Source of the DNA: a virus | IMG/VR virus record: IMGVR_UViG_3300044515_000031 | Location: 1-44,563 of that record | Strand: one strand, 5' to 3' | DNA length: 44,563 nt | Shown here: piece after piece, positions 1-44,563 of the stretch | Numbering within the stretch: position 1 is the stretch's first letter | Layout of the letters: the number at the start of each line of letters is the position of its first letter | Notes under the pieces: generated by a model | The model's input: only the letters and a program-made list of their open reading frames with translations | What the model was told of the DNA's origin: nothing | The model's database searches: none | Position numbers and translations under genes: made by a program

Positions 1-127
1 CTCAGCTTCGCGCAATTTGGGAGCGACGAAAAGGGTTGGGAAGACCGCCTCTGCTTGGAGGTGAGGGCGAGCAATGGTTCGCAGAAGTTCTTCCTCAATG
101 ATCAGGACATGGTCCCCGAAACGTTCG
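1..127. repeat. Terminal direct repeat, copy 1 (identical to 44437..44563); assembly overlap of a circular or circularly permuted molecule
   Basis: Base-by-base comparison of the first 127 nt with the last 127 nt shows identity. An ORF reads through the junction in frame. Confidence 0.95.
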
Positions 128-171
128 ATGGTCTGATCTTCGAAATTCGCAGAGGGATGGGAACACTCTGA
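1..171 (+). CDS. 3' part of a junction-spanning small ORF (5' part at 44326..44563); 93 aa in the circular molecule; hypothetical
   Basis: The frame opened by ATG 44326 (GGAGG at 44317-44321) continues across the 127-nt overlap and ends at TGA 169-171. That stop overlaps the portal ATG at 171 (TGATG). Confidence 0.45.
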   Translation, partial: LSFAQFGSDEKGWEDRLCLEVRASNGSQKFFLNDQDMVPETFDGLIFEIRRGMGTL

Positions 172-1802
172 TGTCAATTCTCGACCTCGAAGTCGCCGCG
201 CCGCTGCAGGGCTACAAGCCCCGCCGCAGCAAGCGCACGCTCGGCGATCCCGGCACGTATCCCGCGGGACTGCTAAGCGGCCAGAGCTCCGGAGGCTTCG
301 CTGCCGCCAAGATTAATCGCCTGACCACGGATTTCATCGGCCAGTCGAGGTCGGCCGACCAGGACCTCCAGGGCGACAATCGCCAGCTCCGCGCGCGAGC
401 CCGCAAACTCGCGCTCGATACACCCTTCATCCGCAAATTCCTCGCGTCGCTGGTGCAGAACGTTGTCGGCCCCGCCGGCATCCTGATGCAGTCGAAGATT
501 ACCGGACTCAACGGCAAGACCACCGCCGAGACGACGCGGATCAACCAGCGCATCGAGGAGGAGTGGAACCGCTGGTGCCGTGTCGGCAACTGCACCGCCG
601 ACGGGCGTTTTTCGTGGGTTGAGCTACAGCAGATGGCCATCAAGAACTGTGGCCGCGAGGGTGAGAACCTGGTCAAGTTCGTTCTCGGACGCGACTTCAA
701 CGCCGCCGGCATCGCGCTCCAGCCGATCGACAATGACCAGCTCGACGACACCATGATGCAGGCCGACGGCGCCGGCGGCGAGATCCGCATGGGTGTCGAA
801 GTCACCCAGTATCGCCGCCCTGTCGCTTATCACCTCTGGAGCGGTCATCCCAACGACACCGTCTCCAACAACCGCACCAGGCTGCGCGTCCCCGCTCCGG
901 AGATTGTCCACACCGCCGTCTGGGAGCGTCCCGGCCAAACCCGCGGCTACACCTGGATAGCGGCCGCGATGCTCGCCATCAACCAATTTCAGCGCTACGA
1001 GGAGGCCGTAATTGTCGCGGCCCGGGCGTCAGCCGCCAAGTTCGGCGTCATCGAGACGGAGTACGCCGAGGGCATGTTCGGCGACGACGAGGACGAAGAA
1101 GGCAGCGACATCAATAGCGACGGGACCCAATACATGTCCGGCGACGCCGGCGAGTTCCTCGACCTGGGAGTGGGTAAGCAGCTCAAATTTACCGACCCGC
1201 GCTTCCCGACCAACACCCACAAGGACTTCACCCAGACCATGCTGCGCAATATCGCAACGGGCCTGCTGGAGCAATATCCATCGATCGGCAACGACCTCGA
1301 GGGCGTCAACTTCTCGTCGATCCGCGCGGGCATGCTCGAGTATCGCGACAGCATGCGCGTCATTCAGCGCTGGTTCGTCGATCACTTCTGCTGGCCAATC
1401 TTCAAGCGCTGGCTCGAAATGGCGTTGCTCACCGTGCTGTCGGACATCACACTCACCCCGCAACAGCGCGAGCAGTTCGCCTGGCGCGCTCGCGGCTGGG
1501 ACTGGGTGGATCCGGTCAAAGACGCCGACGCCGCAATCCTGCGCCTGGGTAACGCCTTCTCGAGTTACTCCGACGAGCTCGGCCTGCTCGGCAAGGACTT
1601 CGAAGCCACGATGGAGGAACGCGCCAAAGAGCAGAAATTCATTGAGGACCTGCAGACGCGCTTCGGCCTCAAGAATCCTGTCGTCCTCGGCACGGACCTC
1701 GCCGGCGACCAAGGCGGCAAGGGAGTCGCTGCCGGCGACGAGTCGGCGGCCGCGACGGCCGCGGGTGGAACGAAAGCAACAGCAAAGCCAGGAGGCAAAT
1801 GA
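171..1802 (+). CDS. Portal protein, lambda gpB family
   Basis: 543 aa. The N-terminal segment SADQDLQGDNRQLRARARKLALDTPFIRKFLASLVQNVVGPAGI has the pattern typical of lambda-type portals. Position downstream of gpA-like terminase and the gpW-like gene matches lambda. Confidence 0.85.
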   Translation: MSILDLEVAAPLQGYKPRRSKRTLGDPGTYPAGLLSGQSSGGFAAAKINRLTTDFIGQSRSADQDLQGDNRQLRARARKLALDTPFIRKFLASLVQNVVGPAGILMQSKITGLNGKTTAETTRINQRIEEEWNRWCRVGNCTADGRFSWVELQQMAIKNCGREGENLVKFVLGRDFNAAGIALQPIDNDQLDDTMMQADGAGGEIRMGVEVTQYRRPVAYHLWSGHPNDTVSNNRTRLRVPAPEIVHTAVWERPGQTRGYTWIAAAMLAINQFQRYEEAVIVAARASAAKFGVIETEYAEGMFGDDEDEEGSDINSDGTQYMSGDAGEFLDLGVGKQLKFTDPRFPTNTHKDFTQTMLRNIATGLLEQYPSIGNDLEGVNFSSIRAGMLEYRDSMRVIQRWFVDHFCWPIFKRWLEMALLTVLSDITLTPQQREQFAWRARGWDWVDPVKDADAAILRLGNAFSSYSDELGLLGKDFEATMEERAKEQKFIEDLQTRFGLKNPVVLGTDLAGDQGGKGVAAGDESAAATAAGGTKATAKPGGK

Positions 1803-2005
1803 TGGAGACACTTAGCAAAGCTCAAATTGCGGCGGCGTTCAATGAGTGGATGCGCCGCTATATCGAAGAACCGGAACGGTTTGAACGCGAGCTCCTATGT
1901 GTGCGCGCTTTCGAAAACGAGACCCTACATGGTCATGCGCCGAGCTACGGGACCGAGTGTGCCGACTACATCCTTCAGATCGCCGGTGAGCTCGCGGCAA
2001 AATGA
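1799..2005 (+). CDS. Hypothetical small protein
   Basis: 68 aa. The start overlaps the portal stop (ATGATG; alternative start at 1802) and GGAGG lies at 1791-1795. The stop overlaps the next start (ATGA). Confidence 0.5.
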   Translation: MMETLSKAQIAAAFNEWMRRYIEEPERFERELLCVRAFENETLHGHAPSYGTECADYILQIAGELAAK

Positions 2006-2262
2006 CCATCCGGGCCCAGCATTCAACCAGCGCGCCTCATGACGAGGCGTACTGGGAGCAAGCTTTCTGGGACGCTTTTTTTGCCATGCTGCAAATGGAG
2101 ACACGCGCAGAGGTGGCGGAAGCCACGATTGCGCAGATGCATAAGGACGAGGAGGCCATGCTGGTGAGGTTGGTACTGTCCACCTCCTTGGCGCGCCAAC
2201 CTCGCATGCCTACGAGATTGCCGAACGGACGATTTGACAGCAAATCGAGCAGCGCGCGATAA
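2002..2262 (+). CDS. Hypothetical small protein
   Basis: 86 aa with an ATGA overlap to the upstream gene. Its stop codon lies inside the conserved 21-nt element at 2255-2275. Confidence 0.4.
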   Translation: MTIRAQHSTSAPHDEAYWEQAFWDAFFAMLQMETRAEVAEATIAQMHKDEEAMLVRLVLSTSLARQPRMPTRLPNGRFDSKSSSAR

Positions 2263-2275
2263 CCCTGTCGCGATG
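2255..2275 (+). promoter_or_regulatory. Conserved 21-nt element CGCGATAACCCTGTCGCGATG ending in a start codon (copy 1)
   Basis: Matches copy 2 at 2710-2730 at 20 of 21 positions. It contains a CGCGA/TCGCG inverted repeat and a CGCGAT direct repeat. No Shine-Dalgarno sequence is present. Confidence 0.6.
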
Positions 2276-2692
2276 ACAACAAACAGCGAACTTAGCCGCG
2301 CTCGTATGCCATGGAGCGGCGGCATGAGCGAGTCGCAAAAGGATGCCATCCGGCTCGACAGGCAAACGATGTCCGGCGCGGCCGTCTCGCTCAAGCACGG
2401 CTGCACCCGTCAGCGCGTTCACCAGATCCTTCAGGAGCCGCGCAACGAAGCCCGGCGCGTGATCGAGGATGCGATGGGCATCGAGCCTTACGTCGATCCT
2501 CCACCGGTCGAGATCCTCGCGGAACCTGTCTCCGATGTGGTGGTCCGGTTCCGTTGCAAGAGGCACAAGAAGTTTGAGGACCTGGCGCTCCAGCAGGCCA
2601 TCCGCCGCGAAGTGCCGAATTACAGCATGATCGCCCGCAAGTACGGCCTCACTGTGGACTTGGTTTGGAAGATCAGGCGGGTGTCGATTTGA
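2273..2692 (+). CDS. Putative DNA-binding protein with two HTH-like segments, located inside the head module
   Basis: 139 aa starting at the ATG that ends the 21-nt element. AIRLDRQTMSGAAVSLKHGCTRQRVHQILQE resembles a sigma-70 region-4 / LuxR-type HTH. YSMIARKYGLTVDLVWKIRR is a second HTH-like segment. Confidence 0.6.
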   Translation: MTTNSELSRARMPWSGGMSESQKDAIRLDRQTMSGAAVSLKHGCTRQRVHQILQEPRNEARRVIEDAMGIEPYVDPPPVEILAEPVSDVVVRFRCKRHKKFEDLALQQAIRREVPNYSMIARKYGLTVDLVWKIRRVSI

Positions 2693-2709
2693 CACGTCCG
2701 GCGATCTCA

Positions 2710-2730
2710 CGCGATAACCCCGTCGCGATG
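2710..2730 (+). promoter_or_regulatory. Conserved 21-nt element CGCGATAACCCCGTCGCGATG ending in the protease-capsid start codon (copy 2)
   Basis: See copy 1. The ATG at 2728 is the last triplet of the element. Confidence 0.6.
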
Positions 2731-4866
2731 TCAAAGCTTCCCCCCACGACGAGGTACAACGGCGTTCTGCGCGAGATCTCGGCTGCCGAGGCCAAGAACC
2801 TCGACGAGCGCGGCATCCCAAAACACCTGGGCCCGCTCCAGCGCAAGGTCCAGCTCTCCGGCTACGACAAGGAAACCAACACCGTCACCATGGCCGTAAG
2901 CTCGTCGACGCCGGTCGAGCGTTACTTCGGCGCCGAGATACTGTCGCACGAAGCTGGAGCCATCAACACAGAACGCCTCAAGGCCGGCATCCCGCTTCTC
3001 TTCAACCACGACTACGACGCGCATCTGGGCCGTTCGCAAAGCTTCAAGGCGGGCGATCCACTGCACGTCACCTGCCGCTTCGGCACGAATCCCCTGGCGA
3101 TTGAGAAGGCCGGCGACGTCGATACCGGCATCCTGGTCGACGTCTCGATCGGCTACATCGTCGACGAGTGGGAGATCGAGGAGAACGCCAAGACCGGCGA
3201 ACGCAAGTACACCGCGACCAAGTGGACGCTGCTCGAAGTGTCGCTCGTCACCGTTCCGGCCGATCCCACTGTGGGCGTCGGCCGCTCGTCAGATCCCGCG
3301 CCCAATGTCCGCTCGTTCCGCAAGGTCAACGACGACGGCGAAGAAGTCGACGACGAGGATGGCGCCGCCGACGCCGATGACGAAGGCGATCGCTCCCAAC
3401 AGGCCGAACCGGCCCCAATTTTAGAAACACCCACTCCAGAAGCACAAAGGACAACCACCATGGAACCCGTCACCGCTCCCGTAGTCCCCGTCGGCCCCGA
3501 TCCGGCGGTTGTTGAAGCCAACCGTCAACAGGCCCTCCGGGCGCTGCACACGAATCATCCCAAACACTTCTCCGCAGAGCGCTTGGCTGCCGCCATCGCG
3601 CTGGGTGTCGACAACCGCAAGGCCTCGGACGCTGTTTTCGACGCCATTGTTGCCGAGGCATCGCAAACCGATGTCCCGACCATCGCGGACGAAGTTCTCG
3701 GCCGCATGAGCGAGGGGGAGCAGAAGCGCTACTCCCTACGCAACGTCTACGCCGCGGCCGTCAACGCACGCACGCCTGGCACGTTCGGCGACAAAGAGTC
3801 CGAAGCCGGCCTCGAGAAGGAAGTCGGTGAAAGTCTGCGGAAGCTTGCTACAGAGCGCGGTATCACCGCTTTTGGCGGCGGCATCCCGATTCCCAGCGCC
3901 ACCAGCCGGGCTCTCGCACAGATCCGTACCATCGCCTCCGGCGGCGGCGCGGGCACGGCAACGAACTTCACCACTGTCGAAGCCGACCCGATTGAGCTGC
4001 TTCGGTACATCACCGGTGTGCTCTCTCTGGGCGCGCGCATGATGCCCAATCTGCAGGGCACGATCCAGATGCCCCGCCAGACGGCAGCCGCGACCAGCTC
4101 GTGGATCCCTGAAGCAAGCGCGGTCACCAACAGCGATCCGACCTACGACTCGATCAGCATGTCGCCCAAGCCGCTGATGATTCAGAACAGCTACTACCGC
4201 AACTTCCTCGCGCAGTCGCGGATGTCGATCGAGTCGGAACTCAGCAACGATCGCATGAAGGTTCTTGCTCGCTCGCTCGACACGGCTGCTATCGCCGGCG
4301 CAGGAACCGGTGTCATCCCTCTCGGGGTGCTCCTCCGCTCCGGACTGGCTGCCGTTCTCGCAGGATCCACCCGTTCTGCCCTGGGTGTGTTCACCGCCGG
4401 CGCTGGCGGCGTTCCGATGACGTACGTCGACTTCATCGCGATGGAATCGGCGATCGCCACGGCGAACGCCGACATCTCCACGCTCGGCTGGCTGCTCACC
4501 CCCAAGGTACGCGGCGCTGCTCGCAGCACTCCCAAGACCCCGGGCACGGCGAGCGACTTCGTCTTCCCGGATTCGAAGAAGGGCGCCAACGGCATCCAGG
4601 AAGGCCCGCTCAGCTACAACGCACTGGCGACGTCCAACTCGGTACTCACCGGCTTCACGGCGAACAGCGTCACCGGTCTGCATGCCGTCATCCTCGGCGT
4701 GTGGGACCAGCTGATGATCGGCGACTGGGGTCTCAGCGAAGTCATCGCCGACCCGTTCACCGGCGCTTCTTCGCAGAAGATCATCATCACCGAGAACGCG
4801 TTCTACGACATCCAGGTGCGTCATCTGGAATCGTTCTGCGCTTGCGTCTCGGCGCTGCCGAGCTAA
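2728..4866 (+). CDS. Prohead protease (HK97 S78/U35 type) fused to HK97-fold major capsid protein
   Basis: The ORF is open from 2665, with the likely start at ATG 2728. N-terminal protease motifs are LLFNHDYDAHLG (His), VSIGY (Ser) and EVSLVTVPADP. An acidic linker follows. The C-terminal ~400 aa look like an HK97-family capsid protein (SLDTAAIAGAGTGVIPLGVL and others). An in-frame internal ATG at 3460 has AAAGGA 8 nt upstream. Confidence 0.8.
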   Translation: MSKLPPTTRYNGVLREISAAEAKNLDERGIPKHLGPLQRKVQLSGYDKETNTVTMAVSSSTPVERYFGAEILSHEAGAINTERLKAGIPLLFNHDYDAHLGRSQSFKAGDPLHVTCRFGTNPLAIEKAGDVDTGILVDVSIGYIVDEWEIEENAKTGERKYTATKWTLLEVSLVTVPADPTVGVGRSSDPAPNVRSFRKVNDDGEEVDDEDGAADADDEGDRSQQAEPAPILETPTPEAQRTTTMEPVTAPVVPVGPDPAVVEANRQQALRALHTNHPKHFSAERLAAAIALGVDNRKASDAVFDAIVAEASQTDVPTIADEVLGRMSEGEQKRYSLRNVYAAAVNARTPGTFGDKESEAGLEKEVGESLRKLATERGITAFGGGIPIPSATSRALAQIRTIASGGGAGTATNFTTVEADPIELLRYITGVLSLGARMMPNLQGTIQMPRQTAAATSSWIPEASAVTNSDPTYDSISMSPKPLMIQNSYYRNFLAQSRMSIESELSNDRMKVLARSLDTAAIAGAGTGVIPLGVLLRSGLAAVLAGSTRSALGVFTAGAGGVPMTYVDFIAMESAIATANADISTLGWLLTPKVRGAARSTPKTPGTASDFVFPDSKKGANGIQEGPLSYNALATSNSVLTGFTANSVTGLHAVILGVWDQLMIGDWGLSEVIADPFTGASSQKIIITENAFYDIQVRHLESFCACVSALPS

Positions 4867-4884
4867 AAGACAAAACCCCACGAA

Positions 4885-4911
4885 GGGGACGGGCGCAACA
4901 ATCCCGTCCCC
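4885..4911 (+). promoter_or_regulatory. GC-rich stem-loop immediately after the capsid gene (possible attenuator or RNA-stability element)
   Basis: GGGGACGGG, a 9-nt loop, then CCCGTCCCC. No clear T-run follows. Confidence 0.4.
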
Positions 4912-4952
4912 GCAAATTTCAGCAACGCCACTTCGCTCCAGGAGCTTTCATC

Positions 4953-5303
4953 ATGTCAAGCCGTTTCCTCACCGCCGCAGCGATCGCCCTTTCCGTCAAT
5001 GCTCGATTCCCCGCCTCTGGTGTGATCGAGTCCATCTCAGCCGGCGCCGCCAAGACCATCCTGCCATCCGTCGAGGCCGCGGGCATCCGCAGCTTTGCCG
5101 ATGTGTCGGGCGAGCTGCAGTGGGTCAAGGCCAAAGATCACTTCCTGCTCGCCGGCGAGACCGTTGTGCAGGGAACCTTTGTGCAGGTCCGCGAGGATGT
5201 GGCGAAGGAGCTGTTGCGCATGGACCGTGTCACGACAGTTACCGATGCCGAACTCGCCGAAGCCAAGGCGGCAGAAGCAACGGACTCGAAGGCCAAAGCC
5301 TAA
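4953..5303 (+). CDS. Hypothetical head or connector-associated protein
   Basis: 116 aa. GGAG lies 8 nt upstream of ATG 4953. It sits between the capsid gene and the FII-like gene. Confidence 0.55.
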   Translation: MSSRFLTAAAIALSVNARFPASGVIESISAGAAKTILPSVEAAGIRSFADVSGELQWVKAKDHFLLAGETVVQGTFVQVREDVAKELLRMDRVTTVTDAELAEAKAAEATDSKAKA

Positions 5304-5306
5304 GCG

Positions 5307-5624
5307 ATGGTCGGGGCCCGCGATCTGCGAGCTTTCTGCCGGCCGCCACAGGGCGTGCCGGTCGTCTTCAACGGCACGTCGACGTACACCGATGGAGATC
5401 GCGTCTACGGCATCTTCGACCGGCCTGTGCAGATCAAGCTCATGGGCGAGGGAATCGGTGGCGGCGAAGTTGCCGCTCCCGAGCTCCGGCTCCCGTTCAA
5501 CGCTTTCAACCCGATGCCGACGTCGCGCGACACCCTCACCGTCAACGGCACCGACTATACCGTTTACCCACCAACAACCGAGGACGATGGCGCGTTCCTC
5601 TGCTACGAACTGAAGGCCAAATGA
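5307..5624 (+). CDS. Head-tail joining protein, lambda gpFII-like
   Basis: 105 aa. YGIFDRP...EVAAPELRLPFNAF...RDTLTVNGTDYTV...EDDGAFLCYEL parallels lambda FII (IRGVFDDP...SPSLFVRTDEV...GDTLTIGEENFWV...PDDGGSCHLWL). Confidence 0.6.
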   Translation: MVGARDLRAFCRPPQGVPVVFNGTSTYTDGDRVYGIFDRPVQIKLMGEGIGGGEVAAPELRLPFNAFNPMPTSRDTLTVNGTDYTVYPPTTEDDGAFLCYELKAK

Positions 5625-6070
5625 GCGGCGAAATCATCGACGAGAGCCTTCAGAGCCAGATCCTCGACGCCGTCGAACTCATCCTCGGCGGGGCGGACGA
5701 GTCGGTCTACCAGTGCCGCTTTACGCCCTTCTCAGCCGAGGAGCTCGCAGGCGGCACGGACAACATCATTCCCGACGATGAGGTTCCGGAGTCGGGCACA
5801 ACCGATGACACGGATCTCCGTCACCGCTTCTTCGTCCGCCACACGTTTCAAGCCGTCGATCGGGTCAACAAAGCAGTCGACTCGCGCTACGTTCGCGCCT
5901 ACCAGCTGCTGCTCGCCGATCAGACTCTCGGCGGCCTGGTGCGGTGGACGCGCTACGCCGGCCGCAAGTGGGAGTTTGAAAAGGGCGAGCTCGATACCTG
6001 CGCCCTGGTCGTGACGTACGAAGTGGAGTTCAGCACCAACCGCAGCGACCCCTCAGTCGCCGGATTTTGA
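5621..6070 (+). CDS. Tail terminator-like protein, lambda gpU-like
   Basis: 149 aa with an ATGA overlap to the upstream gene. Position directly before the major tail gene fits gpU. The N-terminal LQSQILDAVELIL and C-terminal ALVVTYEVEF layout resembles gpU. Confidence 0.5.
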   Translation: MSGEIIDESLQSQILDAVELILGGADESVYQCRFTPFSAEELAGGTDNIIPDDEVPESGTTDDTDLRHRFFVRHTFQAVDRVNKAVDSRYVRAYQLLLADQTLGGLVRWTRYAGRKWEFEKGELDTCALVVTYEVEFSTNRSDPSVAGF

Positions 6071-6083
6071 AAGGAGTTTCACC

Positions 6084-7079
6084 ATGCATGCCACTATCGA
6101 AGAAAAGCACACAATTACCAGGATCTACGTCAACGAGGCTGGTTTCGGCGTCAAGAGCATTGACGTTGAGGCGCTGATTCGCGCGGCAAAAGAAAAGAGC
6201 CTGCTCACGCTGCAGGCCGGCGCCGAGTCCGAAGGCCTCCGCGAAGTCACGGCCGAGGAGATCGTAGAGCTCACCCGCGCGGCGGGCGGTACCGCCGAAA
6301 TCGTTTATGACGAGGCCGGCGAAATATCCGAAGTCCACGCCACGGGCTGCCGCGACATCTGCGAATACAGCGCGGACGAAATCGGAGAGGTCCTGGAGTC
6401 GCTCCAGGCCACGGGCACTCTGCCGAAGAAGCTCACCGGCGATCTCGCGCAGACCAGCGTCGGCTCCACGCTCAACATCACCGGATCGACCACTACCGGC
6501 AGCGCCGTCATCACCGCGCCGTCGAGCATCGTCGGCCTCGCTATCGGCAATCCCATCGCGGGTGCCGGCATCCCTGTCGGCGCAACGGTCACCATCCTCT
6601 CGCCGCTGACCATCTCGGCGGTCGCCACAGCAACCGCTGCCGGCATCACCATCACCGTCGAGGCCGAGCAGCAGGTTATCGGCCTGGCGGAGTGGACGCT
6701 CGACTGGAAGCGCAAGACGGCCGAGGCCACCACCACCGACGACTCCGCGTACGAGTCCTCGCTCGGATCGACGGCCAGCTGGTCGGCGAAGGCGAAGTAC
6801 ATGTTCCTGGTCGGCGACTCGTCGCAGGCAAACGCCATCACCGCGGCCATCACCACGGCGCAGGCTCCCCAGGTCTGGAACTTCTTCCCCGACGTCACTG
6901 TCGGCCACCCGGCTTACAGCGGATTCGCCTTCATCGACGGCATCACGATCGCCGCCGGCACAGGCAAGATCGTCGGCCTGGATGTTTCGCTCAAGGGCAC
7001 CGGGCCGCTGACTGTCGGCATCCAGATCGCACCTGCGGTCCAGACGTCGACCATCACCGCGCTGGAGGCCGAGGTCTAA
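6084..7079 (+). CDS. Major tail protein (V-like / TP901-1-type core) with an acidic N-terminal extension of about 120 aa
   Basis: 331 aa with AAGGAG upstream. The core WTLDWKRKTAEATTTDDSAYESSLGSTASWSAKAKYMFLVGDS is typical of siphovirus major tail proteins. An intrinsic terminator follows. Confidence 0.7.
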   Translation: MHATIEEKHTITRIYVNEAGFGVKSIDVEALIRAAKEKSLLTLQAGAESEGLREVTAEEIVELTRAAGGTAEIVYDEAGEISEVHATGCRDICEYSADEIGEVLESLQATGTLPKKLTGDLAQTSVGSTLNITGSTTTGSAVITAPSSIVGLAIGNPIAGAGIPVGATVTILSPLTISAVATATAAGITITVEAEQQVIGLAEWTLDWKRKTAEATTTDDSAYESSLGSTASWSAKAKYMFLVGDSSQANAITAAITTAQAPQVWNFFPDVTVGHPAYSGFAFIDGITIAAGTGKIVGLDVSLKGTGPLTVGIQIAPAVQTSTITALEAEV

Positions 7080-7123
7080 GTTTTTCGAGGAAGGGAGGTC
7101 GCGGAGAATCGCCAGAGCCAGCC

Positions 7124-7153
7124 ATGCCGCCTTCGGGCGGCATCGCTGTTTTT
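7124..7153 (+). terminator. Intrinsic terminator (probably leaky) after the major tail gene
   Basis: ATGCCGCC-TTCG-GGCGGCAT stem-loop followed by CGCTGTTTTT. Confidence 0.6.
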
Positions 7154-7187
7154 GACGGCTTTGCGCATAAGCGCATAGATACTGCGC

Positions 7188-7661
7188 ATGGAACTCACAC
7201 CGCAACGCGGCGCCATCGCCATCGACCTCGACCGTCCCCGCATCCTGTTTTTCGACATGGACGCCACCTGGCTCCTGATCCAGAAGTACGGCGAAAGCTT
7301 CGTCCCGGAGCTCTACACGCTGTCGGGCGGCATCGGCGATCCGCTCGCGCAGCGCGAACTCAAGCTCAAGAGCCCCGACGCCCTGGCCTACTTTCTCTGG
7401 GCCGGACTGCAGGCGGATGCGAAGGAACACGGCGAGGACCTCACGCTTGCCGAGGCACGCGCGCAGCTCCGGCCGTGGACCTATACCCGCATCTTCCAGG
7501 CTGTCGTTCTCGCACTGGTCGGCGGAACGTCGACGCCTGTACCGCCGGGAAAACCGGAAGCGCCGGCAGCGAGGCCAGCCGCCGCCGCGAAGAAGACGGC
7601 CAAGGCGAATCCGGGACCCACACGGGTTTCGACTTCTTCGAAGCGCAGCGCTGGGCGCTAG
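7188..7661 (+). CDS. Tail assembly chaperone, lambda gpG-like
   Basis: 157 aa, located between the major tail and tape measure genes. It contains the slippery heptamer in the zero frame. Confidence 0.75.
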   Translation: MELTPQRGAIAIDLDRPRILFFDMDATWLLIQKYGESFVPELYTLSGGIGDPLAQRELKLKSPDALAYFLWAGLQADAKEHGEDLTLAEARAQLRPWTYTRIFQAVVLALVGGTSTPVPPGKPEAPAARPAAAAKKTAKANPGPTRVSTSSKRSAGR

Positions 7662-7930
7662 GCGTCGCGGGCTGGAACCCCGCTCAATTCTGGAAGTCCA
7701 CGCCGCGGGAGCTGATCCTCGCACAGCAGGGCCGCAAAACCGACCTCGACCGCGCACTCCGCAACCAGGCGCACTGGATGGCGTTGCTGCTCAGCGCGCA
7801 AACTGGCGAAGCCTTCACGGCCGCGCAGCTGCTCGGCGAAGGGGAAGAGGAGCAGACGGCGCGGTTGATCGAAGCTGAGTCCGATGCTGAAGCGCTGATC
7901 GAGAAAATGAAGAGATCGGGGATCGCGTAA
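7188..7930 (+). CDS. Tail assembly chaperone G-T fusion made by a -1 programmed frameshift at 7547-7553
   Basis: The -1 frame is open from the slippery site to TAA 7928-7930, which overlaps the tape measure ATG. The predicted junction reads ...TPVPPGK/TGSAGSEAS.... Confidence 0.7.
7547..7553 (+). promoter_or_regulatory. -1 ribosomal frameshift slippery heptamer G GGA AAA
   Basis: X XXY YYZ is in the correct phase of the G frame (codons CCG GGA AAA). Lambda G/GT uses G GGA AAG at the equivalent position. Confidence 0.75.
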
Positions 7931-10563
7931 TGGCCGGACGTGGCATTGTCATCAAGATCGAGGGCGACGGCGAGAGCGCAAAACGCGCGCTGGAGATGGT
8001 CCGCGAGCAGCTTCGCGAGACGTCGGAGTCGGCGAAGCATGAGGGCAGTGAGATCGGCGAGGCGATGGAGCGCGTCAAGCGCTCTCTCGAGTACATCGGA
8101 ATTTACGCCGGGATCCGCGAGGCAATCGACGGACTGAAGGAAATGGTGGGCGGGTCAGTGGAGCTGGGTGTCGAGCTCGGACACCTCTCGCAGCAGACCG
8201 GAATCAGCACAGAGAACCTTTCGGTCATGAAGTACATGGCTGACAAGACTGGCGTGGGCTTCGAGACGCTCACAAAATCGTTCCGCAAATTCTCCGTTGA
8301 AATACTCGGAGCGGAAGAGGGCAAAAAGCAGTCGATCGCTACCTTCCAGCGCCTCGGGATCACACAGAAGGAGGTAAAAGAGCACGGCAACGACATGCTC
8401 GACATGCTGGGCTTGGTGGCGGATCGGTTCAAAACAATGCCGGCCGGACCTCTGAAAGCGGCTGAGGCCGTCGGCCTCTTCGGAAAAGCTGGAATGTCTA
8501 TGATCCCGATCCTCAACGAAGGATCTGAGGGGATAGCCAGTTATGCGGCGGAGGCGAAGAGCCTGGGGCTAGTCCTGACCGAAGAGGGAGTGGCGAAGAT
8601 GGAGGCGCTTCACGCGGCCACCGTCAAGCTGCATGGCGCGATGGAGGGCGCGGGACTCGGGATAACCACAGGCATGACGCCGGCGCTGGAGGGAATGATA
8701 GACGCCCTCGCCAATGCCACAGGAAAAGGCCAAGGCTGGGTAGATATCGGCCACAAGATGGGGAACGCTACGCTCGGAGCTGCGAATGTGCTTGCGTACC
8801 TGGTGATGACGATCCGTCAGGCTGCCGCCGAGTGGGACATGCTGCAGTCCCACATTGACCATCCAGCAGACGTACTCGATGCGACGGTTGGATTTACCAA
8901 AGGCCAACGCGACAGGGGCGCAGCGCGCGCTGCTGAAGACGAGCGCATGTCCAAGCAGGCTGTTGTCGACTACAAGAAGGCCCGGGATGACTATGAGAAA
9001 TTCGCCAACGAATTGGCTCAATCCCTCTACGATCCTGCAACATCAAAGCCTCACCTTTCGTTCAAGCAAGAGGGCGGTCCTGATGGTTTAGGTCTCGGTG
9101 ACCAGAGCGGCAAGAATAAGAAGCCGAAGTCTGACGATCCGATCGTTCGCGCCGCTGCCGAACTCGCCGTGGAACAGACCAAAGCAGCCGCCGACGCGCG
9201 CAAGACTTCCGACGAGCTGAACCTCACCGAACTCGAAACCCAGCACAAGCTTCTGCTTGTCACCGATCAGGAGTACTTCGCCGAAAAACTCCGGCTGCAG
9301 AACGACGCGCTCGACGCCGAGGCCGAATCGCTGAAAGCCAAAGGAGAGACTCTGCAGGCACTCTACGACAAACAGCGCGCGGACAAGCTGCTGAAGCGCG
9401 GCAAGGACGGAAGCTCCGCCGAGGAACTGCGCACGCAGAAGGAGTTGCTGCAGGTCCAGGAGCAGATGTTGGCACTCACCCTGAAGCGCGGAAAGGACTC
9501 GTCCTCGAACACGACGGAATCGACGGCCAGTGAACGCGCAGCCGAGATCGCCAGCCTGAAGGTGATGGCTGAACTCGAAAAGCAGCGCAACGAAGGCATA
9601 ACCGCGCAGATAGCGCTCGTCCGCCGCGAGCATGACGAGGAAGCCCGGAAGTCCACCGCCGCCGGGGGATCGGTCGCCGATGCCGCTGCGATCAAAGCTG
9701 CAGGCGAGCTGGAGGTGACCAAGCTCCGCATCAAGGAAGTCACCGACCAGATCCGCGATTCGGAAGCCGAGAACACACGCGCCGTGAAGGAGCTGGCCGA
9801 CGCTGCCGAGAAGGATCCCCGCTTCAAAAAAGCCGCGACGGCGCAGATCAACGCGCTGAACCAAGCCGAGGCCGAGCAGCTCCGCGTCTTGGTCGCGCAA
9901 TATGACGCGCTGGCGCAGGAGCTCGGCGGGCCGTTCCTGGAGACCGCGAAGAACCTCCATGCGGAGATCGACAAGCTCAGCCGGCCGGACAACAAGAGCG
10001 ATGCGGCATTCGCGAAGACGCTCGCATCAGGTGTCGAGTCGATGGCGGACAAAATCGTCGAGAGCGCAGCGCGGGGCAAGGCCTCGTTCAGCTCGATGGT
10101 GCAGTCGATGGGCGACGACATCCTGCGCCTGGCGCTGAAGCTGGCCGAGGAAAAGTGGCTGACGCCCTTTCTGATGGGTCTGGGCGGTGGCGGCGGAAGC
10201 GTCCCAGGCGTGCCGGACTCGATGTATGACGCACTGGGCAGCAGCGTTCCTCACTTCGCGGATGGCGGCATGGCGTCGGGCCTCGCGCTAGTCGGCGAGA
10301 AGGGCCCAGAGCTGGTGAACTTCGGAACTCCAGGCATGGTGCATTCGAACGCGCTCTCCACCAAGATCGCGGATGCGGCCAGCGGCGGCGGCAACGGCAA
10401 GGGCGTGAGCATAGTCTCGAACGTCATCAATTCGAGCAGCCAGCCCGTCACCGCGCAGCCTTCGCAGGTCAGCTACGACAGCGAGATGAAACAGTTCATC
10501 CTCCACACGGTGTTGACGGACATGAACCAGGGCGGTCCGCTGGCGCAGGCAAATCAGAAGTAG
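7930..10563 (+). CDS. Tape measure protein (lambda gpH analogue)
   Basis: 877 aa, Ala/Glu/Lys-rich with coiled-coil character. Position after G/T fits. The Gly-rich C-terminus contains FADGGMASGLALVGEKGPELV. Confidence 0.85.
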   Translation: MAGRGIVIKIEGDGESAKRALEMVREQLRETSESAKHEGSEIGEAMERVKRSLEYIGIYAGIREAIDGLKEMVGGSVELGVELGHLSQQTGISTENLSVMKYMADKTGVGFETLTKSFRKFSVEILGAEEGKKQSIATFQRLGITQKEVKEHGNDMLDMLGLVADRFKTMPAGPLKAAEAVGLFGKAGMSMIPILNEGSEGIASYAAEAKSLGLVLTEEGVAKMEALHAATVKLHGAMEGAGLGITTGMTPALEGMIDALANATGKGQGWVDIGHKMGNATLGAANVLAYLVMTIRQAAAEWDMLQSHIDHPADVLDATVGFTKGQRDRGAARAAEDERMSKQAVVDYKKARDDYEKFANELAQSLYDPATSKPHLSFKQEGGPDGLGLGDQSGKNKKPKSDDPIVRAAAELAVEQTKAAADARKTSDELNLTELETQHKLLLVTDQEYFAEKLRLQNDALDAEAESLKAKGETLQALYDKQRADKLLKRGKDGSSAEELRTQKELLQVQEQMLALTLKRGKDSSSNTTESTASERAAEIASLKVMAELEKQRNEGITAQIALVRREHDEEARKSTAAGGSVADAAAIKAAGELEVTKLRIKEVTDQIRDSEAENTRAVKELADAAEKDPRFKKAATAQINALNQAEAEQLRVLVAQYDALAQELGGPFLETAKNLHAEIDKLSRPDNKSDAAFAKTLASGVESMADKIVESAARGKASFSSMVQSMGDDILRLALKLAEEKWLTPFLMGLGGGGGSVPGVPDSMYDALGSSVPHFADGGMASGLALVGEKGPELVNFGTPGMVHSNALSTKIADAASGGGNGKGVSIVSNVINSSSQPVTAQPSQVSYDSEMKQFILHTVLTDMNQGGPLAQANQK

Positions 10564-10566
10564 GAT

Positions 10567-11184
10567 TTGCCAGAAAGCCAGTCCCCACCGCATAAGTTCG
10601 AAGTGAAGACTGCAGCCCATCCGAACAAGCTCCCCTTCGAAGGCGTACTGACGCGTCTCGATACTCCCAGCGACAAGTCGCCCACCGGCGCCCGCGGCCA
10701 TCTCGTCATCCTGACCAGGGAAGCGGCTGAGCAGGCGATCCCCACGCTGATCGGCATGGCTGTCGGGTTCGCCAACGGCTGGGACACCCATGACCCTCGC
10801 CAGAAGTGCGGCATCATCACCAACGCCTGGATCGAGGAGGACGAGCTGCAGGTGAGCGGGTACGTCTACGCACGCGACTTCGCGGATGTGGTGGCTCACA
10901 TGCGCAAGCCCGATGTAGCGCTCGGCATGAGCTATGAGATGGTCGACGCCAGAGTGGCTGACATGCGCGAGGCGATCTGGCGGTTGACCCACGTCACCTT
11001 CACCGGCGCGGCGATCCTGCTGCGCGACAAGGCGGCCTACAGGACCAGCAGCATAGCCTTGTCGGCCTCGGCCGAGGAGTTCAATGGCCGTATGACGTTC
11101 GTGGGGCAGGGAAGCGTGCGTCTGTCCCAGGCGCGCGAAGGCCGGCTGCAGCGGTTTGTTCGCCGGCTGAGAAGCGGACGCTAG
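10567..11184 (+). CDS. Hypothetical protein with a prohead-protease (S78)-like motif layout; second protease-fold gene
   Basis: 205 aa with a TTG start. WDTHD...CG, LQVSGYVY, ALGMSYEM and HVTFTGAAILLRDKAAY line up with LFNHD...LG, LHVTCRF, VSIGY and EVSLVTVPADP of the 2728 protease domain. This is an alignment by eye only. Confidence 0.45.
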   Translation: MPESQSPPHKFEVKTAAHPNKLPFEGVLTRLDTPSDKSPTGARGHLVILTREAAEQAIPTLIGMAVGFANGWDTHDPRQKCGIITNAWIEEDELQVSGYVYARDFADVVAHMRKPDVALGMSYEMVDARVADMREAIWRLTHVTFTGAAILLRDKAAYRTSSIALSASAEEFNGRMTFVGQGSVRLSQAREGRLQRFVRRLRSGR

Positions 11185-11882
11185 GCGCGCACGCCGAAGA
11201 CTTCCATCAGCGCCTCGTCCCATCGCTTTTGGAGCTGGACATCGATCGCCTGGGCGACGTCGTCCTGCAGGTGCAGCCGCTTGCGGATGTTGGCGTGCGT
11301 GACGAAAACGTACATCGGCAGCGCGGCGTTCGGCGGATCGTTCACCTGGCGGGCCATAATGCCCTTCTTGCCACTCTTGAACCGGACCAGGAAGAAGTAG
11401 TAGCCGCGCGTCTGGGCGTTGCCGCGTACCGTTTTTCCACGTCTGTTGACGTAATTTCCACTGAGGCTGGCGTAGCCCAGCATTGCTTTCGGGCGCAGCC
11501 AGTCGGGGATGATCTTGTCCTGGCCGCCGATGAGCTGATAGAGGAACTTCGTCGGAATGGCGATGTGCTGCCGTCCCTGGATCGGGACGCGTTCCCGCCC
11601 GTCTTCCTGGCCAACCAGGTAGTCGGGCGCGCCGGTCTGACGGTTCGCCGTGTCGGTGTAGACCTCGGCAACCAGGTCTGTCTTCTTGGCCGGCGTAATT
11701 TTAGTGTTCCGTACGGTCCAGTCATTTCGATTGCGGAAGACGGCGCCCTCTTCCTTGCGGCCCGCCGCCTGCCCATCCTGGGCGACCTTCGTGAGCGTCA
11801 GGGCGATAGCGAACGGGAGCTGGCGGTTCTTCTCGTCGATGTCTTTGGTCAGCGGATCGAAGTCGGCCTTGAGGTTGATCAC
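11181..11882 (-). CDS. Hypothetical protein on the opposite strand inside the tail module
   Basis: The ORF is open to 12107. The likely start is GTG 11882, with GGAGGA 10 nt upstream on the minus strand. Third-position GC is high and composition is balanced (K/D/E/N/Y/F). Its stop shares the CTAG at 11181-11184 with the convergent gene. Confidence 0.65.
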   Translation of the reverse strand: MINLKADFDPLTKDIDEKNRQLPFAIALTLTKVAQDGQAAGRKEEGAVFRNRNDWTVRNTKITPAKKTDLVAEVYTDTANRQTGAPDYLVGQEDGRERVPIQGRQHIAIPTKFLYQLIGGQDKIIPDWLRPKAMLGYASLSGNYVNRRGKTVRGNAQTRGYYFFLVRFKSGKKGIMARQVNDPPNAALPMYVFVTHANIRKRLHLQDDVAQAIDVQLQKRWDEALMEVFGVRA

Positions 11883-11901
11883 GAAATCATGATCCTCCGA
11901 T

Positions 11902-12300
11902 TTGCCGGAAAGCGGCAATCTGCCCGATAACCTCGGCGTGGATTTCCCCCAGCTAACCCGTAAGCCGAAGCTCGCGACGCGCGGCACGACCATCGATCCC
12001 ACGCTGCGCGACTCGCTTGAGAATGGCATGGAGTCGACGCGCGCGCGCTGGACCAGGCGGCGGCGGCAGTGGGAAGTGTCGATCGATCTTCTGACGCCCG
12101 CGGACAAAGACCGGCTGGATGAATTCGTGGAGCTCGAGGCCGTCTACGGCGCCAACATCTTCGTCTTCCCCGACGAACGCGATCCGCACAATCCGGCTTA
12201 CTACTTCGTCCGCTTCAGCACACTGCCCGCGTTCTCGGATGCCGGCAACGTCGAGGGCCAGTTCCGCCAGAACTGCACCTTCACCATCCGGGAGGTGTGA
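11902..12300 (+). CDS. Minor tail protein, lambda gpM-like
   Basis: 132 aa with a TTG start. RARWTRRRRQWEVSIDLLTPADKDRLDEFVE...IFVFPDE...YYFVRF matches the layout of gpM/DUF2460-type distal tail proteins. It lies directly before the L-like gene. Confidence 0.55.
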   Translation: MPESGNLPDNLGVDFPQLTRKPKLATRGTTIDPTLRDSLENGMESTRARWTRRRRQWEVSIDLLTPADKDRLDEFVELEAVYGANIFVFPDERDPHNPAYYFVRFSTLPAFSDAGNVEGQFRQNCTFTIREV

Positions 12301-12302
12301 CG

Positions 12303-12986
12303 ATGCAGCCTCCCTACAGTCTTCTATCCGTCATCGCCAACATCGAACGCCACAAGCTCGCCTCCGGAGAGCCGTGGATACTACTGCTCGATCTTCAGTG
12401 GCCGGGTGACGTAGATCCCACGGCGCCGCAGCAGCACGTTCGCCTGGTCCGCAATCTTGACCCCATCACCTTCGACGCCGGCGACGAGCTGGGGCCGCAG
12501 GTCTACACGCCGTTCTCGTTCGAACTCGGCGACGTGACCATCGGTAACAACGGCGCGGTGCCGGAGTGCGATTTAAAAGCCTCGAACGTGATGCGCGTGC
12601 TGCAAACGACGATCGAGCAGTATGCAGGCGTCGTGGGCGCCAATCTTTTCCTGTACGTGGTCAACGCGGCGAACCCCGCCGGCGAGCCCGAGCTCTCGAT
12701 GGCGTTCACGGTCAAGCAGACGGTCTGCGACGCGAAGCTGGTGACCTTCAAGCTCGGCGCGAGCTCGCCGCTGCGCCGGCTGTTTCCTCTGCTGATGTAC
12801 TGGCCGAATTTTTGCGGGTGGCGCTACAAGGGCGCGCAGTGTGGCTACACGGGCGCGATGCCGACCTGCTCCCACACCATCGACGGCGCCACCGGGTGCA
12901 AGGCGCATTTCCCCGACCAGCCTCTGCGCGGGCTCTTCTTCCCAGGCATCGACACCAACGGCGCCGCCGTCGGGAGCGTGGTATGA
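12303..12986 (+). CDS. Minor tail protein, lambda gpL-like, with a C-terminal 4-Cys cluster
   Basis: GGAGG lies 7 nt before ATG 12303 (the ORF is open from GTG 12297). The C-terminal CGWRYKGAQCGYTGAMPTCSHTIDGATGCKAHF is the Cys pattern typical of gpL-type proteins. Confidence 0.7.
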   Translation: MQPPYSLLSVIANIERHKLASGEPWILLLDLQWPGDVDPTAPQQHVRLVRNLDPITFDAGDELGPQVYTPFSFELGDVTIGNNGAVPECDLKASNVMRVLQTTIEQYAGVVGANLFLYVVNAANPAGEPELSMAFTVKQTVCDAKLVTFKLGASSPLRRLFPLLMYWPNFCGWRYKGAQCGYTGAMPTCSHTIDGATGCKAHFPDQPLRGLFFPGIDTNGAAVGSVV

Positions 12987-13378
12987 AGCTTTCGGCGCGG
13001 ATCTACGCGGACCTGGTGGGGAAACCGTTCGTCGAAGGCGGTCGCGGACCCTATGGGTACGACTGCCTGGGTCTGGCGCTCGAGCTGCAGCGGCGGCAGG
13101 GAAGACCTGTCGACGATTACGCCTCCACGATGGACGAGTTCACGCGGGCGTACTCCGGTGGCGTATTTGGCCCTTGCATGCGCCTCGAGGCCGCGGAGGC
13201 GGGTTGTGTGGTGCTGCTGCGGACGGGGATCAACCGCCGCCACGTTGGCACGATGCTCGATAACTTCACGATGCTCCACACGATGGAGGATCTCAAGCGC
13301 TCTGCAATCGAGCGCATCCTGGCACCGGAGTGGACCCGCCGCATCATCGGCTTCTACCGGCCGGAGGTGCAGGCATGA
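12983..13378 (+). CDS. NlpC/P60-family tail peptidase, lambda gpK-like
   Basis: 131 aa with an ATGA overlap. GYDCLGL supplies the catalytic Cys and RRHVGTM the His. Confidence 0.8.
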   Translation: MKLSARIYADLVGKPFVEGGRGPYGYDCLGLALELQRRQGRPVDDYASTMDEFTRAYSGGVFGPCMRLEAAEAGCVVLLRTGINRRHVGTMLDNFTMLHTMEDLKRSAIERILAPEWTRRIIGFYRPEVQA

Positions 13379-16300
13379 TCCCGATCGTCCGCGTCACCAA
13401 TCCCATCGATCCGTCGCGGGACCGGGAGCTCTACCAGACCGAATTCGAACATCCGGTCAGTCTCGAAAACCGGGTCTACAAACACTACAGAGTCTATGAG
13501 CTGCATTCGTCCGATGGCTTCGAGGGATGGGCAACCGTAGTCCACGTCTCCGTCAATGGCCATGTTTGGCCGCGATCTCTCTGGTCCGAGGTCATTCCAA
13601 AAGACGGCGACTGCATCGTCATCGCGCCGAAGGTCGAAGGCGGCAATCTCCTCCGGACGCTGGCCGTCATCGCTGTGACTGCCGCGGCCGCTGTCGTTTC
13701 GAGCGGCGCGCTGGCGGGTCTCTCCTTTGTGGCCGGCAACCTATTCGGCGCCGGGACTCTCTCGGCCGGGCTTCTTGCAGGTGGCATCCTCGTCGGCGGC
13801 AATCTTCTTATCGGCGCTTTTATGAACGGCAACGCGCCAAGCGCCAAGACCGACACCGCCAGCTACGACCCGGATGGGCCAACTACCAGGGCGCGGTCGG
13901 GCACGGTCATCCCCAAGGGCTACGGCCGGTTTCGCTTCGGCGGCAACATCATCTCCAGCTTCGTCGACATCGAGGGTCCGGATCAGTACATCAACTGCCT
14001 GGTCTGCTACGGCTTCGGTCCCGCGCGCGCGATAAACAACATCCAGATCAACGGCAAGGACCTCTCTACCTACCAGAACGTCCAGACCTATCTGCGCATG
14101 GGTTCGAACAACCAGACGCCGATCCCGGCATTCAATCGCACGGTCAACGGCTATGCGCAGAACACGCAATGCCTCGCCGGAGTCCCTGTCATCGTTCCCG
14201 GTACCGGGACGCTGACCCAGGCGCTCCAGGTCGACATCCAGTTTCCCGAAGGCATCTTCTACAGCGATGCCGGCAGCCTGAAATCCGAGGTCATCACGTA
14301 CCGCGTCGACTACCGGACCTCCGACATCGGCTCCGGTGCCGGACCGTGGCTGCCGGTCGTCGAACCCTTCGATACGTCCGACGTTGTCAGCTACGATATC
14401 GACGGCAACCCGCTGATCCCGCATCCGTGGGTTGTCGTCGCCACGGACCTCGCGCCCAACTCAGGGGTCTGCTACTTCATGGACGATGGGCCGCACGCGC
14501 CCGGCGATCCATGGACCGGAACGATTACCAGCGAAGTCTTCCAACCCAACGGCAACCATTCGACCTACTCTCGCGCCGCCGCCGGTGAGTGGCAGAGGAC
14601 GAATCCGGCACTCAATCAGATCCTCGTCACCAGTTGGCGCGAGGGCTACCAGGACTTCGTCCACAACTCGAACTCGCCGCTGTACAACCGCACCTCGATC
14701 TACGGCCTCGCTGCCGCGAAGTATGACATCCAGGTCACGAAGTTCGGTTCCGCGAATCTCCACGACGATGTACAGTTTGGTGACAACGACTCACCGCTGG
14801 TCGGGCAGCAGATGTGGATCCATTCGGTCAACGAGATATCGTTCATTGACCTGATCTACCCCAACATGATCCTGATCGGCGTTCGCGCGCTGGCCACCAA
14901 CCAGCTCTCCGGACAAAACATCAACATCACCGCCGAGATCGACTTCGGGCTACGCACAGTCGACGAAGGCCTGATGCCGGATCAGCTGCTCGCGTACGAG
15001 GAAGATAACCCTTCGTGCGTGCTCGCGGACATGTTCCTAGACGATCTGTACGGCGGTGGTGAAGGCCTCATGATCAAGCCAGCCAACATCGCGCGCTACA
15101 TCGACGGCTGGGTCAACTTGGCGGAACTGAGCGACGAGCTCGTCGACGACGGCAACGGTGGCAGCATTCGCCGGCAAGTCTTCAACGGCGTCTTCGATAA
15201 CGAGGGTAATTTGTGGGACCAGGGCGCGGCGGTGACGCGGATGTCGCGAGCCCAGGTCGTACCCGTCGGCCGTGACTACGACGTCTTCATCGACCAGGCC
15301 GTCGACGTGCCGGTCCAGATGTTCACGATGGGCAACATCATCATGGACTCGTTCACCGAGACCTGGCTGCCGATCGACGATCGCGGCAACCAGGTCGAGA
15401 TCCAGTTCGCGGACCGCAGCCGCTACTATCGCCAGGACAATCCCCTGGTCTACATGGACCCGGCGCTGCAGGACGCCGGCGTCACGATCAAGAACACTCG
15501 TATCGACGGCCGCGGGATTACGATCCCCGCCCAGGCCTGGCACCTGGCGCGCTACAAGGCCCTATCCAACGCGCTGCTGCTCCGCACAGGCTCGTTCCGC
15601 ACCGACGCCGACGGCATCGCCTGCAGGCCCGGGAACGTGGTGATGTTGCAGCACGACGTTCCGCAGTGGGGATTTGGCGGCCGCACTATGCCAGGGTCGA
15701 CGGCGTCGCGAGTACTGCTCGACCGCAACGACATCCCCTTCGTCACCGGCACGGCCTACAGCGTGGTGGTGCAGCATCCGGCGCTGCAGCGCTACTCCAC
15801 CGCTGTGACGACAACCGCCACGTCGACCAGCCCGCCGGGCATCACCCTCGCCCTCGCGGCGTTCGATAACGCTCACCGCGTGACCCGCGCGATCGTCGCC
15901 GGCGTCGATTGCAAGATATTGCAGGCGAATGCTGGATCGATCATCGTCTCCCCGCCCCCGGGCGTGGTGCCGGTGACGGGGGAAAGCTGCGTACTGTTTG
16001 ACACCGACGTCATGGAGACGGCGCCCGTAACTGGCATCGATGCCGTGACCGGAGCGCTGATCCTGGGCACGCCGCTCAGCCGCGTCCCCGAAGACTATTC
16101 GACTTACATCTACGGTGTGGCCGGGGGAGAGAAGTGGGTACGCGTCACGAACATCAGGAAGGCTTCGGAGTTCCGGTCGACCATCGAATGGATCGACTAC
16201 GACGCCGGCGTTTTCGTCGACGCGACGCCAATCATCGGCGAGACCTCGGCGCAGGTTATTTCGAACCCTGGCGTCACGTCGCTGACTGGGACGGAGACCT

Positions 16301-17619
16301 ACCAGCTCGTCGGCGGGAGTTACATCGTCAACGCGACGCTGGCGTGGACGATGGGACCGGACTCCGTCGGCGTCGCCATTTACGGCCAGGCGACCAGCGG
16401 CACCGCGCTCAATCCGCCTCTGCCGCGCATGCTGGATCGGCTCACGCATTACGAGCGGCAATGGCAGATGCAGATCCCGATCGGCGAGACCTGGACGTTC
16501 CGCGTCGTCGGCTTCGACGCAAAGAACAAATTCGCCCCGTACAAGACGGCGCCGACCGTCAGCATTACGGCGCTGGGCATCGCAACCAACCTGCTGCTCG
16601 GCTCGAGCTTTACAAGCGGGTTCACGTACTGGAGCATCTCGCCGCGCGCCGGCGACTCCCTGGTCCCGACGTTCGCCGACGATGGGCAGGCCGTATACAC
16701 CGTCGCCGGTTCGGCGCTGACGGTTCCCCAGGTGCTGCTCTTCCAGGCGATCCCTGTCGCGAAGTGGGCGGTTGGCCAGTACCTGATGCTCTCGGCGTAC
16801 TTCCAGACCACGGGAGCTAGCGACGGCAGCGCCTCGCCTGTGGGTAACCTGGTCGCCGACATCCAGTTCACAGGCTCCGGAGGCGTGACGCATGCCCGCG
16901 CGGTCCTGACGATGGCAGGCACGGCTCTCGGCCTGACCCGCGTCAACACGGCCGCAACCCAGATCCCGGTCGGCACTACGTCGATCGTCGTCAGCATCCT
17001 GGTAGACGGCGGCAGCCTCAGCGCGCCGATCGCGTCCACGATGATCGCCAACCACCTGCTGCTGGAGATTGTGCCCTCGTCGCAGACCGCGCCCTCGGCC
17101 TGGGCTGAGCTGGACGCCAACGGAAAGGTGCTCGACTTCTTCTCCGGCTCGAGCGTCGGCGTGCGTGCGCAGGGCTCGGTCCTCCCGGTCACCAGCGGCA
17201 AGATCTCCTATACCTTCACCGACACCACAATCAGCCCGTTCTGGACGTTCCTCGCGATCCTCTGGCCGGACGCCGGCAAGACCATGATCGTCGATGGCAG
17301 CGCGCCGACAGTGACGGGTCTCACGGCTTTCACGGACTACTGGGCTTTCTTCTACTTCGATATCGTGCTTGGCGTCGTCGCCTTCATCGCGAACAACTCG
17401 GATGCAGGGACGCCTGCGATGCTGTTCTCGGCCTACAACGTCGCCGCGGATGCAGCCTGCTCGTATGACGGCCGTGTGCCGTTGACGCCGGGCGGTTTGA
17501 AGATCAAGACGGCAGCCAGCGGCGGATCGGGCGGCGGCTTCGGTGGCGGAGCTCCAGGCGGCGGCGATGCCCCTCCTGACGGACCGATTGCGGAGTTGCC
17601 CGCCGCTGAACATGGATAG
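13375..17619 (+). CDS. Fusion of tail assembly protein gpI-like N-terminus with gpJ-like central tail fiber / host-specificity protein
   Basis: 1414 aa with an ATGA overlap. Residues 1-220 parallel lambda I (IPKDGDCIVIAPKVEGG, a Gly/Ala-rich hydrophobic stretch, PKGYGRFRFGGNIISSFVDIE). The rest parallels lambda J (YPNMILIGVRA..., NPSCVLADMF..., AQAWHLARYKA...). Confidence 0.85.
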   Translation: MIPIVRVTNPIDPSRDRELYQTEFEHPVSLENRVYKHYRVYELHSSDGFEGWATVVHVSVNGHVWPRSLWSEVIPKDGDCIVIAPKVEGGNLLRTLAVIAVTAAAAVVSSGALAGLSFVAGNLFGAGTLSAGLLAGGILVGGNLLIGAFMNGNAPSAKTDTASYDPDGPTTRARSGTVIPKGYGRFRFGGNIISSFVDIEGPDQYINCLVCYGFGPARAINNIQINGKDLSTYQNVQTYLRMGSNNQTPIPAFNRTVNGYAQNTQCLAGVPVIVPGTGTLTQALQVDIQFPEGIFYSDAGSLKSEVITYRVDYRTSDIGSGAGPWLPVVEPFDTSDVVSYDIDGNPLIPHPWVVVATDLAPNSGVCYFMDDGPHAPGDPWTGTITSEVFQPNGNHSTYSRAAAGEWQRTNPALNQILVTSWREGYQDFVHNSNSPLYNRTSIYGLAAAKYDIQVTKFGSANLHDDVQFGDNDSPLVGQQMWIHSVNEISFIDLIYPNMILIGVRALATNQLSGQNINITAEIDFGLRTVDEGLMPDQLLAYEEDNPSCVLADMFLDDLYGGGEGLMIKPANIARYIDGWVNLAELSDELVDDGNGGSIRRQVFNGVFDNEGNLWDQGAAVTRMSRAQVVPVGRDYDVFIDQAVDVPVQMFTMGNIIMDSFTETWLPIDDRGNQVEIQFADRSRYYRQDNPLVYMDPALQDAGVTIKNTRIDGRGITIPAQAWHLARYKALSNALLLRTGSFRTDADGIACRPGNVVMLQHDVPQWGFGGRTMPGSTASRVLLDRNDIPFVTGTAYSVVVQHPALQRYSTAVTTTATSTSPPGITLALAAFDNAHRVTRAIVAGVDCKILQANAGSIIVSPPPGVVPVTGESCVLFDTDVMETAPVTGIDAVTGALILGTPLSRVPEDYSTYIYGVAGGEKWVRVTNIRKASEFRSTIEWIDYDAGVFVDATPIIGETSAQVISNPGVTSLTGTETYQLVGGSYIVNATLAWTMGPDSVGVAIYGQATSGTALNPPLPRMLDRLTHYERQWQMQIPIGETWTFRVVGFDAKNKFAPYKTAPTVSITALGIATNLLLGSSFTSGFTYWSISPRAGDSLVPTFADDGQAVYTVAGSALTVPQVLLFQAIPVAKWAVGQYLMLSAYFQTTGASDGSASPVGNLVADIQFTGSGGVTHARAVLTMAGTALGLTRVNTAATQIPVGTTSIVVSILVDGGSLSAPIASTMIANHLLLEIVPSSQTAPSAWAELDANGKVLDFFSGSSVGVRAQGSVLPVTSGKISYTFTDTTISPFWTFLAILWPDAGKTMIVDGSAPTVTGLTAFTDYWAFFYFDIVLGVVAFIANNSDAGTPAMLFSAYNVAADAACSYDGRVPLTPGGLKIKTAASGGSGGGFGGGAPGGGDAPPDGPIAELPAAEHG

Positions 17620-17642
17620 CCAATTTTGACTGAATCCGGGCG

Positions 17643-18335
17643 ATGGCCCTATCACTGCGCATGGCCACCGGCAAGAAGAACTTCACCGCGACCCGCATTC
17701 AAAACGCCAGTGGCGCCCTGCTCGATGCCGGCACGCTTGGCGTTGTTCCCACCGACGCTAATGACATCCCGATCTCGGCGATCGGCGGCGGCGACGACGG
17801 CGGCCCCATCACCACATGCGAAGCCAAGACGGTCGTGACGACAGGCGTCATAAGCGGATTCTCTGTCTTCGACACGGAACAGACGCATCCTCCCATCTGG
17901 TACCGCGTCATCATCCGCGACGCGAAGACGCGACCGATCTTCACACTCACCAGTGTCCGGACGATCGATGATGTATTCAACTTCGACACCTACTCTCCGG
18001 CATCGGGGACCAGCACTCCGGAATCCGGTATCGACCTGACCGGCACGCTTACGGGTGTCACCTTCGCCGACACCGACGGCTCCGGCAACCACTTCGCCAT
18101 CACCGACGCTTCCGGCGTGGAGTCCTTCGGCCTGGTCACAACCGATGTAGGTCCACTGGTTACAGGAGTCACCTTCATCGATACGGTCGACTCTTCGCAC
18201 TGGAACCTGGTCGTCACCGGCGGCGTGGAGGACTTCGGCCCCGCAACATCCGACATCGGCACACCGGTTTCAACGCTCACGTTCGCCGACGGCTCTGTGC
18301 TGTCGGTGGCAAGCGGAGTCCTTCACCACACCTAA
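17643..18335 (+). CDS. Repeat-containing fiber-associated protein (hypothetical)
   Basis: 230 aa. The C-terminal half holds three ~36-aa repeats (LTGVTFADTDGSGNHFAITDASGVESFG / LVTGVTFIDTVDSSHWNLVVTGGVEDFG / VSTLTFADGSVLSV). Confidence 0.6.
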   Translation: MALSLRMATGKKNFTATRIQNASGALLDAGTLGVVPTDANDIPISAIGGGDDGGPITTCEAKTVVTTGVISGFSVFDTEQTHPPIWYRVIIRDAKTRPIFTLTSVRTIDDVFNFDTYSPASGTSTPESGIDLTGTLTGVTFADTDGSGNHFAITDASGVESFGLVTTDVGPLVTGVTFIDTVDSSHWNLVVTGGVEDFGPATSDIGTPVSTLTFADGSVLSVASGVLHHT

Positions 18336-18349
18336 ATTCAGGAGTCACC

Positions 18350-20302
18350 ATGAAAAAGCTCGTCCTTCTTTTGTTCTCGTTCTCACCGCTGGCGGTTGCT
18401 CAGAGCATGCCCACCGCGGCGTTGAGCTGCAACCTGCTCGACGCCGGCGGGTACAGCAGCACGCCCAGCTATCGCCAGTGCCAGGTCGTCACCGAAGGCG
18501 GCATCAGCTATAAGTCGCTGGTCAATGGCAACCACGGCAACGACCCGGCGACGGATGGCGGAACGCACTGGGTGCCGCTCTACACCCTTAACTCGGTAAC
18601 ACTCGCAGCTGCGATAGGCGGAGCTCCGGTTGTGACACCTCCAGCACCTTCCGACATCATCGGCGACTTCTTCTTCAACTCCACCACCGGACTGGGAGTA
18701 AACGACTCCTCAGGTAACGGCAACAATGCCACCATCACCACATCGACTGGGCTGGTGCGCGACGGGTTGGGGTTCACCTTCGGCGCGACCAGCGAGGTGG
18801 ATTACACTGGCGGGCTCAATGGTGCGAAGACCATCTACATCCTGGCGAACTTCCCGCCCGGTGTGGTTGGAGTGATAAACAACCTGACCGCGGCGGTCCT
18901 CTCCAGCAGTAACGCTACCGGAGGCTCGCTGGAGATCCTGGGTTACCAGTCGACCCTCAGCAATAGCGGAGGCATCTACGGCGTGTGGGTCCGCGGAAAC
19001 GGCAGCCCTCTGATGATCGTCAGCGACGTATATGCGGGTGTGCACCTGATCACCGTCAGCTGTACCAGCAGCTCGACATCGGCTATCTATCTCGACACTG
19101 TGCCGCTGCCGCTGACTAGCTATCAGGCGGGTCCAGCGGCCTGCGCCAGCCTGCAGTCCAGCGGCCACTTCCTCATCGGCCCATCGGCGAGCAATCCCTC
19201 CCTGACGCCAGCCGGCATCACGGTTTATCGCGAAACCTTTGCTTCCGGCTCCCACACCGCCGCGCAGGTGTCCACGTTCGGCCGGGCCATCCTCAACCAG
19301 GCGCGCATCGCCGGCGTGCCGATCGATCCGATCATCTACAGAGGGACCAAGCGCAACTGGGTATTCGCGGGAGATTCGCAGACCTGCGGCACCGGCCTCA
19401 CCAGCACGCCGGCTTGCAACGTCGGCACTTATTCTCCTTTGGCCCATCCCACGATTGCCGTCGCCAACACAACCGTAAACTCGTACAACGTTCAGAACTT
19501 TGGCATTCCCGGTGAATACATCCAGGGCCAGCTAGCGGCGCTCCCCAGCGTCTACTGCCCGTTCGCAAACACGATCGACGGCGTCAGCAACGCATCGATC
19601 CAGGAAGGCACAAACAATTTCCTTACATCAGGCGTCACAGCGGCGCAGGTCTGGGCTTTCATGGCCGCATGGGGCCACAATGCCGCTGCCTGCGGTTTCC
19701 GTCCCATCGTGAACACAATGTCCTCGCGCGGCGGCAACGATGCCAACGGCACCAGTTACGACACCGACATGGTCACACTCAACGGCCTTATCCGAGCGAA
19801 CTGGAAGTCGGCTGGGTTTGCGGCGGTCTGGGACGGAGGAACCTGGCCGGCGTATGGCGCAGTCGGCGCTGCCGGCAACGCGACCAACTTCCCCGACACG
19901 ATCCACTACTCGGCGGCGATCCAATCAACGCAGGGCATTTCGGAAGCCTGCCTGGCAGATCATCTGGACGGGTCAAGCCCAGGCAACATGAATCCGATAG
20001 CTGTGACCTCCAGCCGCACGCTCACTTGTGCAGACGGCGGCCTCAACGTCAACGCTGTCGGCGGCAACGTGAACCTCACCTTCCTCACGGCGCAGTTCCT
20101 GACGGACCTTCCGATCCGCATCTGCAACATCACGCCGAGCGGCTCCAATACGGTAACCGCGACGGCGCCGTCCGACTTCACCTTCAACAATGTGTCTGGC
20201 GCGACAACGAAGACGGTCTCCGCGGGAACCTGCGTCAACTTCGTAAGTACCTGGAACGGCCTCACAACCTCTTCGACCGGAGGATTCTGGAAGACGATGT
20301 AG
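18350..20302 (+). CDS. Secreted LamG-like + SGNH/GDSL hydrolase protein (putative polysaccharide esterase)
   Basis: 650 aa with AGGAG upstream. The N-terminus MKKLVLLLFSFSPLAVA/QS is a Sec-type signal. The LamG_3-like segment is DSSGNGNNATITTSTGLVRDGLGFTFG. SGNH blocks are FAGDSQTCG (I), EGTNNF (III) and DTIHYS (V). Confidence 0.75.
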   Translation: MKKLVLLLFSFSPLAVAQSMPTAALSCNLLDAGGYSSTPSYRQCQVVTEGGISYKSLVNGNHGNDPATDGGTHWVPLYTLNSVTLAAAIGGAPVVTPPAPSDIIGDFFFNSTTGLGVNDSSGNGNNATITTSTGLVRDGLGFTFGATSEVDYTGGLNGAKTIYILANFPPGVVGVINNLTAAVLSSSNATGGSLEILGYQSTLSNSGGIYGVWVRGNGSPLMIVSDVYAGVHLITVSCTSSSTSAIYLDTVPLPLTSYQAGPAACASLQSSGHFLIGPSASNPSLTPAGITVYRETFASGSHTAAQVSTFGRAILNQARIAGVPIDPIIYRGTKRNWVFAGDSQTCGTGLTSTPACNVGTYSPLAHPTIAVANTTVNSYNVQNFGIPGEYIQGQLAALPSVYCPFANTIDGVSNASIQEGTNNFLTSGVTAAQVWAFMAAWGHNAAACGFRPIVNTMSSRGGNDANGTSYDTDMVTLNGLIRANWKSAGFAAVWDGGTWPAYGAVGAAGNATNFPDTIHYSAAIQSTQGISEACLADHLDGSSPGNMNPIAVTSSRTLTCADGGLNVNAVGGNVNLTFLTAQFLTDLPIRICNITPSGSNTVTATAPSDFTFNNVSGATTKTVSAGTCVNFVSTWNGLTTSSTGGFWKTM

Positions 20303-20321
20303 CCCTGTGCTGGACACGCAG

Positions 20322-20349
20322 AGCCCCGCTTCGGCGGGGCTTTGTTTTT
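20322..20349 (+). terminator. Intrinsic terminator
   Basis: AGCCCCGC-TTCG-GCGGGGCT followed by TTGTTTTT. Confidence 0.8.
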
Positions 20350-20405
20350 GACCGCAACCGCGATTTCCCGGTACATCCTCAACACCCACACGGGCGGAGG
20401 ATGCT

Positions 20406-21305
20406 TTGGACATCACCACAGTTCTCGTCAGCTCAGGCCTCGGCCTGGTGACCGGCGCCGCCGCCACGGCCGCCACGCTGCAGATGCTTATCCCGCGCGT
20501 CACCCGGCTCGAGGACTTCCGCAACGATATGCCCAAGGACTACGTGCCGCGCAACGAGCATGCGCTGGCGCTGGCCAACATCAACGCCACCACCGGCCGC
20601 ATCGAGGCGCTGCTGCAGTCCTACATCCTCCACGGCAGCGGCCTCGCCATACACGCCATCGAGGCATCCGCAGCTAACTTCGCTCCAGACGACGATCCCG
20701 ACACCATCGAGGCCTACATCGCCGGCGCCTGCCCGCGCTTCGAAGGCGTCGTCCCCCACTTCTATCTCGATACGAAAGGCCTGGTTACCATCGGCACCGG
20801 CAACATGGTGCCGGACCTGGACACCGCGCTCCAGCTCCGGCTGATTTCGCCGTCGGGGCAGCCCGCCACACACGACCAGATTTTCGCCGACTTCCAACGC
20901 GTCCGGCAGATGGAGCGCGGCCACGTCGCGTCGTTTTACCACTCCCTCTCGTCGCCGCTGCTGCCCACGGCCGCCAACCATGATCTACTGCGCTCGCGCT
21001 GCACCGAGTTCTACGCGCAGCTGCGCAGCTTCTTCCCCGGCTTCGATCAGTTTCCCGCGGCCGCGCGGCTCTGCATGCTGGACATGATCTACAACCTCGG
21101 CCAGGGCCGCGTTCCCGCGCCGGGTCGCCCCGGCAGCGGCCTGCTCAATTACACCCACATGTGTGAGGCGGTCGACCACGGTGACTTCGCCGGCGCCGCC
21201 GGCATGTGTGCTCGCAACGTTCACGACCCCGCGTTCTGCCTGCGAAACAGCTGGACCAGCGCGCAGTTCCTGCTCGCCGCCAAAGAAGTCTCACCCAAAA
21301 CCTGA
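20406..21305 (+). CDS. Endolysin, T4-lysozyme (GH24)-like catalytic domain with an N-terminal weakly hydrophobic TM (SAR-like) segment
   Basis: 299 aa with a TTG start after GGAGGA. FEGVVPHFYLDTKGLVTIGTGN gives E-x8-D-x5-T, the same spacing as T4 lysozyme E11/D20/T26. The N-terminus VLVSSGLGLVTGAAATAATLQMLI is Gly/Ala/Ser/Thr-rich. Confidence 0.75.
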   Translation: MDITTVLVSSGLGLVTGAAATAATLQMLIPRVTRLEDFRNDMPKDYVPRNEHALALANINATTGRIEALLQSYILHGSGLAIHAIEASAANFAPDDDPDTIEAYIAGACPRFEGVVPHFYLDTKGLVTIGTGNMVPDLDTALQLRLISPSGQPATHDQIFADFQRVRQMERGHVASFYHSLSSPLLPTAANHDLLRSRCTEFYAQLRSFFPGFDQFPAAARLCMLDMIYNLGQGRVPAPGRPGSGLLNYTHMCEAVDHGDFAGAAGMCARNVHDPAFCLRNSWTSAQFLLAAKEVSPKT

Positions 21306-21321
21306 TCACCGGAGAAAACAA

Positions 21322-21612
21322 ATGAACTGGCTCCAATTCCTGCTCAAGCTCGTAACCCTAACGCCCACCATCGTGGCCGGCGTCCAGAACCTCACCAGGG
21401 AAGCCAAGACCGGAACCGCGAAGAAGACTCTCGCTACCGACTCGCTCAACCTCGCGACCGGTCTCAGCCAGATCCTGCTCTCGGACAATCCGCAGGAGCA
21501 ACAGCTCGCCCAGATTGCTTCCACCCTCGTCAGCCAGACGATCGACGCGGCCGTGGTCGACCACAAAGCTGCCGGCACTCCCGGCTTCATTCCCGCAACC
21601 GCAGCCGCCTAA
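21322..21612 (+). CDS. Small N-terminally membrane-anchored protein in the lysis cassette (holin or spanin candidate)
   Basis: 96 aa with GGAGA upstream. There is a single N-terminal hydrophobic helix, WLQFLLKLVTLTPTIVAGV. Confidence 0.5.
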   Translation: MNWLQFLLKLVTLTPTIVAGVQNLTREAKTGTAKKTLATDSLNLATGLSQILLSDNPQEQQLAQIASTLVSQTIDAAVVDHKAAGTPGFIPATAAA

Positions 21613-21617
21613 CCCCG

Positions 21618-21639
21618 GGTCCCCGCTTCGGCGGGGACC
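21618..21639 (+). promoter_or_regulatory. GC stem with TTCG loop after the lysis cassette (no T-run)
   Basis: GGTCCCCGC-TTCG-GCGGGGACC. The core CCCCGCTTCGGCGGGG is the same as in the 20322 terminator. Confidence 0.4.
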
Positions 21640-21660
21640 TCCTCTCCCAAGGATTTCTCC

Positions 21661-24600
21661 ATGCTCAAGCTCGTGACGCGATCGCTCGCACGCCTCATCT
21701 TCGGACTTCTCATTCTCGGCCTGGCCATCTCCGCGCATGCGCAGTCGCCGCCGACCCTGATCAACTTTCTCGGCTCCGGCTGCTTTAAGGACGCGTCGGG
21801 CACGGCGATCCAGAACGGTGAGCTTCGGATCCAGCCCTCGAGCGCATTCAAGTTCGGCAGCGGCGGCCAGGGATCGTCCGATGTCATCGTTCGCACCATC
21901 ACGGCCGGCAGCATGGATAGCACGCTGCAGCTCGCGAACCCTGCGCTCACTTCGCCGTTGAGCATCGGCTTCACGGTCTGGGTAAAGAACCTCCGCACCA
22001 ACAACGTCGACGTATACAAGAACGTGCCGATCGCGCCAGACGGCAGCGGCAACTTCGACTGGTGCCAGCTGAACACAGGTTTCTATGTCCCCAACGTTCC
22101 GCACGCCGTTCTCGTCGGACCGCCCGGACCACAAGGACCACAGGGAGCCGCCGGCACCGGCGGCACCGGGAGCGGCTTTACGCTACGGGGTGCCTGGGCG
22201 CCATCGACGACTTACGCAGCTGCGGACATTTTGACCAACGGCGGCCAGACTTACGAGGTCGCAACCGGCTTTACTTCGGGAAGCGTCTTCGCCGCCACGA
22301 ATTTATCGCTCTGGGCTGCGAAGGGAGCGGACGGCGCTCCGGGTGCAACTGGATCTGCAGGCGCAACTGGATCTGCTGGGGCCACCGGAGCAACAGGCGC
22401 AACCGGAGCTACCGGGCCAGCAGGACCGACTGGACCAACTGGACCAACCGGATCCGCTGGGGCAACCGGATCCGCAGGGGGAACCGGCGCGACAGGCGCT
22501 CCAGGTGCGAACGGGTCGACGTGGTTTGCGGCGGCCGGCGCGCCATCCAACGGCGCTGACGCTGTAGGTGATTTCTACCTCAACACCACGACAGGCGACG
22601 TGTCGCAAAAAACCGCGCCAACCACATGGACCTTTCGCGAGAACATCATGGGCCCAGCTGGGCCAACCGGACCTACGGGTTCGACTGGAGCCACCGGACC
22701 CACAGGACCGACAGGGCCAACCGGCGCCACCGGTTCTACGGGTGCAACAGGCGCGCCGGGCGCAGGTGGAACAGTAAACACGCAAACGGCGGGCACTGGC
22801 GGCGTCACGGTCAACACGTTTGTATCTACCGACACCTCCGCACCCAGCAAGTTCATCACTTCGGGCCTGGGCTCTGTCGGCAGCGGCGTGGCGCTATCGA
22901 GCGCGGCCGCAAACTCAACCTTCACGCTCTCCGATCCTGTTGGCACGGTCCAGGTCACCACGGACGCGGGCGGCGCGATCGCGGGGCACCTCATCGGTGG
23001 AAGCACGGCCACAGCAGGTCTCGCGATGGACCTGGCCCAGACATCCTCGCTCAACATCTGCATCGAGACGGGGATCTTCGGCACAGCGTTGACCACAGTT
23101 TCAGGCGGAGCACTGGTTACCGTGAATCCGCGCAGTCGGGGGTCCAACGGCCACAAGGTTTGCACGGTCAACGGCACTGCTGTACCCAGCGCAGGCTACG
23201 CTTCAGCTTATGTGACCAGCTTCGCGCGAAGCCTTGACTACACAGCGGTCGGGACTTCGATCACGAACCAGACCGGCGCAAGCAACGTCACTGTGGGTCC
23301 GAACAACACGACTTTTGCCGGTTCGATTGGCTACAGGCTTGGAGGCGTCTTCACAAACGGCGGTATCAGTGGTGGTGAGACGTCGGACATTCAAAAGCTG
23401 GCTATATATCAAATCCCCTATATCCCGGCGAAGCGCGCTCCGCTCATGACCCTTGAGGACGCTACGAACAATGCAAACGAGACGGCCGGCTTCTCTGCGG
23501 CCCGGTGCGCGAGCTCCACGCCAGTGTGTCTAGCCCTCTACAGCATTCAGCACCAGGCAGCGATGGCCTTCATGAGCATCCCGTCGGACAATTACAACGG
23601 CACGACGCTGACGCTGGCCTGGGCTTCAACTACAACCTACCTGAGCGGCGACGTGGCATCTTCGGGTGGCCTCAACTACATCGCCACCGGCGGTGTCAGC
23701 AATGCCGCAGCGAACCTCAACAAGACACCAGCTTCCAATGCGGGTTACTGGTCTATCTATGTTCCGCCGACCTATTACAAGATAGGAGCGCAGACCTCGA
23801 CGAACATCACTGGCGCCTTCATCCCGGACGTTTCGCTCTCGTCGTCGAACGTGAGCAACACGCCGCAGGCGCTGGGAGAAATCTCGTCTGCGAACGGCGC
23901 GAGCATTATGCTCTCGGTGCCGACTCCGGCTGGCAACCCCATCGAGTTCGTCCATCGCATCATGGACGGCAACGGCGGGACAGCGAGTGTCACTATCGAC
24001 GGCTCCGCGCCCTCATCTAACTCCACGATCAATGGGTTCGCGGCAGGAAGCGCCGTCATCAAGTCGTTCTCGCAGGCAAACAATGACACCTATGCGCTGA
24101 TCTCCTACCCCACGACGGCAACGGGCGCGGCTTGCATCCCGGCGACGAGCGCCCTGACGTCCAATGTGGCGACGGTCACCTGCACAACCGCTTTTACTGG
24201 ATCCGTCAATCAGGCTGTTTCGTTTCTGAACATGAACAACCTGGCATTCCTGAACGGGCTGAGCCTCATCGTTCAGTCTGTCTCCGGCACCAGCTTTACC
24301 GTCAACTTCACCCACGCCAATGTTACTTCTGCGGCCGAGGTGAACTATGCGACGGCGACACCCGGTCATGCTTTGCTGGTGACCGTCTCTTCCACGCCGA
24401 CCGATGTGAGCATTACCAACGTTGCCGTCGCAGCGAATGTTGTGACGCTGACAGCGACCAACACTCTGACGGCCGGTCAGTCGATCCTTATCCACGGCCT
24501 CGGAACGGCGACCTTCCTGAACGGCGTGACGCTCAACATCACCTCGCGGACGGGAACGACGATTACGGCGGCTGGCACTGCCAGCGGCGCGGGCAATGGC

Positions 24601-25440
24601 CAGTGGACCCATGCGAGCTATACCAGCGCGGCGGACACGGGAACGGCCTCGGTAAACTGGATTGCTCCGAGCTGGGTGGGGACTTATCCATCGCCATCGG
24701 CTCCGGCAACCTTCGAGGCTCCGCGGCTTTATGTGCTCGGCGTACCGCCGCAGCAGTCCGATGCGAACTCGACGGTGACGGCAGCCTACAACACGCAATC
24801 GTTCTCGGACTTGACGGCGCTGATCGCGCAGGGAGCGCCGCTGGTTTGGGTGGACGTTCGTAACGGCAATGGAGTTATACCCGGCTTGAATCCTGGTACC
24901 GACTTCGACTCCGCACTTCACCCAAACGATCCCGGCCATCGCAAGCTGCACGATCTTGTCGAAGCTGCCGCGCAGGTTCGCGAGAATATCTTCAGGCAGG
25001 TGCTTTTCAACAACGGTAACGGCTCCGTCGCCGCGATCGAGTGTCAGATCACGACTTGCAAAGCGGGAAACGGAGTGCAGGGAGATCAGTCGTATGGATG
25101 GGCGATGAAAGATATAGCCATCACCGGCAAGATAACGGTGACGGCGCAGACTATCTATCTCCCCTCCAACACGGCCTCGACCGCTTACACTGCGACGGGT
25201 TCAGAGAACTCCATCCGCATGACGGCAAGCGCAGCTCGAACCTGCACCCTGGCCGCATCTCTATCCAGTGGCACTTCAATCAACATCAAAGATGCAGCGG
25301 GGACTGCCGGCACCGGCAACATCACCATATCCGTCGCATCGTCAGGAACAATCGACGGGTCGTCGACGCTGGTCATCAATACAAACTTCGGTGTCGCGCA
25401 CGTCAGGTGGATCTCGGCAGGTGTGTACGAAACGTTCTAG
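21661..25440 (+). CDS. Large Sec-signal protein with three collagen-like Gly-X-Y blocks (tail fiber or exported surface protein)
   Basis: 1259 aa. The signal-like N-terminus is MLKLVTRSLARLIFGLLILGLAISAHA/QS. GXY runs lie at 22117-22176, 22324-22515 and 22651-22770. There are internal domain repeats (LNGLSLIVQSVSGTSFTV / LNGVTLNITSRTGTTITA). A terminator follows. Confidence 0.8.
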   Translation: MLKLVTRSLARLIFGLLILGLAISAHAQSPPTLINFLGSGCFKDASGTAIQNGELRIQPSSAFKFGSGGQGSSDVIVRTITAGSMDSTLQLANPALTSPLSIGFTVWVKNLRTNNVDVYKNVPIAPDGSGNFDWCQLNTGFYVPNVPHAVLVGPPGPQGPQGAAGTGGTGSGFTLRGAWAPSTTYAAADILTNGGQTYEVATGFTSGSVFAATNLSLWAAKGADGAPGATGSAGATGSAGATGATGATGATGPAGPTGPTGPTGSAGATGSAGGTGATGAPGANGSTWFAAAGAPSNGADAVGDFYLNTTTGDVSQKTAPTTWTFRENIMGPAGPTGPTGSTGATGPTGPTGPTGATGSTGATGAPGAGGTVNTQTAGTGGVTVNTFVSTDTSAPSKFITSGLGSVGSGVALSSAAANSTFTLSDPVGTVQVTTDAGGAIAGHLIGGSTATAGLAMDLAQTSSLNICIETGIFGTALTTVSGGALVTVNPRSRGSNGHKVCTVNGTAVPSAGYASAYVTSFARSLDYTAVGTSITNQTGASNVTVGPNNTTFAGSIGYRLGGVFTNGGISGGETSDIQKLAIYQIPYIPAKRAPLMTLEDATNNANETAGFSAARCASSTPVCLALYSIQHQAAMAFMSIPSDNYNGTTLTLAWASTTTYLSGDVASSGGLNYIATGGVSNAAANLNKTPASNAGYWSIYVPPTYYKIGAQTSTNITGAFIPDVSLSSSNVSNTPQALGEISSANGASIMLSVPTPAGNPIEFVHRIMDGNGGTASVTIDGSAPSSNSTINGFAAGSAVIKSFSQANNDTYALISYPTTATGAACIPATSALTSNVATVTCTTAFTGSVNQAVSFLNMNNLAFLNGLSLIVQSVSGTSFTVNFTHANVTSAAEVNYATATPGHALLVTVSSTPTDVSITNVAVAANVVTLTATNTLTAGQSILIHGLGTATFLNGVTLNITSRTGTTITAAGTASGAGNGQWTHASYTSAADTGTASVNWIAPSWVGTYPSPSAPATFEAPRLYVLGVPPQQSDANSTVTAAYNTQSFSDLTALIAQGAPLVWVDVRNGNGVIPGLNPGTDFDSALHPNDPGHRKLHDLVEAAAQVRENIFRQVLFNNGNGSVAAIECQITTCKAGNGVQGDQSYGWAMKDIAITGKITVTAQTIYLPSNTASTAYTATGSENSIRMTASAARTCTLAASLSSGTSINIKDAAGTAGTGNITISVASSGTIDGSSTLVINTNFGVAHVRWISAGVYETF
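22117..22770 (+). repeat. Coding triplet repeats (collagen-like GXY), three blocks
   Basis: Blocks are GPPGPQGPQGAAGTGGTGSG; GADGAPGATGSAGATGSAGATGATGATGATGPAGPTGPTGPTGSAGATGSAGGTGATGAPGANG; and GPAGPTGPTGSTGATGPTGPTGPTGATGSTGATGAPGAGG. Confidence 0.9.
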
Positions 25441-25457
25441 CTGGCTAGTCCGGATAA

Positions 25458-25480
25458 AGCCGCCCACGCGGGCGGCTTTT
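25458..25480 (+). terminator. Intrinsic terminator
   Basis: AGCCGCCC-ACGC-GGGCGGCT followed by TTTT. Confidence 0.75.
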
Positions 25481-25490
25481 CTGCGTCTGA

Positions 25491-25512
25491 ATGCGACCCA
25501 CCGTATGCGACC
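25491..25512 (+). repeat. Two direct ATGCGACC repeats (putative integrase arm-type sites, left arm)
   Basis: ATGCGACC occurs at 25491-25498 and 25505-25512. The same TGCGACC core recurs twice at 25721-25749 in the same orientation. Confidence 0.55.
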
Positions 25513-25560
25513 AAAATCTAAACCGCACGAATCGCCTGTAACTGCGGTGCTAAAACAGAT

Positions 25561-25588
25561 CGGGGTTCGAATCCCTGGGGGGCAACCA
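25561..25588 (+). other. tRNA 3'-end-like segment (T-arm, acceptor 3' strand, discriminator, CCA): putative attP core
   Basis: CGGGG-TTCGAAT-CCCTG is followed by GGGGGCA, A and CCA. No complementary 5' acceptor strand or anticodon arm lies upstream, so this is a fragment and not a gene. Confidence 0.6.
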
Positions 25589-25675
25589 AGAGACTAACGC
25601 AACCCCGCTGAATACGCGGCGATTGCATCACACCCGCTCCCTGAGCGGGTTTCGTCGTTAAGGAGTATTTTCTCT

Positions 25676-27121
25676 GTGATGCCCTCTCTTCTCTCTAACT
25701 CCCTAATTTCGCCCTCAAATGTGCGACCACGCCGTAGCCGTGCGACCACGGAAACCGGATGCCATTCGATTCGTGTTGTCCGCAAGGTGAAGATCGCCGG
25801 CCGCTGGGTGTTTGCTACGGCTCCGATCGGAACAAGCGGCCGTCCGGAAGTCGGCTATGTGATCTATCGAGGCGAAAGAGTGAAGGTCGACGGAGGGACC
25901 TTTTACCTGGATAGCGGCAGCAAGCGAACGCGGAAGTCTGTCGCTTGCGGGACGGACCCCGAGGGTGTTTATCGCGCGATGAAGACCCAGGGGCATGTCC
26001 TCGCGCTGCGGCGCAGCGGCATGGACGTTGACGATGCGCCGGAGATCGTCGACAACCGGCGACGCAGCGAAAGCAGCCTCGGCGATGTTTACCAGGAGTT
26101 CAAGGACGCGCCGCCGGGCGGCTTCACCGTCAAGACCGTAAAGAAATACCGCAACGCGCTGTTGACGTTCAAGACTTGGAGCGCCGAGCGTGGCGTGACG
26201 TATGTGTCCGATGTAACGCCGAAACTGATCACGCGCTGGATCTCGCACCTGCAGCATGTTGAAGGCCTCGACGCGAGCACCGTCGTGCCGAAGGTGCGGA
26301 TCGTGATGGCGGAGCTGAAGGCGTACGGCGTCACCATCAAACTAGCCGATCGCGACCTGCCGACGATTGTGGAGCGTGAGCGCGAGATCTATATCGTCGA
26401 GCAGCTCGACCAACTACTGGCCGCGTGCGACCTGGACGAGTACGAGCTTGTCCAGACGTTCCTGCTTACCGGCATGCGCCGCAGGGAAGTGGCGTTTCTG
26501 AGCTATCCCGATATCGACCCGGTGAGCTGCACAGCGAAGGTCACCGCGAAGCGCCAAATGGGCTTCATCCCAAAGGCTTACCACGAGAGGATTATCCCAA
26601 TTCCGCGCTCGCTGGTGGATCTGTTGCAGGCGCGTGGAATCCGGCACGCGACCGACGGCGCCGGCCTGATCTATGGGACCTCGCGAAAGTGGCGCGGCCG
26701 CGGCGGCAAAGCCGATGGGAAACTGCTCGAAAAACTGAAGCAGATTGCCAGGCGGAGCGGGCTGAACTGTGGGCATTGCATCGGGACCTACGAAGGCCAG
26801 CCGGTGACGTGCGCGACGCATGCATGCTGCCGCCGATGGGGGCTGCACAAGTTTCGGCACACCTACGCCACCTCGATGCTGCGGGACAACGTCGATATCG
26901 TGACGCTGAGCAAATGGCTGGGACACAAAGACCTGGCCACTACGCGCATTTATCTTCGAGCTCTCGAAGCGGAGTGGGCACAGCCGCAGGTGGAGCGTTC
27001 GATGCTTGCGGTTCGATTCGGGCAGATGCCGGTACCGGCGGAGCGGGAGACAAAACCGCGAGCGCCGCGTCCGCCAAAAAGAGATAGTCATCCGCGGGCA
27101 GCGGCGGCAGACCTTCCTTAG
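25676..27121 (+). CDS. int: Tyrosine integrase
   Basis: 481 aa. AAGGAG lies 9 nt before GTG 25676 (ATG at 25679). Catalytic motifs are LLTGMRRREV (R), HKFRHTYAT (HxxR), WLGH and TTRIY (Y). Confidence 0.9.
   Translation: MMPSLLSNSLISPSNVRPRRSRATTETGCHSIRVVRKVKIAGRWVFATAPIGTSGRPEVGYVIYRGERVKVDGGTFYLDSGSKRTRKSVACGTDPEGVYRAMKTQGHVLALRRSGMDVDDAPEIVDNRRRSESSLGDVYQEFKDAPPGGFTVKTVKKYRNALLTFKTWSAERGVTYVSDVTPKLITRWISHLQHVEGLDASTVVPKVRIVMAELKAYGVTIKLADRDLPTIVEREREIYIVEQLDQLLAACDLDEYELVQTFLLTGMRRREVAFLSYPDIDPVSCTAKVTAKRQMGFIPKAYHERIIPIPRSLVDLLQARGIRHATDGAGLIYGTSRKWRGRGGKADGKLLEKLKQIARRSGLNCGHCIGTYEGQPVTCATHACCRRWGLHKFRHTYATSMLRDNVDIVTLSKWLGHKDLATTRIYLRALEAEWAQPQVERSMLAVRFGQMPVPAERETKPRAPRPPKRDSHPRAAAADLP
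25721..25749 (+). repeat. Two direct GTGCGACCAC repeats (putative arm-type sites, right arm, inside the int 5' end)
   Basis: GTGCGACCAC occurs at 25721-25730 and 25740-25749. Confidence 0.55.
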
Positions 27122-27773
27122 CCCAGGCCGCGCGGATCTCCGCGGAGATTGCGCTGGCTTCCTGGAGGCGCGCGGCGAATGTCCGTTGGTCGCCATCGGC
27201 GGCTGCTTTGCGTGCGGCGACCATCTTCGAGCAGTAGCGCGTCTCCAGGGCGATCGATTCCTTTTCGGCTGATGCGCTGCGCTGCTGCAGGGTCGGCACC
27301 GGGGGGTCGCAGTAACGGCGCTGAAACTCCTGGTCCTCGAGCACACTGAGGAGCTGAAACATCTTCGAGAGCAAATCCTGCGCGGTGCTGAAGAGGATGT
27401 TTACTTCGTTGCGAGAGAAGCGGATATCGGGGGTGAGCGATTCGTGATCGCCGGCGCGGAAGTCGCGCGGCACGAAGACCCGAAGTTTGCGGCGCCGCGG
27501 ACGGGGCGGGGAATGGCGGATCGCCTCGAGGTGGGAGCTGAGGTCCTCGGCGTCGATGCACTGGCCGATGAAGTCCAGCAGGTCCTCGCGCTCGACGACG
27601 GCCGAGTTCTGCTGCTCGAACCGCGGCATCAGCTGGACCAACTGCTTGGCCGCCGCCTTCTTTACCCGGAACAACTTCTCGATCTCGTCGCGGGTGTAGG
27701 GAGTGCGTGCCGACTCGCTCACTTGGCGGTGAATTTCGGCGAGACGTGGGTGCCAGGAAATGGATCGTGCCAT
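26940..27773 (-). CDS. Hypothetical protein convergent with int
   Basis: 277 aa with protein-like composition in the N-terminal ~200 aa. The last ~60 codons overlap the int 3' end on the opposite strand, so one of the two tails may be over-extended. Confidence 0.55.
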   Translation of the reverse strand: MARSISWHPRLAEIHRQVSESARTPYTRDEIEKLFRVKKAAAKQLVQLMPRFEQQNSAVVEREDLLDFIGQCIDAEDLSSHLEAIRHSPPRPRRRKLRVFVPRDFRAGDHESLTPDIRFSRNEVNILFSTAQDLLSKMFQLLSVLEDQEFQRRYCDPPVPTLQQRSASAEKESIALETRYCSKMVAARKAAADGDQRTFAARLQEASAISAEIRAAWAKEGLPPLPADDYLFLADAALAVLSPAPPVPASARIEPQASNAPPAAVPTPLRELEDKCA

Positions 27774-27835
27774 AGGTGCTCTGAAGGGCTAAGCGGCTGT
27801 GAGGTCGAGGTTTGGGATCACGGTGCAGGGAAGGG

Positions 27836-27861
27836 GATAAATAGCCGATCGGCCATTTATC
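27836..27861. promoter_or_regulatory. 26-bp near-perfect palindrome GATAAATAGCCGATCGGCCATTTATC upstream of the 27773 gene
   Basis: Read directly from the sequence, with one mismatched pair. It lies 63-88 nt upstream of the minus-strand start at 27773. Confidence 0.5.
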
Positions 27862-28086
27862 GTTTCTGGGGTCGAAAGAGGGGAGTGTTGATTATTGAGT
27901 TACATTTCCCATAACGATGATTATGGGAAGCGGTTTCTGGACGTTCTGAAACCCGCTTTTGACCTGGTCGACGCATCGTTCGATACCTCCGGAGCGGCCG
28001 TTTTCGACTGCTGGTTTGGGCTGCAAGTTGTTGCGCGTTGCAGGCCTGGGAGAGCTAACCCGAAACGTCGCGCGGATGACCTACGC

Positions 28087-28683
28087 TCACTCGGCCATGA
28101 TCGTGCGATAGAACCTGTCGACCTTCGCCACGCTTTTTGCAGCCATGCGCTTCTTACCGAACTGAATGCTGTTTCCCACCCCGAGGCGGTGTGCCAGCTC
28201 ACATTTGGTAAAGCCCTCTCTGAGCAGCTCCCTGATTTGTTTCCATGCGGGGCTGGCGTCGATATAGGCGCCGTCGCGTGCGGCCTGCGCCGTAACGTCG
28301 AGGATCTTCCGTGAGGTCCGCGCTCGAATTCGCATCCTCCTGCCGCTTTTGATTTCGACGATGATGGTCTCGGCCACGTCGCTGGCTTCCGCTATGGACC
28401 GTCTTCCGACGCCCGCACTCGATAACGCAAGGATGTGCATCCTGGCACTTTCTGCCGAAACGACGCCATTCCAATCCCCGGCCTTCCGAGCGGCCGCACG
28501 CCCAACTTCGTAGGAAGAATTCGCAGCTCGACACTGCAGGCATTTGCAGCCGCCGATATAGCGCATCCGCGTTCCGTGAGGCTTGCTCTGTCCTAGCCGT
28601 TCTGCGTTCTCGGCCAGGTAGTCGGTCCTTATAGCAGCGCGCAGTCTCGAGTCATCTCTGCGATTTACTTCTGAGATATTCAT
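28087..28683 (-). CDS. DNA-binding protein with an HGT..Y..GC.C..C motif and two HTH-like segments
   Basis: 198 aa. Motifs are HGTRMRYIGGCKCLQCRAANSSY, GVGRRSIAEASDVAETII and GFTKCELAHRLGVGNSIQ. The start overlaps the upstream recombinase stop. Confidence 0.7.
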   Translation of the reverse strand: MNISEVNRRDDSRLRAAIRTDYLAENAERLGQSKPHGTRMRYIGGCKCLQCRAANSSYEVGRAAARKAGDWNGVVSAESARMHILALSSAGVGRRSIAEASDVAETIIVEIKSGRRMRIRARTSRKILDVTAQAARDGAYIDASPAWKQIRELLREGFTKCELAHRLGVGNSIQFGKKRMAAKSVAKVDRFYRTIMAE

Positions 28684-29597
28684 GCTCTGCCTCTCTGTCC
28701 TCGTGGGTGGAATTTTGCGTGGGCGTCCTGCAGGTGCCCGGCCGAAACTTTGGTGTAGATCTGCGTCGTCGCGATCGAGGCGTGGCCGAGCAGCTCCTGG
28801 ATGGCGCGGAGGTCGGCGCCGTTCGACAGCATGTGCGTCGCGCAGCTGTGGCGTAGGCGGTGCGGGTACATATTCTCTTCCCCGCCCAGGGCGGAGATGA
28901 TCTGGTGGACGCGCCGGCGCGTGAGTTGACCGCCATGGTTACTGAGTACCAGGGCGCGCTGTTTGCCTCGGCCCAGCTTCAGCAGCTGCGGCCGCGCGTA
29001 GCGCATGTAGTTATCGAGCGCCATGACGGCCGAGTCGCCCAGTGGGACGATGCGTTCCTTGTCGCCCTTCCCTCTTACGCGCGCACTGCCGACCGAGACG
29101 TCGCCCTCGCGCAGGCCGCAGAGCTCGCTGACGCGGATGCCGCCGCCATAGAGCAGCTCGAGGATGGCGTAGTCGCGGATCGCCAGCGTGCCGGCGCCCT
29201 CCATCGACGCGGCCGAGGCGCTGAGCTGGATGATCTCGCGGAGTTGGTCTTCTTCGACCGGGCGAGGCAAACGTTTGGGTAGTTTCGGTGTTACAGCCAA
29301 ACGTGTGGGGTCGACGCTGAGGCGCTCGGCACGAATAAGCCAGCCATAGAACCGGCGCATCGCGGAGAGTTTGCGGGCGCGCGACTGCGGCTTGATGTCG
29401 TGCTTGGCGAGATGCAGGATGAAGTGGGCCACGTCTTCCTTCGTCGCGGTGAACAAAATGGAGTCGCGCTTTTCGAGGATCTCGGCGAACTGAAACAGAT
29501 CCGTCGAGTAGGCGCCGACGGTGTTGGTGCTGAGGCCGCGCTCGATGCGGAGATGGATGGCGTATTCCTGGACCAGCTCGACGTTGCCGTTGGCCAT
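28680..29597 (-). CDS. Tyrosine recombinase, XerC/XerD-like
   Basis: 305 aa. The N-terminus YAIHLRIERGLSTNTVGAYSTDLFQF resembles the XerD core-binding domain. Catalytic motifs are GGIRVSEL (R), HRLRHSCATH (HxxR), LLGH and TQIY (Y). Confidence 0.9.
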   Translation of the reverse strand: MANGNVELVQEYAIHLRIERGLSTNTVGAYSTDLFQFAEILEKRDSILFTATKEDVAHFILHLAKHDIKPQSRARKLSAMRRFYGWLIRAERLSVDPTRLAVTPKLPKRLPRPVEEDQLREIIQLSASAASMEGAGTLAIRDYAILELLYGGGIRVSELCGLREGDVSVGSARVRGKGDKERIVPLGDSAVMALDNYMRYARPQLLKLGRGKQRALVLSNHGGQLTRRRVHQIISALGGEENMYPHRLRHSCATHMLSNGADLRAIQELLGHASIATTQIYTKVSAGHLQDAHAKFHPRGQRGRA

Positions 29598-29602
29598 GCG
29601 AT

Positions 29603-29920
29603 CTACTTCATGGCTCGGCGTGCGGAGCTCGCCAGGTGGGGATTGCTGTGGGCGAGCTGGTCATACCAGGCCTTGGGGTCAATGGTGATGACGTCCCAGC
29701 CTAGGTCGGCGGGTGGAATTTTGCCCAGCTTGATCTGTTTGTAGATCGTCTTGACGCTGCAACCGAGGATCTCGGCCGCGTCTTGCACCGAGAGGCATCG
29801 CCTGGTGCGCTTAAGTGTGGCCAGCAACGAGAACGGCTCGCCCGGGATCGGTTCCGGCAGGCCGCTCCTGGATGAGGGACGGCCAGGAGTGCGGCTCTGA
29901 ACGTGGCGGGACTTTACCAT
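29603..29920 (-). CDS. Excisionase-family / MerR-like HTH protein
   Basis: 105 aa. LSVQDAAEILGCSVKTIYKQIKLGKIPP is a typical excisionase-type HTH. It ends 5 nt before the recombinase start. Confidence 0.75.
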   Translation of the reverse strand: MVKSRHVQSRTPGRPSSRSGLPEPIPGEPFSLLATLKRTRRCLSVQDAAEILGCSVKTIYKQIKLGKIPPADLGWDVITIDPKAWYDQLAHSNPHLASSARRAMK

Positions 29921-30075
29921 GCCGAAACCGCCTGTATGTGGGAGTGCCTGCAGTCCTTGTCACACGCCCATTCGCCAGGGCCAAAGTGCAGCATCAAGCC
30001 TTTGAGCCTGACCATTCCGCAGTTGTCGCATTTGCGGAGTGGGCTGCTCATCAGCCACGCGATGAGGTTGTACAT
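29914..30075 (-). CDS. Small CxxC...CxxxC zinc-ribbon-like protein (53 aa; below the ORF-track cutoff)
   Basis: My own translation is MYNLIAWLMSSPLRKCDNCGMVRLKGLMLHFGPGEWACDKDCRHSHIQAVSAW. The stop overlaps the next start (ATGGTAA). A purine-rich GAGAGG lies upstream. Confidence 0.4.
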   Translation of the reverse strand: MYNLIAWLMSSPLRKCDNCGMVRLKGLMLHFGPGEWACDKDCRHSHIQAVSAW

Positions 30076-30173
30076 CAGGCCGCCTCTCGGGTGTACGCGC
30101 CGCTCGTGTAAGCTTGGCGGCTATGAGAAATCTCTGTGTTCTGCTCATACGCGCCGCCGCGCGTGTTTCCTAG

Positions 30174-30866
30174 ATGGCGCGGCGTGGGTTCCTGAACGTT
30201 CTGATTTACCAGCTCGTGCGCGCGCTGATGGGGCGAAAGCGAAAGCCACACTTTGTCCCGAAGTGGACGGCGAAGTTGCAGCCGTGGCAGCTTGATAAGC
30301 CTTTGCGGAAAAGCAAGCCGCGAAGCCAGGAAGAGTTTGTCAGAGATATGCAAGCTCTGGCCGCGGAGACGGGCGATACATCCCTCCAGGTTATGGTGCC
30401 ATCTGGAAGACGAACCAAACCCAATAACCTGGAGTTTTTCCCTCTCAACTCGCCAACGCAATTGAAGAGTGCAACTCCATTTGTGAGCGCAAATGTTCGC
30501 ATCGACCACGTTCAGTACGGGTTTCATGCTTACGTGCATCCCAGGTCGCACCGCGATTCCACATACTGGCTCTATTACGTCGTCAGCGGCCCGGACAACG
30601 TGGACGGCAGCCAAGGCGAACATCAAATCACCGACGAGTTCAGATGGACTGGTGAACGCGCCTGGAACCCTTTGTTGGTGAAAACTGCGTTGCGGCAATG
30701 GGTGACTAGACCCGAGGTGGTTGCGGCCATTGCGCTCGCGAAAACCAATCTCCCGGAGGGTCCCGCGATTCCTCGGAAGCCCGCTCTCGATGCCGAGGAC
30801 TATGAGGCGAAGATGGTGAAATACAACCAGCAGTGCGAAGCCTTTTCTCGTTGGCCGGAGAAGTAG
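30174..30866 (+). CDS. Hypothetical protein (lower-GC segment)
   Basis: 230 aa. Its composition is more protein-like than the overlapping minus-strand ORF 30075..30872. Confidence 0.5.
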   Translation: MARRGFLNVLIYQLVRALMGRKRKPHFVPKWTAKLQPWQLDKPLRKSKPRSQEEFVRDMQALAAETGDTSLQVMVPSGRRTKPNNLEFFPLNSPTQLKSATPFVSANVRIDHVQYGFHAYVHPRSHRDSTYWLYYVVSGPDNVDGSQGEHQITDEFRWTGERAWNPLLVKTALRQWVTRPEVVAAIALAKTNLPEGPAIPRKPALDAEDYEAKMVKYNQQCEAFSRWPEK

Positions 30867-30874
30867 AGCCATGG

Positions 30875-31132
30875 CTAGCTCGCTCTCCTTAGCTGTGCCG
30901 CCGAGCCTGAAGACTTCTTTTCAGGCGTCAGATAATCTTCGGGAAAAAGAATCTGATCGCGCGTTACGGCGTTGCCAAAATACTTCGCGATCTGATTGGC
31001 AACATGTGGACTGGGCACCGTTTCTCCAATCTCCACGCGCCGATAGTGACTAGGATTGATTCCGAGGGCGACAGCAACCTCACGTGAGGTTAAGCGCCGG
31101 TCCTCGCGATATGTCTTCAATGGTGTATTCAT
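30875..31132 (-). CDS. XRE-family HTH regulator (leftward; CI-like candidate)
   Basis: The ORF is open to 31180. The likely start is ATG 31132, with GGAAGAGGG upstream. RRLTSREVAVALGINPSHYRRVEIGE is a classic XRE HTH. Confidence 0.75.
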   Translation of the reverse strand: MNTPLKTYREDRRLTSREVAVALGINPSHYRRVEIGETVPSPHVANQIAKYFGNAVTRDQILFPEDYLTPEKKSSGSAAQLRRAS

Positions 31133-31229
31133 CAGAACCCTCTTCCTATGGTTTATCGCACCATAAGAATGGTGTGTCAAGCCCTAAAACATGTGTGGTG
31201 TAACACACCATTGATTGACAAAATGAGGC
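31133..31229. promoter_or_regulatory. Divergent switch region with operator palindromes and a leftward promoter candidate
   Basis: CACCATAAGAATGGTG lies at 31159-31174 and TGGTGTAACACACCA at 31196-31210. There is also a 10-bp inverted pair, AATGGTGTGT 31168-31177 with ACACACCATT 31203-31212. On the minus strand, TTGACA (31180-31175) is followed by a 17-nt spacer holding the first palindrome, then GATAAA (31157-31152). Confidence 0.6.
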
Positions 31230-31619
31230 ATGGACATCGTCGGTGGGAATATCCGAAAGATCAGGAAGGCCCGCGGACTGCTCCAGAAGCAGCTGGCAGA
31301 CCTCGCCAAGATGGACCCTAGTAATTTGTCCAAGCTCGAGCGCGGCGACTACACCTGGACGAAGGAGAACCTCGAACGGATCGCCAACGCTTTAGGCGTG
31401 ACCATCGGCGAGTTGTTCGAACCAAGTGATGGTCGCGCGGTTTCGCCATCAGCGTCCGTCGCCGACCAGGCTGTTACGCTGGGCTCGATTGATGCACGCT
31501 TGGCCGAGTTGACGCGTATGGTGCGCGATGGTTTCGCCCGCACTGCGCCGACGGAGATCGACAAAGTTATTCTGCGAGAAGTCCCCAAAAACGAGCGTGC
31601 CGTGCCGCGGCGAGTCTGA
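31230..31619 (+). CDS. XRE-family HTH regulator (rightward; Cro-like or early regulator candidate)
   Basis: 129 aa. RKARGLLQKQLADLAKMDPSNLSKLERGD is a classic XRE HTH. Confidence 0.8.
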   Translation: MDIVGGNIRKIRKARGLLQKQLADLAKMDPSNLSKLERGDYTWTKENLERIANALGVTIGELFEPSDGRAVSPSASVADQAVTLGSIDARLAELTRMVRDGFARTAPTEIDKVILREVPKNERAVPRRV

Positions 31620-31778
31620 GATAGACGCATGCTTCCATAAATTAGACCCAACAGAAGTCCGCGAATAATTTTGCGGGTGCCATGTTGTGCGCACCAGATG
31701 GCTTGACAAACCATATTGAAGGTGTAATAAACCTTCTAGCGGTAGATCGCCATTTCTTGTGCAATTGGGGCATTGAGT

Positions 31779-32021
31779 ATGTCGAGCCGAATGCCAGTTA
31801 CGTCCCTCGCCGCGCCAGGATGGCTAACGACGGCGCGGCGTCTCTACCGCTTCATGGACCGTCCGATCGGCTGTTTGAGCTACAAAGCGAAGTTTTGTCT
31901 GGTGTTTTACACGGTCCTGCTGTTGATCGTGCTGTGGGCGGTGTCGTTATGCGATGCCAATTTGCCGGATTCCGGCGCGCTGAACGATTGTCGCGTGGGG
32001 GATCTCCTACTTGAGCGTTAA
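31779..32021 (+). CDS. Small membrane protein (hypothetical)
   Basis: The ORF is open from TTG 31773, with ATG at 31779. It has one strong TM helix, FCLVFYTVLLLIVLWAVSL. Third-position GC is higher than in the competing frame 31682..32014. Confidence 0.35.
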   Translation: MSSRMPVTSLAAPGWLTTARRLYRFMDRPIGCLSYKAKFCLVFYTVLLLIVLWAVSLCDANLPDSGALNDCRVGDLLLER

Positions 32022-33483
32022 GGTGGCAGCAGCAGTACTGGAACGGGGCCCGGAAAATTCCGGCGAACGATTTACTCTCTTCGTCCTGGCTTTCCAGGCA
32101 GACGACCTCGGCTTCTATGCCGAGGAAATAAAGATTCTTCAAAAAGACCTGTCGTGCTCGAAGGAGACGATCCTTCGACATCTGGCCAGCCTAGAGAAGC
32201 AGGGCTGGCTGCGGATCGAGCGGCGCGTTCTCGGCGGGCGAAGCAGCGTGTACTTCGTGAACCTGGAGAAGCTCGGCGTCCGGGTCGGGGAGAAGCCGTA
32301 CAAGCACAAGCTCTGGGCGGATATGGAGCGCATGCGCTCGGCGCTGGACCGAGGTAACAAATTGTCACGTCAGAACGGCACCCTGAAATTCGAGCAATTC
32401 GCGGAATCCGGGGAGGTTGAGGCCAGTGGCGACCTCTTCGAAGAGGAAATCTCAGGTGACAATTTGCCACCTGACAATGAGCAAGAATCTGCTCCTGAAG
32501 AGGGCGAAACAGACGATTCCGAGGAGTTTGAGGCCCAAACCGCCCAAAATGAGGGTGAAACGGTCTACCGGAAGGAACAGGAGCCTCCGGAGGAAGAAAT
32601 CTCAGGTGGCAAATTGCCACCTGTCAGGTACGGAAATAGTCACCTGTCAGGTGGCAATTTACCGGACCCCTTTAATACAAGTCGTAAGAGTCGTACTTTC
32701 GTAGAAACAACTACCCCCCTACCCCCCGTCCCGGGGGATGGCGGCGATGAGTTGATTTTGCCGAAGGACGATCTTCGCGTCGGCGATGCCGAGTTCCCTC
32801 TCGCGATCGGCGTGGCCGCTCGCTGGGTGATGCAAAAACGCGGCTTGTCAAAGCGGCGGCTGCAGGACACCATCGCCGAGCAGCTCGCGCTGTTCTGCCG
32901 GCAGGAAGATAAAAACCTGCAGGAGGCCGCGCAGATCGCGGCGGCGAACCATGAGAAATACACGGCCGACGTTCCCCTGCTCCGCTTCGGGCCGTGGAGT
33001 CCAGCGAATTTTTACGGCGAGGGCCACTGGCGGAATCCGTCGGCGTGGCCATACGACCAGGCCAAGGTCCGCGCCTCGTCCGAGGCTGCGATCGGGATGC
33101 AGAAGCTCGCCGCCAGCGAAACCGACGCCGAGTACCGAGTTCGCGTCGCCGAGTTCATCGACGGGAATGCCGATCGTCTGGCGGAGATCGGCGGCTTCGA
33201 CGGTGTCGTCGCGAAGCTGCGAGCCCTGCCGCAGGAGATGGACCTCGGCGCCCTCGACATCGAGCTCGACGACATCGAGAGCGAAATGATCAAGGCGGCG
33301 TGGGGTAGCTCGGAACCCGCAGTGCTCGCCACGCGGCAAGTCGTCGAAGCGGAGATATCCGTCGAGAAGGGATATCCGAAGGATTCGATCAACCGGCTCC
33401 GGCTCCAGGTCCTCTCCGGTCGCCTGTTCGGCAAACACGAGTTTCCGCGGCTCACGCTGCGCTGCATTCCGCGGAGAACCTGA
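32011..33483 (+). CDS. Replication initiator (N-terminal winged-helix, lambda O-like organisation with internal origin)
   Basis: 490 aa. The start is ambiguous (TTG 32011 or GTG 32023). The N-terminus FTLFVLAFQADDLGFYAEEIKILQKDLSCSKETILRHLASLEKQGWL is an HTH_36/DnaD-like wHTH. Iterons lie in the acidic linker. Confidence 0.75.
   Translation: MSVKVAAAVLERGPENSGERFTLFVLAFQADDLGFYAEEIKILQKDLSCSKETILRHLASLEKQGWLRIERRVLGGRSSVYFVNLEKLGVRVGEKPYKHKLWADMERMRSALDRGNKLSRQNGTLKFEQFAESGEVEASGDLFEEEISGDNLPPDNEQESAPEEGETDDSEEFEAQTAQNEGETVYRKEQEPPEEEISGGKLPPVRYGNSHLSGGNLPDPFNTSRKSRTFVETTTPLPPVPGDGGDELILPKDDLRVGDAEFPLAIGVAARWVMQKRGLSKRRLQDTIAEQLALFCRQEDKNLQEAAQIAAANHEKYTADVPLLRFGPWSPANFYGEGHWRNPSAWPYDQAKVRASSEAAIGMQKLAASETDAEYRVRVAEFIDGNADRLAEIGGFDGVVAKLRALPQEMDLGALDIELDDIESEMIKAAWGSSEPAVLATRQVVEAEISVEKGYPKDSINRLRLQVLSGRLFGKHEFPRLTLRCIPRRT
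32447..32668. repeat. Origin-like iterons inside the rep gene (half-site CAGGTGGCAA / TTGCCACCTG)
   Basis: There is an imperfect palindrome at 32453-32473, a perfect 21-bp palindrome CAGGTGGCAAATTGCCACCTG at 32603-32623, and a third half-site at 32648-32657. CACCTGTCAGGT is repeated at 32618 and 32641. A relatively AT-rich stretch follows at 32666-32715. Confidence 0.7.
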
Positions 33484-33539
33484 GCACCTGGGTACTTAGG
33501 TTCCTAAGCGCCTAAGCACCTAAGCACCCGAAGTTCCTG
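33484..33539 (+). repeat. Iteron cluster A: 7 phased 8-bp units (GYNCYTAR), forward orientation
   Basis: GCACCTGG GTACTTAG GTTCCTAA GCGCCTAA GCACCTAA GCACCCGA AGTTCCTG. The cluster starts 1 nt after the rep stop and ends 44 nt before the parA ATG. Confidence 0.85.
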
Positions 33540-33582
33540 AACTACAGAGCTGTAAACCCATTGAGCACCAGGAGCGTATCGA

Positions 33583-34179
33583 ATGAACCTCACCATAGCT
33601 GGAGATAAAGGCGGCGTCGGCAAGACTACGACGGCGCTGTGCCTGGCAGCGTACCTCAACACGCTGGCCCCGACGCTGCTGCTGGACGGCGATCGCACCA
33701 AGAATGCGGTCAACTGCGCGCGGCGGCGGCTGGACTTTCCGTTCCGCGTCGAGCCGATCGAGGCGGGGCCGATGCTGGCTCGGCAGTTCGAACACATCGT
33801 CACCGACACCGGTCAGTCCCCTACTCTCCAGCAACTGAAAGCGGCGGCCGACTGGTGCGACCTGCTGGTGATCCCGGCGAAGGCGGCGTGGTTCGACACC
33901 AACAGCCTGGCGCAGACGATCCAGTCGCTGCACGAGTTGAAGGTTACGAAGTATCGCGTGCTACTGACCCACGTCGCTCCCGACGAGGCGGCCGAGGCGC
34001 TGGAGCTGCGCCGGCTGCTGGCGTCGATTGGAGCTCCGGTCTTTCTCACCGAGATCCCGCGGCTGAAGGCCTTCAAGAAAGCGGCCGACGCCGGCACGAT
34101 CGTAAGCGCGTCGACGGACAAGAACGGCGCCCGGGCCTGGGCGGCATACGAAGCTGTCGGAAAGGAGCTCGGTCTATGA
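33583..34179 (+). CDS. parA: Small ParA-type partition ATPase (type Ib, ParF-like size)
   Basis: 198 aa with a deviant Walker A (GDKGGVGKTTTA). It lacks an N-terminal HTH. AGGAG lies upstream. Confidence 0.9.
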   Translation: MNLTIAGDKGGVGKTTTALCLAAYLNTLAPTLLLDGDRTKNAVNCARRRLDFPFRVEPIEAGPMLARQFEHIVTDTGQSPTLQQLKAAADWCDLLVIPAKAAWFDTNSLAQTIQSLHELKVTKYRVLLTHVAPDEAAEALELRRLLASIGAPVFLTEIPRLKAFKKAADAGTIVSASTDKNGARAWAAYEAVGKELGL

Positions 34180-34493
34180 AGGATAGAGTCTCGAACCTCG
34201 AAAGCGCATTCGCCGGGATGAGCCGTGCGGCCGAGTCCCCACACGCTCAAGCACCTAAGCGCTCAGGTGCTCAGGTACCTAAGCCCCTAAGCACCGGAGC
34301 GCCTAAGCGCCCAAGCACCCAGGCGCTCCCGCTTCAGGGTACAGGCAAAAGCAGCCATCCCGACTTTGAGGCGTTCAAGGTCTATCTGCGCACGGCCACG
34401 AAGCGGGCGGCCGCGCGGAAGTTCGAGGACGAGACCGGCGGCGACTTCTCGGATCTGTGCGAGAAGCTGCTGGCCGAGTACTTAGGCGCTTAG
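34176..34493 (+). CDS. Small partner protein of ParA (centromere-binding protein candidate, ParG-like size)
   Basis: 105 aa with an ATGA overlap to parA. The middle is an 8-aa-periodic Pro/Lys-rich segment encoded by iteron cluster B. The C-terminal ~45 aa (FEAFKVYLRTATKRAAARKFEDETGGDFSDLCEKLLAEYL) could be an RHH fold. Confidence 0.7.
   Translation: MKDRVSNLESAFAGMSRAAESPHAQAPKRSGAQVPKPLSTGAPKRPSTQALPLQGTGKSSHPDFEAFKVYLRTATKRAAARKFEDETGGDFSDLCEKLLAEYLGA
34243..34338 (+). repeat. Iteron cluster B: about 12 phased 8-bp units, forward orientation, inside the coding sequence
   Basis: ACGCTCAA GCACCTAA GCGCTCAG GTGCTCAG GTACCTAA GCCCCTAA GCACCGGA GCGCCTAA GCGCCCAA GCACCCAG GCGCTCCC GCTTCAGG. 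Confidence 0.85.
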
Positions 34494-34533
34494 GGCGCTA
34501 GGTGCTTAGGTGCCTGAGTACCTAAGCCCCGGA
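34482..34533. repeat. Iteron cluster C: five reverse units (TTAGGNGC type) then two forward units
   Basis: TTAGGCGC TTAGGGCG CTAGGTGC TTAGGTGC CTGAGTAC, overlapping GTACCTAA GCCCCGGA. Orientation switches at GTAC 34518-34521. The cluster spans the stop at 34491-34493 and ends at the SD of the next gene. Confidence 0.8.
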
Positions 34534-34542
34534 AGGAGCGAG

Positions 34543-34758
34543 ATGAAGATAACGATCGAATCAACGGACATCATTACGGACATCGATGGGGTCATGTGCC
34601 GCGTGTGGCGCGGCGTGACCGAACGCGGTGTGCAGTGTGATCTGGCTATCCCTCGGCTGCGTGTGTTGCGTGAAGACGACCATCGGGAGTTTGAAGACGA
34701 ACTGGCGGCGCTGCCTTCAGGCCGGATGCCGCCACGCAATTTCGAGGATAGGTTTTAG
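34543..34758 (+). CDS. Hypothetical small protein flanked by iteron clusters C and D
   Basis: 71 aa. GGAAGGAG lies upstream of ATG 34543. Confidence 0.55.
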   Translation: MKITIESTDIITDIDGVMCRVWRGVTERGVQCDLAIPRLRVLREDDHREFEDELAALPSGRMPPRNFEDRF

Positions 34759-34802
34759 GGGCTTAGGGCGTTAGGCGCTTAGGTACCTGAGTACCTGGGC
34801 GA
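34755..34802 (-). repeat. Iteron cluster D: 6 phased 8-bp units, reverse orientation
   Basis: TTAGGGGC TTAGGGCG TTAGGCGC TTAGGTAC CTGAGTAC CTGGGCGA. This is the mirror image of cluster A. Confidence 0.85.
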
Positions 34803-34817
34803 GAAAGCAGGGAACTA

Positions 34818-35096
34818 ATGGAGAAGGAAATAGCTGTAGTGGCGATGGGTGAGCTCGTACGGGTGATGGTGAAGTCCATCGTCGACGAGCCGAACGAAGT
34901 GACGGTTTCGGTGGATACGCGGAACGTCGGTCGCGTGCTGCTGACCGTGGATGTAGCGCCGAACGACCTTGGCAAGGTGATCGGGAAGCAAGGCAGGAAC
35001 GCGCGCGCGTTGCGAACGATCCTGGGAGCGGCTGGCATGGCCTTCGGAGTGCCGTCGTCGCTGAACATCCGGGAAGGCGACGGCGATGCCCACTGA
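34818..35096 (+). CDS. KH-domain RNA-binding protein (KhpA/YlqC-like)
   Basis: 92 aa. LVRVMVKSIVDEPNEVTVSVDTRNVGRVLLTVDVAPNDLGKVIGKQGRNARALRTIL matches the UPF0109/KhpA pattern, including the GKVIGKQGR (GxxG) loop. Confidence 0.75.
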   Translation: MEKEIAVVAMGELVRVMVKSIVDEPNEVTVSVDTRNVGRVLLTVDVAPNDLGKVIGKQGRNARALRTILGAAGMAFGVPSSLNIREGDGDAH

Positions 35097-35307
35097 CCGA
35101 AAGACGGCCACAGAAAGCCTGGAGATGACTACAGACGTTATCGTCACGGCGATGTATCGCGACTTCGACGATGGTTCCCTGGCGGAGATGTTGATCCACG
35201 GCGAGGAGTTTCCTCCGGAGCCGATCGTGGTGGCGCTGAACAGGTCTATCCAGAAAGAGCTGCATCGCCGGAAACAGGAGCGCGAGGATCTGGAGGCGGA
35301 CCGATGA
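35086..35307 (+). CDS. Hypothetical protein
   Basis: 73 aa. It overlaps the upstream stop and has an ATGA overlap with the next gene. Confidence 0.5.
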   Translation: MPTDRKTATESLEMTTDVIVTAMYRDFDDGSLAEMLIHGEEFPPEPIVVALNRSIQKELHRRKQEREDLEADR

Positions 35308-35507
35308 TCCCGATTCTCAATTCGATCGTGGCGGCGCGCCTGGCGGAGTTCGACGATCTGCTGGCACGGATCGCGCGCGATCGCGCCGAGGCCTGGGCGC
35401 ACAGTCCGGCCGGAACGCAGTATGACAACACCCCGATCCGCGAAGCTGCTCGGTTGTTTTTGAATAGGCGACGGCGCCGGAGAAAGCAGGGAACGGATGG
35501 CCGCTGA
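35304..35507 (+). CDS. Hypothetical protein
   Basis: 67 aa, translationally coupled on both sides. Confidence 0.5.
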   Translation: MIPILNSIVAARLAEFDDLLARIARDRAEAWAHSPAGTQYDNTPIREAARLFLNRRRRRRKQGTDGR

Positions 35508-35742
35508 ATATCTGAGCCGGTGCGCGAGCTGCGCGGAAACGATCAGGCCGAAGGACGGCTTCATCAACACTGGCTGCAAAGACTACTGTCTCAAGCCACT
35601 GTGCATGGCGGCCGCATATGCGTCTGTGAAGTTGCCGCGGGACCGCGTCGCCGGGCTTTCCACGGCCGAAGGCAAGCTGGTCATTCACGTCAACGGCTTC
35701 GACGATGTGCAGTTTGGAGAAGCAAGAAAGGGAAACAGATGA
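35497..35742 (+). CDS. Hypothetical Cys-containing protein
   Basis: 81 aa with CASC...C...C...C. It is coupled to its neighbours. Confidence 0.5.
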   Translation: MAAEYLSRCASCAETIRPKDGFINTGCKDYCLKPLCMAAAYASVKLPRDRVAGLSTAEGKLVIHVNGFDDVQFGEARKGNR

Positions 35743-36110
35743 GCGATCCGAATATTAAAGAATTACTTGAAGAGCAATTACGACTGGCAAAGGATTTTCC
35801 GCGCGCCAACTTCGGGCTTCTCCACGGCCACGACTATCCAGAGATCGCACGCTCGGCTCTAAGCAGCGCCGACGTTTGTAGAGATCTACTCATGAACTAT
35901 GTGATGAGTTCCATTCGATCTGGCGAAGTCGCTGAAAGCATAAACCCCGGGGCTTTCCAAGATTCGCGTGAGATTGTGCAGCGAAATACGATTCTGCACG
36001 ATCAGGCGCTCAAGTACTTATATTTAGGCATTCAAATCGGGCGCGCGCTTGAGAAACAAGTAGCAGAAGCACTGCTATCGCTTGCTGAGGAAGAGAGCAA
36101 AAACCGATGA
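35739..36110 (+). CDS. Hypothetical protein (visibly lower-GC segment)
   Basis: 123 aa with ATGA overlaps at both ends. Confidence 0.6.
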   Translation: MSDPNIKELLEEQLRLAKDFPRANFGLLHGHDYPEIARSALSSADVCRDLLMNYVMSSIRSGEVAESINPGAFQDSREIVQRNTILHDQALKYLYLGIQIGRALEKQVAEALLSLAEEESKNR

Positions 36111-36523
36111 GGACGATTGGGATGAAGCCTGGAGATTTTGTTTTGGTGATTGAGCATCGCGACAACGAGCAGCTTGTCCATAAAGGTCTGGCCGTGAGTC
36201 TTTCGATGGACGAGCAGCTCGCCGGCGCCGACGGTCAGTGCGCGATCACGGCGTCGTTTGTGGGGCCGCTGGGCGGCGTGTCGATCGAGGACGTCGTCCA
36301 CATCTCGCACCGCGACTGGATCGAGGGCCGCGCCGGCCTGGCGTACGAGGATCTGCCACATCCGCTGATGGGCGTTTGCCGCTTCTGTCTCTGTACCGAG
36401 CAGCGCGCGTGCCCCTGCGGCTGCAGCTGGCTCGATCTGGATGGTACGGCGTGCTCGGCGCCGGAATGCAAAGCAAAGTTCATAGCCGAGTACCAGGCGT
36501 TTGGGGAGGTTATCCATGGCTAA
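36107..36523 (+). CDS. Hypothetical protein with a Cys-rich C-terminus
   Basis: 138 aa. The C-terminus reads CRFCLCTEQRACPCGCSWLDLDGTACSAPEC. Confidence 0.6.
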   Translation: MRTIGMKPGDFVLVIEHRDNEQLVHKGLAVSLSMDEQLAGADGQCAITASFVGPLGGVSIEDVVHISHRDWIEGRAGLAYEDLPHPLMGVCRFCLCTEQRACPCGCSWLDLDGTACSAPECKAKFIAEYQAFGEVIHG

Positions 36524-36770
36524 GTCGAAGAAGCTCGTTTGGCGCAAGCGGCCGGAGCCGCACCTACAGATGATCGTGGTTGCATTCCACATTGGCGAGT
36601 GGACTATGGCCGAAGTAGATGAGCCGTGCGTGACCTGCAAATTCGGGACGCTTCGCCGGTTTACGTTTTGCAGTCCAGACTCCTATATCCCAACATCGCC
36701 ACGTCCGTTCCACATGAAATGCGCTCTGAAGAAGCTATTCGCTGAAGCGATAGGAATGAAAATCTCATGA
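36516..36770 (+). CDS. Hypothetical protein
   Basis: 84 aa from ATG 36516, with GGGGAGG upstream. It has an ATGA overlap with the next gene. Confidence 0.5.
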   Translation: MAKSKKLVWRKRPEPHLQMIVVAFHIGEWTMAEVDEPCVTCKFGTLRRFTFCSPDSYIPTSPRPFHMKCALKKLFAEAIGMKIS

Positions 36771-38575
36771 AGAAAAGCCGCCTGCATATATCGAAGAACT
36801 TCAGTTTGCCGATCGATCTCGTGACGTCGACGCAAGCCATCCTCGCCCGCAAGCGCAGTGGCAAGAGCTATCTCGCCCAGGTCGAAACGGAAGAGATGCT
36901 CGAGCAGGGCGCGCAGGTTGGCGTCTTCGATCCGACGGGTGCGTGGTGGGGATTGAAGTCGTCGGCCGACGGTAAGAGCGCCGGCTATTCGATCGTCATC
37001 TTCGGCGGCCGGAACGCCGACGCGCCGCTGGACTTCAGGGCAGGGAAGGCGATGGCTACCGCGTTCCTCGATCGCGGCTTCTCGGCCGTGTTCGATATCT
37101 CGCTGTTCACGCTTCCTCAGCAGCTGCAGTTCGTGATGGAGTTCTGCGACGAGATCCTGCGCGTCAACCGAAATGCTCTGCACTTGGTCATCGATGAGGC
37201 CGATACGTTTGCCCCGCAAACGCCGCGCAGCAAACCCGCCGGCGAATGCCTGGGAACGGTTTCGAGACTGGTTAGCCAGGGCGGCCTCGGCGGCACGGGC
37301 GTGACGATGATCACGCAGCGATCGGCGAAGATCAACTGGGATGTACTGAGCCAGATCGATATATTGACGGTCCTGCGCATGGGAGCGCCGCTTGATATCA
37401 AGCCGGTGGTGTCGTGGCTGCAGACGAACACGACGCCAGAGTTCGCCGCGGAGGTGGGCGCTGCACTGCCGTCGCTGCCTGTGGGAACGGCCTTCATTGC
37501 GTCGGCACACCTGGAGATAGCCAATCGCGTCGAGGTCCGCCAGAAGCGCACATTCAACTCAGGAGCAACGCCGAAGCCGGGCGAACGGAAGATCGTCCCC
37601 AAGGTGTTTGCGGAGGTCGACGCCAAGAAGCTCGGCGAGCAGATCGCGGGGTCGATCGCTGCTGCCAAGGCAAACTCGCCCGACGAGCTGAAGGCGCGGA
37701 TCCGCGAGCTCGAGCGCCAGGTGGCGAGACCGGCCGCGGCGCCGGTGATAGTCCAGAAGCCTGCGCCAGAATCACAAATCGACAAGGAGAATCTGCGGAT
37801 GCTCGTAAAAAAGCTGGATGCACTGAGTCAGGCTGTAAACGAAGCTACTGAGCTGGCCCAGGCAGACGAGGACCGCAGGACGCGCGCCGTTGCTTTGCTG
37901 GCCGAGCTGCAGAAACTCCTAACTCCGCCATCGTCACTTTCCAAGGTTTTGAAAAAAGCGGGGGAGACAAAGGATGTTGCCCAAGCGCTGGTACCGGCGC
38001 AGGTCCGGGAGCGTGAACAATCTGCACCAACTCCCAAGCCTGTCCGTGCTCCGGCACCCGTGCAAGCGGGAGATCGGAGCCTGGATGGTCCCGAGTCGCG
38101 CGTCCTCGATAACATCGCATGGCTCGTGGACAGCGGCGTCGAGGATCCTGAATCGGAGTTAGTGGCGTTTCTCTCGGGCTATAGCACGTCTACTTCGACC
38201 AGTTTCAAGAATCCCCGCTCGAGACTGAAGGAACGCGGGATGATTATCTATCCCACGCCTGGGCGCCTTCGCCTGACTGATGAGGGCAGAGCAGCAGCCA
38301 ATCGCGGCAACGCTCCTATGACGATCGAGCATCTACATGCTGCGATATTTGCGCAGCTCCCTGGCCCCGAAGAAAAAATGCTCCGGCTTTTGTTGGCGAG
38401 TTATCCGGAATCTATTACTTCTGAGTTACTCGCTGAGAAGACCGGGTATTCGACGCCTACTTCGACCAGCTTCAAAAATCCACGCAGCCGGCTGAAGTCC
38501 CTGGGCTTTGCGGAGTATCCAACCAGCGGCGTCGTGCGGGCCACCGAGCTGCTGTTTCCGGCGGCGCTGCGATGA
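36767..38575 (+). CDS. HerA/DUF87-like P-loop ATPase fused to a coiled-coil linker and two tandem C-terminal winged-helix modules
   Basis: 602 aa. Motifs are a Walker A ARKRSGKS followed by VGVFDPTGAWW, a Walker B LHLVIDEAD, and ITQRSAKINWDVLSQIDILTVLRM. Two ~89-aa repeats end in GYST(S/P)TSTSFKNPRSRLK...G. Confidence 0.75.
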   Translation: MKKSRLHISKNFSLPIDLVTSTQAILARKRSGKSYLAQVETEEMLEQGAQVGVFDPTGAWWGLKSSADGKSAGYSIVIFGGRNADAPLDFRAGKAMATAFLDRGFSAVFDISLFTLPQQLQFVMEFCDEILRVNRNALHLVIDEADTFAPQTPRSKPAGECLGTVSRLVSQGGLGGTGVTMITQRSAKINWDVLSQIDILTVLRMGAPLDIKPVVSWLQTNTTPEFAAEVGAALPSLPVGTAFIASAHLEIANRVEVRQKRTFNSGATPKPGERKIVPKVFAEVDAKKLGEQIAGSIAAAKANSPDELKARIRELERQVARPAAAPVIVQKPAPESQIDKENLRMLVKKLDALSQAVNEATELAQADEDRRTRAVALLAELQKLLTPPSSLSKVLKKAGETKDVAQALVPAQVREREQSAPTPKPVRAPAPVQAGDRSLDGPESRVLDNIAWLVDSGVEDPESELVAFLSGYSTSTSTSFKNPRSRLKERGMIIYPTPGRLRLTDEGRAAANRGNAPMTIEHLHAAIFAQLPGPEEKMLRLLLASYPESITSELLAEKTGYSTPTSTSFKNPRSRLKSLGFAEYPTSGVVRATELLFPAALR

Positions 38576-39075
38576 AGGTCGACTTCATTATTTTGCGTAG
38601 CGTTTATGCCTCCCGAGTGTTCTTGATCGAATGGCTGTCATTCACGCGAAGAGGCATCGAACGGTCGATGATTGCGATCTACTTCCTTTGCATGATGGCC
38701 TTCCATATCGCTCCTCCATCGGGACATCTATGGTTCGGGCTCGCAGTGTATGGCCTCGTCGCCTTCGGCATGTGGCTGGAGCACAAGCGGGACAATCGCT
38801 CACGCATTTTCAAGATGATGATGAGGGAGTGGGTCATCGGACGGATATCGTTTGCAGCTTTCAATGTCGCCAACAGCCTCGGTTTCTTGTACGCATTCCC
38901 TTTTTTGATCGCTCTGCTGGCTTGTACAGGGTTAGGCATGTGGATATTGTTGCAATACTCCACGTCGCTGCCCGACGGGGACGAAGTCCCGGGCAGGCGC
39001 CGGAAGATTGCAGCGGCCGAGCTCAAGAAGCTGTTCGGGACGAGCTGGATGCCAGCGCCCCAGGGCCAAACCTAA
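38572..39075 (+). CDS. Multi-pass (about 4 TM) membrane protein translationally coupled to the ATPase; lower-GC segment
   Basis: 167 aa with an ATGA overlap. Hydrophobic helices are IAIYFLCMMAFHIA, LWFGLAVYGLVAFGMWL, ISFAAFNVANSLGFLYAF and LIALLACTGLGMWILL. Confidence 0.7.
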   Translation: MKVDFIILRSVYASRVFLIEWLSFTRRGIERSMIAIYFLCMMAFHIAPPSGHLWFGLAVYGLVAFGMWLEHKRDNRSRIFKMMMREWVIGRISFAAFNVANSLGFLYAFPFLIALLACTGLGMWILLQYSTSLPDGDEVPGRRRKIAAAELKKLFGTSWMPAPQGQT

Positions 39076-39686
39076 CTCAGGTTGTCGATGTGGGTATGTC
39101 GCGGGTTAGTGAGGAAGCGATGTAGCTCGGGCGTCCAGCCGGCCGCATCGTTCGGCAGGTTGTCGTATATGGCCTTGGCCATGTGGTCGCAGACGAAGCC
39201 GAGTAGACCTGGCTTGTAACCAGCGGCCGCGCGGATCCGCTTCTCCGGGCATGTGCAGGTGTATTTGTTCAGGTCGACGGTCCAGGTTCGATTGCTGACG
39301 GCCGTGGTGCCAATCTTGTAGACGGCGTTCTGCAGAGGGAACGCCGGCAACTCGGTTGAGTAAGTCGGCTGTGCGTGGATGCTGGGTTGGTGGCCGGTGC
39401 TGAGTTGCTCGACCTCGATGACGCGTTCCGCGCGCAGTGTTTTGAAGCGGCCGCCATGCATTACACCCAGGTAGGGCGTCCCGGCGACGTCGCCGATCTT
39501 CAGCAGCTCGATAGTGCGATCGCTGCGTTCGTTGTCGCGATCGACATAAACGACGCGATAACGCTCCCGAGGATCGAGGATGCGAGTCCAGTTGACGGTG
39601 TCGGTGACGTTCTTGCCCAAGCCTGGTGCTGTACGAGGAGCTGGGCGCTTGCGGCGGTAGTCGGGGCGGGAAGGGAAGTCGGCCAT
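39072..39686 (-). CDS. WYL-like domain + SWIM zinc-finger protein
   Basis: 204 aa. RYRVVYVDRDNERSDRTIELLKIGDVAGTPYLGVMHGGRFKTLRAERVIEVEQL fits the WYL-domain pattern. YTCTCPEKRI...GFVCDHMAKAI fits the SWIM CxC...CxH pattern. Its stop overlaps the convergent gene's stop (CTAA). Confidence 0.65.
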   Translation of the reverse strand: MADFPSRPDYRRKRPAPRTAPGLGKNVTDTVNWTRILDPRERYRVVYVDRDNERSDRTIELLKIGDVAGTPYLGVMHGGRFKTLRAERVIEVEQLSTGHQPSIHAQPTYSTELPAFPLQNAVYKIGTTAVSNRTWTVDLNKYTCTCPEKRIRAAAGYKPGLLGFVCDHMAKAIYDNLPNDAAGWTPELHRFLTNPRHTHIDNLS

Positions 39687-39772
39687 GTGGCCGATATGGT
39701 GTCACCGCTGTGGAAAAGTTAGCAAGACTACTAACTTGTTCGTTTTCTTCGTCTAAGATATGCAGACCATCC

Positions 39773-39973
39773 ATGAGCGCACCGAATAAGCACACGGGCA
39801 AAGCACCCCTACAGCGGTCGAACCTGCCACGGCAGCGCAAATCCATGCGGTTGGAGATGAGATGGCCTGTGTACCGGCAACTTCTCGACATGCGGTATGG
39901 CGAAGAGTCGGTGGTAGAGGCCGTTGAGCGGCTGGTGCTGTCGGCTCAACCGCTGCGCAACGTGTGCGAGTAA
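39773..39973 (+). CDS. Small hypothetical protein, possible ribbon-helix-helix
   Basis: 66 aa from ATG 39773. RLEMRWPVYRQLLDMRYGEESVVEAVERLV looks like a beta-strand followed by helices. Confidence 0.4.
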   Translation: MSAPNKHTGKAPLQRSNLPRQRKSMRLEMRWPVYRQLLDMRYGEESVVEAVERLVLSAQPLRNVCE

Positions 39974-39981
39974 CTACACCA

Positions 39982-39997
39982 AAGTATGTACATACTT
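39982..39997. promoter_or_regulatory. Perfect 16-bp palindrome AAGTATGTACATACTT
   Basis: Read directly. It lies in the 64-nt gap between 39973 and the 40038 start and is AT-rich in a GC-rich genome. Confidence 0.5.
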
Positions 39998-40037
39998 CGT
40001 GTAAAGCGCTAGTTCGGCGTGCGATGCTACGCCAACC

Positions 40038-40577
40038 ATGTCCAGACACATCGTTCAGGTAGACGCCGCACGTCGCGATCGCAGTCTTGTCCCCTCCAGC
40101 CAGAGCATCGAAAACAAGCTCAAAGCCGAGCCCGTGTTGCTGGTTTGGCGACGACTGATCGATCTAGCTGCCGAAGAAGCCAAGAGAGTGCGGTTCGGTG
40201 AGCCTACAGACACAGCCATCTGGCAACGCTGGTGGATCACAGTGCCTGACGTCCCCGTCGATGCCGGCCGGGAGTTCCGTGCCACGTTCCCGCGCTGCTG
40301 TCTCTTCCTGGGCATCGACACAGAGGTGGAGCGCGCAAGGTTGATCGGCGAGATCGATGCCGCGCTGGAGGCATCGGCGAGGGTGTACATGGCCAAGAAG
40401 CTGGAGCTGCGGCGGCGTGCGGTGCTCGCAGTGGCTGGTTGCGAGGGCGAGATGCGGAAGACCTACGCCCTGCTGCTCATTAGCCAGGTGGAGTATGAGG
40501 ATACGGCGGGCATCAACCGCGCTGACCCGCCAGCACGCGTACGGAGACTTGACCGCACTGCCAAGGCTGCCGCGTAA
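40038..40577 (+). CDS. Hypothetical protein
   Basis: 179 aa with protein-like composition. It is the last gene before the cos-like region. Confidence 0.55.
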   Translation: MSRHIVQVDAARRDRSLVPSSQSIENKLKAEPVLLVWRRLIDLAAEEAKRVRFGEPTDTAIWQRWWITVPDVPVDAGREFRATFPRCCLFLGIDTEVERARLIGEIDAALEASARVYMAKKLELRRRAVLAVAGCEGEMRKTYALLLISQVEYEDTAGINRADPPARVRRLDRTAKAAA

Positions 40578-40718
40578 CCCACACGCCTCACCACGGCCGG
40601 TCAGCAGGGTCAGGGAGGGGTCTCAGCCGGCCTGATGGTCGACGGGTCCTCCCCGGACCTTTCGCGTTGCGGGTAACGCGCCACCGCGCGGGAGGGCGCA
40701 TTTTTAACAAAATATGTG

Positions 40719-40861
40719 ACTTCCACTTCCATGAACCCCATCCGTGCCGCTAAGTGCCGTATTTGCAACACTGGCCGTCTCGGTTCGTGGAAGTAGACGC
40801 CGTTTTCGCGGAAGTGACACCCTCCGAAATGACTTCCACGAATGTGACCGACTTCCACGAA
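40719..40861. repeat. Five copies of ACTTCCAC(GAA) in both orientations: cosB-like small-terminase binding sites
   Basis: Plus-strand copies are at 40719-40726, 40832-40842 and 40851-40861. Minus-strand copies are TTCGTGGAAGT at 40784-40794 and TTCGCGGAAGT at 40805-40815. The last copy ends 17 nt before the Nu1-like start. Confidence 0.65.
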
Positions 40862-40878
40862 CGGTGCTACATCTGCGC

Positions 40879-41490
40879 ATGGCTCATGAAGCGATGGACA
40901 TCGAGACGGTTGCTGGTCTGCTCAGCGTTTCGACGCGGCAGATCAGGACCTACGTCGCCGCCGGCATGCCGAGCGACAAGCAGGGCCGCACCCCGGTCTT
41001 CAACTGGCCGGATGTGCTCGAGTGGTACATGAACTATCGCTGGTCCCTCGAGACCGGCGGCTCCCTGGACGATGACGCGGACGACCTCGACGGCGGCAGC
41101 GGCGGTCCAGCCAGGGGTGACGATATCCGCGTGGTGAATCTGCGCCGCGCTAAGGCCGACGCCAGCCTGAAGGAGCTGCAGCTCAGCAAACTGAACGGCG
41201 AGGTCATCGTAATCGGCGACGCGAAGTCACGCCTGGACCGCATGTTCGGCAATCTCCGCGCCAAGCTGCTGGGGATGGCGCCGCGCCTGGCCAACCGCCT
41301 CGAGGGGGAAAAGGACCGGACCGCCCGCGAAGCCGCGTTGAAGGAGGAGCTCGAGAACCTCTGCCGCGAGATCTCCACCGGCGCGATCGTCGGCCTTCCC
41401 GAAGCCACACAGCCCGAGGTTCTCGACGAAGTCAGCGCCGCGGCCGAAACCTCGGCCGAGTTCCAGGCCAAGGATTTTGGCCTCCTATGA
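40879..41490 (+). CDS. terS: Terminase small subunit, Nu1-like (N-terminal HTH)
   Basis: The ORF is open from 40744. The likely start is ATG 40879 (or 40894), after the repeat array. VAGLLSVSTRQIRTYVAAGMP...PVFNWPDVLEWY matches the Nu1-type pattern. The gene overlaps the terL start. Confidence 0.8.
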   Translation: MAHEAMDIETVAGLLSVSTRQIRTYVAAGMPSDKQGRTPVFNWPDVLEWYMNYRWSLETGGSLDDDADDLDGGSGGPARGDDIRVVNLRRAKADASLKELQLSKLNGEVIVIGDAKSRLDRMFGNLRAKLLGMAPRLANRLEGEKDRTAREAALKEELENLCREISTGAIVGLPEATQPEVLDEVSAAAETSAEFQAKDFGLL

Positions 41491-43430
41491 ACCCTTCCAG
41501 CCGCGAAGGGCTCGCCGCTTTCGAGCAGGCGCTCCTCGACGCCTGCATCCTGATGCGCCCGCCGGAGAACCTGACCGTCTCGCAGTGGGCAGACAAGTAC
41601 GCCATGCTCTCGGCCGAAGGCTCGTCGATGCCGGGCAAGTTCTACGTCTCGAACGCGGAGTACCAGCGCGAACCCTTCGACTGCCTGTCCGATCCGCGCA
41701 TGCAGATGGTTGTCCTGCTCTGGGCCTCGCAGGTCGGCAAAACTCAGATCGCGCTCATCTGGTGCGCCTACGGGATGGAGCACGACCCGGCGCCGATGCT
41801 TTTCATCGAGCCGACTGAGGACCTCGCCAAAGTCATAGTCAAGGACCGCATCAAGCCCATGCTCCGCGACACTCCACGCCTCCGCGGCCTGGTCTCGACC
41901 GGCGGCGATCAGTTCCACATGGCCTTCCCCGGCGGGCAGCTCTCGATGGGCTGGGCGAACTCCCCCACACAGCTCGCCTCGCGGCCGATCCGCCGCCTCG
42001 TTACGGACGAGGAGGGCCGCTACGGCACAAACTCCGAAGGCGACCCCGTCGCCCAGGGCCGCAAGCGCATGGCCACGTTCGCCAACCGGATGCACCTCCG
42101 CGTCAGCTCCCCGGCGCTGCGCAGGACCTGCCGCATCACCAAAGCCGAGGAGCAGTCCGACCAGCGGCGCTACTTCGTCCCCTGCCCCGAATGCGCACAC
42201 ATGCAGATCCTGCGCTTCGGCCAGCTCAAGGGCACGCCCGACGATTGTTTCTATGAGTGCGAGGCCTGCGAGTACCACATCCTTGAAAGCGACAAGCCCG
42301 CCATGATCCGCAACGGAAAGTGGATCGCCACGAACCCCAGCGGCGGGGACGGTAAGACGGCCGGCTTCCAGCTGAGCGCGCTCTATTCGCCGATCGGCTA
42401 CACCTGGGCCGAGATCCTCACGGATTACATCAACTGCGAAGGAATCGCCGACAAGCTGCAGGTCTTCACCAACACCGTCCTCGCCGAGCCCTGGGACGAG
42501 CAGGCCGAGGGCGCCGACCTCAACGAGATTGCAAAGCACGCCGAGGAGTACTCGGCGCAGGCGCCCAGCTGGGCCGTCATCTTTACCTGCGGCGCCGACG
42601 TGCAGAAGGACCGCATCGAGGCCACGAAGTGGGGATGGGGGTTGAACCACGTCTCCGGCGTCATCGAGCACCGCGTCTTCTACGGCAACACGGCACTCGC
42701 CAAGCAGGGCGCGTGGAAGGAGTTCGATGAGTGGCGCCGCCGCGAGATCTGGCATGAGAGCGGCCTGGTGTTGCCGGTGGCCTGCACGTTCGTCGATTCG
42801 GGCGACGGCAACCGCACACAAACCGTCTACGAGTACTGTCGATCGCGCGAGCGCGAGAAAGTCTTTGCCTGCAAAGGCAGCTCACTGACCGGAGCTCCGC
42901 TGGTCGGCGCTGCGAAGCGTGTAGGCAAGTTCCGGGCTCTCCTGGTCATCGTCGGCAGCTCCACGGCGAAGGACATCATTTACTCTCGATTGCAGATTGA
43001 AAAGGGCAATCCCGGTTACATCCACTTCCCCAAGTCGGTGGAGTCGGGCTGCACCCCCGAGTACTTCTCGCATCTCACAGCAGAAGCCCTGGTCACACGG
43101 CAAACCAAAGGCGGCGAGGTATCCAAATGGGAAAAACAGAGATCACGGAACGAAGCTCTGGATTGCGCGGTCTACGCGTATGCGGCGAAGGAGTTCACGC
43201 GGGCGCCGCTGGGAGAACTCGCACGCCGGCTCCAGGCCAAAGCCGTGAAGCTACCGGAGGACGAGCGGCCGGGCGGGAAGATGTACAACGCGGCCAGGCT
43301 GGCCGTCGCACTGCTGCCCTTACTGTCTTCGGAGTCCTCACCAGCATCACCTTCGCCAGCTCCTAAACCGCGCAAAAAACTCAGCAAAATCATCAGAAGG
43401 CCGGGTTTCGGCTGGATTCAGGGGAATTAG
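41487..43430 (+). CDS. terL: Terminase large subunit, lambda gpA family
   Basis: 647 aa. The N-terminus QWADKYAMLSAEGSSMPGKFYVSNAEYQREPFDCLSDP...WASQVGKTQ shows the typical gpA pattern and Walker A. Confidence 0.9.
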   Translation: MNPSSREGLAAFEQALLDACILMRPPENLTVSQWADKYAMLSAEGSSMPGKFYVSNAEYQREPFDCLSDPRMQMVVLLWASQVGKTQIALIWCAYGMEHDPAPMLFIEPTEDLAKVIVKDRIKPMLRDTPRLRGLVSTGGDQFHMAFPGGQLSMGWANSPTQLASRPIRRLVTDEEGRYGTNSEGDPVAQGRKRMATFANRMHLRVSSPALRRTCRITKAEEQSDQRRYFVPCPECAHMQILRFGQLKGTPDDCFYECEACEYHILESDKPAMIRNGKWIATNPSGGDGKTAGFQLSALYSPIGYTWAEILTDYINCEGIADKLQVFTNTVLAEPWDEQAEGADLNEIAKHAEEYSAQAPSWAVIFTCGADVQKDRIEATKWGWGLNHVSGVIEHRVFYGNTALAKQGAWKEFDEWRRREIWHESGLVLPVACTFVDSGDGNRTQTVYEYCRSREREKVFACKGSSLTGAPLVGAAKRVGKFRALLVIVGSSTAKDIIYSRLQIEKGNPGYIHFPKSVESGCTPEYFSHLTAEALVTRQTKGGEVSKWEKQRSRNEALDCAVYAYAAKEFTRAPLGELARRLQAKAVKLPEDERPGGKMYNAARLAVALLPLLSSESSPASPSPAPKPRKKLSKIIRRPGFGWIQGN

Positions 43431-43462
43431 CGGGCCGGACTCGACACCGGCTCTGCACTTTT

Positions 43463-43482
43463 GGTTGCCGCGTCCGGCAACC
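43463..43482 (+). promoter_or_regulatory. Stem-loop GGTTGCCG-CGTC-CGGCAACC after terL (no T-run)
   Basis: Read directly. Confidence 0.35.
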
Positions 43483-43755
43483 GGGCTTCGAAGGCACTCC
43501 ATGCAGACTTATTCGAAATGACGCGTGTCCATCCACGCCGCCGCTAATCGATAAATAATAGAGCACCGCCGCCTCAGTAGATTTGACCGTTTCAACCTCC
43601 CCCGTCTAACTACTCGGCGTGACCTTCGCCGAAAAGACCGTCGTCAGCATCCTGCTCCTGGTCGCGCGCCTCATCGCGCCGTACGGCTGGAAGAGCGAGA
43701 TCAAAGCCGTCGCCGACGCTATCAACCTCTGGACTCCGGAACGTAAGGAGCCCGC

Positions 43756-44325
43756 GTGACGCTTCTCTCCCTCAAACAGGCTCTCCCTCCCGAACTCCGC
43801 GCCGGCGACGCGCTGGCGTTCTCGGTCCAGACGGCACTCGTTCCCCCGTCGACGATTTTCATTTCAATCGCGGGCGTCATAGCCAACGTCGCTACGTCCA
43901 TGAAGATCGGCGGCGCCGGAGTAGCCGTCGACGCAAGCGGCGTGGCCGCGTTCACCGTCGCCAGCAGCGTTACCGCAGCATGGATGCCCGGACGATACGC
44001 GTGGGTCGCGTTCTCGCTCGACGGCAGCGGCAACCGCAACGAGCTCGCATTGGGACAGATCGTCATCCTGCCGGACGTCGCAGCCGGACCTGTAGATCCG
44101 CGCAGCTATAACGAGCGCGTACTCGGCAATCTCCGCGCCCTGATCGAGGGCAAGTCGCTCGACGACGTCTTCATGTACAAGATCGGCTCCCGCGAGCTCA
44201 CCAAGCTGTCGCACAAGGAGCTGATGACGCAGGAAGCCATCTTCGAGGACCGCGTCCGCCGCGAACGCATCCGCCGCGGCGAGAAACTCCCGCGCAAAAC
44301 CATCGGCATCAGGTTCGGAGGTTAA
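43756..44325 (+). CDS. Head-tail joining protein with a gpW-like C-terminal domain and an N-terminal extension of about 110 aa
   Basis: 189 aa. AAGGAG lies 5 nt before GTG 43756. The C-terminus LGNLRALIEGKSLDDVFMYKIGSRELTKLSHKELMTQEAIFEDRV parallels lambda W ([39 protein letters not shown]). Position between gpA-like and portal matches lambda. Confidence 0.55.
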   Translation: MTLLSLKQALPPELRAGDALAFSVQTALVPPSTIFISIAGVIANVATSMKIGGAGVAVDASGVAAFTVASSVTAAWMPGRYAWVAFSLDGSGNRNELALGQIVILPDVAAGPVDPRSYNERVLGNLRALIEGKSLDDVFMYKIGSRELTKLSHKELMTQEAIFEDRVRRERIRRGEKLPRKTIGIRFGG

Positions 44326-44563
44326 ATGGCCAAACTCACCGCGACGATCACGTGCTCGGTCAGGGCCAGCTTTCTACTGCTCTGGTTGAAGCGCTTGGAG
44401 ATCGAAGTTCCTCCGCCTCTCGGCCATCACCATTCGCTCAGCTTCGCGCAATTTGGGAGCGACGAAAAGGGTTGGGAAGACCGCCTCTGCTTGGAGGTGA
44501 GGGCGAGCAATGGTTCGCAGAAGTTCTTCCTCAATGATCAGGACATGGTCCCCGAAACGTTCG
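44326..44563 (+). CDS. 5' part of the junction-spanning small ORF (continues at 128..171 of the window)
   Basis: ATG 44326 follows GGAGG at 44317-44321. See feature 1..171. Confidence 0.45.
   Translation, partial: MAKLTATITCSVRASFLLLWLKRLEIEVPPPLGHHHSLSFAQFGSDEKGWEDRLCLEVRASNGSQKFFLNDQDMVPETF
44437..44563. repeat. Terminal direct repeat, copy 2 (identical to 1..127)
   Basis: Same as copy 1. Confidence 0.95.

Follow-up and report, generated by a model that had tools for sequence, protein, structure and literature searches.

The genome described here belongs to a temperate siphovirus of soil Acidobacteriaceae and carries an integrase, a partition cassette and a dimer-resolution-like module together, a recurrent design that suggests a stable free-circle phase. 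The window (the whole 44,563-nt stretch of DNA that was analysed) is circular and non-integrated: an exact 127-bp overlap joins its ends into a circular assembly with a unique part of 44,436 bp, and its gene order is of the phage (excised) type, with attP between the tail fibre gene and int. The integration, Xer and replication/partition modules are all present and intact, and each of their elements stands above chance. The coexistence of three maintenance modules noted in an earlier sequence-only reading was thereby borne out, each being distinct, of the kind named and at or near the place assigned to it. The accompanying generalization, that a phage normally keeps to a single strategy, must allow for published exceptions, as phages with both integrase and par genes were already reported earlier. 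According to PMC7969092, phage P88 is integrated, yet has par and rep genes, and Utter 2014 is cited there as a further exception; a glacial phage has an integrase plus ParAB (PMC4490671). P88 likewise integrates and has par and rep, but belongs to an unrelated proteobacterial group.

Integration at tRNA-Gln and the integrated relatives

The attachment region and integrase comprise the following features.
25491..25512, plus strand: left (P-arm) arm-type repeats, ATGCGACC twice, with two of four clustered TGCGACC copies
25558..25591, plus strand: attP core, 34 bp, the 3′ end (T-arm, acceptor, CCA and 3 nt) of a Terriglobales tRNA-Gln(CTG)
25721..25750, plus strand: right (P′-arm) arm-type repeats, GTGCGACCAC twice, upstream of the int start
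25787..27121, plus strand: tyrosine integrase (Int1), 444 aa as called; PF00589 6e-15, phrog_1 1e-30

The Int1 start was placed at 25787, not 25676, by subtraction from the 444-aa database gene call. TGCGACC occurs 10 times in 44.5 kb, and four copies, all on the plus strand, flank the attP core (25492, 25506, 25722 and 25741). The related contig L128 has GTACAACCACG twice at the place equivalent to the right arm repeats of the window, and the arm repeats are kept in position between the two genomes. The 23-nt core gave at least 120 exact matches in the genome collection, with titles that all name Acidobacteriota but for one 'bacterium' and one 'Verrucomicrobiae' MAG; ten of these loci were scanned with ARAGORN, which found tRNA-Gln(CTG) in all ten and no whole tRNA in the window. 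Identity with a host tRNA extends over 34 bp in Granulicella sp. L46 and 33 bp in an Edaphobacter MAG, so that the tRNA 3′-end fragment noted beside the integrase does have its host counterpart. The attP consists of a 30-34-bp tRNA core between arm-type repeats.

An integrated relative at a tRNA gene had been predicted, and L125 is one. With the same three modules, it reads: host genes, a complete tRNA-Gln, Int (61% identical), a conserved 277-aa protein (p277), Xer (53%), an HTH_17 gene, a pair of XRE regulators, Rep, ParA and the ParA partner. The tRNA-Gln core is found at the L125 prophage junction and also in attP of L128 and L219. L220 has the L125-type design but is integrated at tRNA-Ser, as are L124, within a 4.9-Mb chromosome, and L217; L001 is integrated at tRNA-Cys. 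Int1 homologues adjoin complete tRNA genes in chromosomal contigs, and all long relatives with chromosomal context are integrated. Comparison of the relatives shows that the lineage inserts into the 3′ ends of tRNA genes by means of a lambda-type tyrosine integrase, here at tRNA-Gln.

These data bear on the idea of an obligate plasmid prophage, a classical phage-plasmid with a vestigial integrase and tRNA fragment, which we consider very unlikely. Its support is the excised order of the clade to which the window belongs, seen in each of the five contigs (window, L128, L129, L130 and L219). However, the Int1 frame runs uninterrupted at full length, and its PF00589 catalytic domain is complete. 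The attP core agrees exactly, over 34 bp, with the tRNA of a living host, and the arm repeats are conserved in position. In the next clade (61% Int), 4/4 long contigs show integration at this very tRNA-Gln.

The sequence-only reading had also entertained a recent hybrid. The combination of Int, ParA and a small protein, often accompanied by an Xer gene, recurs with integrases just 42-78% identical and at four different tRNA sites, so the design is conserved across the lineage. Acidobacterial plasmids do carry ParA homologues, as a recent hybrid or an assembly chimera of integrative phage and plasmid would have it; but about 20 independent contigs, taken from different studies and with proteins 42-90% identical, show this gene order, and there is no step in G+C content at the par cassette. 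The comparative data contradict this origin, and we give it almost no credence.

The Xer recombinase and its candidate site

The Xer, HTH_17 and 198-aa genes form a set of three leftward genes, listed here with further conserved elements towards int.
26940..27773, minus strand: p277, with its start facing the dif-like site
27836..27861, unstranded: conserved 26-bp palindrome GATAAATAGCCGATCGGCCATTTATC with outer arms ATAAAT/ATTTAT
27904..27931, unstranded: dif-like 28-bp site ATTTCCCATAA-CGATGA-TTATGGGAAGC (11-6-11), a near-perfect palindrome
28087..28683, minus strand: 198-aa gene, overlapping the Xer stop; phrog_1590
28680..29597, minus strand: XerC/D-family tyrosine recombinase; PF00589 1.6e-40 plus SAM_1
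29603..29920, minus strand: HTH_17/excisionase-family DNA-binding protein; PF12728 3.8e-9

The phage Xer matches XerD from end to end (1A0P, 2e-53), conserves all six of the residues that we take to be catalytic in the Xer family, and scores 297 against NF001399 (cut-off 279); it falls below the XerC and XerD equivalog cut-offs. The HTH_17 protein, which scores 25.0 against TIGR01764 (cut-off 28.8) and is also encoded in relatives lacking Xer (L124, L001 and L217), is a likely excision factor. The slot of the 198-aa gene is variable, being filled in relatives by two genes (148+96 aa), a collagen-like gene of 132 aa, or genes of 91, 73 or 69 aa.

The dif-like site is unique in the window (0 expected at three or fewer mismatches) and lies at the same position in L125-L130, L219 and L220. 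Its arms change together, and symmetrically, in three related clades, and it matches predicted acidobacterial dif sites at 18-20 of 28 positions. It is probably the target of the phage Xer. Homologues of p277, which gave no family match, are 48-74% identical in L125-L130, L219 and L220, where they keep their place with respect to int and the dif-like site; weaker ones (29-35%) occur in L002, L205, L211 and L213. The outer arms of the 26-bp palindrome are kept in four relatives, while its inner bases vary.

Judged from this arrangement, the Xer module appears self-contained, with one XerD-like recombinase and a nearby palindromic dif-like site. It resembles the single-recombinase systems XerS/difSL, XerH/difH and archaeal XerA/dif in having one enzyme, a site linked to its gene and an 11-6-11 site layout, and such linkage may be a hallmark of these systems (PMC5357621). 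Those systems, in contrast, resolve chromosomal dimers, whereas the window's is phage-borne, with an almost perfectly palindromic site and a predicted activity. We also weighed a second integration route in the manner of IMEX elements, in which the chromosomal dif of the host would serve as another target besides tRNA-Gln. The site and the predicted acidobacterial dif have 9/11 left-arm positions and a CATAA-N6-TTATG core in common, and IMEX attP sites are typically like dif on the XerC side and unlike it on the XerD side (PMC5357621). Yet the integrated L125 and L220 each have one dif-like site, intact and inside the prophage, and are joined to the host at the tRNA beside Int1; classical IMEX elements rely on host enzymes, without an Xer of their own; and the mirror-image arms of the phage site fit one enzyme on both arms of one site. 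We regard this second route as unlikely.

Initiator, partition cassette and 8-bp arrays

The early-right region contains the regulators, the initiator and the par cassette.
30875..31180, minus strand: XRE-type HTH regulator
31230..31619, plus strand: XRE-type HTH regulator
32011..33483, plus strand: lambda-O-like replication initiator (Rep); phrog_391 'replication initiation O-like' 3.5e-11, weak HTH_36
32352..32715, unstranded: intragenic origin inside the Rep gene, four iterons followed by an A+T-richer stretch
33476..33531, unstranded: centromere-like array 1, about seven 8-bp units (NCCTAAGC), upstream of parA
33583..34179, plus strand: small ParA ATPase, 198 aa, with deviant Walker A KGGVGKTT and no N-terminal HTH
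34176..34493, plus strand: small partner protein ('ParG-like'), its start overlapping the parA stop (ATGA)
34245..34327, unstranded: array 2, about ten 8-bp units, within the coding sequence of the partner's tail
34474..34533, unstranded: array 3, 8-bp units mostly inverse (CTTAGG)
34510..34758, plus strand: 82-aa gene between arrays 3 and 4, with homologues in L002, L124, L130 and L214
34752..34801, unstranded: array 4, 8-bp units inverse

The rightward XRE regulator is without the S24 peptidase domain present in the relatives' versions. The iterons of Rep are four dyad-symmetric sites of about 21 bp at 32352, 32453, 32603 and 32642 (span to 32663), none of them expected by chance, and the Rep genes of relatives contain iterons of their own, of 21-23 bp. 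In phage lambda, O has an N-terminal DNA-binding domain, and the origin consists of four dyad-symmetric iterons and an A+T-rich stretch inside the O gene. The window is alike in that Rep matches phrog_391 and the four-iteron origin lies inside Rep's own gene; it differs from lambda in that no P-like helicase loader was recognised downstream of Rep, where ParA stands instead, nor was any helicase loader identified. Since the window's Rep is an initiator of the phage lambda-O type and differs in kind from a plasmid Rep, it is no evidence for a plasmid state.

ParA matches CbiA (7.5e-12), phrog_164 (4e-21) and PDB 3CWQ (6e-38), and its Walker A motif and aspartates D35 and D75 are invariant among 29 homologues. 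It is 54% identical to the ParA of Granulicella plasmid pACIX904, where the gene adjoins RepA, and 58% identical to one on an 89-kb contig with RepA_C and type IV secretion genes and therefore a conjugative plasmid. By homology, then, ParA is of the plasmid-partition kind, its relatives at 54-58% being par genes of acidobacterial plasmids, in keeping with its reading as a partition ATPase; against this, it scores below the NCBIfam partition equivalog cut-off. Within INPHARED, no known phage has a ParA of this family. The partner protein, in which the C-terminal ~50 aa are conserved and a PK-rich tail is variable, gave no Pfam or PDB match, and a ribbon-helix-helix fold was looked for but not confirmed.

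The array periodicity is 8 bp and not codon-based, even within coding sequence: array 2 reaches identities of 0.65/0.59/0.63 for lags of 8/16/24, compared with 0.16-0.28 for lags of 3-12. CCTAAG/CTTAGG hexamers fall in the four arrays in 14/15 cases genome-wide. Their concentration at the par locus repeats in L001, L002, L129, L204 and L214, and arrays of 8-bp period are also found in L125 and L124. The arrays bracket three separate genes and stand before a KH gene.

With a small ParA, a coupled small putative DNA-binding partner and four unspaced 8-bp arrays, the cassette appears type-Ib-like. Type Ib is defined by a small ParA, a divergent partner downstream and short unspaced repeats (PMC3074162). 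Like TP228 ParF-ParG-parH, pSM19035 delta-omega and pCXC100 ParAB, the window has a small Walker ParA without HTH, a short partner gene directly downstream whose product has a flexible N-terminal tail and a sequence beyond homology recognition, and a centromere of short unspaced repeat arrays upstream of parA (PMC3074162, PMC3130281). It departs from them in the partner's unconfirmed fold, in having four arrays rather than one, with one inside the partner's own coding sequence, and in that the host replicon is an integrating phage.

Integration and a possible free-circle phase

We lean, at about an even chance, towards a primarily integrative lineage with facultatively episomal lysogeny, in which the par and Xer sets keep a low-copy circle inherited. 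The plasmid-style set is present, and from it we infer the corresponding function. The partner protein would coat the 8-bp arrays, ParA would then spread circular phage copies over the nucleoid, and Xer, acting on both identical arms of the dif-like site, would turn dimers into monomers; together the two sets would give stable inheritance of a low-copy circle while it is outside the chromosome. Such a phase could fall before integration or after non-lytic excision, and also where the host's tRNA-Gln site differs or is already taken. The circular assembly could equally stem from virion or replicating (lytic) DNA, and as circularity of a contig is no demonstration of maintenance as a plasmid, the 'switchable lifestyle' suggested earlier is best called plausible. 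Among plasmid records no relative turned up, TerL having no acidobacterial match in PLSDB. The contrary outcomes named beforehand were degenerate rep and par genes in integrated copies, free circles with no matching host tRNA, and a non-partition ParA; none of these was found, and the integrated relatives keep rep and par genes intact.

A strictly integrative phage, whose par and Xer modules serve not plasmid inheritance but lytic growth or regulation, is a possible alternative to which we assign a lesser but real chance. Here the partner protein would be a repressor and the arrays operators around early-right genes; the role of ParA would be to order the phage DNA during replication or, through incompatibility, to keep related elements out, and Xer would resolve theta-replication dimers ahead of packaging. 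Every relative with chromosomal flanks is indeed integrated, the cassette directly follows an O-like initiator in the early-right region, the arrays bracket genes as described, and partner proteins of type Ib are known to regulate their own expression (PMC3074162). On the other side, faithful segregation and dimer resolution are not needed for lytic growth, beyond the phage group ParA has its closest relatives among the partition genes of real plasmids, the family is used by no known INPHARED phage, and four arrays with about 30 units in total are centromere-like, not operator-like.

Facultatively episomal lysogeny has partial parallels in known elements. Phage P1 is non-integrating and lacks a tRNA attP; it partitions by a type Ia system, with a large ParA and an HTH ParB, and Cre is not of the Xer family. 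The window's lineage, in contrast, demonstrably integrates, its ParA is small and type-Ib-like, and its recombinase is XerD-like with a dif-like site. Conjugative elements of the SXT/R391 and PAPI-1/ICEclc types and satellite phage P4 integrate by tyrosine integrases, often at tRNA genes, and retain extrachromosomal-phase functions despite integration; none of them is a full tailed phage with its own Xer/dif-like module. P1 is nonetheless a temperate phage that combines ParAB-parS with Cre/lox, its own recombinase and palindromic target for dimer resolution (PMC7969092), and the window too pairs ParA-type partition with its own tyrosine recombinase and palindromic site, in the latter case with a predicted role. 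Xer and ParA are not an obligate pair, because some relatives with ParA (L124) are without the Xer module, and one with Xer (L130) is without ParA.

Circular genome and integration module

The two ends of the window carry an exact direct repeat of 127 bp (1-127 and 44437-44563). Such a repeat is what a circular path leaves behind in a k=127 assembly, and because these bases are identical at both ends we read the record as a circular assembly with a unique genome length of 44,436 bp. There are no host flanks, and the genome stands in a non-integrated topology. The sequence-only reading had proposed that three maintenance modules (tRNA integration, a Xer-like recombinase, and replication with partition) coexist in this one genome; all three are present, and the Xer gene is accompanied by a dif-like site.

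Features of the window
171-1802: portal
2665-4866: fused protease and major head protein
7930-10563: tape measure
13330-17619: J-like tail protein
21661-25440: collagen-like fibre
25558-25591: att core
25787-27121 (+): Int1, tyrosine integrase
26940-27773 (-): p277, 277-aa protein
27904-27931: dif-like site
28680-29597 (-): Xer, XerC/D-family recombinase
29603-29920: HTH_17 protein
32011-33483 (+): Rep, lambda-O-like initiator
33583-34179 (+): ParA
34176-34493 (+): partner, small protein
33476-33531, 34245-34327, 34474-34533 and 34752-34801: arrays of 8-bp units
40744-43430: small and large terminase

The virion module is of the siphovirus type, and phage structural genes and plasmid-type partition genes are found together. 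The G+C content of about 62% shows no step at the integration, Xer or rep-par modules. The large terminase (TerL) shares at most 41% identity with any entry of the cultured-phage or plasmid collections, and no acidobacterial plasmid in the plasmid collection matched it. Among the virion proteins, the fibre has long collagen-like Gly-X-Y runs made of 9- and 18-bp tandem repeats, and the major head protein (733 aa) has a fused, prohead-protease-like N-terminal part.

The att core, GATCGGGGTTCGAATCCCTGGGGGGCAACCAAGA, lies 3' of the fibre-gene terminator. Its earlier identification as the 3' end of a host tRNA was borne out: in a scan of one genome per species, 23 nt of the core gave at least 120 exact matches, whose titles are all Acidobacteriota but for one 'bacterium' and one 'Verrucomicrobiae' MAG, and ARAGORN, run on ten of these loci, placed the match in each at the 3' end of tRNA-Gln(CTG). 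The attP core is thus identical to the 3' end of the Terriglobales tRNA-Gln(CTG) over up to 34 bp (Granulicella sp. L46, 34 bp; an Edaphobacter MAG, 33 bp); ARAGORN found no complete tRNA in the window. Four of the ten TGCGACC copies in the window fall within 256 bp, two on either side of the core, a clustering with a chance of roughly 1e-4 by a rough estimate. At the equivalent positions L128, a member of the window's own clade, has two copies of GTACAACCACG, as expected for arm-type sites co-evolving with their integrase. These putative arm-type repeats therefore flank the core on both sides, in a position that is kept in L128. The C-terminal catalytic domain of Int1 matches PF00589 (6e-15) and phrog_1 (1e-30) and reads HKFRH...GH...RIY. 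A gene call of 444 aa in the database makes 25787 the probable start, which leaves the right-hand arm repeats upstream of int. The HTH_17 protein (PF HTH_17, 3.8e-9) resembles excisionases, yet it stays under the curated cut-off (TIGR01764, 25.0 against 28.8).

Several relatives are integrated, and L125, L124 and L220 have a full tRNA at the int-proximal junction.

Integrated relatives (identities are to the window)
L125 (61-kb contig; integrase on contigs up to 140 kb): housekeeping genes, complete tRNA-Gln, Int (61%), p277, Xer (53%) with dif-like site, HTH_17, XRE pair, Rep with iterons, ParA, partner with 8-bp arrays
L220 (128 kb): L125-like design at tRNA-Ser
L124 (4.9-Mb chromosome): at tRNA-Ser; Int, Rep, ParA and partner; no Xer
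L217: at tRNA-Ser
L001 (218 kb): at tRNA-Cys

The suggestion to look for the element integrated at a tRNA was borne out for a relative: L125 sits at tRNA-Gln. No integrated copy of the window's own clade was recovered, and none of the 120 att-core genome loci listed has an Int1 homologue beside tRNA-Gln, a weak negative. A scan of viral contigs with Int1 alone gave one weak match, such a query reaching close relatives only.

Stand-alone 3' halves of tRNA-Gln, about 45 bp long and following unrelated sequence, occur in L014, L024, L050, L055, L058, L062, L063, L069, L073, L093 and L120. They resemble the remains of att sites from other integrative elements whose core is longer, and tRNA-Gln accordingly seems to be a hot spot for integration in Terriglobales. 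The contig L126 starts inside the att core (1-20, GAATCCCTGGGGGGCAACCA), and in L127, from another sequencing run, int lies at the same offset from the contig end. An assembly-graph branch would give such ends if the sample contained both kinds of junction, integrated and excised.

The Xer recombinase and its dif-like site

Xer aligns over its whole length (residues 9-293) with the E. coli XerD structure 1A0P (2e-53) and has SAM_1 and PF00589 domains; six positions, which we take to be the catalytic R-K-H-R-H-Y set, are all conserved in this alignment. Neither NCBIfam equivalog was reached (XerD, 294 against a cut-off of 329.6; XerC, 293 against 335), and only the 'tyrosine recombinase' subfamily NF001399 was passed (297 against 279). 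These scores indicate a Xer-family paralogue rather than the host housekeeping enzyme.

The sequence-only reading had named no target site for this enzyme. The 310-bp intergenic region between p277 and a 198-aa gene is conserved to an unusual degree, with a mean column identity of 75% when aligned with three relatives, and at 27904-27931 it contains ATTTCCCATAA-CGATGA-TTATGGGAAGC, a 28-bp site with the 11-6-11 layout of dif and a CATAA-N6-TTATG core. It is unique in the window, and shuffled sequences gave no match at three or fewer mismatches. At 18-20 of 28 positions it agrees with the dif sites that supplementary file 2 of PMC3025954 predicts for Ca. Koribacter and Ca. Solibacter. Unlike dif, however, its arms are mirror images of each other, and across three clades the arms co-vary while the core is constant.

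Arms of the dif-like site in three clades
Window clade: TTTCCCATAA...TTATGGGAAG
L125 clade: GTCTCCATAA...TTATGGAGGG
L220: TTTTACATAA...TTATGTAAAG

Co-varying arms around a fixed core would fit a single enzyme acting on both arms. For XerS and XerH, which are single-recombinase systems, linkage of site and gene has been described as a possible hallmark (PMC5357621). In unrelated, A+T-rich viral contigs the motif TTCCCATAA-N6-TTATGGGAA recurs exactly, about 55 bp away from a Xer-like gene of distant kinship (25% identity), a hint of what may be independent support for the pairing of site and enzyme. One could also suppose that Xer and its site provide an IMEX-like second route of integration; in integrated relatives the dif-like site is internal and single, and we consider this improbable.

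The A+T-rich contigs (L132-L135, L137 and L139, from IMG/VR) belong to an unrelated lineage with the site-plus-gene arrangement of the window: CTTCCCATAA-N6-TTATGGGAAG stands about 55 bp upstream of a gene for a 270-aa Xer-like protein, whose best NCBIfam match is of the archaeal XerA type, under the cut-off. No dif-like palindrome was recognisable beside the more distant Xer-like genes of L002, L205 and L208.

The slot between Xer and the dif-like site is hypervariable while its flanking genes are conserved. In the window it holds the 198-aa gene (28087-28683, minus strand), whose product matches phrog_1590 and contains the motif HGTxxxYxxGCKCxxC; in relatives it holds two genes of 148 and 96 aa, or one of 132 (collagen-like), 91, 73 or 69 aa. 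We rejected an integron-like or pdif-module reading of this slot, because there is no second site between Xer and the variable gene, whose stop and start overlap, and because the conserved intergenic block runs about 150 bp past the dif-like site.

At 27836-27861, 45 bp away from the dif-like site and some 65 bp upstream of p277, is a conserved 26-bp palindrome (GATAAAT..GATC..ATTTATC). Its outer arms are constant and its inner bases vary with pairing kept; it might serve as an operator or an accessory site, or form a hairpin. p277 itself has no family match. In the close clades and L220, homologues of 48-74% identity stand by int and the dif-like site; those of more distant relatives (29-35%) include L002 and L205, where the gene is directly beside a divergent Xer-like gene. 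p277 is a candidate accessory factor for the recombinase.

Replication origin and partition cassette

Rep (490 aa) matches the lambda-O-like initiators of phrog_391 (3.5e-11), with Pfam HTH_36 under its cut-off. Four dyad-symmetric sites of about 21 bp (32352 to 32663) are followed by an A+T-richer stretch, all within the Rep gene, and the Rep genes of relatives have iterons of 21-23 bp and different sequence in the same place. The origin is phage-type, and alone it says nothing on a plasmid state.

ParA is a small ParA/MinD-type ATPase of 198 aa with a deviant Walker A motif (KGGVGKTT) and no N-terminal DNA-binding (HTH) domain. K9, G10-G13, K14, D35 and D75 are invariant across 29 homologues. 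It passes the cut-off for CbiA and matches PDB 3CWQ (6e-38); its score for the NCBIfam ParA_partition equivalog NF041546, 68.5 bits, does not reach the cut-off of 180. The partner gene (105 aa) overlaps the parA stop with its start (ATGA, 34176-34179) and adjoins ParA in about 20 loci. In 13 homologues the C-terminal 50 or so residues of the partner are conserved, and the N-terminal tail is built of PK-rich octapeptides, whose number varies. No Pfam, PDB sequence or PDB profile match to the partner was found. An alignment-based model (mean pLDDT 57) gave an extended stretch and then two helices (pLDDT 60-79), whereas three helices came out of a single-sequence model of the 54 C-terminal residues; Foldseek matches to the partner model were meaningless, and a ribbon-helix-helix fold was not confirmed.

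Around the par genes are four arrays of unspaced 8-bp units with the consensus NCCTAAGC or its complement, one of them within the tail-coding sequence, and 14 of the 15 CCTAAG/CTTAGG hexamers in the genome fall inside the 1.3-kb par locus. Self-identity of the coding array is 0.65, 0.59 and 0.63 at lags of 8, 16 and 24, against 0.16-0.28 at lags of 3-12. This 8-bp periodicity within a coding array places the constraint on the DNA rather than on the peptide. In the partner-coding repeats of the window (34245-34327), L002 (10840-10954) and L129 (about 7800-7950), three DNA units correspond to one PK-rich octapeptide, and the octapeptides number from none to about ten among the 13 partner homologues. 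Since octapeptide number varies with the repeat units, array and protein tail expand and contract together.

What defines a type Ib partition system is a small ParA, short-repeat arrays, and a partner encoded downstream that has a flexible tail and is unrecognisable by sequence (PMC3074162, PMC3130281); the cassette of the window matches this published definition in its small ParA, downstream partner and short-repeat arrays. Among 72,556 plasmid records the best match to ParA (54%) is on pACIX904 of Granulicella tundricola, where it stands beside a small gene and RepA; another homologue (58%) lies on L216, an 89-kb contig, beside RepA_C and type IV secretion genes, as in a conjugative plasmid. 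By gene context, homologues of this ParA probably serve in plasmid par loci, and these two matches bear out the original view of it as a partition ATPase of the plasmid kind. The pACIX904 protein encoded 3' of ParA shows no homology to the partner, and that plasmid has no 8-bp arrays. A search of 50,697 phage records gave one weak match to ParA, and a scan of metagenome contigs with the ParA alignment (generic KGGVGKTT pattern) gave distant ParAs only among the matches listed. In L130 (18985-19650; Int 78%, Xer 90%) the ParA slot holds a 221-aa gene without a Pfam match, and no match to ParA or the partner was found; the par cassette is therefore replaceable within the clade.

Maintenance genes in an integrating lineage

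In the window, L128, L129, L130 and L219 the genes stand in the excised, or phage, order, with tail or lysis genes followed by attP and int; Int and Xer of the latter four are 77-78% and 87-90% identical to those of the window. The ParA-partner pair occurs on twelve further viral contigs, and the par, rep and Xer parts are intact in integrated relatives. This recurrence of the modules across integrated and excised relatives makes the design old and recurrent in an integrating lineage. It contradicts the earlier proposal of a recent hybrid, which we now find hardly credible. That the element is an obligate plasmid prophage is also highly improbable, given its intact integration module and its integrated relatives. 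The window is seen as a circular assembly only and the relatives are integrated, so we do not file it as a classical phage-plasmid in the sense of P1, N15 or SSU5; tools that call phage-plasmids from par and rep genes alone would misfile this lineage.

Going by the functions that sequence and gene context predict for ParA, its partner and Xer, these modules may stabilise a circular, replicating, non-integrated copy. We infer this role because the two conserved functions have no obvious use in lytic growth, and give it about an even chance. The main rival, which we hold to be less likely, is a strictly integrative phage that uses the cassette for regulation, for exclusion or to organise its DNA. 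More broadly, and with confidence short of even, we propose that the whole lineage of Acidobacteriaceae siphoviruses may be facultative phage-plasmids, which would integrate at a tRNA if it is free and otherwise persist as low-copy circles by means of a type-Ib-like par system and a single-Xer/dif system. In such phage-plasmids the centromere repeats would extend into the coding sequence of the binding protein and would expand and contract with its tail.

The usual division of temperate phages is between integrative prophages and phage-plasmids. Conceptual precedents exist in integrative conjugative elements with replication and partition functions and in satellite P4. Earlier work already records phages that have an integrase as well as par genes, among them P88, with the remark that some elements may oscillate between states (PMC7969092), and a glacial phage with an integrase and ParAB (PMC4490671). 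A limited literature search found no tailed phage described as combining a type-Ib-like par system with a self-encoded single-Xer/dif system, and a term search found no discussion of partition genes in two publications on prophages and viruses of Acidobacteria (PMC5900883, PMC11924767). Three things appear to be new: a lineage of tailed phages that integrates and conserves a full maintenance kit, a Xer encoded by the phage together with a palindromic dif-like site for it, and centromere-like repeats that continue through the coding sequence of the partner. An origin, partition and multimer-resolution set kept in demonstrably integrated prophages implies selection for a non-integrated, non-lytic phase and would extend the trend seen in conjugative elements to tailed phages. 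It raises the question of a heritable episomal phase in integrative prophages, for which culturable hosts exist, such as Granulicella and Edaphobacter. The tRNA-Gln integrase, the compact Xer/dif pair and the small rep-par cassette are also candidate tools for Acidobacteria, for which few genetic tools exist.

The rightward XRE regulator of the window (31230-31619, 129 aa) has no S24 domain; its counterparts carry Peptidase_S24, of the LexA/CI self-cleaving type, in L128 and L129 (207 aa), L219 (227), L124 (222) and L217 (225), where the gene is upstream of and co-oriented with rep and parA. This co-orientation could allow expression of rep-par in lysogens. An inverted repeat of 34 nt (79% complementary; 31150-31183 and 31700-31733), with TTGACA in each arm, brackets the XRE gene and may represent duplicated promoter/operator sets for the leftward and rep-par operons. 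A sigma-70 promoter scan of 27.7-35.2 kb gave zero matches and is uninformative for this phylum. Finally, a KhpA/KhpB-type KH-domain protein (34818-35096; PF13083, 1.2e-17) is kept 3' of the par cassette in most relatives, a KH RNA-binding domain being unusual for a phage early region.

Follow-up and report, generated by a model that had tools for sequence, protein, structure and literature searches.

The parA cassette and the 105-aa protein

The window, by which we mean the whole 44,563-nt stretch of DNA analysed, represents a phage genome that is circular and complete at 44.4 kb. A rep gene ending at 33483 is followed by a parA gene starting at 33583 and by a small gene for a 105-aa protein, the presumed centromere-binding protein (CBP); four arrays of short repeats, named A to D, accompany these genes (Table 1), with array A between rep and parA. 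No match to positions 32000-36800 was found by DNA similarity in a GenBank phage collection. The host of this temperate phage is probably a member of the Acidobacteria, and one relative belongs to an Acidobacteriaceae MAG. The genome encodes two tyrosine recombinases, and an integrase with an adjoining small HTH_17 gene is present in relatives; an extrachromosomal lifestyle needing partition can therefore only be presumed.

Table 1. Features of the parA locus and their positions in the window.
Feature	Position	Strand	Description
array A	33484..33539		7 box-plus-spacer units; presumed operator/centromere
parA	33583..34179	+	198 aa; Pfam CbiA, phrog_164, PDB 3CWQ
presumed CBP gene	34176..34493	+	105 aa; ATGA overlap with parA
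array B	34243..34338		12 in-phase units where the presumed CBP gene codes for the linker
stretch coding for the C-terminal RHH-like domain (PDFEAFKVYLRTATKRAAARKFEDETGGDFSDLCEKLLAEYLGA)	34359..34490	+	AF2 helices, weak hhalign to omega
array C	34474..34533		TTAG, TTAG, CTAG, TTAG (reverse), then CTGA, CTAA (forward)
orf71	34543..34758	+	small ORF between arrays C and D; outside the conserved cassette
array D	34755..34802		4 reverse TTAG boxes, then forward CTGA, CTGG
KH_KhpA-B domain gene	34818..35096	+	Pfam PF13083 1.2e-17; context only

The parA product has the features of the small Walker-type ParA proteins of type Ib systems: at 198 aa it falls within their size range (~190-310 aa), it carries the deviant Walker A KGGxxK[ST] as KGGVGKT in the motif GDKGGVGKTT (MNLTIAGDKGGVGKTT), and it has no DNA-binding domain at its N-terminus. 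It matched Pfam CbiA (7.5e-12), the ParA-like phrog_164 (4e-21) and, over its full length, the ParA family entry PDB 3CWQ (6e-38); a match to NF041546 (5.6e-19) scored 68.5 bits, below the curated NCBIfam equivalog cut-off of 180 bits. As in type Ib systems, a small gene lies directly downstream of parA, and its start overlaps the parA stop (ATGA, 34176-34179), indicating translational coupling. This order recurs in most related loci. The related phage loci whose flanks suffice run from rep through small ORFs and parA to the CBP gene, mostly with a KH gene behind it; in L007 and L010, an ORF of ~60 aa separates parA from the small gene. The KH gene downstream of the cassette is a conserved neighbour, syntenic in most phage loci, and in L001 it directly follows the small gene. 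Orf71 had no family match in Pfam or PHROG, and in L007-L010 and L021 its homologues are found at other places.

Homologues of the 105-aa protein comprised 12 close ones and 789 representative clusters at E <= 1e-3, and scans of Pfam (where a ParG match was also absent), NCBIfam and PHROG placed it in no family. The protein consists of a conserved N-terminal peptide (aa 1-15), a repeat linker (aa ~22-55), a conserved LPLQGTGKSSHPDFE and a C-terminal strand-helix-helix (aa ~62-105), and its N-terminal part is disordered. The AF2 monomer, a poor model (pLDDT 57), had coil at residues 62-72, followed by one helix at 73-87 and another at 91-104. A single-chain tandem construct, in which the natural linker joined two RHH domains so as to force the dimer, folded poorly, as helices, when modelled with no alignment (pLDDT 57) and is uninformative. 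R72, T75, R81 and S92 were invariant or nearly so among homologues. Profile matches to omega and ParG overall had E values of 0.001-0.02 and probabilities of 2-21%: aa 66-105 gave an in-register but weak alignment to omega 27-65 (E 0.02, probability 2%), and hhalign to ParG showed no significant similarity (E 0.0087-0.021, probability 2-5%, helix 2 only). A profile search of the family against PDB sequences returned nothing relevant, and Foldseek matches of the monomer model (pLDDT 57) to the PDB were meaningless. The domain pattern, the conserved R72, T75, R81 and S92 and a relative fused to HicB are in keeping with a DNA-binding module of RHH type. We infer that the C-terminal domain may adopt an RHH fold, and the 105-aa protein is the presumed reader of the repeats.

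Four arrays of tetramer boxes in an 8-bp register

The initial annotation had reported four clusters of tandem 8-bp units around the cassette, and all four were confirmed at its positions; the lag-8 check that it proposed gave an identity of 0.61-0.65 per cluster (z 5.5-7.5 versus shuffles). A blind lag-8 scan of the whole window (40-nt windows, lag-8 match >= 0.6) returned exactly four regions, at 33467-33554, 34240-34339, 34476-34531 and 34747-34804, with a maximum fraction of 0.75, compared to a mean of 0.12 regions and a maximum of 0.625 in 100 dinucleotide-preserving shuffles. Arrays A-D are thus the sole lag-8-periodic DNA in the phage genome. The hexamer CCTAAG/CTTAGG occurs 15 times in the window, counting both strands, and 14 of these occurrences fall within 33495-34783, while 13 of 14 PWM hits of at least 10 bits lie in the array locus.

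The 8-bp unit originally proposed, GYNCYTAR, was right in its exact 8-bp phase but is better parsed as 4-bp boxes separated by 4-bp spacers. The boxes are CTAA or, in reverse, TTAG, with weaker CTGA/TCAG/CCAA/CCAG/CTGG variants, and the spacers are G+C-rich (GCRC/GTAC/GCCC). Parsed as tetramer boxes, the arrays keep an exact 8-bp register across orientation switches, and a 9-bp phase slip at these switches, as in a view of CTNAG pentamers, was rejected. Array A reads CTGG, TTAG (reverse), CTAA, CTAA, CTAA, CCGA, CCTG, so that its seven units stand as annotated but are not all forward, the second box being reversed (TTAG at 33496). Similarly, the six units of array D stand but are not all in reverse orientation, which switches after four boxes as in array C. 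Array C lies over the small gene's final codons and stop (YLGA-stop) and over the gap ahead of orf71, and array D begins within the orf71 stop codon, upstream of the KH-domain gene.

A module of ~48 bp, composed of two boxes, a palindromic junction (AGGTACCT) and four CTAA boxes, is common to all four arrays, whose copies align with no internal gap and a mean column identity of 76%. Arrays A and D are indeed mirror images, being inverted copies over 38 nt (84% complementary), and arrays C and D are direct copies (90% identity over 42 nt). The mirrored four-cluster layout as a design, on the other hand, did not hold up in relatives, which have one to three arrays. Array D is a window-specific second copy of array C that accompanies the extra orf71, and array D with the KH gene start matches the downstream array and KH start of L001. 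In most related loci, lag-8-periodic DNA is confined to these arrays. Orthologous arrays lie upstream of parA in L001, L007, L009, L011, L012, L018 and L025, and an array lies over the 3' end of the CBP gene in L001, L003, L005, L007-L011, L021 and L025; throughout, arrays consistently overlap this 3' end or sit inside the CBP gene.

Arrays A, C and D are each immediately upstream of a gene start, and in L014 and L015, where the ATPase gene sits between an array and parA, the array is upstream of a possible ATPase-parA-CBP operon. These positions would suit a small protein that is mainly a transcriptional repressor (omega- or Arc-like), with the arrays serving parA, the gene of the protein itself, orf71 and the KH gene as operators or roadblocks. 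Type Ib CBPs are autorepressors (PMC3130281), and omega regulates several promoters (PMC3235114). We nevertheless consider a mainly repressive role unlikely, as the protein is always paired, and usually translationally coupled, with a ParA ATPase, and the operator and centromere roles of type Ib systems coincide and are not mutually exclusive (PMC3130281). Further, a sigma-70 promoter scan of 33300-35000 found no sites, including at arrays A, C and D; because no such promoter was detected there, position is what suggests an operator role for array A.

A repeat array within the presumed CBP gene

Within the ORF at 34176..34493, array B encodes exactly the peptide series given in the initial annotation, AQAPKRSG/AQVPKPLS/TGAPKRPS/TQALPLQG, which yields the repeat xPKxLxxQ. 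Its strong boxes start at 34251, 34275, 34283 and 34299. Three perfect units (GCACCTAA x3) would translate to APKHLST-stop, and every third box is degraded (TAA to CAA/CAG) because a perfect triplet gives an in-frame stop. The QxP[KR] repeats all fall in one mod-8 residue phase.

Comparative data strongly support the earlier suggestion that the DNA periodicity, and not the peptide, is conserved and under selection in array B. Across 50 24-nt units from eight related loci, whose phylogenetic relatedness means that independence is overstated, position in the 8-nt unit explained nucleotide conservation with an R2 of 0.72, versus 0.02 for codon position. The third codon positions 6, 9, 12 and 15 were conserved at 76-100%, while codon 4 varied at its first two positions. 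Codon usage was skewed in the linker, where CCT served for proline in 40 of 69 cases (~58%, versus 11% in the background) and CTA or TTA for leucine in 24 of 41 (~58%, versus 5%), with p ~4e-21 for each. Lag-8 identity was 0.53-0.67, as opposed to 0.39 +/- 0.04 under synonymous resampling, and none of 5000 resamples reached the observed value in any of the eight loci.

Many homologues show a recognisable peptide repeat, the reading frame is always kept, and the K/R-rich flexible N-terminal tails of ParG are functional (PMC3130281). One could thus suppose that xPKxLxxQ itself is selected, as a ParA-stimulating or spacer module, and that array B, periodic only as a side effect of recent tandem duplication, is not a binding site. 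We regard this as very unlikely. A 24-nt duplication explains identity at lag 24 but not at lags 8 and 16; conservation is higher at synonymous positions than at those that determine the amino acid, and the rare codons are systematic; and residues 1, 4, 5, 6 and 7 of the unit vary freely, whereas the box nucleotides do not. CBP homologues that have no intragenic array (L005, L018, L022) carry non-repetitive linkers of similar length. Motif variants, moreover, alter the peptide along with the intergenic boxes: intragenic and intergenic arrays share a variant of their own in L010 (TTAGACGC/TCAGACGC) and in L014 (GCCTGAGC/ACCCAGGC), with own-locus 7-mer containment of 0.31 in L010 (<= 0.12 elsewhere) and 0.37 in L014 (<= 0.25 elsewhere).

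Gene conversion could contribute to the similarity of array B to arrays A, C and D, which are alike enough to recombine, as the 90% identity of C and D illustrates. If the small protein were mainly a repressor, array B might be kept similar by such conversion, or act as a transcriptional roadblock, and not be a centromere. However, the intragenic array of L004 is perfect without an intergenic donor array nearby: it has eight motif hits inside the CBP gene and none at the orthologous upstream and downstream positions within 8.2 kb. Some phages, those like L004, may have their sole centromere in the intragenic array.

The partition reading, other readers and meaning

The leading reading of the initial annotation, that of a type Ib segrosome centromere whose geometry resembles TP228, agrees with all that the analysis could test, and the TP228 layout of 4-bp boxes and 4-bp spacers that it gave is correct (PMC3130281). 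In TP228, parH and OF contain degenerate 4-bp ACTC boxes with 4-bp AT-rich spacers, direct and inverted and in two clusters, and one ParG dimer binds per box (PMC3130281). As in TP228 ParF-ParG, a small Walker ParA is followed here by a small gene whose product has a flexible N-terminal tail and a putative dimeric DNA-binding domain at the C-terminus, and, as in parH, tetramer boxes of both orientations keep one register with an 8-bp period. Because of this match in geometry to the TP228 ParG/parH centromere, a predicted type Ib partition centromere/operator is our best reading of the arrays. The phage locus differs from TP228 in its boxes (CTAA/TTAG, not ACTC), in its G+C-rich instead of AT-rich spacers, in the lack of significant similarity between the 105-aa protein and ParG, and in being a phage replicon with one array within the CBP gene and another over its stop codon. 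All considered, the cassette is likely a type Ib partition system of a temperate phage or phage-plasmid, with the 105-aa protein as its CBP.

Among the other systems compared, delta-omega-parS of pSM19035 (type Ib, Firmicutes) likewise has several separate arrays of contiguous short repeats in mixed orientations; its RHH CBP binds them, and they double as operators. Its omega gave the best, albeit weak, in-register profile alignment to the C-terminal domain; its period is 7 bp (heptads) compared to 8 bp here, and all of its arrays are intergenic. RHH CBPs need contiguous short repeats, and ParA activation in pSM19035 requires at least four (PMC9499535). Clusters of CBP-binding repeats flank the par genes on both sides in pB171 par2 (parC1-parA-parB-parC2) and in pMF1 parCAB (ItA/ItB), and the pMF1 iterons are ~8-bp and AGATGTCT-like, with extra copies inside unrelated ORFs (PMC3235114); unlike here, sites inside the CBP gene are not reported for either system, nor is a peptide repeat described as dual-coded. 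The lambda O protein is known to have its binding sites arrayed inside its own gene (PMC5043065). This is an analogy only, as ori-lambda is a replication origin with 19-bp sites and no commensurate 8-bp/8-aa dual coding; in likeness to lambda O, the rep gene of our phage has internal palindromic repeats of its own. MetJ, an RHH repressor, binds tandem 8-bp met-box units cooperatively with one dimer per unit; unlike the protein studied here, it is a chromosomal metabolic repressor of unrelated sequence with no partition role.

Other proteins of the locus could in principle read the boxes, namely the HerA-like ATPase with tandem wHTH (36767..38575), the Rep initiator, for which the arrays would be origin iterons, or the KH protein acting on CUAA tetramers in the transcript. 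Array A adjoins the rep stop, the cassette has the KH gene as a conserved neighbour, KH domains recognise ~4 nt of single-stranded nucleic acid, and in L014 and L015 the ATPase gene separates an array from parA. Even so, we judge another reader highly improbable, the least probable of the alternatives considered. The HerA-like ATPase, a candidate put forward in the initial annotation, was unsupported and rejected, as no homologue occurs in the fetched parts of the array-bearing L001, L002 and L004. L005/L006 and L018-L020 have arrays and no KH gene within their flanks; in L005, of plasmid/ICE context, arrays accompany the CBP gene with neither a KH gene nor a HerA-like ATPase within the fetched flanks. 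Rep iterons were rejected as well: rep holds distinct repeats (three ~20-bp palindromes, AGGTGRCAAWTTGCCACCT, at 32452-32663 in its acidic linker), L004 has no array adjoining rep, and the arrays track the CBP gene, inside it or over its 3' end, and not rep.

With the 105-aa CBP as the reader, we propose that each 4-bp CTAA/TTAG box would take up one of its dimers and that the dimers would cover contiguous, 8-bp-spaced boxes cooperatively, a step modelled on TP228 ParG at parH/OF and on omega at heptads. The coated arrays would serve as the centromere, and array A, upstream of parA, would probably be an autoregulatory operator too. Carried by a flexible linker, the conserved peptide at the N-terminus would contact nucleoid-bound ParA-ATP, stimulate its ATPase and position the replicon. 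Array B sits in the stretch coding for this flexible linker and, because the linker tolerates almost any sequence, the 8-bp box requirement would dominate there, with the protein reading out each 24 nt of the array in three frames. The chances are about even that the CBP linker is, quite literally, its own centromere translated in three frames, with a functional partition site dual-coded in the binder's gene and every third box sacrificed to avoid a stop.

RHH-type partition centromeres are usually treated as intergenic repeat arrays. In the full-text literature library searched, and with the absence applying to that library, we found no description of a repeat-array centromere inside a CBP gene. 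Here, a centromere-like array lies within the coding sequence of the presumed binder, and the DNA constraint visibly outweighs codon usage and amino-acid choice. This would represent a clean natural case of overlapping codes, in which a protein linker is shaped by the requirement for a DNA site. It also suggests, for engineering, the packing of a cis site into a gene in very compact cassettes, and for annotation, that low-complexity 8-aa repeats beside parA can flag hidden centromeres. The ~100-aa proteins constitute an unannotated family, and look like the partition adaptors of this phage and plasmid group. If the dual coding is true, expansion or contraction by 24 nt would alter centromere valency and tether length jointly, and a change in box specificity would recast linker and intergenic sites at the same time, providing a built-in route to new incompatibility groups.

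Phased box arrays around and within the par cassette

The lag-8 periodicity reported in the initial annotation stood well above shuffled background, with lag-8 identities of 0.61-0.65 in each of the four clusters (z 5.5-7.5). An unbiased lag-8 scan of the whole genome returned four stretches only, namely arrays A-D, compared to 0.12 stretches on average in dinucleotide shuffles. CCTAAG/CTTAGG occurred 15 times in 44.5 kb, with 14 of these copies, as well as 13 of 14 strong PWM matches, falling within the 1.3-kb array segment. The arrays were best parsed as 4-bp boxes (CTAA, inverted TTAG, or weaker variants) separated by G+C-rich spacers of 4 bp, in a register that was exact even across orientation flips. 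One module of ~48 bp was common to all four: two boxes and four CTAA boxes joined by a palindrome with the sequence AGGTACCT or close to it, oriented one way in A and B and the opposite way in C and D. The previously annotated cluster coordinates and A/D inversion held, while A and D needed small corrections to the number and orientation of their units.

Array D duplicated C, with 90% identity over 42 nt, and D together with the start of the KH gene was the counterpart of the single downstream array and KH start in L001, one of the related loci (L numbers) fetched with flanks after a homologue search. Therefore, orf71 sits between duplicated arrays, and the mirrored A...D bracket noted in the initial annotation is a feature of this genome and not of the system. 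Given that orf71 is flanked by two direct array copies, and that in L001 the KH gene directly follows the gene of the presumed centromere-binding protein (CBP), the arrays may serve as sites of recombination through which small gene cassettes are gained or lost.

Coordinates of features in the window and, where indicated, in related loci
Feature	Position	Description
Terminal direct repeat	1-127; 44437-44563	Exact, 127 bp
Tail-fibre gene	21661..25440	Internal 9-, 18-, and 27-nt tandem repeats at 22345-22724
Tyrosine recombinase genes	25676..27121 (+); 28680..29597 (-)	
rep	32011..33483	O-like replication initiator
rep palindromes	32452-32476; 32602-32629; 32640-32663	AGGTGRCAAWTTGCCACCT, ~20 bp
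Array A	33484..33539	
parA	33583..34179	198-aa deviant-Walker-A ATPase
CBP gene	34176..34493	105-aa protein
Array B	34243..34338	Inside linker-coding part of CBP gene
Array C	34474..34533	
orf71	34543..34758	Small ORF
Array D	34755..34802	
KH gene	34818..35096	KhpA/KhpB-type KH domain
HerA/DUF87-like ATPase gene	36767..38575	Homologues: L014/L015 342-2081, L003 7260-8966
Integrase and adjoining small HTH_17 gene	L001 1-964; L003 1-992	In relatives, alongside rep and par

Conservation of array B at the DNA level

The peptide read-out of array B in the initial annotation was correct. Three perfect units, GCA CCT AAG CAC CTA AGC ACC TAA, translate to A P K H L S T stop, so that a perfect array cannot code in this frame; the third box was changed to CAA/CAG in all homologues (Q in 43 of 50 units), giving the peptide consensus xPKxLxxQ. 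We analyzed codon usage in the repeat regions of eight homologous loci, which are phylogenetically related and not independent samples for this and the following conservation statistics. CCT accounted for 40 of 69 Pro codons, against 11% in the background, and CTA/TTA for 24 of 41 Leu codons, against 5% (p ~4e-21 each). Lag-8 identity of the repeat regions was 0.53-0.67, compared to 0.39 ± 0.04 after synonymous resampling with family codon usage, and in each locus none of 5000 resamples matched the observed value. Six loci had 4-9 CCTAAG copies per repeat region where about 0.2-0.5 were expected, an excess weaker or absent in L007 (1 copy) and L010 (2 copies).

Where a base fell in the 8-nt unit explained its conservation across 50 24-nt units (R2 0.72), whereas its place in the codon did not (R2 0.02). 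Third codon bases that lay in boxes were 76-100% conserved. In the codon that falls on the spacer, the first and second bases varied freely, yielding S, R, H, P, G, or N at that residue. Variant boxes were the same inside and outside the gene within a locus (TTAGACGC/TCAGACGC in L010, GCCTGAGC/ACCCAGGC in L014/L015, and CCTAGGAG in L011), and 7-mer containment was highest with the own locus for L010 and L014. The pattern was still present in the L025 homologue, which is only ~39% identical. L005, L018, and L022 lacked arrays in the gene and had non-repetitive linkers of similar length, which indicates a lack of constraint on linker sequence as such. L004 had eight motif copies in the gene and none at orthologous upstream or downstream positions within 8.2 kb, leaving the intragenic array as the only candidate centromere in the available sequence. 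Judging from codon usage, resampling, per-position conservation, and co-variation, array B is conserved as DNA, in agreement with the earlier proposal that its DNA periodicity is under selection; gene conversion may contribute to similarity among arrays.

A candidate type Ib partition system

The closest solved relative of the parA product was the 209-aa ParA-family protein 3CWQ (6e-38), and the parA stop overlapped the start of the 105-aa ORF (ATGA). In homologues of the latter, an N-terminal peptide (M-NL-DAFAGM) and a further segment (LPLQGTGKSSHPDFE) were conserved, the linker between them varied greatly in length, and ~45 C-terminal residues had a strand-helix-helix pattern, in which R72, T75, R81, S92, L94, L98, and L99 were (near-)invariant. 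This family comprised 789 representative clusters at E <= 1e-3 and had no model in Pfam, NCBIfam, or PHROG. An RHH fold of the C-terminal domain is plausible, given predicted helices at 73-87 and 91-104 preceded by an extended segment; the family profile aligned in the correct register, though with weak statistics, to omega (1IRQ) along the full length of the domain, and to ParG (1P94) in helix 2 only, both sequences having been verified against the PDB. In one relative, the domain was fused behind a HicB-like N-terminal domain, a position at which HicB antitoxins normally have their DNA-binding domain. Fusion partners of the C-terminal domain among homologous proteins (P0037, P0078, P0054) were a HicB-like antitoxin domain and an Xre HTH domain, and it also preceded a MazE/AbrB-like domain. 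These arrangements suggest a modular DNA-binding or dimerisation unit. P0125, a 487-aa metagenomic protein with about 30 tandem QSARAPER 8-aa repeats, matched the family profile in its repeat part only and may be a further case in which a DNA array of the 8-bp type is translated as part of an ORF.

The box/spacer architecture of A-D is that of TP228, in which the parH centromere has 12 and the OF operator 8 degenerate 4-bp boxes, direct and inverted, with 4-bp spacers, each box bound by one ParG dimer in a cooperative coating (PMC3130281). Among other type Ib systems, pSM19035 has several arrays, and at least four contiguous repeats are required (PMC9499535), while pB171 (parC1/parC2) and pMF1 (ItA/ItB) have arrays on both operon sides. 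Across related loci, the arrays tracked the small gene, being located upstream of the par operon (L001, L007, L009, L011, L012, L018, L025), inside the gene in phage relatives with several peptide repeats in the linker, or across its stop codon (L001, L003, L005, L007-L011, L021, L025). They likewise did so in L005/L006, a plasmid/ICE-like context with a T4SS coupling-protein gene and toxin-type genes (PIN, AbiEii), where the fetched flanks contained neither a KH gene nor a HerA-like ATPase. Given the TP228-like architecture and this association, we read the arrays as a candidate centromere/operator set of a type Ib partition system and the 105-aa protein as its presumed binding protein, supporting the centromere reading of the initial annotation; binding, repression, ParA stimulation, and stabilisation are functions that we infer for them. 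While the cassette looks like TP228 ParFG/parH in function, it is not a member of that family: the box differs, the spacers are G+C-rich, and the CBP has no detectable homology to ParG and belongs to an unannotated family.

Phage context and other candidate readers

The exact terminal direct repeat shows that the contig is a complete genome, assembled as a circle of about 44,436 bp. With a G+C content of about 62%, it had the gene set of a lambda/HK97-like siphovirus, including small and large terminases, portal, capsid-protease fusion, tape measure, J-like tail protein, tail fibre, and Xre-type regulators. The large tail-fibre gene matched, among others, a collagen-like minor tail PHROG. No DNA relative was found in the GenBank phage collection; relatives were known only from metagenomic contigs and one Acidobacteriaceae MAG, which hints at the host.

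No homologue of the HerA-like ATPase, previously suggested as a reader of the 8-bp motifs, was present in the fetched parts of three array-bearing loci (L001, L002, and L004), so the arrays do not require it. Its C-terminal part has two wHTH-like repeats (GYSTxTSTSFKNPRSRLK). The homologue in L014/L015 lies directly upstream of parA, possibly in one operon, with an 8-bp array upstream of the ATPase. A KH gene next to the par cassette, on its downstream side, was conserved in the majority of phage relatives (L001-L004, L007-L011, L014, L022, L025), and the product of this gene is a possible RNA-binding partner of the repeated CUAA transcript.

No repeat-array centromere that doubles as the linker-coding sequence of its own RHH-type CBP was described in the literature searched; for replication, ori-lambda within O is a precedent for a site array in its binder's gene (PMC5043065). 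The rep gene carried three palindromes in its acidic-linker-coding part, encoding the repeated peptides EEISGDNLPP, EEISGGKLPP, and LSGGNLP. As rep has its own distinct internal repeats, the 8-bp arrays are unlikely to be origin iterons. By resemblance to ori-lambda inside lambda O, the rep palindromes are probably a replication origin embedded in rep, in which case two genes of this genome would each contain a site array within the part that encodes a linker.

Follow-up and report, generated by a model that had tools for sequence, protein, structure and literature searches.

A large family of stand-alone HerA-clade ATPases with twin winged-helix modules in temperate phages and plasmids

We found that the 602-aa protein P0001, encoded on the plus strand at positions 36767..38575 of a complete, circular virus genome, belongs to a very large and uncharacterised family of stand-alone HerA-clade ATPases of temperate phages and plasmids. 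The window, meaning the whole stretch of 44,563 nt that was analysed, also encodes an HK97-type capsid, a portal, TerS and a gpA TerL (1.8e-202). The ATPase ends in a tandem winged-helix tail and has 580+ full-length homologues. Within each protein, the recognition helices of the two winged-helix modules, WH1 and WH2, are held alike by selection, while they diverge between lineages, as judged by comparing the proteins and their coding sequences. The original prediction had joined the gene with the following membrane-protein gene into one ATPase plus 4-TM unit. We show instead that the ATPase is a conserved single gene of the early replication, recombination and DNA-modification region, upstream of the packaging genes; the membrane gene is very probably a lineage-specific ORFan that forms no pair with it. 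Our reading as a whole, a stand-alone HerA-clade motor of temperate phages and plasmids that would use twin DNA readers in the element's own DNA transactions, has in our judgement about an even chance of being right. If it is, thousands of temperate phages and plasmids of soil and water bacteria carry a dedicated and so far unexamined DNA motor.

Architecture of the ATPase

The P-loop core (aa 1-270; 36767..37576, plus strand) contains every motif that had been quoted for it. ARKRSGKS at residues 27-34 is the Walker A motif (GKS, K33), LHLVIDEAD the Walker B motif (DEAD, D143/E144), and ITQRS the "TQR" motif of the FtsK-HerA type (Q184/R185); an alignment of 40 homologues shows K33, D143, E144, Q184 and R185 to be invariant. 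The HerA model of PADLOC matches the protein at 1e-10, the family profile matches HerA chains of the PDB at 1e-13 to 1e-10, and Foldseek with a model of pLDDT 87 returned HerA 4d2i at 5e-12 and STIV2 B204 with a TM of 0.7. The predicted HerA-type core is hence borne out by invariant motifs, sequence profiles and fold. Profile and fold matches are confined to the HerA clade (HerA-NurA, anti-phage HerA, YjgR, TdpA and B204). No matches to FtsK or TrwB appeared, no FtsK chain was among the PDB profile matches, and Pfam and PDB gave neither an FtsK_SpoIIIE nor an FtsK-gamma match. The alignments to HerA chains begin at HerA residues ~135-175, past the HAS barrel, and two short strands precede the modelled core. 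The core is a minimal RecA-like HerA with intact catalytic residues and without the N-terminal HAS barrel. The ATPase itself shows no TM segment, with a maximum 19-residue hydropathy of 1.37.

The core runs into a near-invariant extended segment (aa 257-295; 37535..37651, plus strand) of the form RTFNSGATPKPGE...PKV.A.VD..KLG, in which T262, S265, G266, T268, P269, G272, P278, D285, L289 and G290 are invariant in 40 sequences and which is modelled as coil with a pLDDT of 85-90. We infer that this segment, with its TFNSGATPKPGE arm, may act as an inter-subunit brace or docking arm. It is followed by a long helical, coiled-coil-like stalk (aa 286-399; 37622..37963, plus strand), for which the model gives helices at 286-302, 305-320, 340-385 and 389-399 and the PDB search returned coiled-coil proteins only. 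A coiled-coil-like linker after the core had been expected, and the long modelled helices of 286-320 and 340-399 agree with it. A disordered, low-complexity linker of variable length (aa 401-436; 37967..38074, plus strand; pLDDT <50, with gappy, unconserved alignment columns) then leads to the winged-helix tail.

Two winged-helix modules with matching recognition segments

The first winged-helix module (aa 438-518; 38078..38320, plus strand) matches DtxR and MarR profiles as well as Mrr_N, the second (aa 519-602; 38321..38572, plus strand) ArsR and SmtB profiles. The two repeats are 52% identical over 75 aa (E 6e-19) and, as had been noticed, alike in their DNA too: the 54-nt repeat D1 occurs at 38177-38230 and 38444-38497 with 76% identity and a spacing of 267 nt (89 aa). 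Mrr_N matched the winged-helix region in 12 of 25 family members, and the model of the region has a pLDDT of 93.7 and a pTM of 0.84, with the H-H-H-hairpin order in the first module. The proposed wHTH nature of the repeats is confirmed by the ArsR, DtxR and MarR matches together with this model. A fold search with the winged-helix pair alone gave no close relative; the best E-value was 0.013, to generic winged-helix proteins. We are highly confident of the identity and architecture of the protein, a HerA-type ATPase with a stalk, a linker and two winged-helix modules.

The D1 copies coincide with the recognition-helix segments, GYSTSTSTSFKNPRSRLK in WH1 (38177..38230, plus strand) and GYSTPTSTSFKNPRSRLK in WH2 (38444..38497, plus strand), which co-vary across the family. 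Counted by hand, the two copies differ at 13 nt, 12 of them synonymous, with 1 amino-acid change. The WH1 and WH2 recognition segments of one protein share 69% of their residues, compared with 36-40% between orthologues, whereas the remaining winged-helix sequence gives 28% within the protein and 30-32% between orthologues. Indeed, the best match to WH1 is the WH2 of the same protein in 32 of 40 proteins. Across 96 proteins the segments have an amino-acid identity of 0.72 and a nucleotide identity of 0.65; the same codon is used at only 47% of the conserved residues, and no WH1/WH2 pair of segments reaches 95% nucleotide identity. This likeness within a protein, upheld by selection, is new here. 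Because the segments are alike within a protein and unlike between orthologues, both modules probably read a single, lineage-specific repeated target, as far as their sequences can tell. A search for short-repeat arrays near the ATPase in other loci brought out no common target motif: most strong arrays are coding repeats with periods of 6, 9 or 15 nt, and the genuine iteron clusters belong to adjoining initiator-like genes. Winged helices can bind proteins as well as DNA.

Relatives, neighbours and the membrane gene

Among described proteins, the HerA of archaeal HerA-NurA and of anti-phage Sir2-HerA and DUF4297-HerA gives the best sequence-profile and fold matches and shares the P-loop clade, Walker A, Walker B and the (T/S)QR motif. 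HerA has an N-terminal HAS barrel, however, whereas the phage ATPase has neither the barrel nor a detected nuclease or Sir2 partner and, unlike HerA, carries the coiled-coil stalk and the two C-terminal winged-helix modules. Its NCBIfam scores are 34 bits for HerA (cut-off 970) and 12.7 bits for HerA_antiphage (cut-off 800). With FtsK, SpoIIIE and Streptomyces TraB it would, by analogy, have a design in common, a ring-shaped dsDNA motor of the superfamily with C-terminal winged-helix reader(s) on a linker. Those proteins possess a membrane anchor and an FtsK-type core, both absent from the phage ATPase, which in turn has two winged-helix modules per chain where they have one and shows no similarity to FtsK-gamma. 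Packaging NTPases of the STIV2 B204/A32 type likewise consist of a minimal FtsK-HerA core of about 200-250 aa, and the ATPase model has TM-scores of about 0.7 with B204 and 0.77 with the PH1 ATPase. They belong, however, to membrane-containing icosahedral viruses without terminase and portal, whereas we deal here with a tailed phage that has an HK97-type capsid, a portal and a lambda-type terminase; the long C-terminal extension, predicted to bind DNA, and the occurrence of the family on plasmids also set the phage ATPase apart. YjgR (DUF853, "HerA-like helicase") is also a stand-alone bacterial HerA-like ATPase, and some family members match PF05872 (HerA_C), one being named "DUF853 family protein" by NCBI. 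Yet the YjgR match is weak (E 0.004 to 11kk), and YjgR is chromosomal and without the tandem winged-helix tail; a literature search on YjgR found nothing informative. The sole library model that spans the whole ATPase core is mad8 of MADS (PADLOC PDLC04140; ATPase residues 23-269 against 30-311 of 314, E 2.7e-8), but mad8 has only about 314 aa and no winged-helix tail, and PADLOC found no other MADS component in the window, methyltransferase included. The family is unusual among the HerA clade in being stand-alone and without barrel, with a stalk and a double reader.

The family search gave 15,172 matches; 6,250 of these, counted as representative clusters at 50% identity, lie at E<=1e-30, and nearly all have 560-640 aa. 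Relatives occur in 62 species genomes (Acidobacteriota, Planctomycetota, Actinomycetota, Nitrospirota, Spirochaetota and Proteobacteria), on 167 IMG/VR contigs and on 44 plasmids, large ones included. Most members reside in integrated prophages, with integrases, portals and terminases nearby. Culturable carriers include Granulicella aggregans M8UP14, Acidobacteria bacterium AB60, C. sepedonicus (Clavibacter) with plasmid pCSL1, and a Mycolicibacterium plasmid. Among GenBank phage proteins, searched with the window protein and a mycobacterial plasmid member, a relative was found in one phage only, which is uncultured and where it is labelled "hera helicase"; the nucleotides 36000-40000 matched nothing in GenBank phages. 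The family is rare among cultured phages and is therefore not a core function of all phages. Longer relatives, screened for informative domain fusions, yielded an intein alone, in P0141, which suggests a gene under strong conservation. A literature search found no characterised member. On IMG/VR contigs the gene lies near the ends roughly two-fold more often than expected, judged by eye; prophage or cos boundaries can explain this.

The ATPase gene is co-oriented within the early operon and has phage-typical codon usage (GC3 0.72); the position proposed for it, at the end of a phage early operon, is supported. TerL follows 1-7 kb downstream on the same strand in all 14 loci with a detectable TerL, and recombination genes (Erf/YqaJ, AAA_23, DUF3799) precede the ATPase gene on the same strand in 16 of 143 loci. 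Beyond this, neighbours change. None of the window's neighbours screened for co-conservation with the ATPase showed it, and all-against-all clustering of the open reading frames of 143 loci gave no conserved partner above 20%. The top neighbour cluster, DUF5131, is present in 29/143 loci in variable gene order, the commonest downstream gene, HNH, in 7/116, and the upstream genes are heterogeneous. A search of the complete circular genome detected no NurA, Sir2 or DUF4297 partner, and the 143 loci conserve no such partner either. In the window, PADLOC matched HerA and mad8 on the 602-aa protein plus a weak WYL and nothing more, with no effector match among the neighbours and the window's other unknown proteins. 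No PADLOC system is complete, and the earlier impression that no named system fits holds.

Both open reading frames lie where they had been placed, the ATPase gene at 36767..38575 (602 aa) and that of the 167-aa membrane protein, the last of the operon and outside the conserved unit, at 38572..39075 on the plus strand. The ATGA overlap of stop and start is also seen in the junction GCGATGAAG. Overlaps of 4 nt, however, occur at 8 of the 29 same-strand junctions in this part of the genome, the start of the ATPase gene itself among them, so the overlap is generic and reflects the normal spacing of this operon. The "~4 TM" of the prediction is plausible, if not exact: a Kyte-Doolittle plot gives 3-4 hydrophobic segments. 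The lower GC content is real (0.546 vs 0.618 for the genome), but the GC3 of 0.714 equals that of the ATPase gene (0.718), and the dip therefore reflects the hydrophobic amino-acid composition and not clearly foreign DNA. The membrane protein matched itself only among 5.8 billion (5.8e9) proteins and has no Pfam, PHROG, PADLOC or NCBIfam match, and tblastn showed the gene to be absent from 64/64 homologous ATPase loci. A homology-free test of the genes after the ATPase across 126 loci found a multi-TM gene 3' of it in 7.1%, against a background of 9.4% (p = 0.45). The two genes are adjacent by chance; the supposed ATPase and membrane-protein system is a false lead and should not enter lists of candidate defence or exclusion systems.

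Proposed role and competing explanations

From the behaviour of other members of the HerA/FtsK superfamily, we infer that the ATPase would assemble into a ring that spends ATP to travel along, or pull on, dsDNA, and that its winged-helix pairs, held on flexible stalks, would bind DNA and hold the ring at, or load it onto, a repeated motif specific to the element. The ATPase would work on the DNA of its own element, in steps between replication and packaging; candidate tasks are loading at a repeat array, stripping or rearranging proteins bound to DNA, and the processing of branches or ends. It would act neither at the membrane nor as a two-gene defence system. This role in the element's own DNA metabolism is a tentative assignment, to which we give somewhat less than an even chance.

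ATPase and 4-TM protein could together be a membrane-anchored DNA conduit or a superinfection-exclusion pair like TraB and SpdB2 of Streptomyces. There the FtsK-like motor TraB recognises direct 8-bp repeats of clt with its C-terminus, and SpdB2 is predicted to have four TM helices; genes of spd operons are linked by translational coupling, and some actinophages carry Spd homologues (PMC4447253). The ATGA overlap, the 3-4 TM segments and the 8-bp arrays of the genome would suit such a pair. Against it stand the generic overlaps, a TM protein without homologues that is found in 0/64 loci, and the lack of multi-TM enrichment; moreover, the core is of the HerA clade and not FtsK-like, the ATPase has no TM segment, and the likely host phylum is Gram-negative and non-mycelial, because the closest relatives come from Acidobacteria. 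We consider this explanation very improbable. Somewhat less far-fetched, though still quite unlikely, is that the ATPase partitions or segregates an extrachromosomal prophage or plasmid and reads the CCTAAGC arrays. There are 12 CCTAAGC copies 2-3 kb upstream, the family occurs on large plasmids, ParB-like neighbours appear in 17/143 loci, and the twin modules appear tuned to a repeated motif. But the arrays flank a small ParA: 12 of 13 copies lie at 33503-34783, around its gene and the following 105-aa gene. The latter has no Pfam match and, by eye, a ParG-like layout, with a tail that is flexible at the N-terminus and a ribbon-helix-helix-like segment at the C-terminus; together with ParA it forms what we take to be a self-sufficient type Ib partition cassette. 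ParA is present in only 1/64 related loci, and most members sit in integrated prophages. The arrays are more simply explained as a partition site; of the suggestion that the winged-helix pair reads repeats, the idea of a repeated motif is supported by the recognition-helix co-variation.

The ATPase might instead act in conflicts with its host or competing elements, either as one-gene prophage defence or as counter-defence in which it would protect or mask the element's DNA or interfere with HerA-based immunity of the host. The neighbourhoods make this conceivable, as genes for DNA modification and counter-defence are just as plentiful there: methyltransferases, DUF5131, ParB-like and ASCH genes often adjoin the ATPase, and Acb2/Tad1 does so once. 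The best library matches are anti-phage HerA and mad8, and plasmid contexts include toxin-antitoxin and Abi genes. To our knowledge, every described HerA defence system requires an effector partner, but the related loci conserve no effector, nor did the complete genome show a detectable one. Conflict systems in which a HerA-like ATPase is coupled to KTSC proteins and nucleases have been described (PMC9503650), yet we saw KTSC coupling in two lineages only. The co-orientation in the early operon, the phage-typical codon usage and the single architecture over thousands of clusters also differ from patchy defence cargo, and we regard a role in conflict as rather unlikely. HerA proteins unwind DNA in vitro, and the ATPase could be a replicative helicase, or a loader that works with the O-like initiator in the "lambda P position". 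The window has an O-like initiator gene with internal palindromes and no recognisable P, DnaB or DnaC, and in L070/L071 an O-like initiator gene, assigned to the same PHROG as that of the window, immediately precedes the ATPase gene. However, a separate DnaB helicase lies beside the ATPase in 10 loci, an IstB/DnaC-like protein is found in L002, only about 6-8 of 119 loci have a replication initiator as the upstream neighbour, and the ATPase is not clearly homologous to any standard replicative helicase or loader. In addition, the ori palindromes of the window, at 32454 and 32604, resemble those of L070 (AGGTGRCA), but the winged-helix recognition segments of the two differ strongly (SFKNPRSRLK vs TFDDYKSLLK), so the modules probably do not read the origin. 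All in all a helicase or loader seems unlikely. An activator of late-gene transcription or an accessory packaging factor, sited just before the terminase genes, would agree with the downstream TerL in 14/14 detectable loci, with the best PHROG match (PHROG 2666, annotated "terminase large subunit") and with the fold shared with the B204 and A32 packaging NTPases. It is highly unlikely nevertheless: the window already has a complete lambda-type terminase (TerS and gpA TerL) and a portal, several genes usually separate the ATPase from the terminase, and relatives also reside on plasmids without virion genes.

The reading as a motor of the element's own DNA transactions has a bolder form, which we consider possible but doubtful: the family may represent ring motors of a new, site-targeted class found on mobile elements, a functional counterpart of FtsK/TraB within the HerA clade. 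The two co-evolving winged-helix readers of each subunit would load the ring onto an element-specific repeated motif when phage and plasmid DNA is replicated, segregated or transferred, a motor role that, if true, has not previously been described for tailed phages. The co-variation of the reader helices offers a testable handle here; the sequence of the helix should predict the DNA motif that is bound.

A HerA-clade ATPase with a winged-helix tail

The ATPase gene and the membrane gene were confirmed at 36767..38575 (602 aa) and 38572..39075 (167 aa), with an ATGA in common. Residues 1-270 of the ATPase form a HerA-clade P-loop domain, whose catalytic residues K33, D143/E144 and Q184/R185 are invariant in 40 homologues. 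Single-sequence matches were weak: Pfam DUF87 stayed under its cut-off, NCBIfam HerA reached 34 bits where its cut-off is 970, and the PADLOC models HerA and mad8 gave 1e-10 and 3e-8. The family profile retrieved only HerA-clade chains from the PDB (HerA-NurA at 1e-13, anti-phage HerA, YjgR, TdpA and STIV B204) and matched no FtsK or TrwB chain. The AlphaFold model (mean pLDDT 87) matches HerA 4d2i with an E-value of 5e-12; against B204, a minimal packaging NTPase, the TM is about 0.7. The HAS barrel, the defining feature of canonical HerA, is missing, and the ATPase has no transmembrane segment.

Directly after the core follow a near-invariant extended segment, TFNSGATPKPGE, long helices (aa 286-399) and a disordered linker of variable length (aa 401-436). 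The C-terminal end consists of two winged-helix modules, WH1 and WH2, which share 52% identity and have profile matches to ArsR, DtxR and MarR, as well as to Mrr_N in 12 of 25 family members. A model of the pair by itself is packed and confident (pLDDT 93.7, pTM 0.84); a fold search gave no close structural relative of it (best E-value 0.013). Coordinates, profiles and model agree with the original prediction of a 602-aa HerA-like ATPase with two winged-helix modules and an ATGA overlap with the next gene, and we hold this identity and architecture with high confidence.

By its core the ATPase belongs to the HerA clade, but it lacks two features that define HerA proper, the HAS barrel and the nuclease partner, as well as the effector that anti-phage HerA systems require. 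When the neighbours and the remaining uncharacterised proteins of the complete genome were scanned with PADLOC and Pfam, no Sir2, DUF4297 or NurA turned up, nor did a defence-type partner of any other kind, in line with the proposal that the ATPase fits no named HerA partnership. In design, a ring motor with a winged-helix reader, it is most like FtsK/TraB, yet it stands outside that family. It is most fittingly placed within the HerA clade as a new architectural variant.

A word-indexed search found more than 580 relatives of full length, with 40-52% identity, and an exhaustive one 15,172 matches; 6,250 cluster representatives among these reach E<=1e-30, nearly all of them 560-640 aa long and covered end to end. 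Members occur in 62 species genomes across many phyla, on 167 IMG/VR viral contigs and on 44 plasmids (including those of Mycobacterium and Tsukamurella and Clavibacter pCSL1), and in only one GenBank phage record. They are labelled ‘DUF87’, ‘DUF853’, ‘HerA-like’ or hypothetical, and a literature search found no publication on any of them. The ATPase comes from a large and still unstudied family carried on mobile elements. One 942-aa relative, P0141, carries a LAGLIDADG intein immediately after the Walker B region. On an M. intracellulare plasmid (L148) and a Tsukamurella plasmid (L151) the relative directly adjoins ESX/type VII genes, namely EccB and the FtsK/SpoIIIE-type EccC, and on pCSL1 a small FtsK/SpoIIIE gene lies five genes upstream.

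The membrane gene and the genomic setting

An exact 127-bp direct repeat is found at the window ends (1-127 and 44437-44563). Because a direct terminal repeat of this kind usually marks a circular assembly, we regard the window as a complete phage genome of ~44.4 kb. The phage is temperate and tailed, with two integrases, a cI/cro-like pair, a small ParA, TerS, a lambda gpA-type TerL, a portal and an HK97-type capsid.

The proposal that the ATPase and the membrane protein act as a two-gene unit was not borne out. In the 167-aa protein 3-4 segments are hydrophobic, and a search of 5.8 billion proteins gave only its self-match, with no homologue. Like every other window neighbour, it is absent from all 64 loci of ATPase relatives. 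Because membrane proteins diverge fast, a homology-free TM test was added: the next gene after the ATPase has at least two predicted TM segments at 9 of 126 loci (7.1%), which is no enrichment over the 9.4% background in comparable ORFs (p = 0.45). The ATGA overlap is ordinary here, since 8 of 29 same-strand junctions, the ATPase start among them, have a 4-nt overlap. GC is lower in the membrane gene (0.546) but its GC3 is unchanged (0.714 vs 0.718), so the difference reflects amino-acid composition. Streptomyces TraB works with the four-TM SpdB2 (PMC4447253), and the ATPase and its membrane gene look similar, but the analysis does not support this resemblance as a trait of the ATPase family. 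We conclude that the two very probably do not form a pair. The convergent gene on the minus strand (39072-39686), whose stop overlaps that of the membrane ORF by 4 nt, encodes a 204-aa protein with weak matches to WYL-like (PADLOC 0.005) and DUF7707; its homologue is missing from all 64 related loci. Its CxC...CxH motif (CTCPEK...VCDH) is reminiscent of a SWIM zinc finger.

Clustering of all ORFs from 143 loci revealed no neighbour that is shared by more than 20% of the loci, and neighbours differ in their order and in the side on which they lie. The recurrent ones are DUF5131 (29/143 loci), ParB-like proteins (17), ASCH (14), a C5 methyltransferase (11), DnaB (10), two HNH clusters (a, 9; b, 8), DUF1643 (9) and a small serine recombinase (8). 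The immediately downstream genes are heterogeneous, with HNH leading the profile census at 7 of 116 loci, as are those immediately upstream (n=119: replication initiators about 6-8, methyltransferases 6, ParB-like 4, invertases 4). TerL lies on the same strand, 1-7 kb downstream of the ATPase, in all 14 loci with a detectable TerL, a count that rests on two detectable TerL types, while recombination genes, where present, lie upstream on the same strand (16/143 loci). These positions place the ATPase gene in an early replication/recombination/DNA-modification block; one widespread phage has a contiguous Erf-YqaJ-ATPase run. The ATPase seems to need no dedicated partner protein. The phage of loci L152/L153, whose portal and F genes are of the Mu type (Portal_Mu, Phage_Mu_F), carries an Acb2/Tad1-type gene (11839-12246) at a distance of 1.1 kb downstream from the ATPase, with DUF5131 and three DNA methyltransferases on its flanks.

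Co-varying readers, their candidate targets and a possible role

For each winged helix we compared a recognition segment of 23 columns spanning the recognition helix. Within one protein the segments of WH1 and WH2 are 69% identical, compared with 36-40% for orthologous modules between proteins, whereas the rest of the module reaches 28% within a protein, not above the 30-32% between orthologues. When WH1 is compared with all 40 WH2 modules, it is best matched by the WH2 of its own protein in 32 of 40 cases. Gene conversion does not account for this: in 96 distinct proteins the two segments agree at 72% in protein but 65% in DNA, the same codon is used at only 47% of conserved residues, and DNA identity stays below 95% in every pair. 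The 54-nt repeat of the window, counted by hand, has 13 nucleotide differences and one amino-acid change. Because the segments match within a protein without gene conversion, we conclude that selection keeps the readers alike while the family diversifies. Such co-varying readers are a new observation, and the pattern would be expected if both contacted copies of one lineage-specific motif. Thus, the family comes with a testable prediction on its DNA readers.

The 8-bp arrays, suggested as the ATPase target, are indeed present: 12 of 13 window copies of CCTAAGC fall within 33503-34783 (2.7 expected by chance), in four clusters, in both orientations and with period 8. They surround a small ParA gene (33583-34179) and a 105-aa gene (34176-34493), and a partition site is their simplest account. 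The 105-aa protein has no Pfam match and, by our own reading of its flexible tail and ribbon-helix-helix-like C-terminus, looks like a ParG-type protein; with ParA and the arrays it probably forms a type Ib partition cassette. This cassette and the two integrases hint at a plasmid-prophage option. At the other loci, strong repeat arrays near the ATPase gene mostly proved to be coding repeats, or else iterons that belong to initiator genes in the neighbourhood. A 486-aa O-like replication initiator (32023-33483; phrog_391, 2e-10) contains two 19-bp palindromes, AGGTGGCAAnTTGCCACCT, at 32454-32472 and 32604-32622, the same arrangement as in lambda, with ori inside O. In the viral contigs L070/L071 the ATPase gene starts 69 nt after an O-like initiator (3721-5262), which contains four CAGGTGACAnnnTGTCACCTG palindromes. 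The palindromes of the window and L070 are similar but the recognition segments are very different, which argues against the origin as the target of the readers.

What the data show is a single conserved early gene of phages and plasmids whose product, a HerA-clade ATPase, combines intact catalytic residues with a stalk, a linker and two winged helices that co-evolve. By analogy with its superfamily, it would assemble into a ring that moves on dsDNA by ATP, and the winged-helix pairs would tether or load this ring at a repeated, element-specific DNA site. The DNA transaction served may fall between replication and packaging. We tentatively suggest, at somewhat less than even confidence, that the ATPase serves the DNA metabolism of its own element. 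The rivals share the remaining ground. Conflict with host or rival elements has the PADLOC HerA and mad8 matches on one side and the blank partner scans on the other; a partition motor would have to be set beside the ParA cassette. A replicative helicase or loader finds the ATPase of L070/L071 in the ‘lambda P position’ and no recognisable P, DnaB or DnaC gene in the window genome, with DnaB itself among the neighbours elsewhere; a packaging factor has the B204 likeness, but the window phage encodes its own lambda-type terminase and the family also occurs on plasmids that lack virion genes.

The early operon of the window phage also encodes a 92-aa KH-domain (KhpA/B-type) RNA-binding protein (34818-35096). 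In the tail region, tandem repeats nested at 9/18/27 bp with ACCGGAGCA-like units (22345-22724) probably encode a collagen-like Gly-X-Y stretch in a fibre protein.
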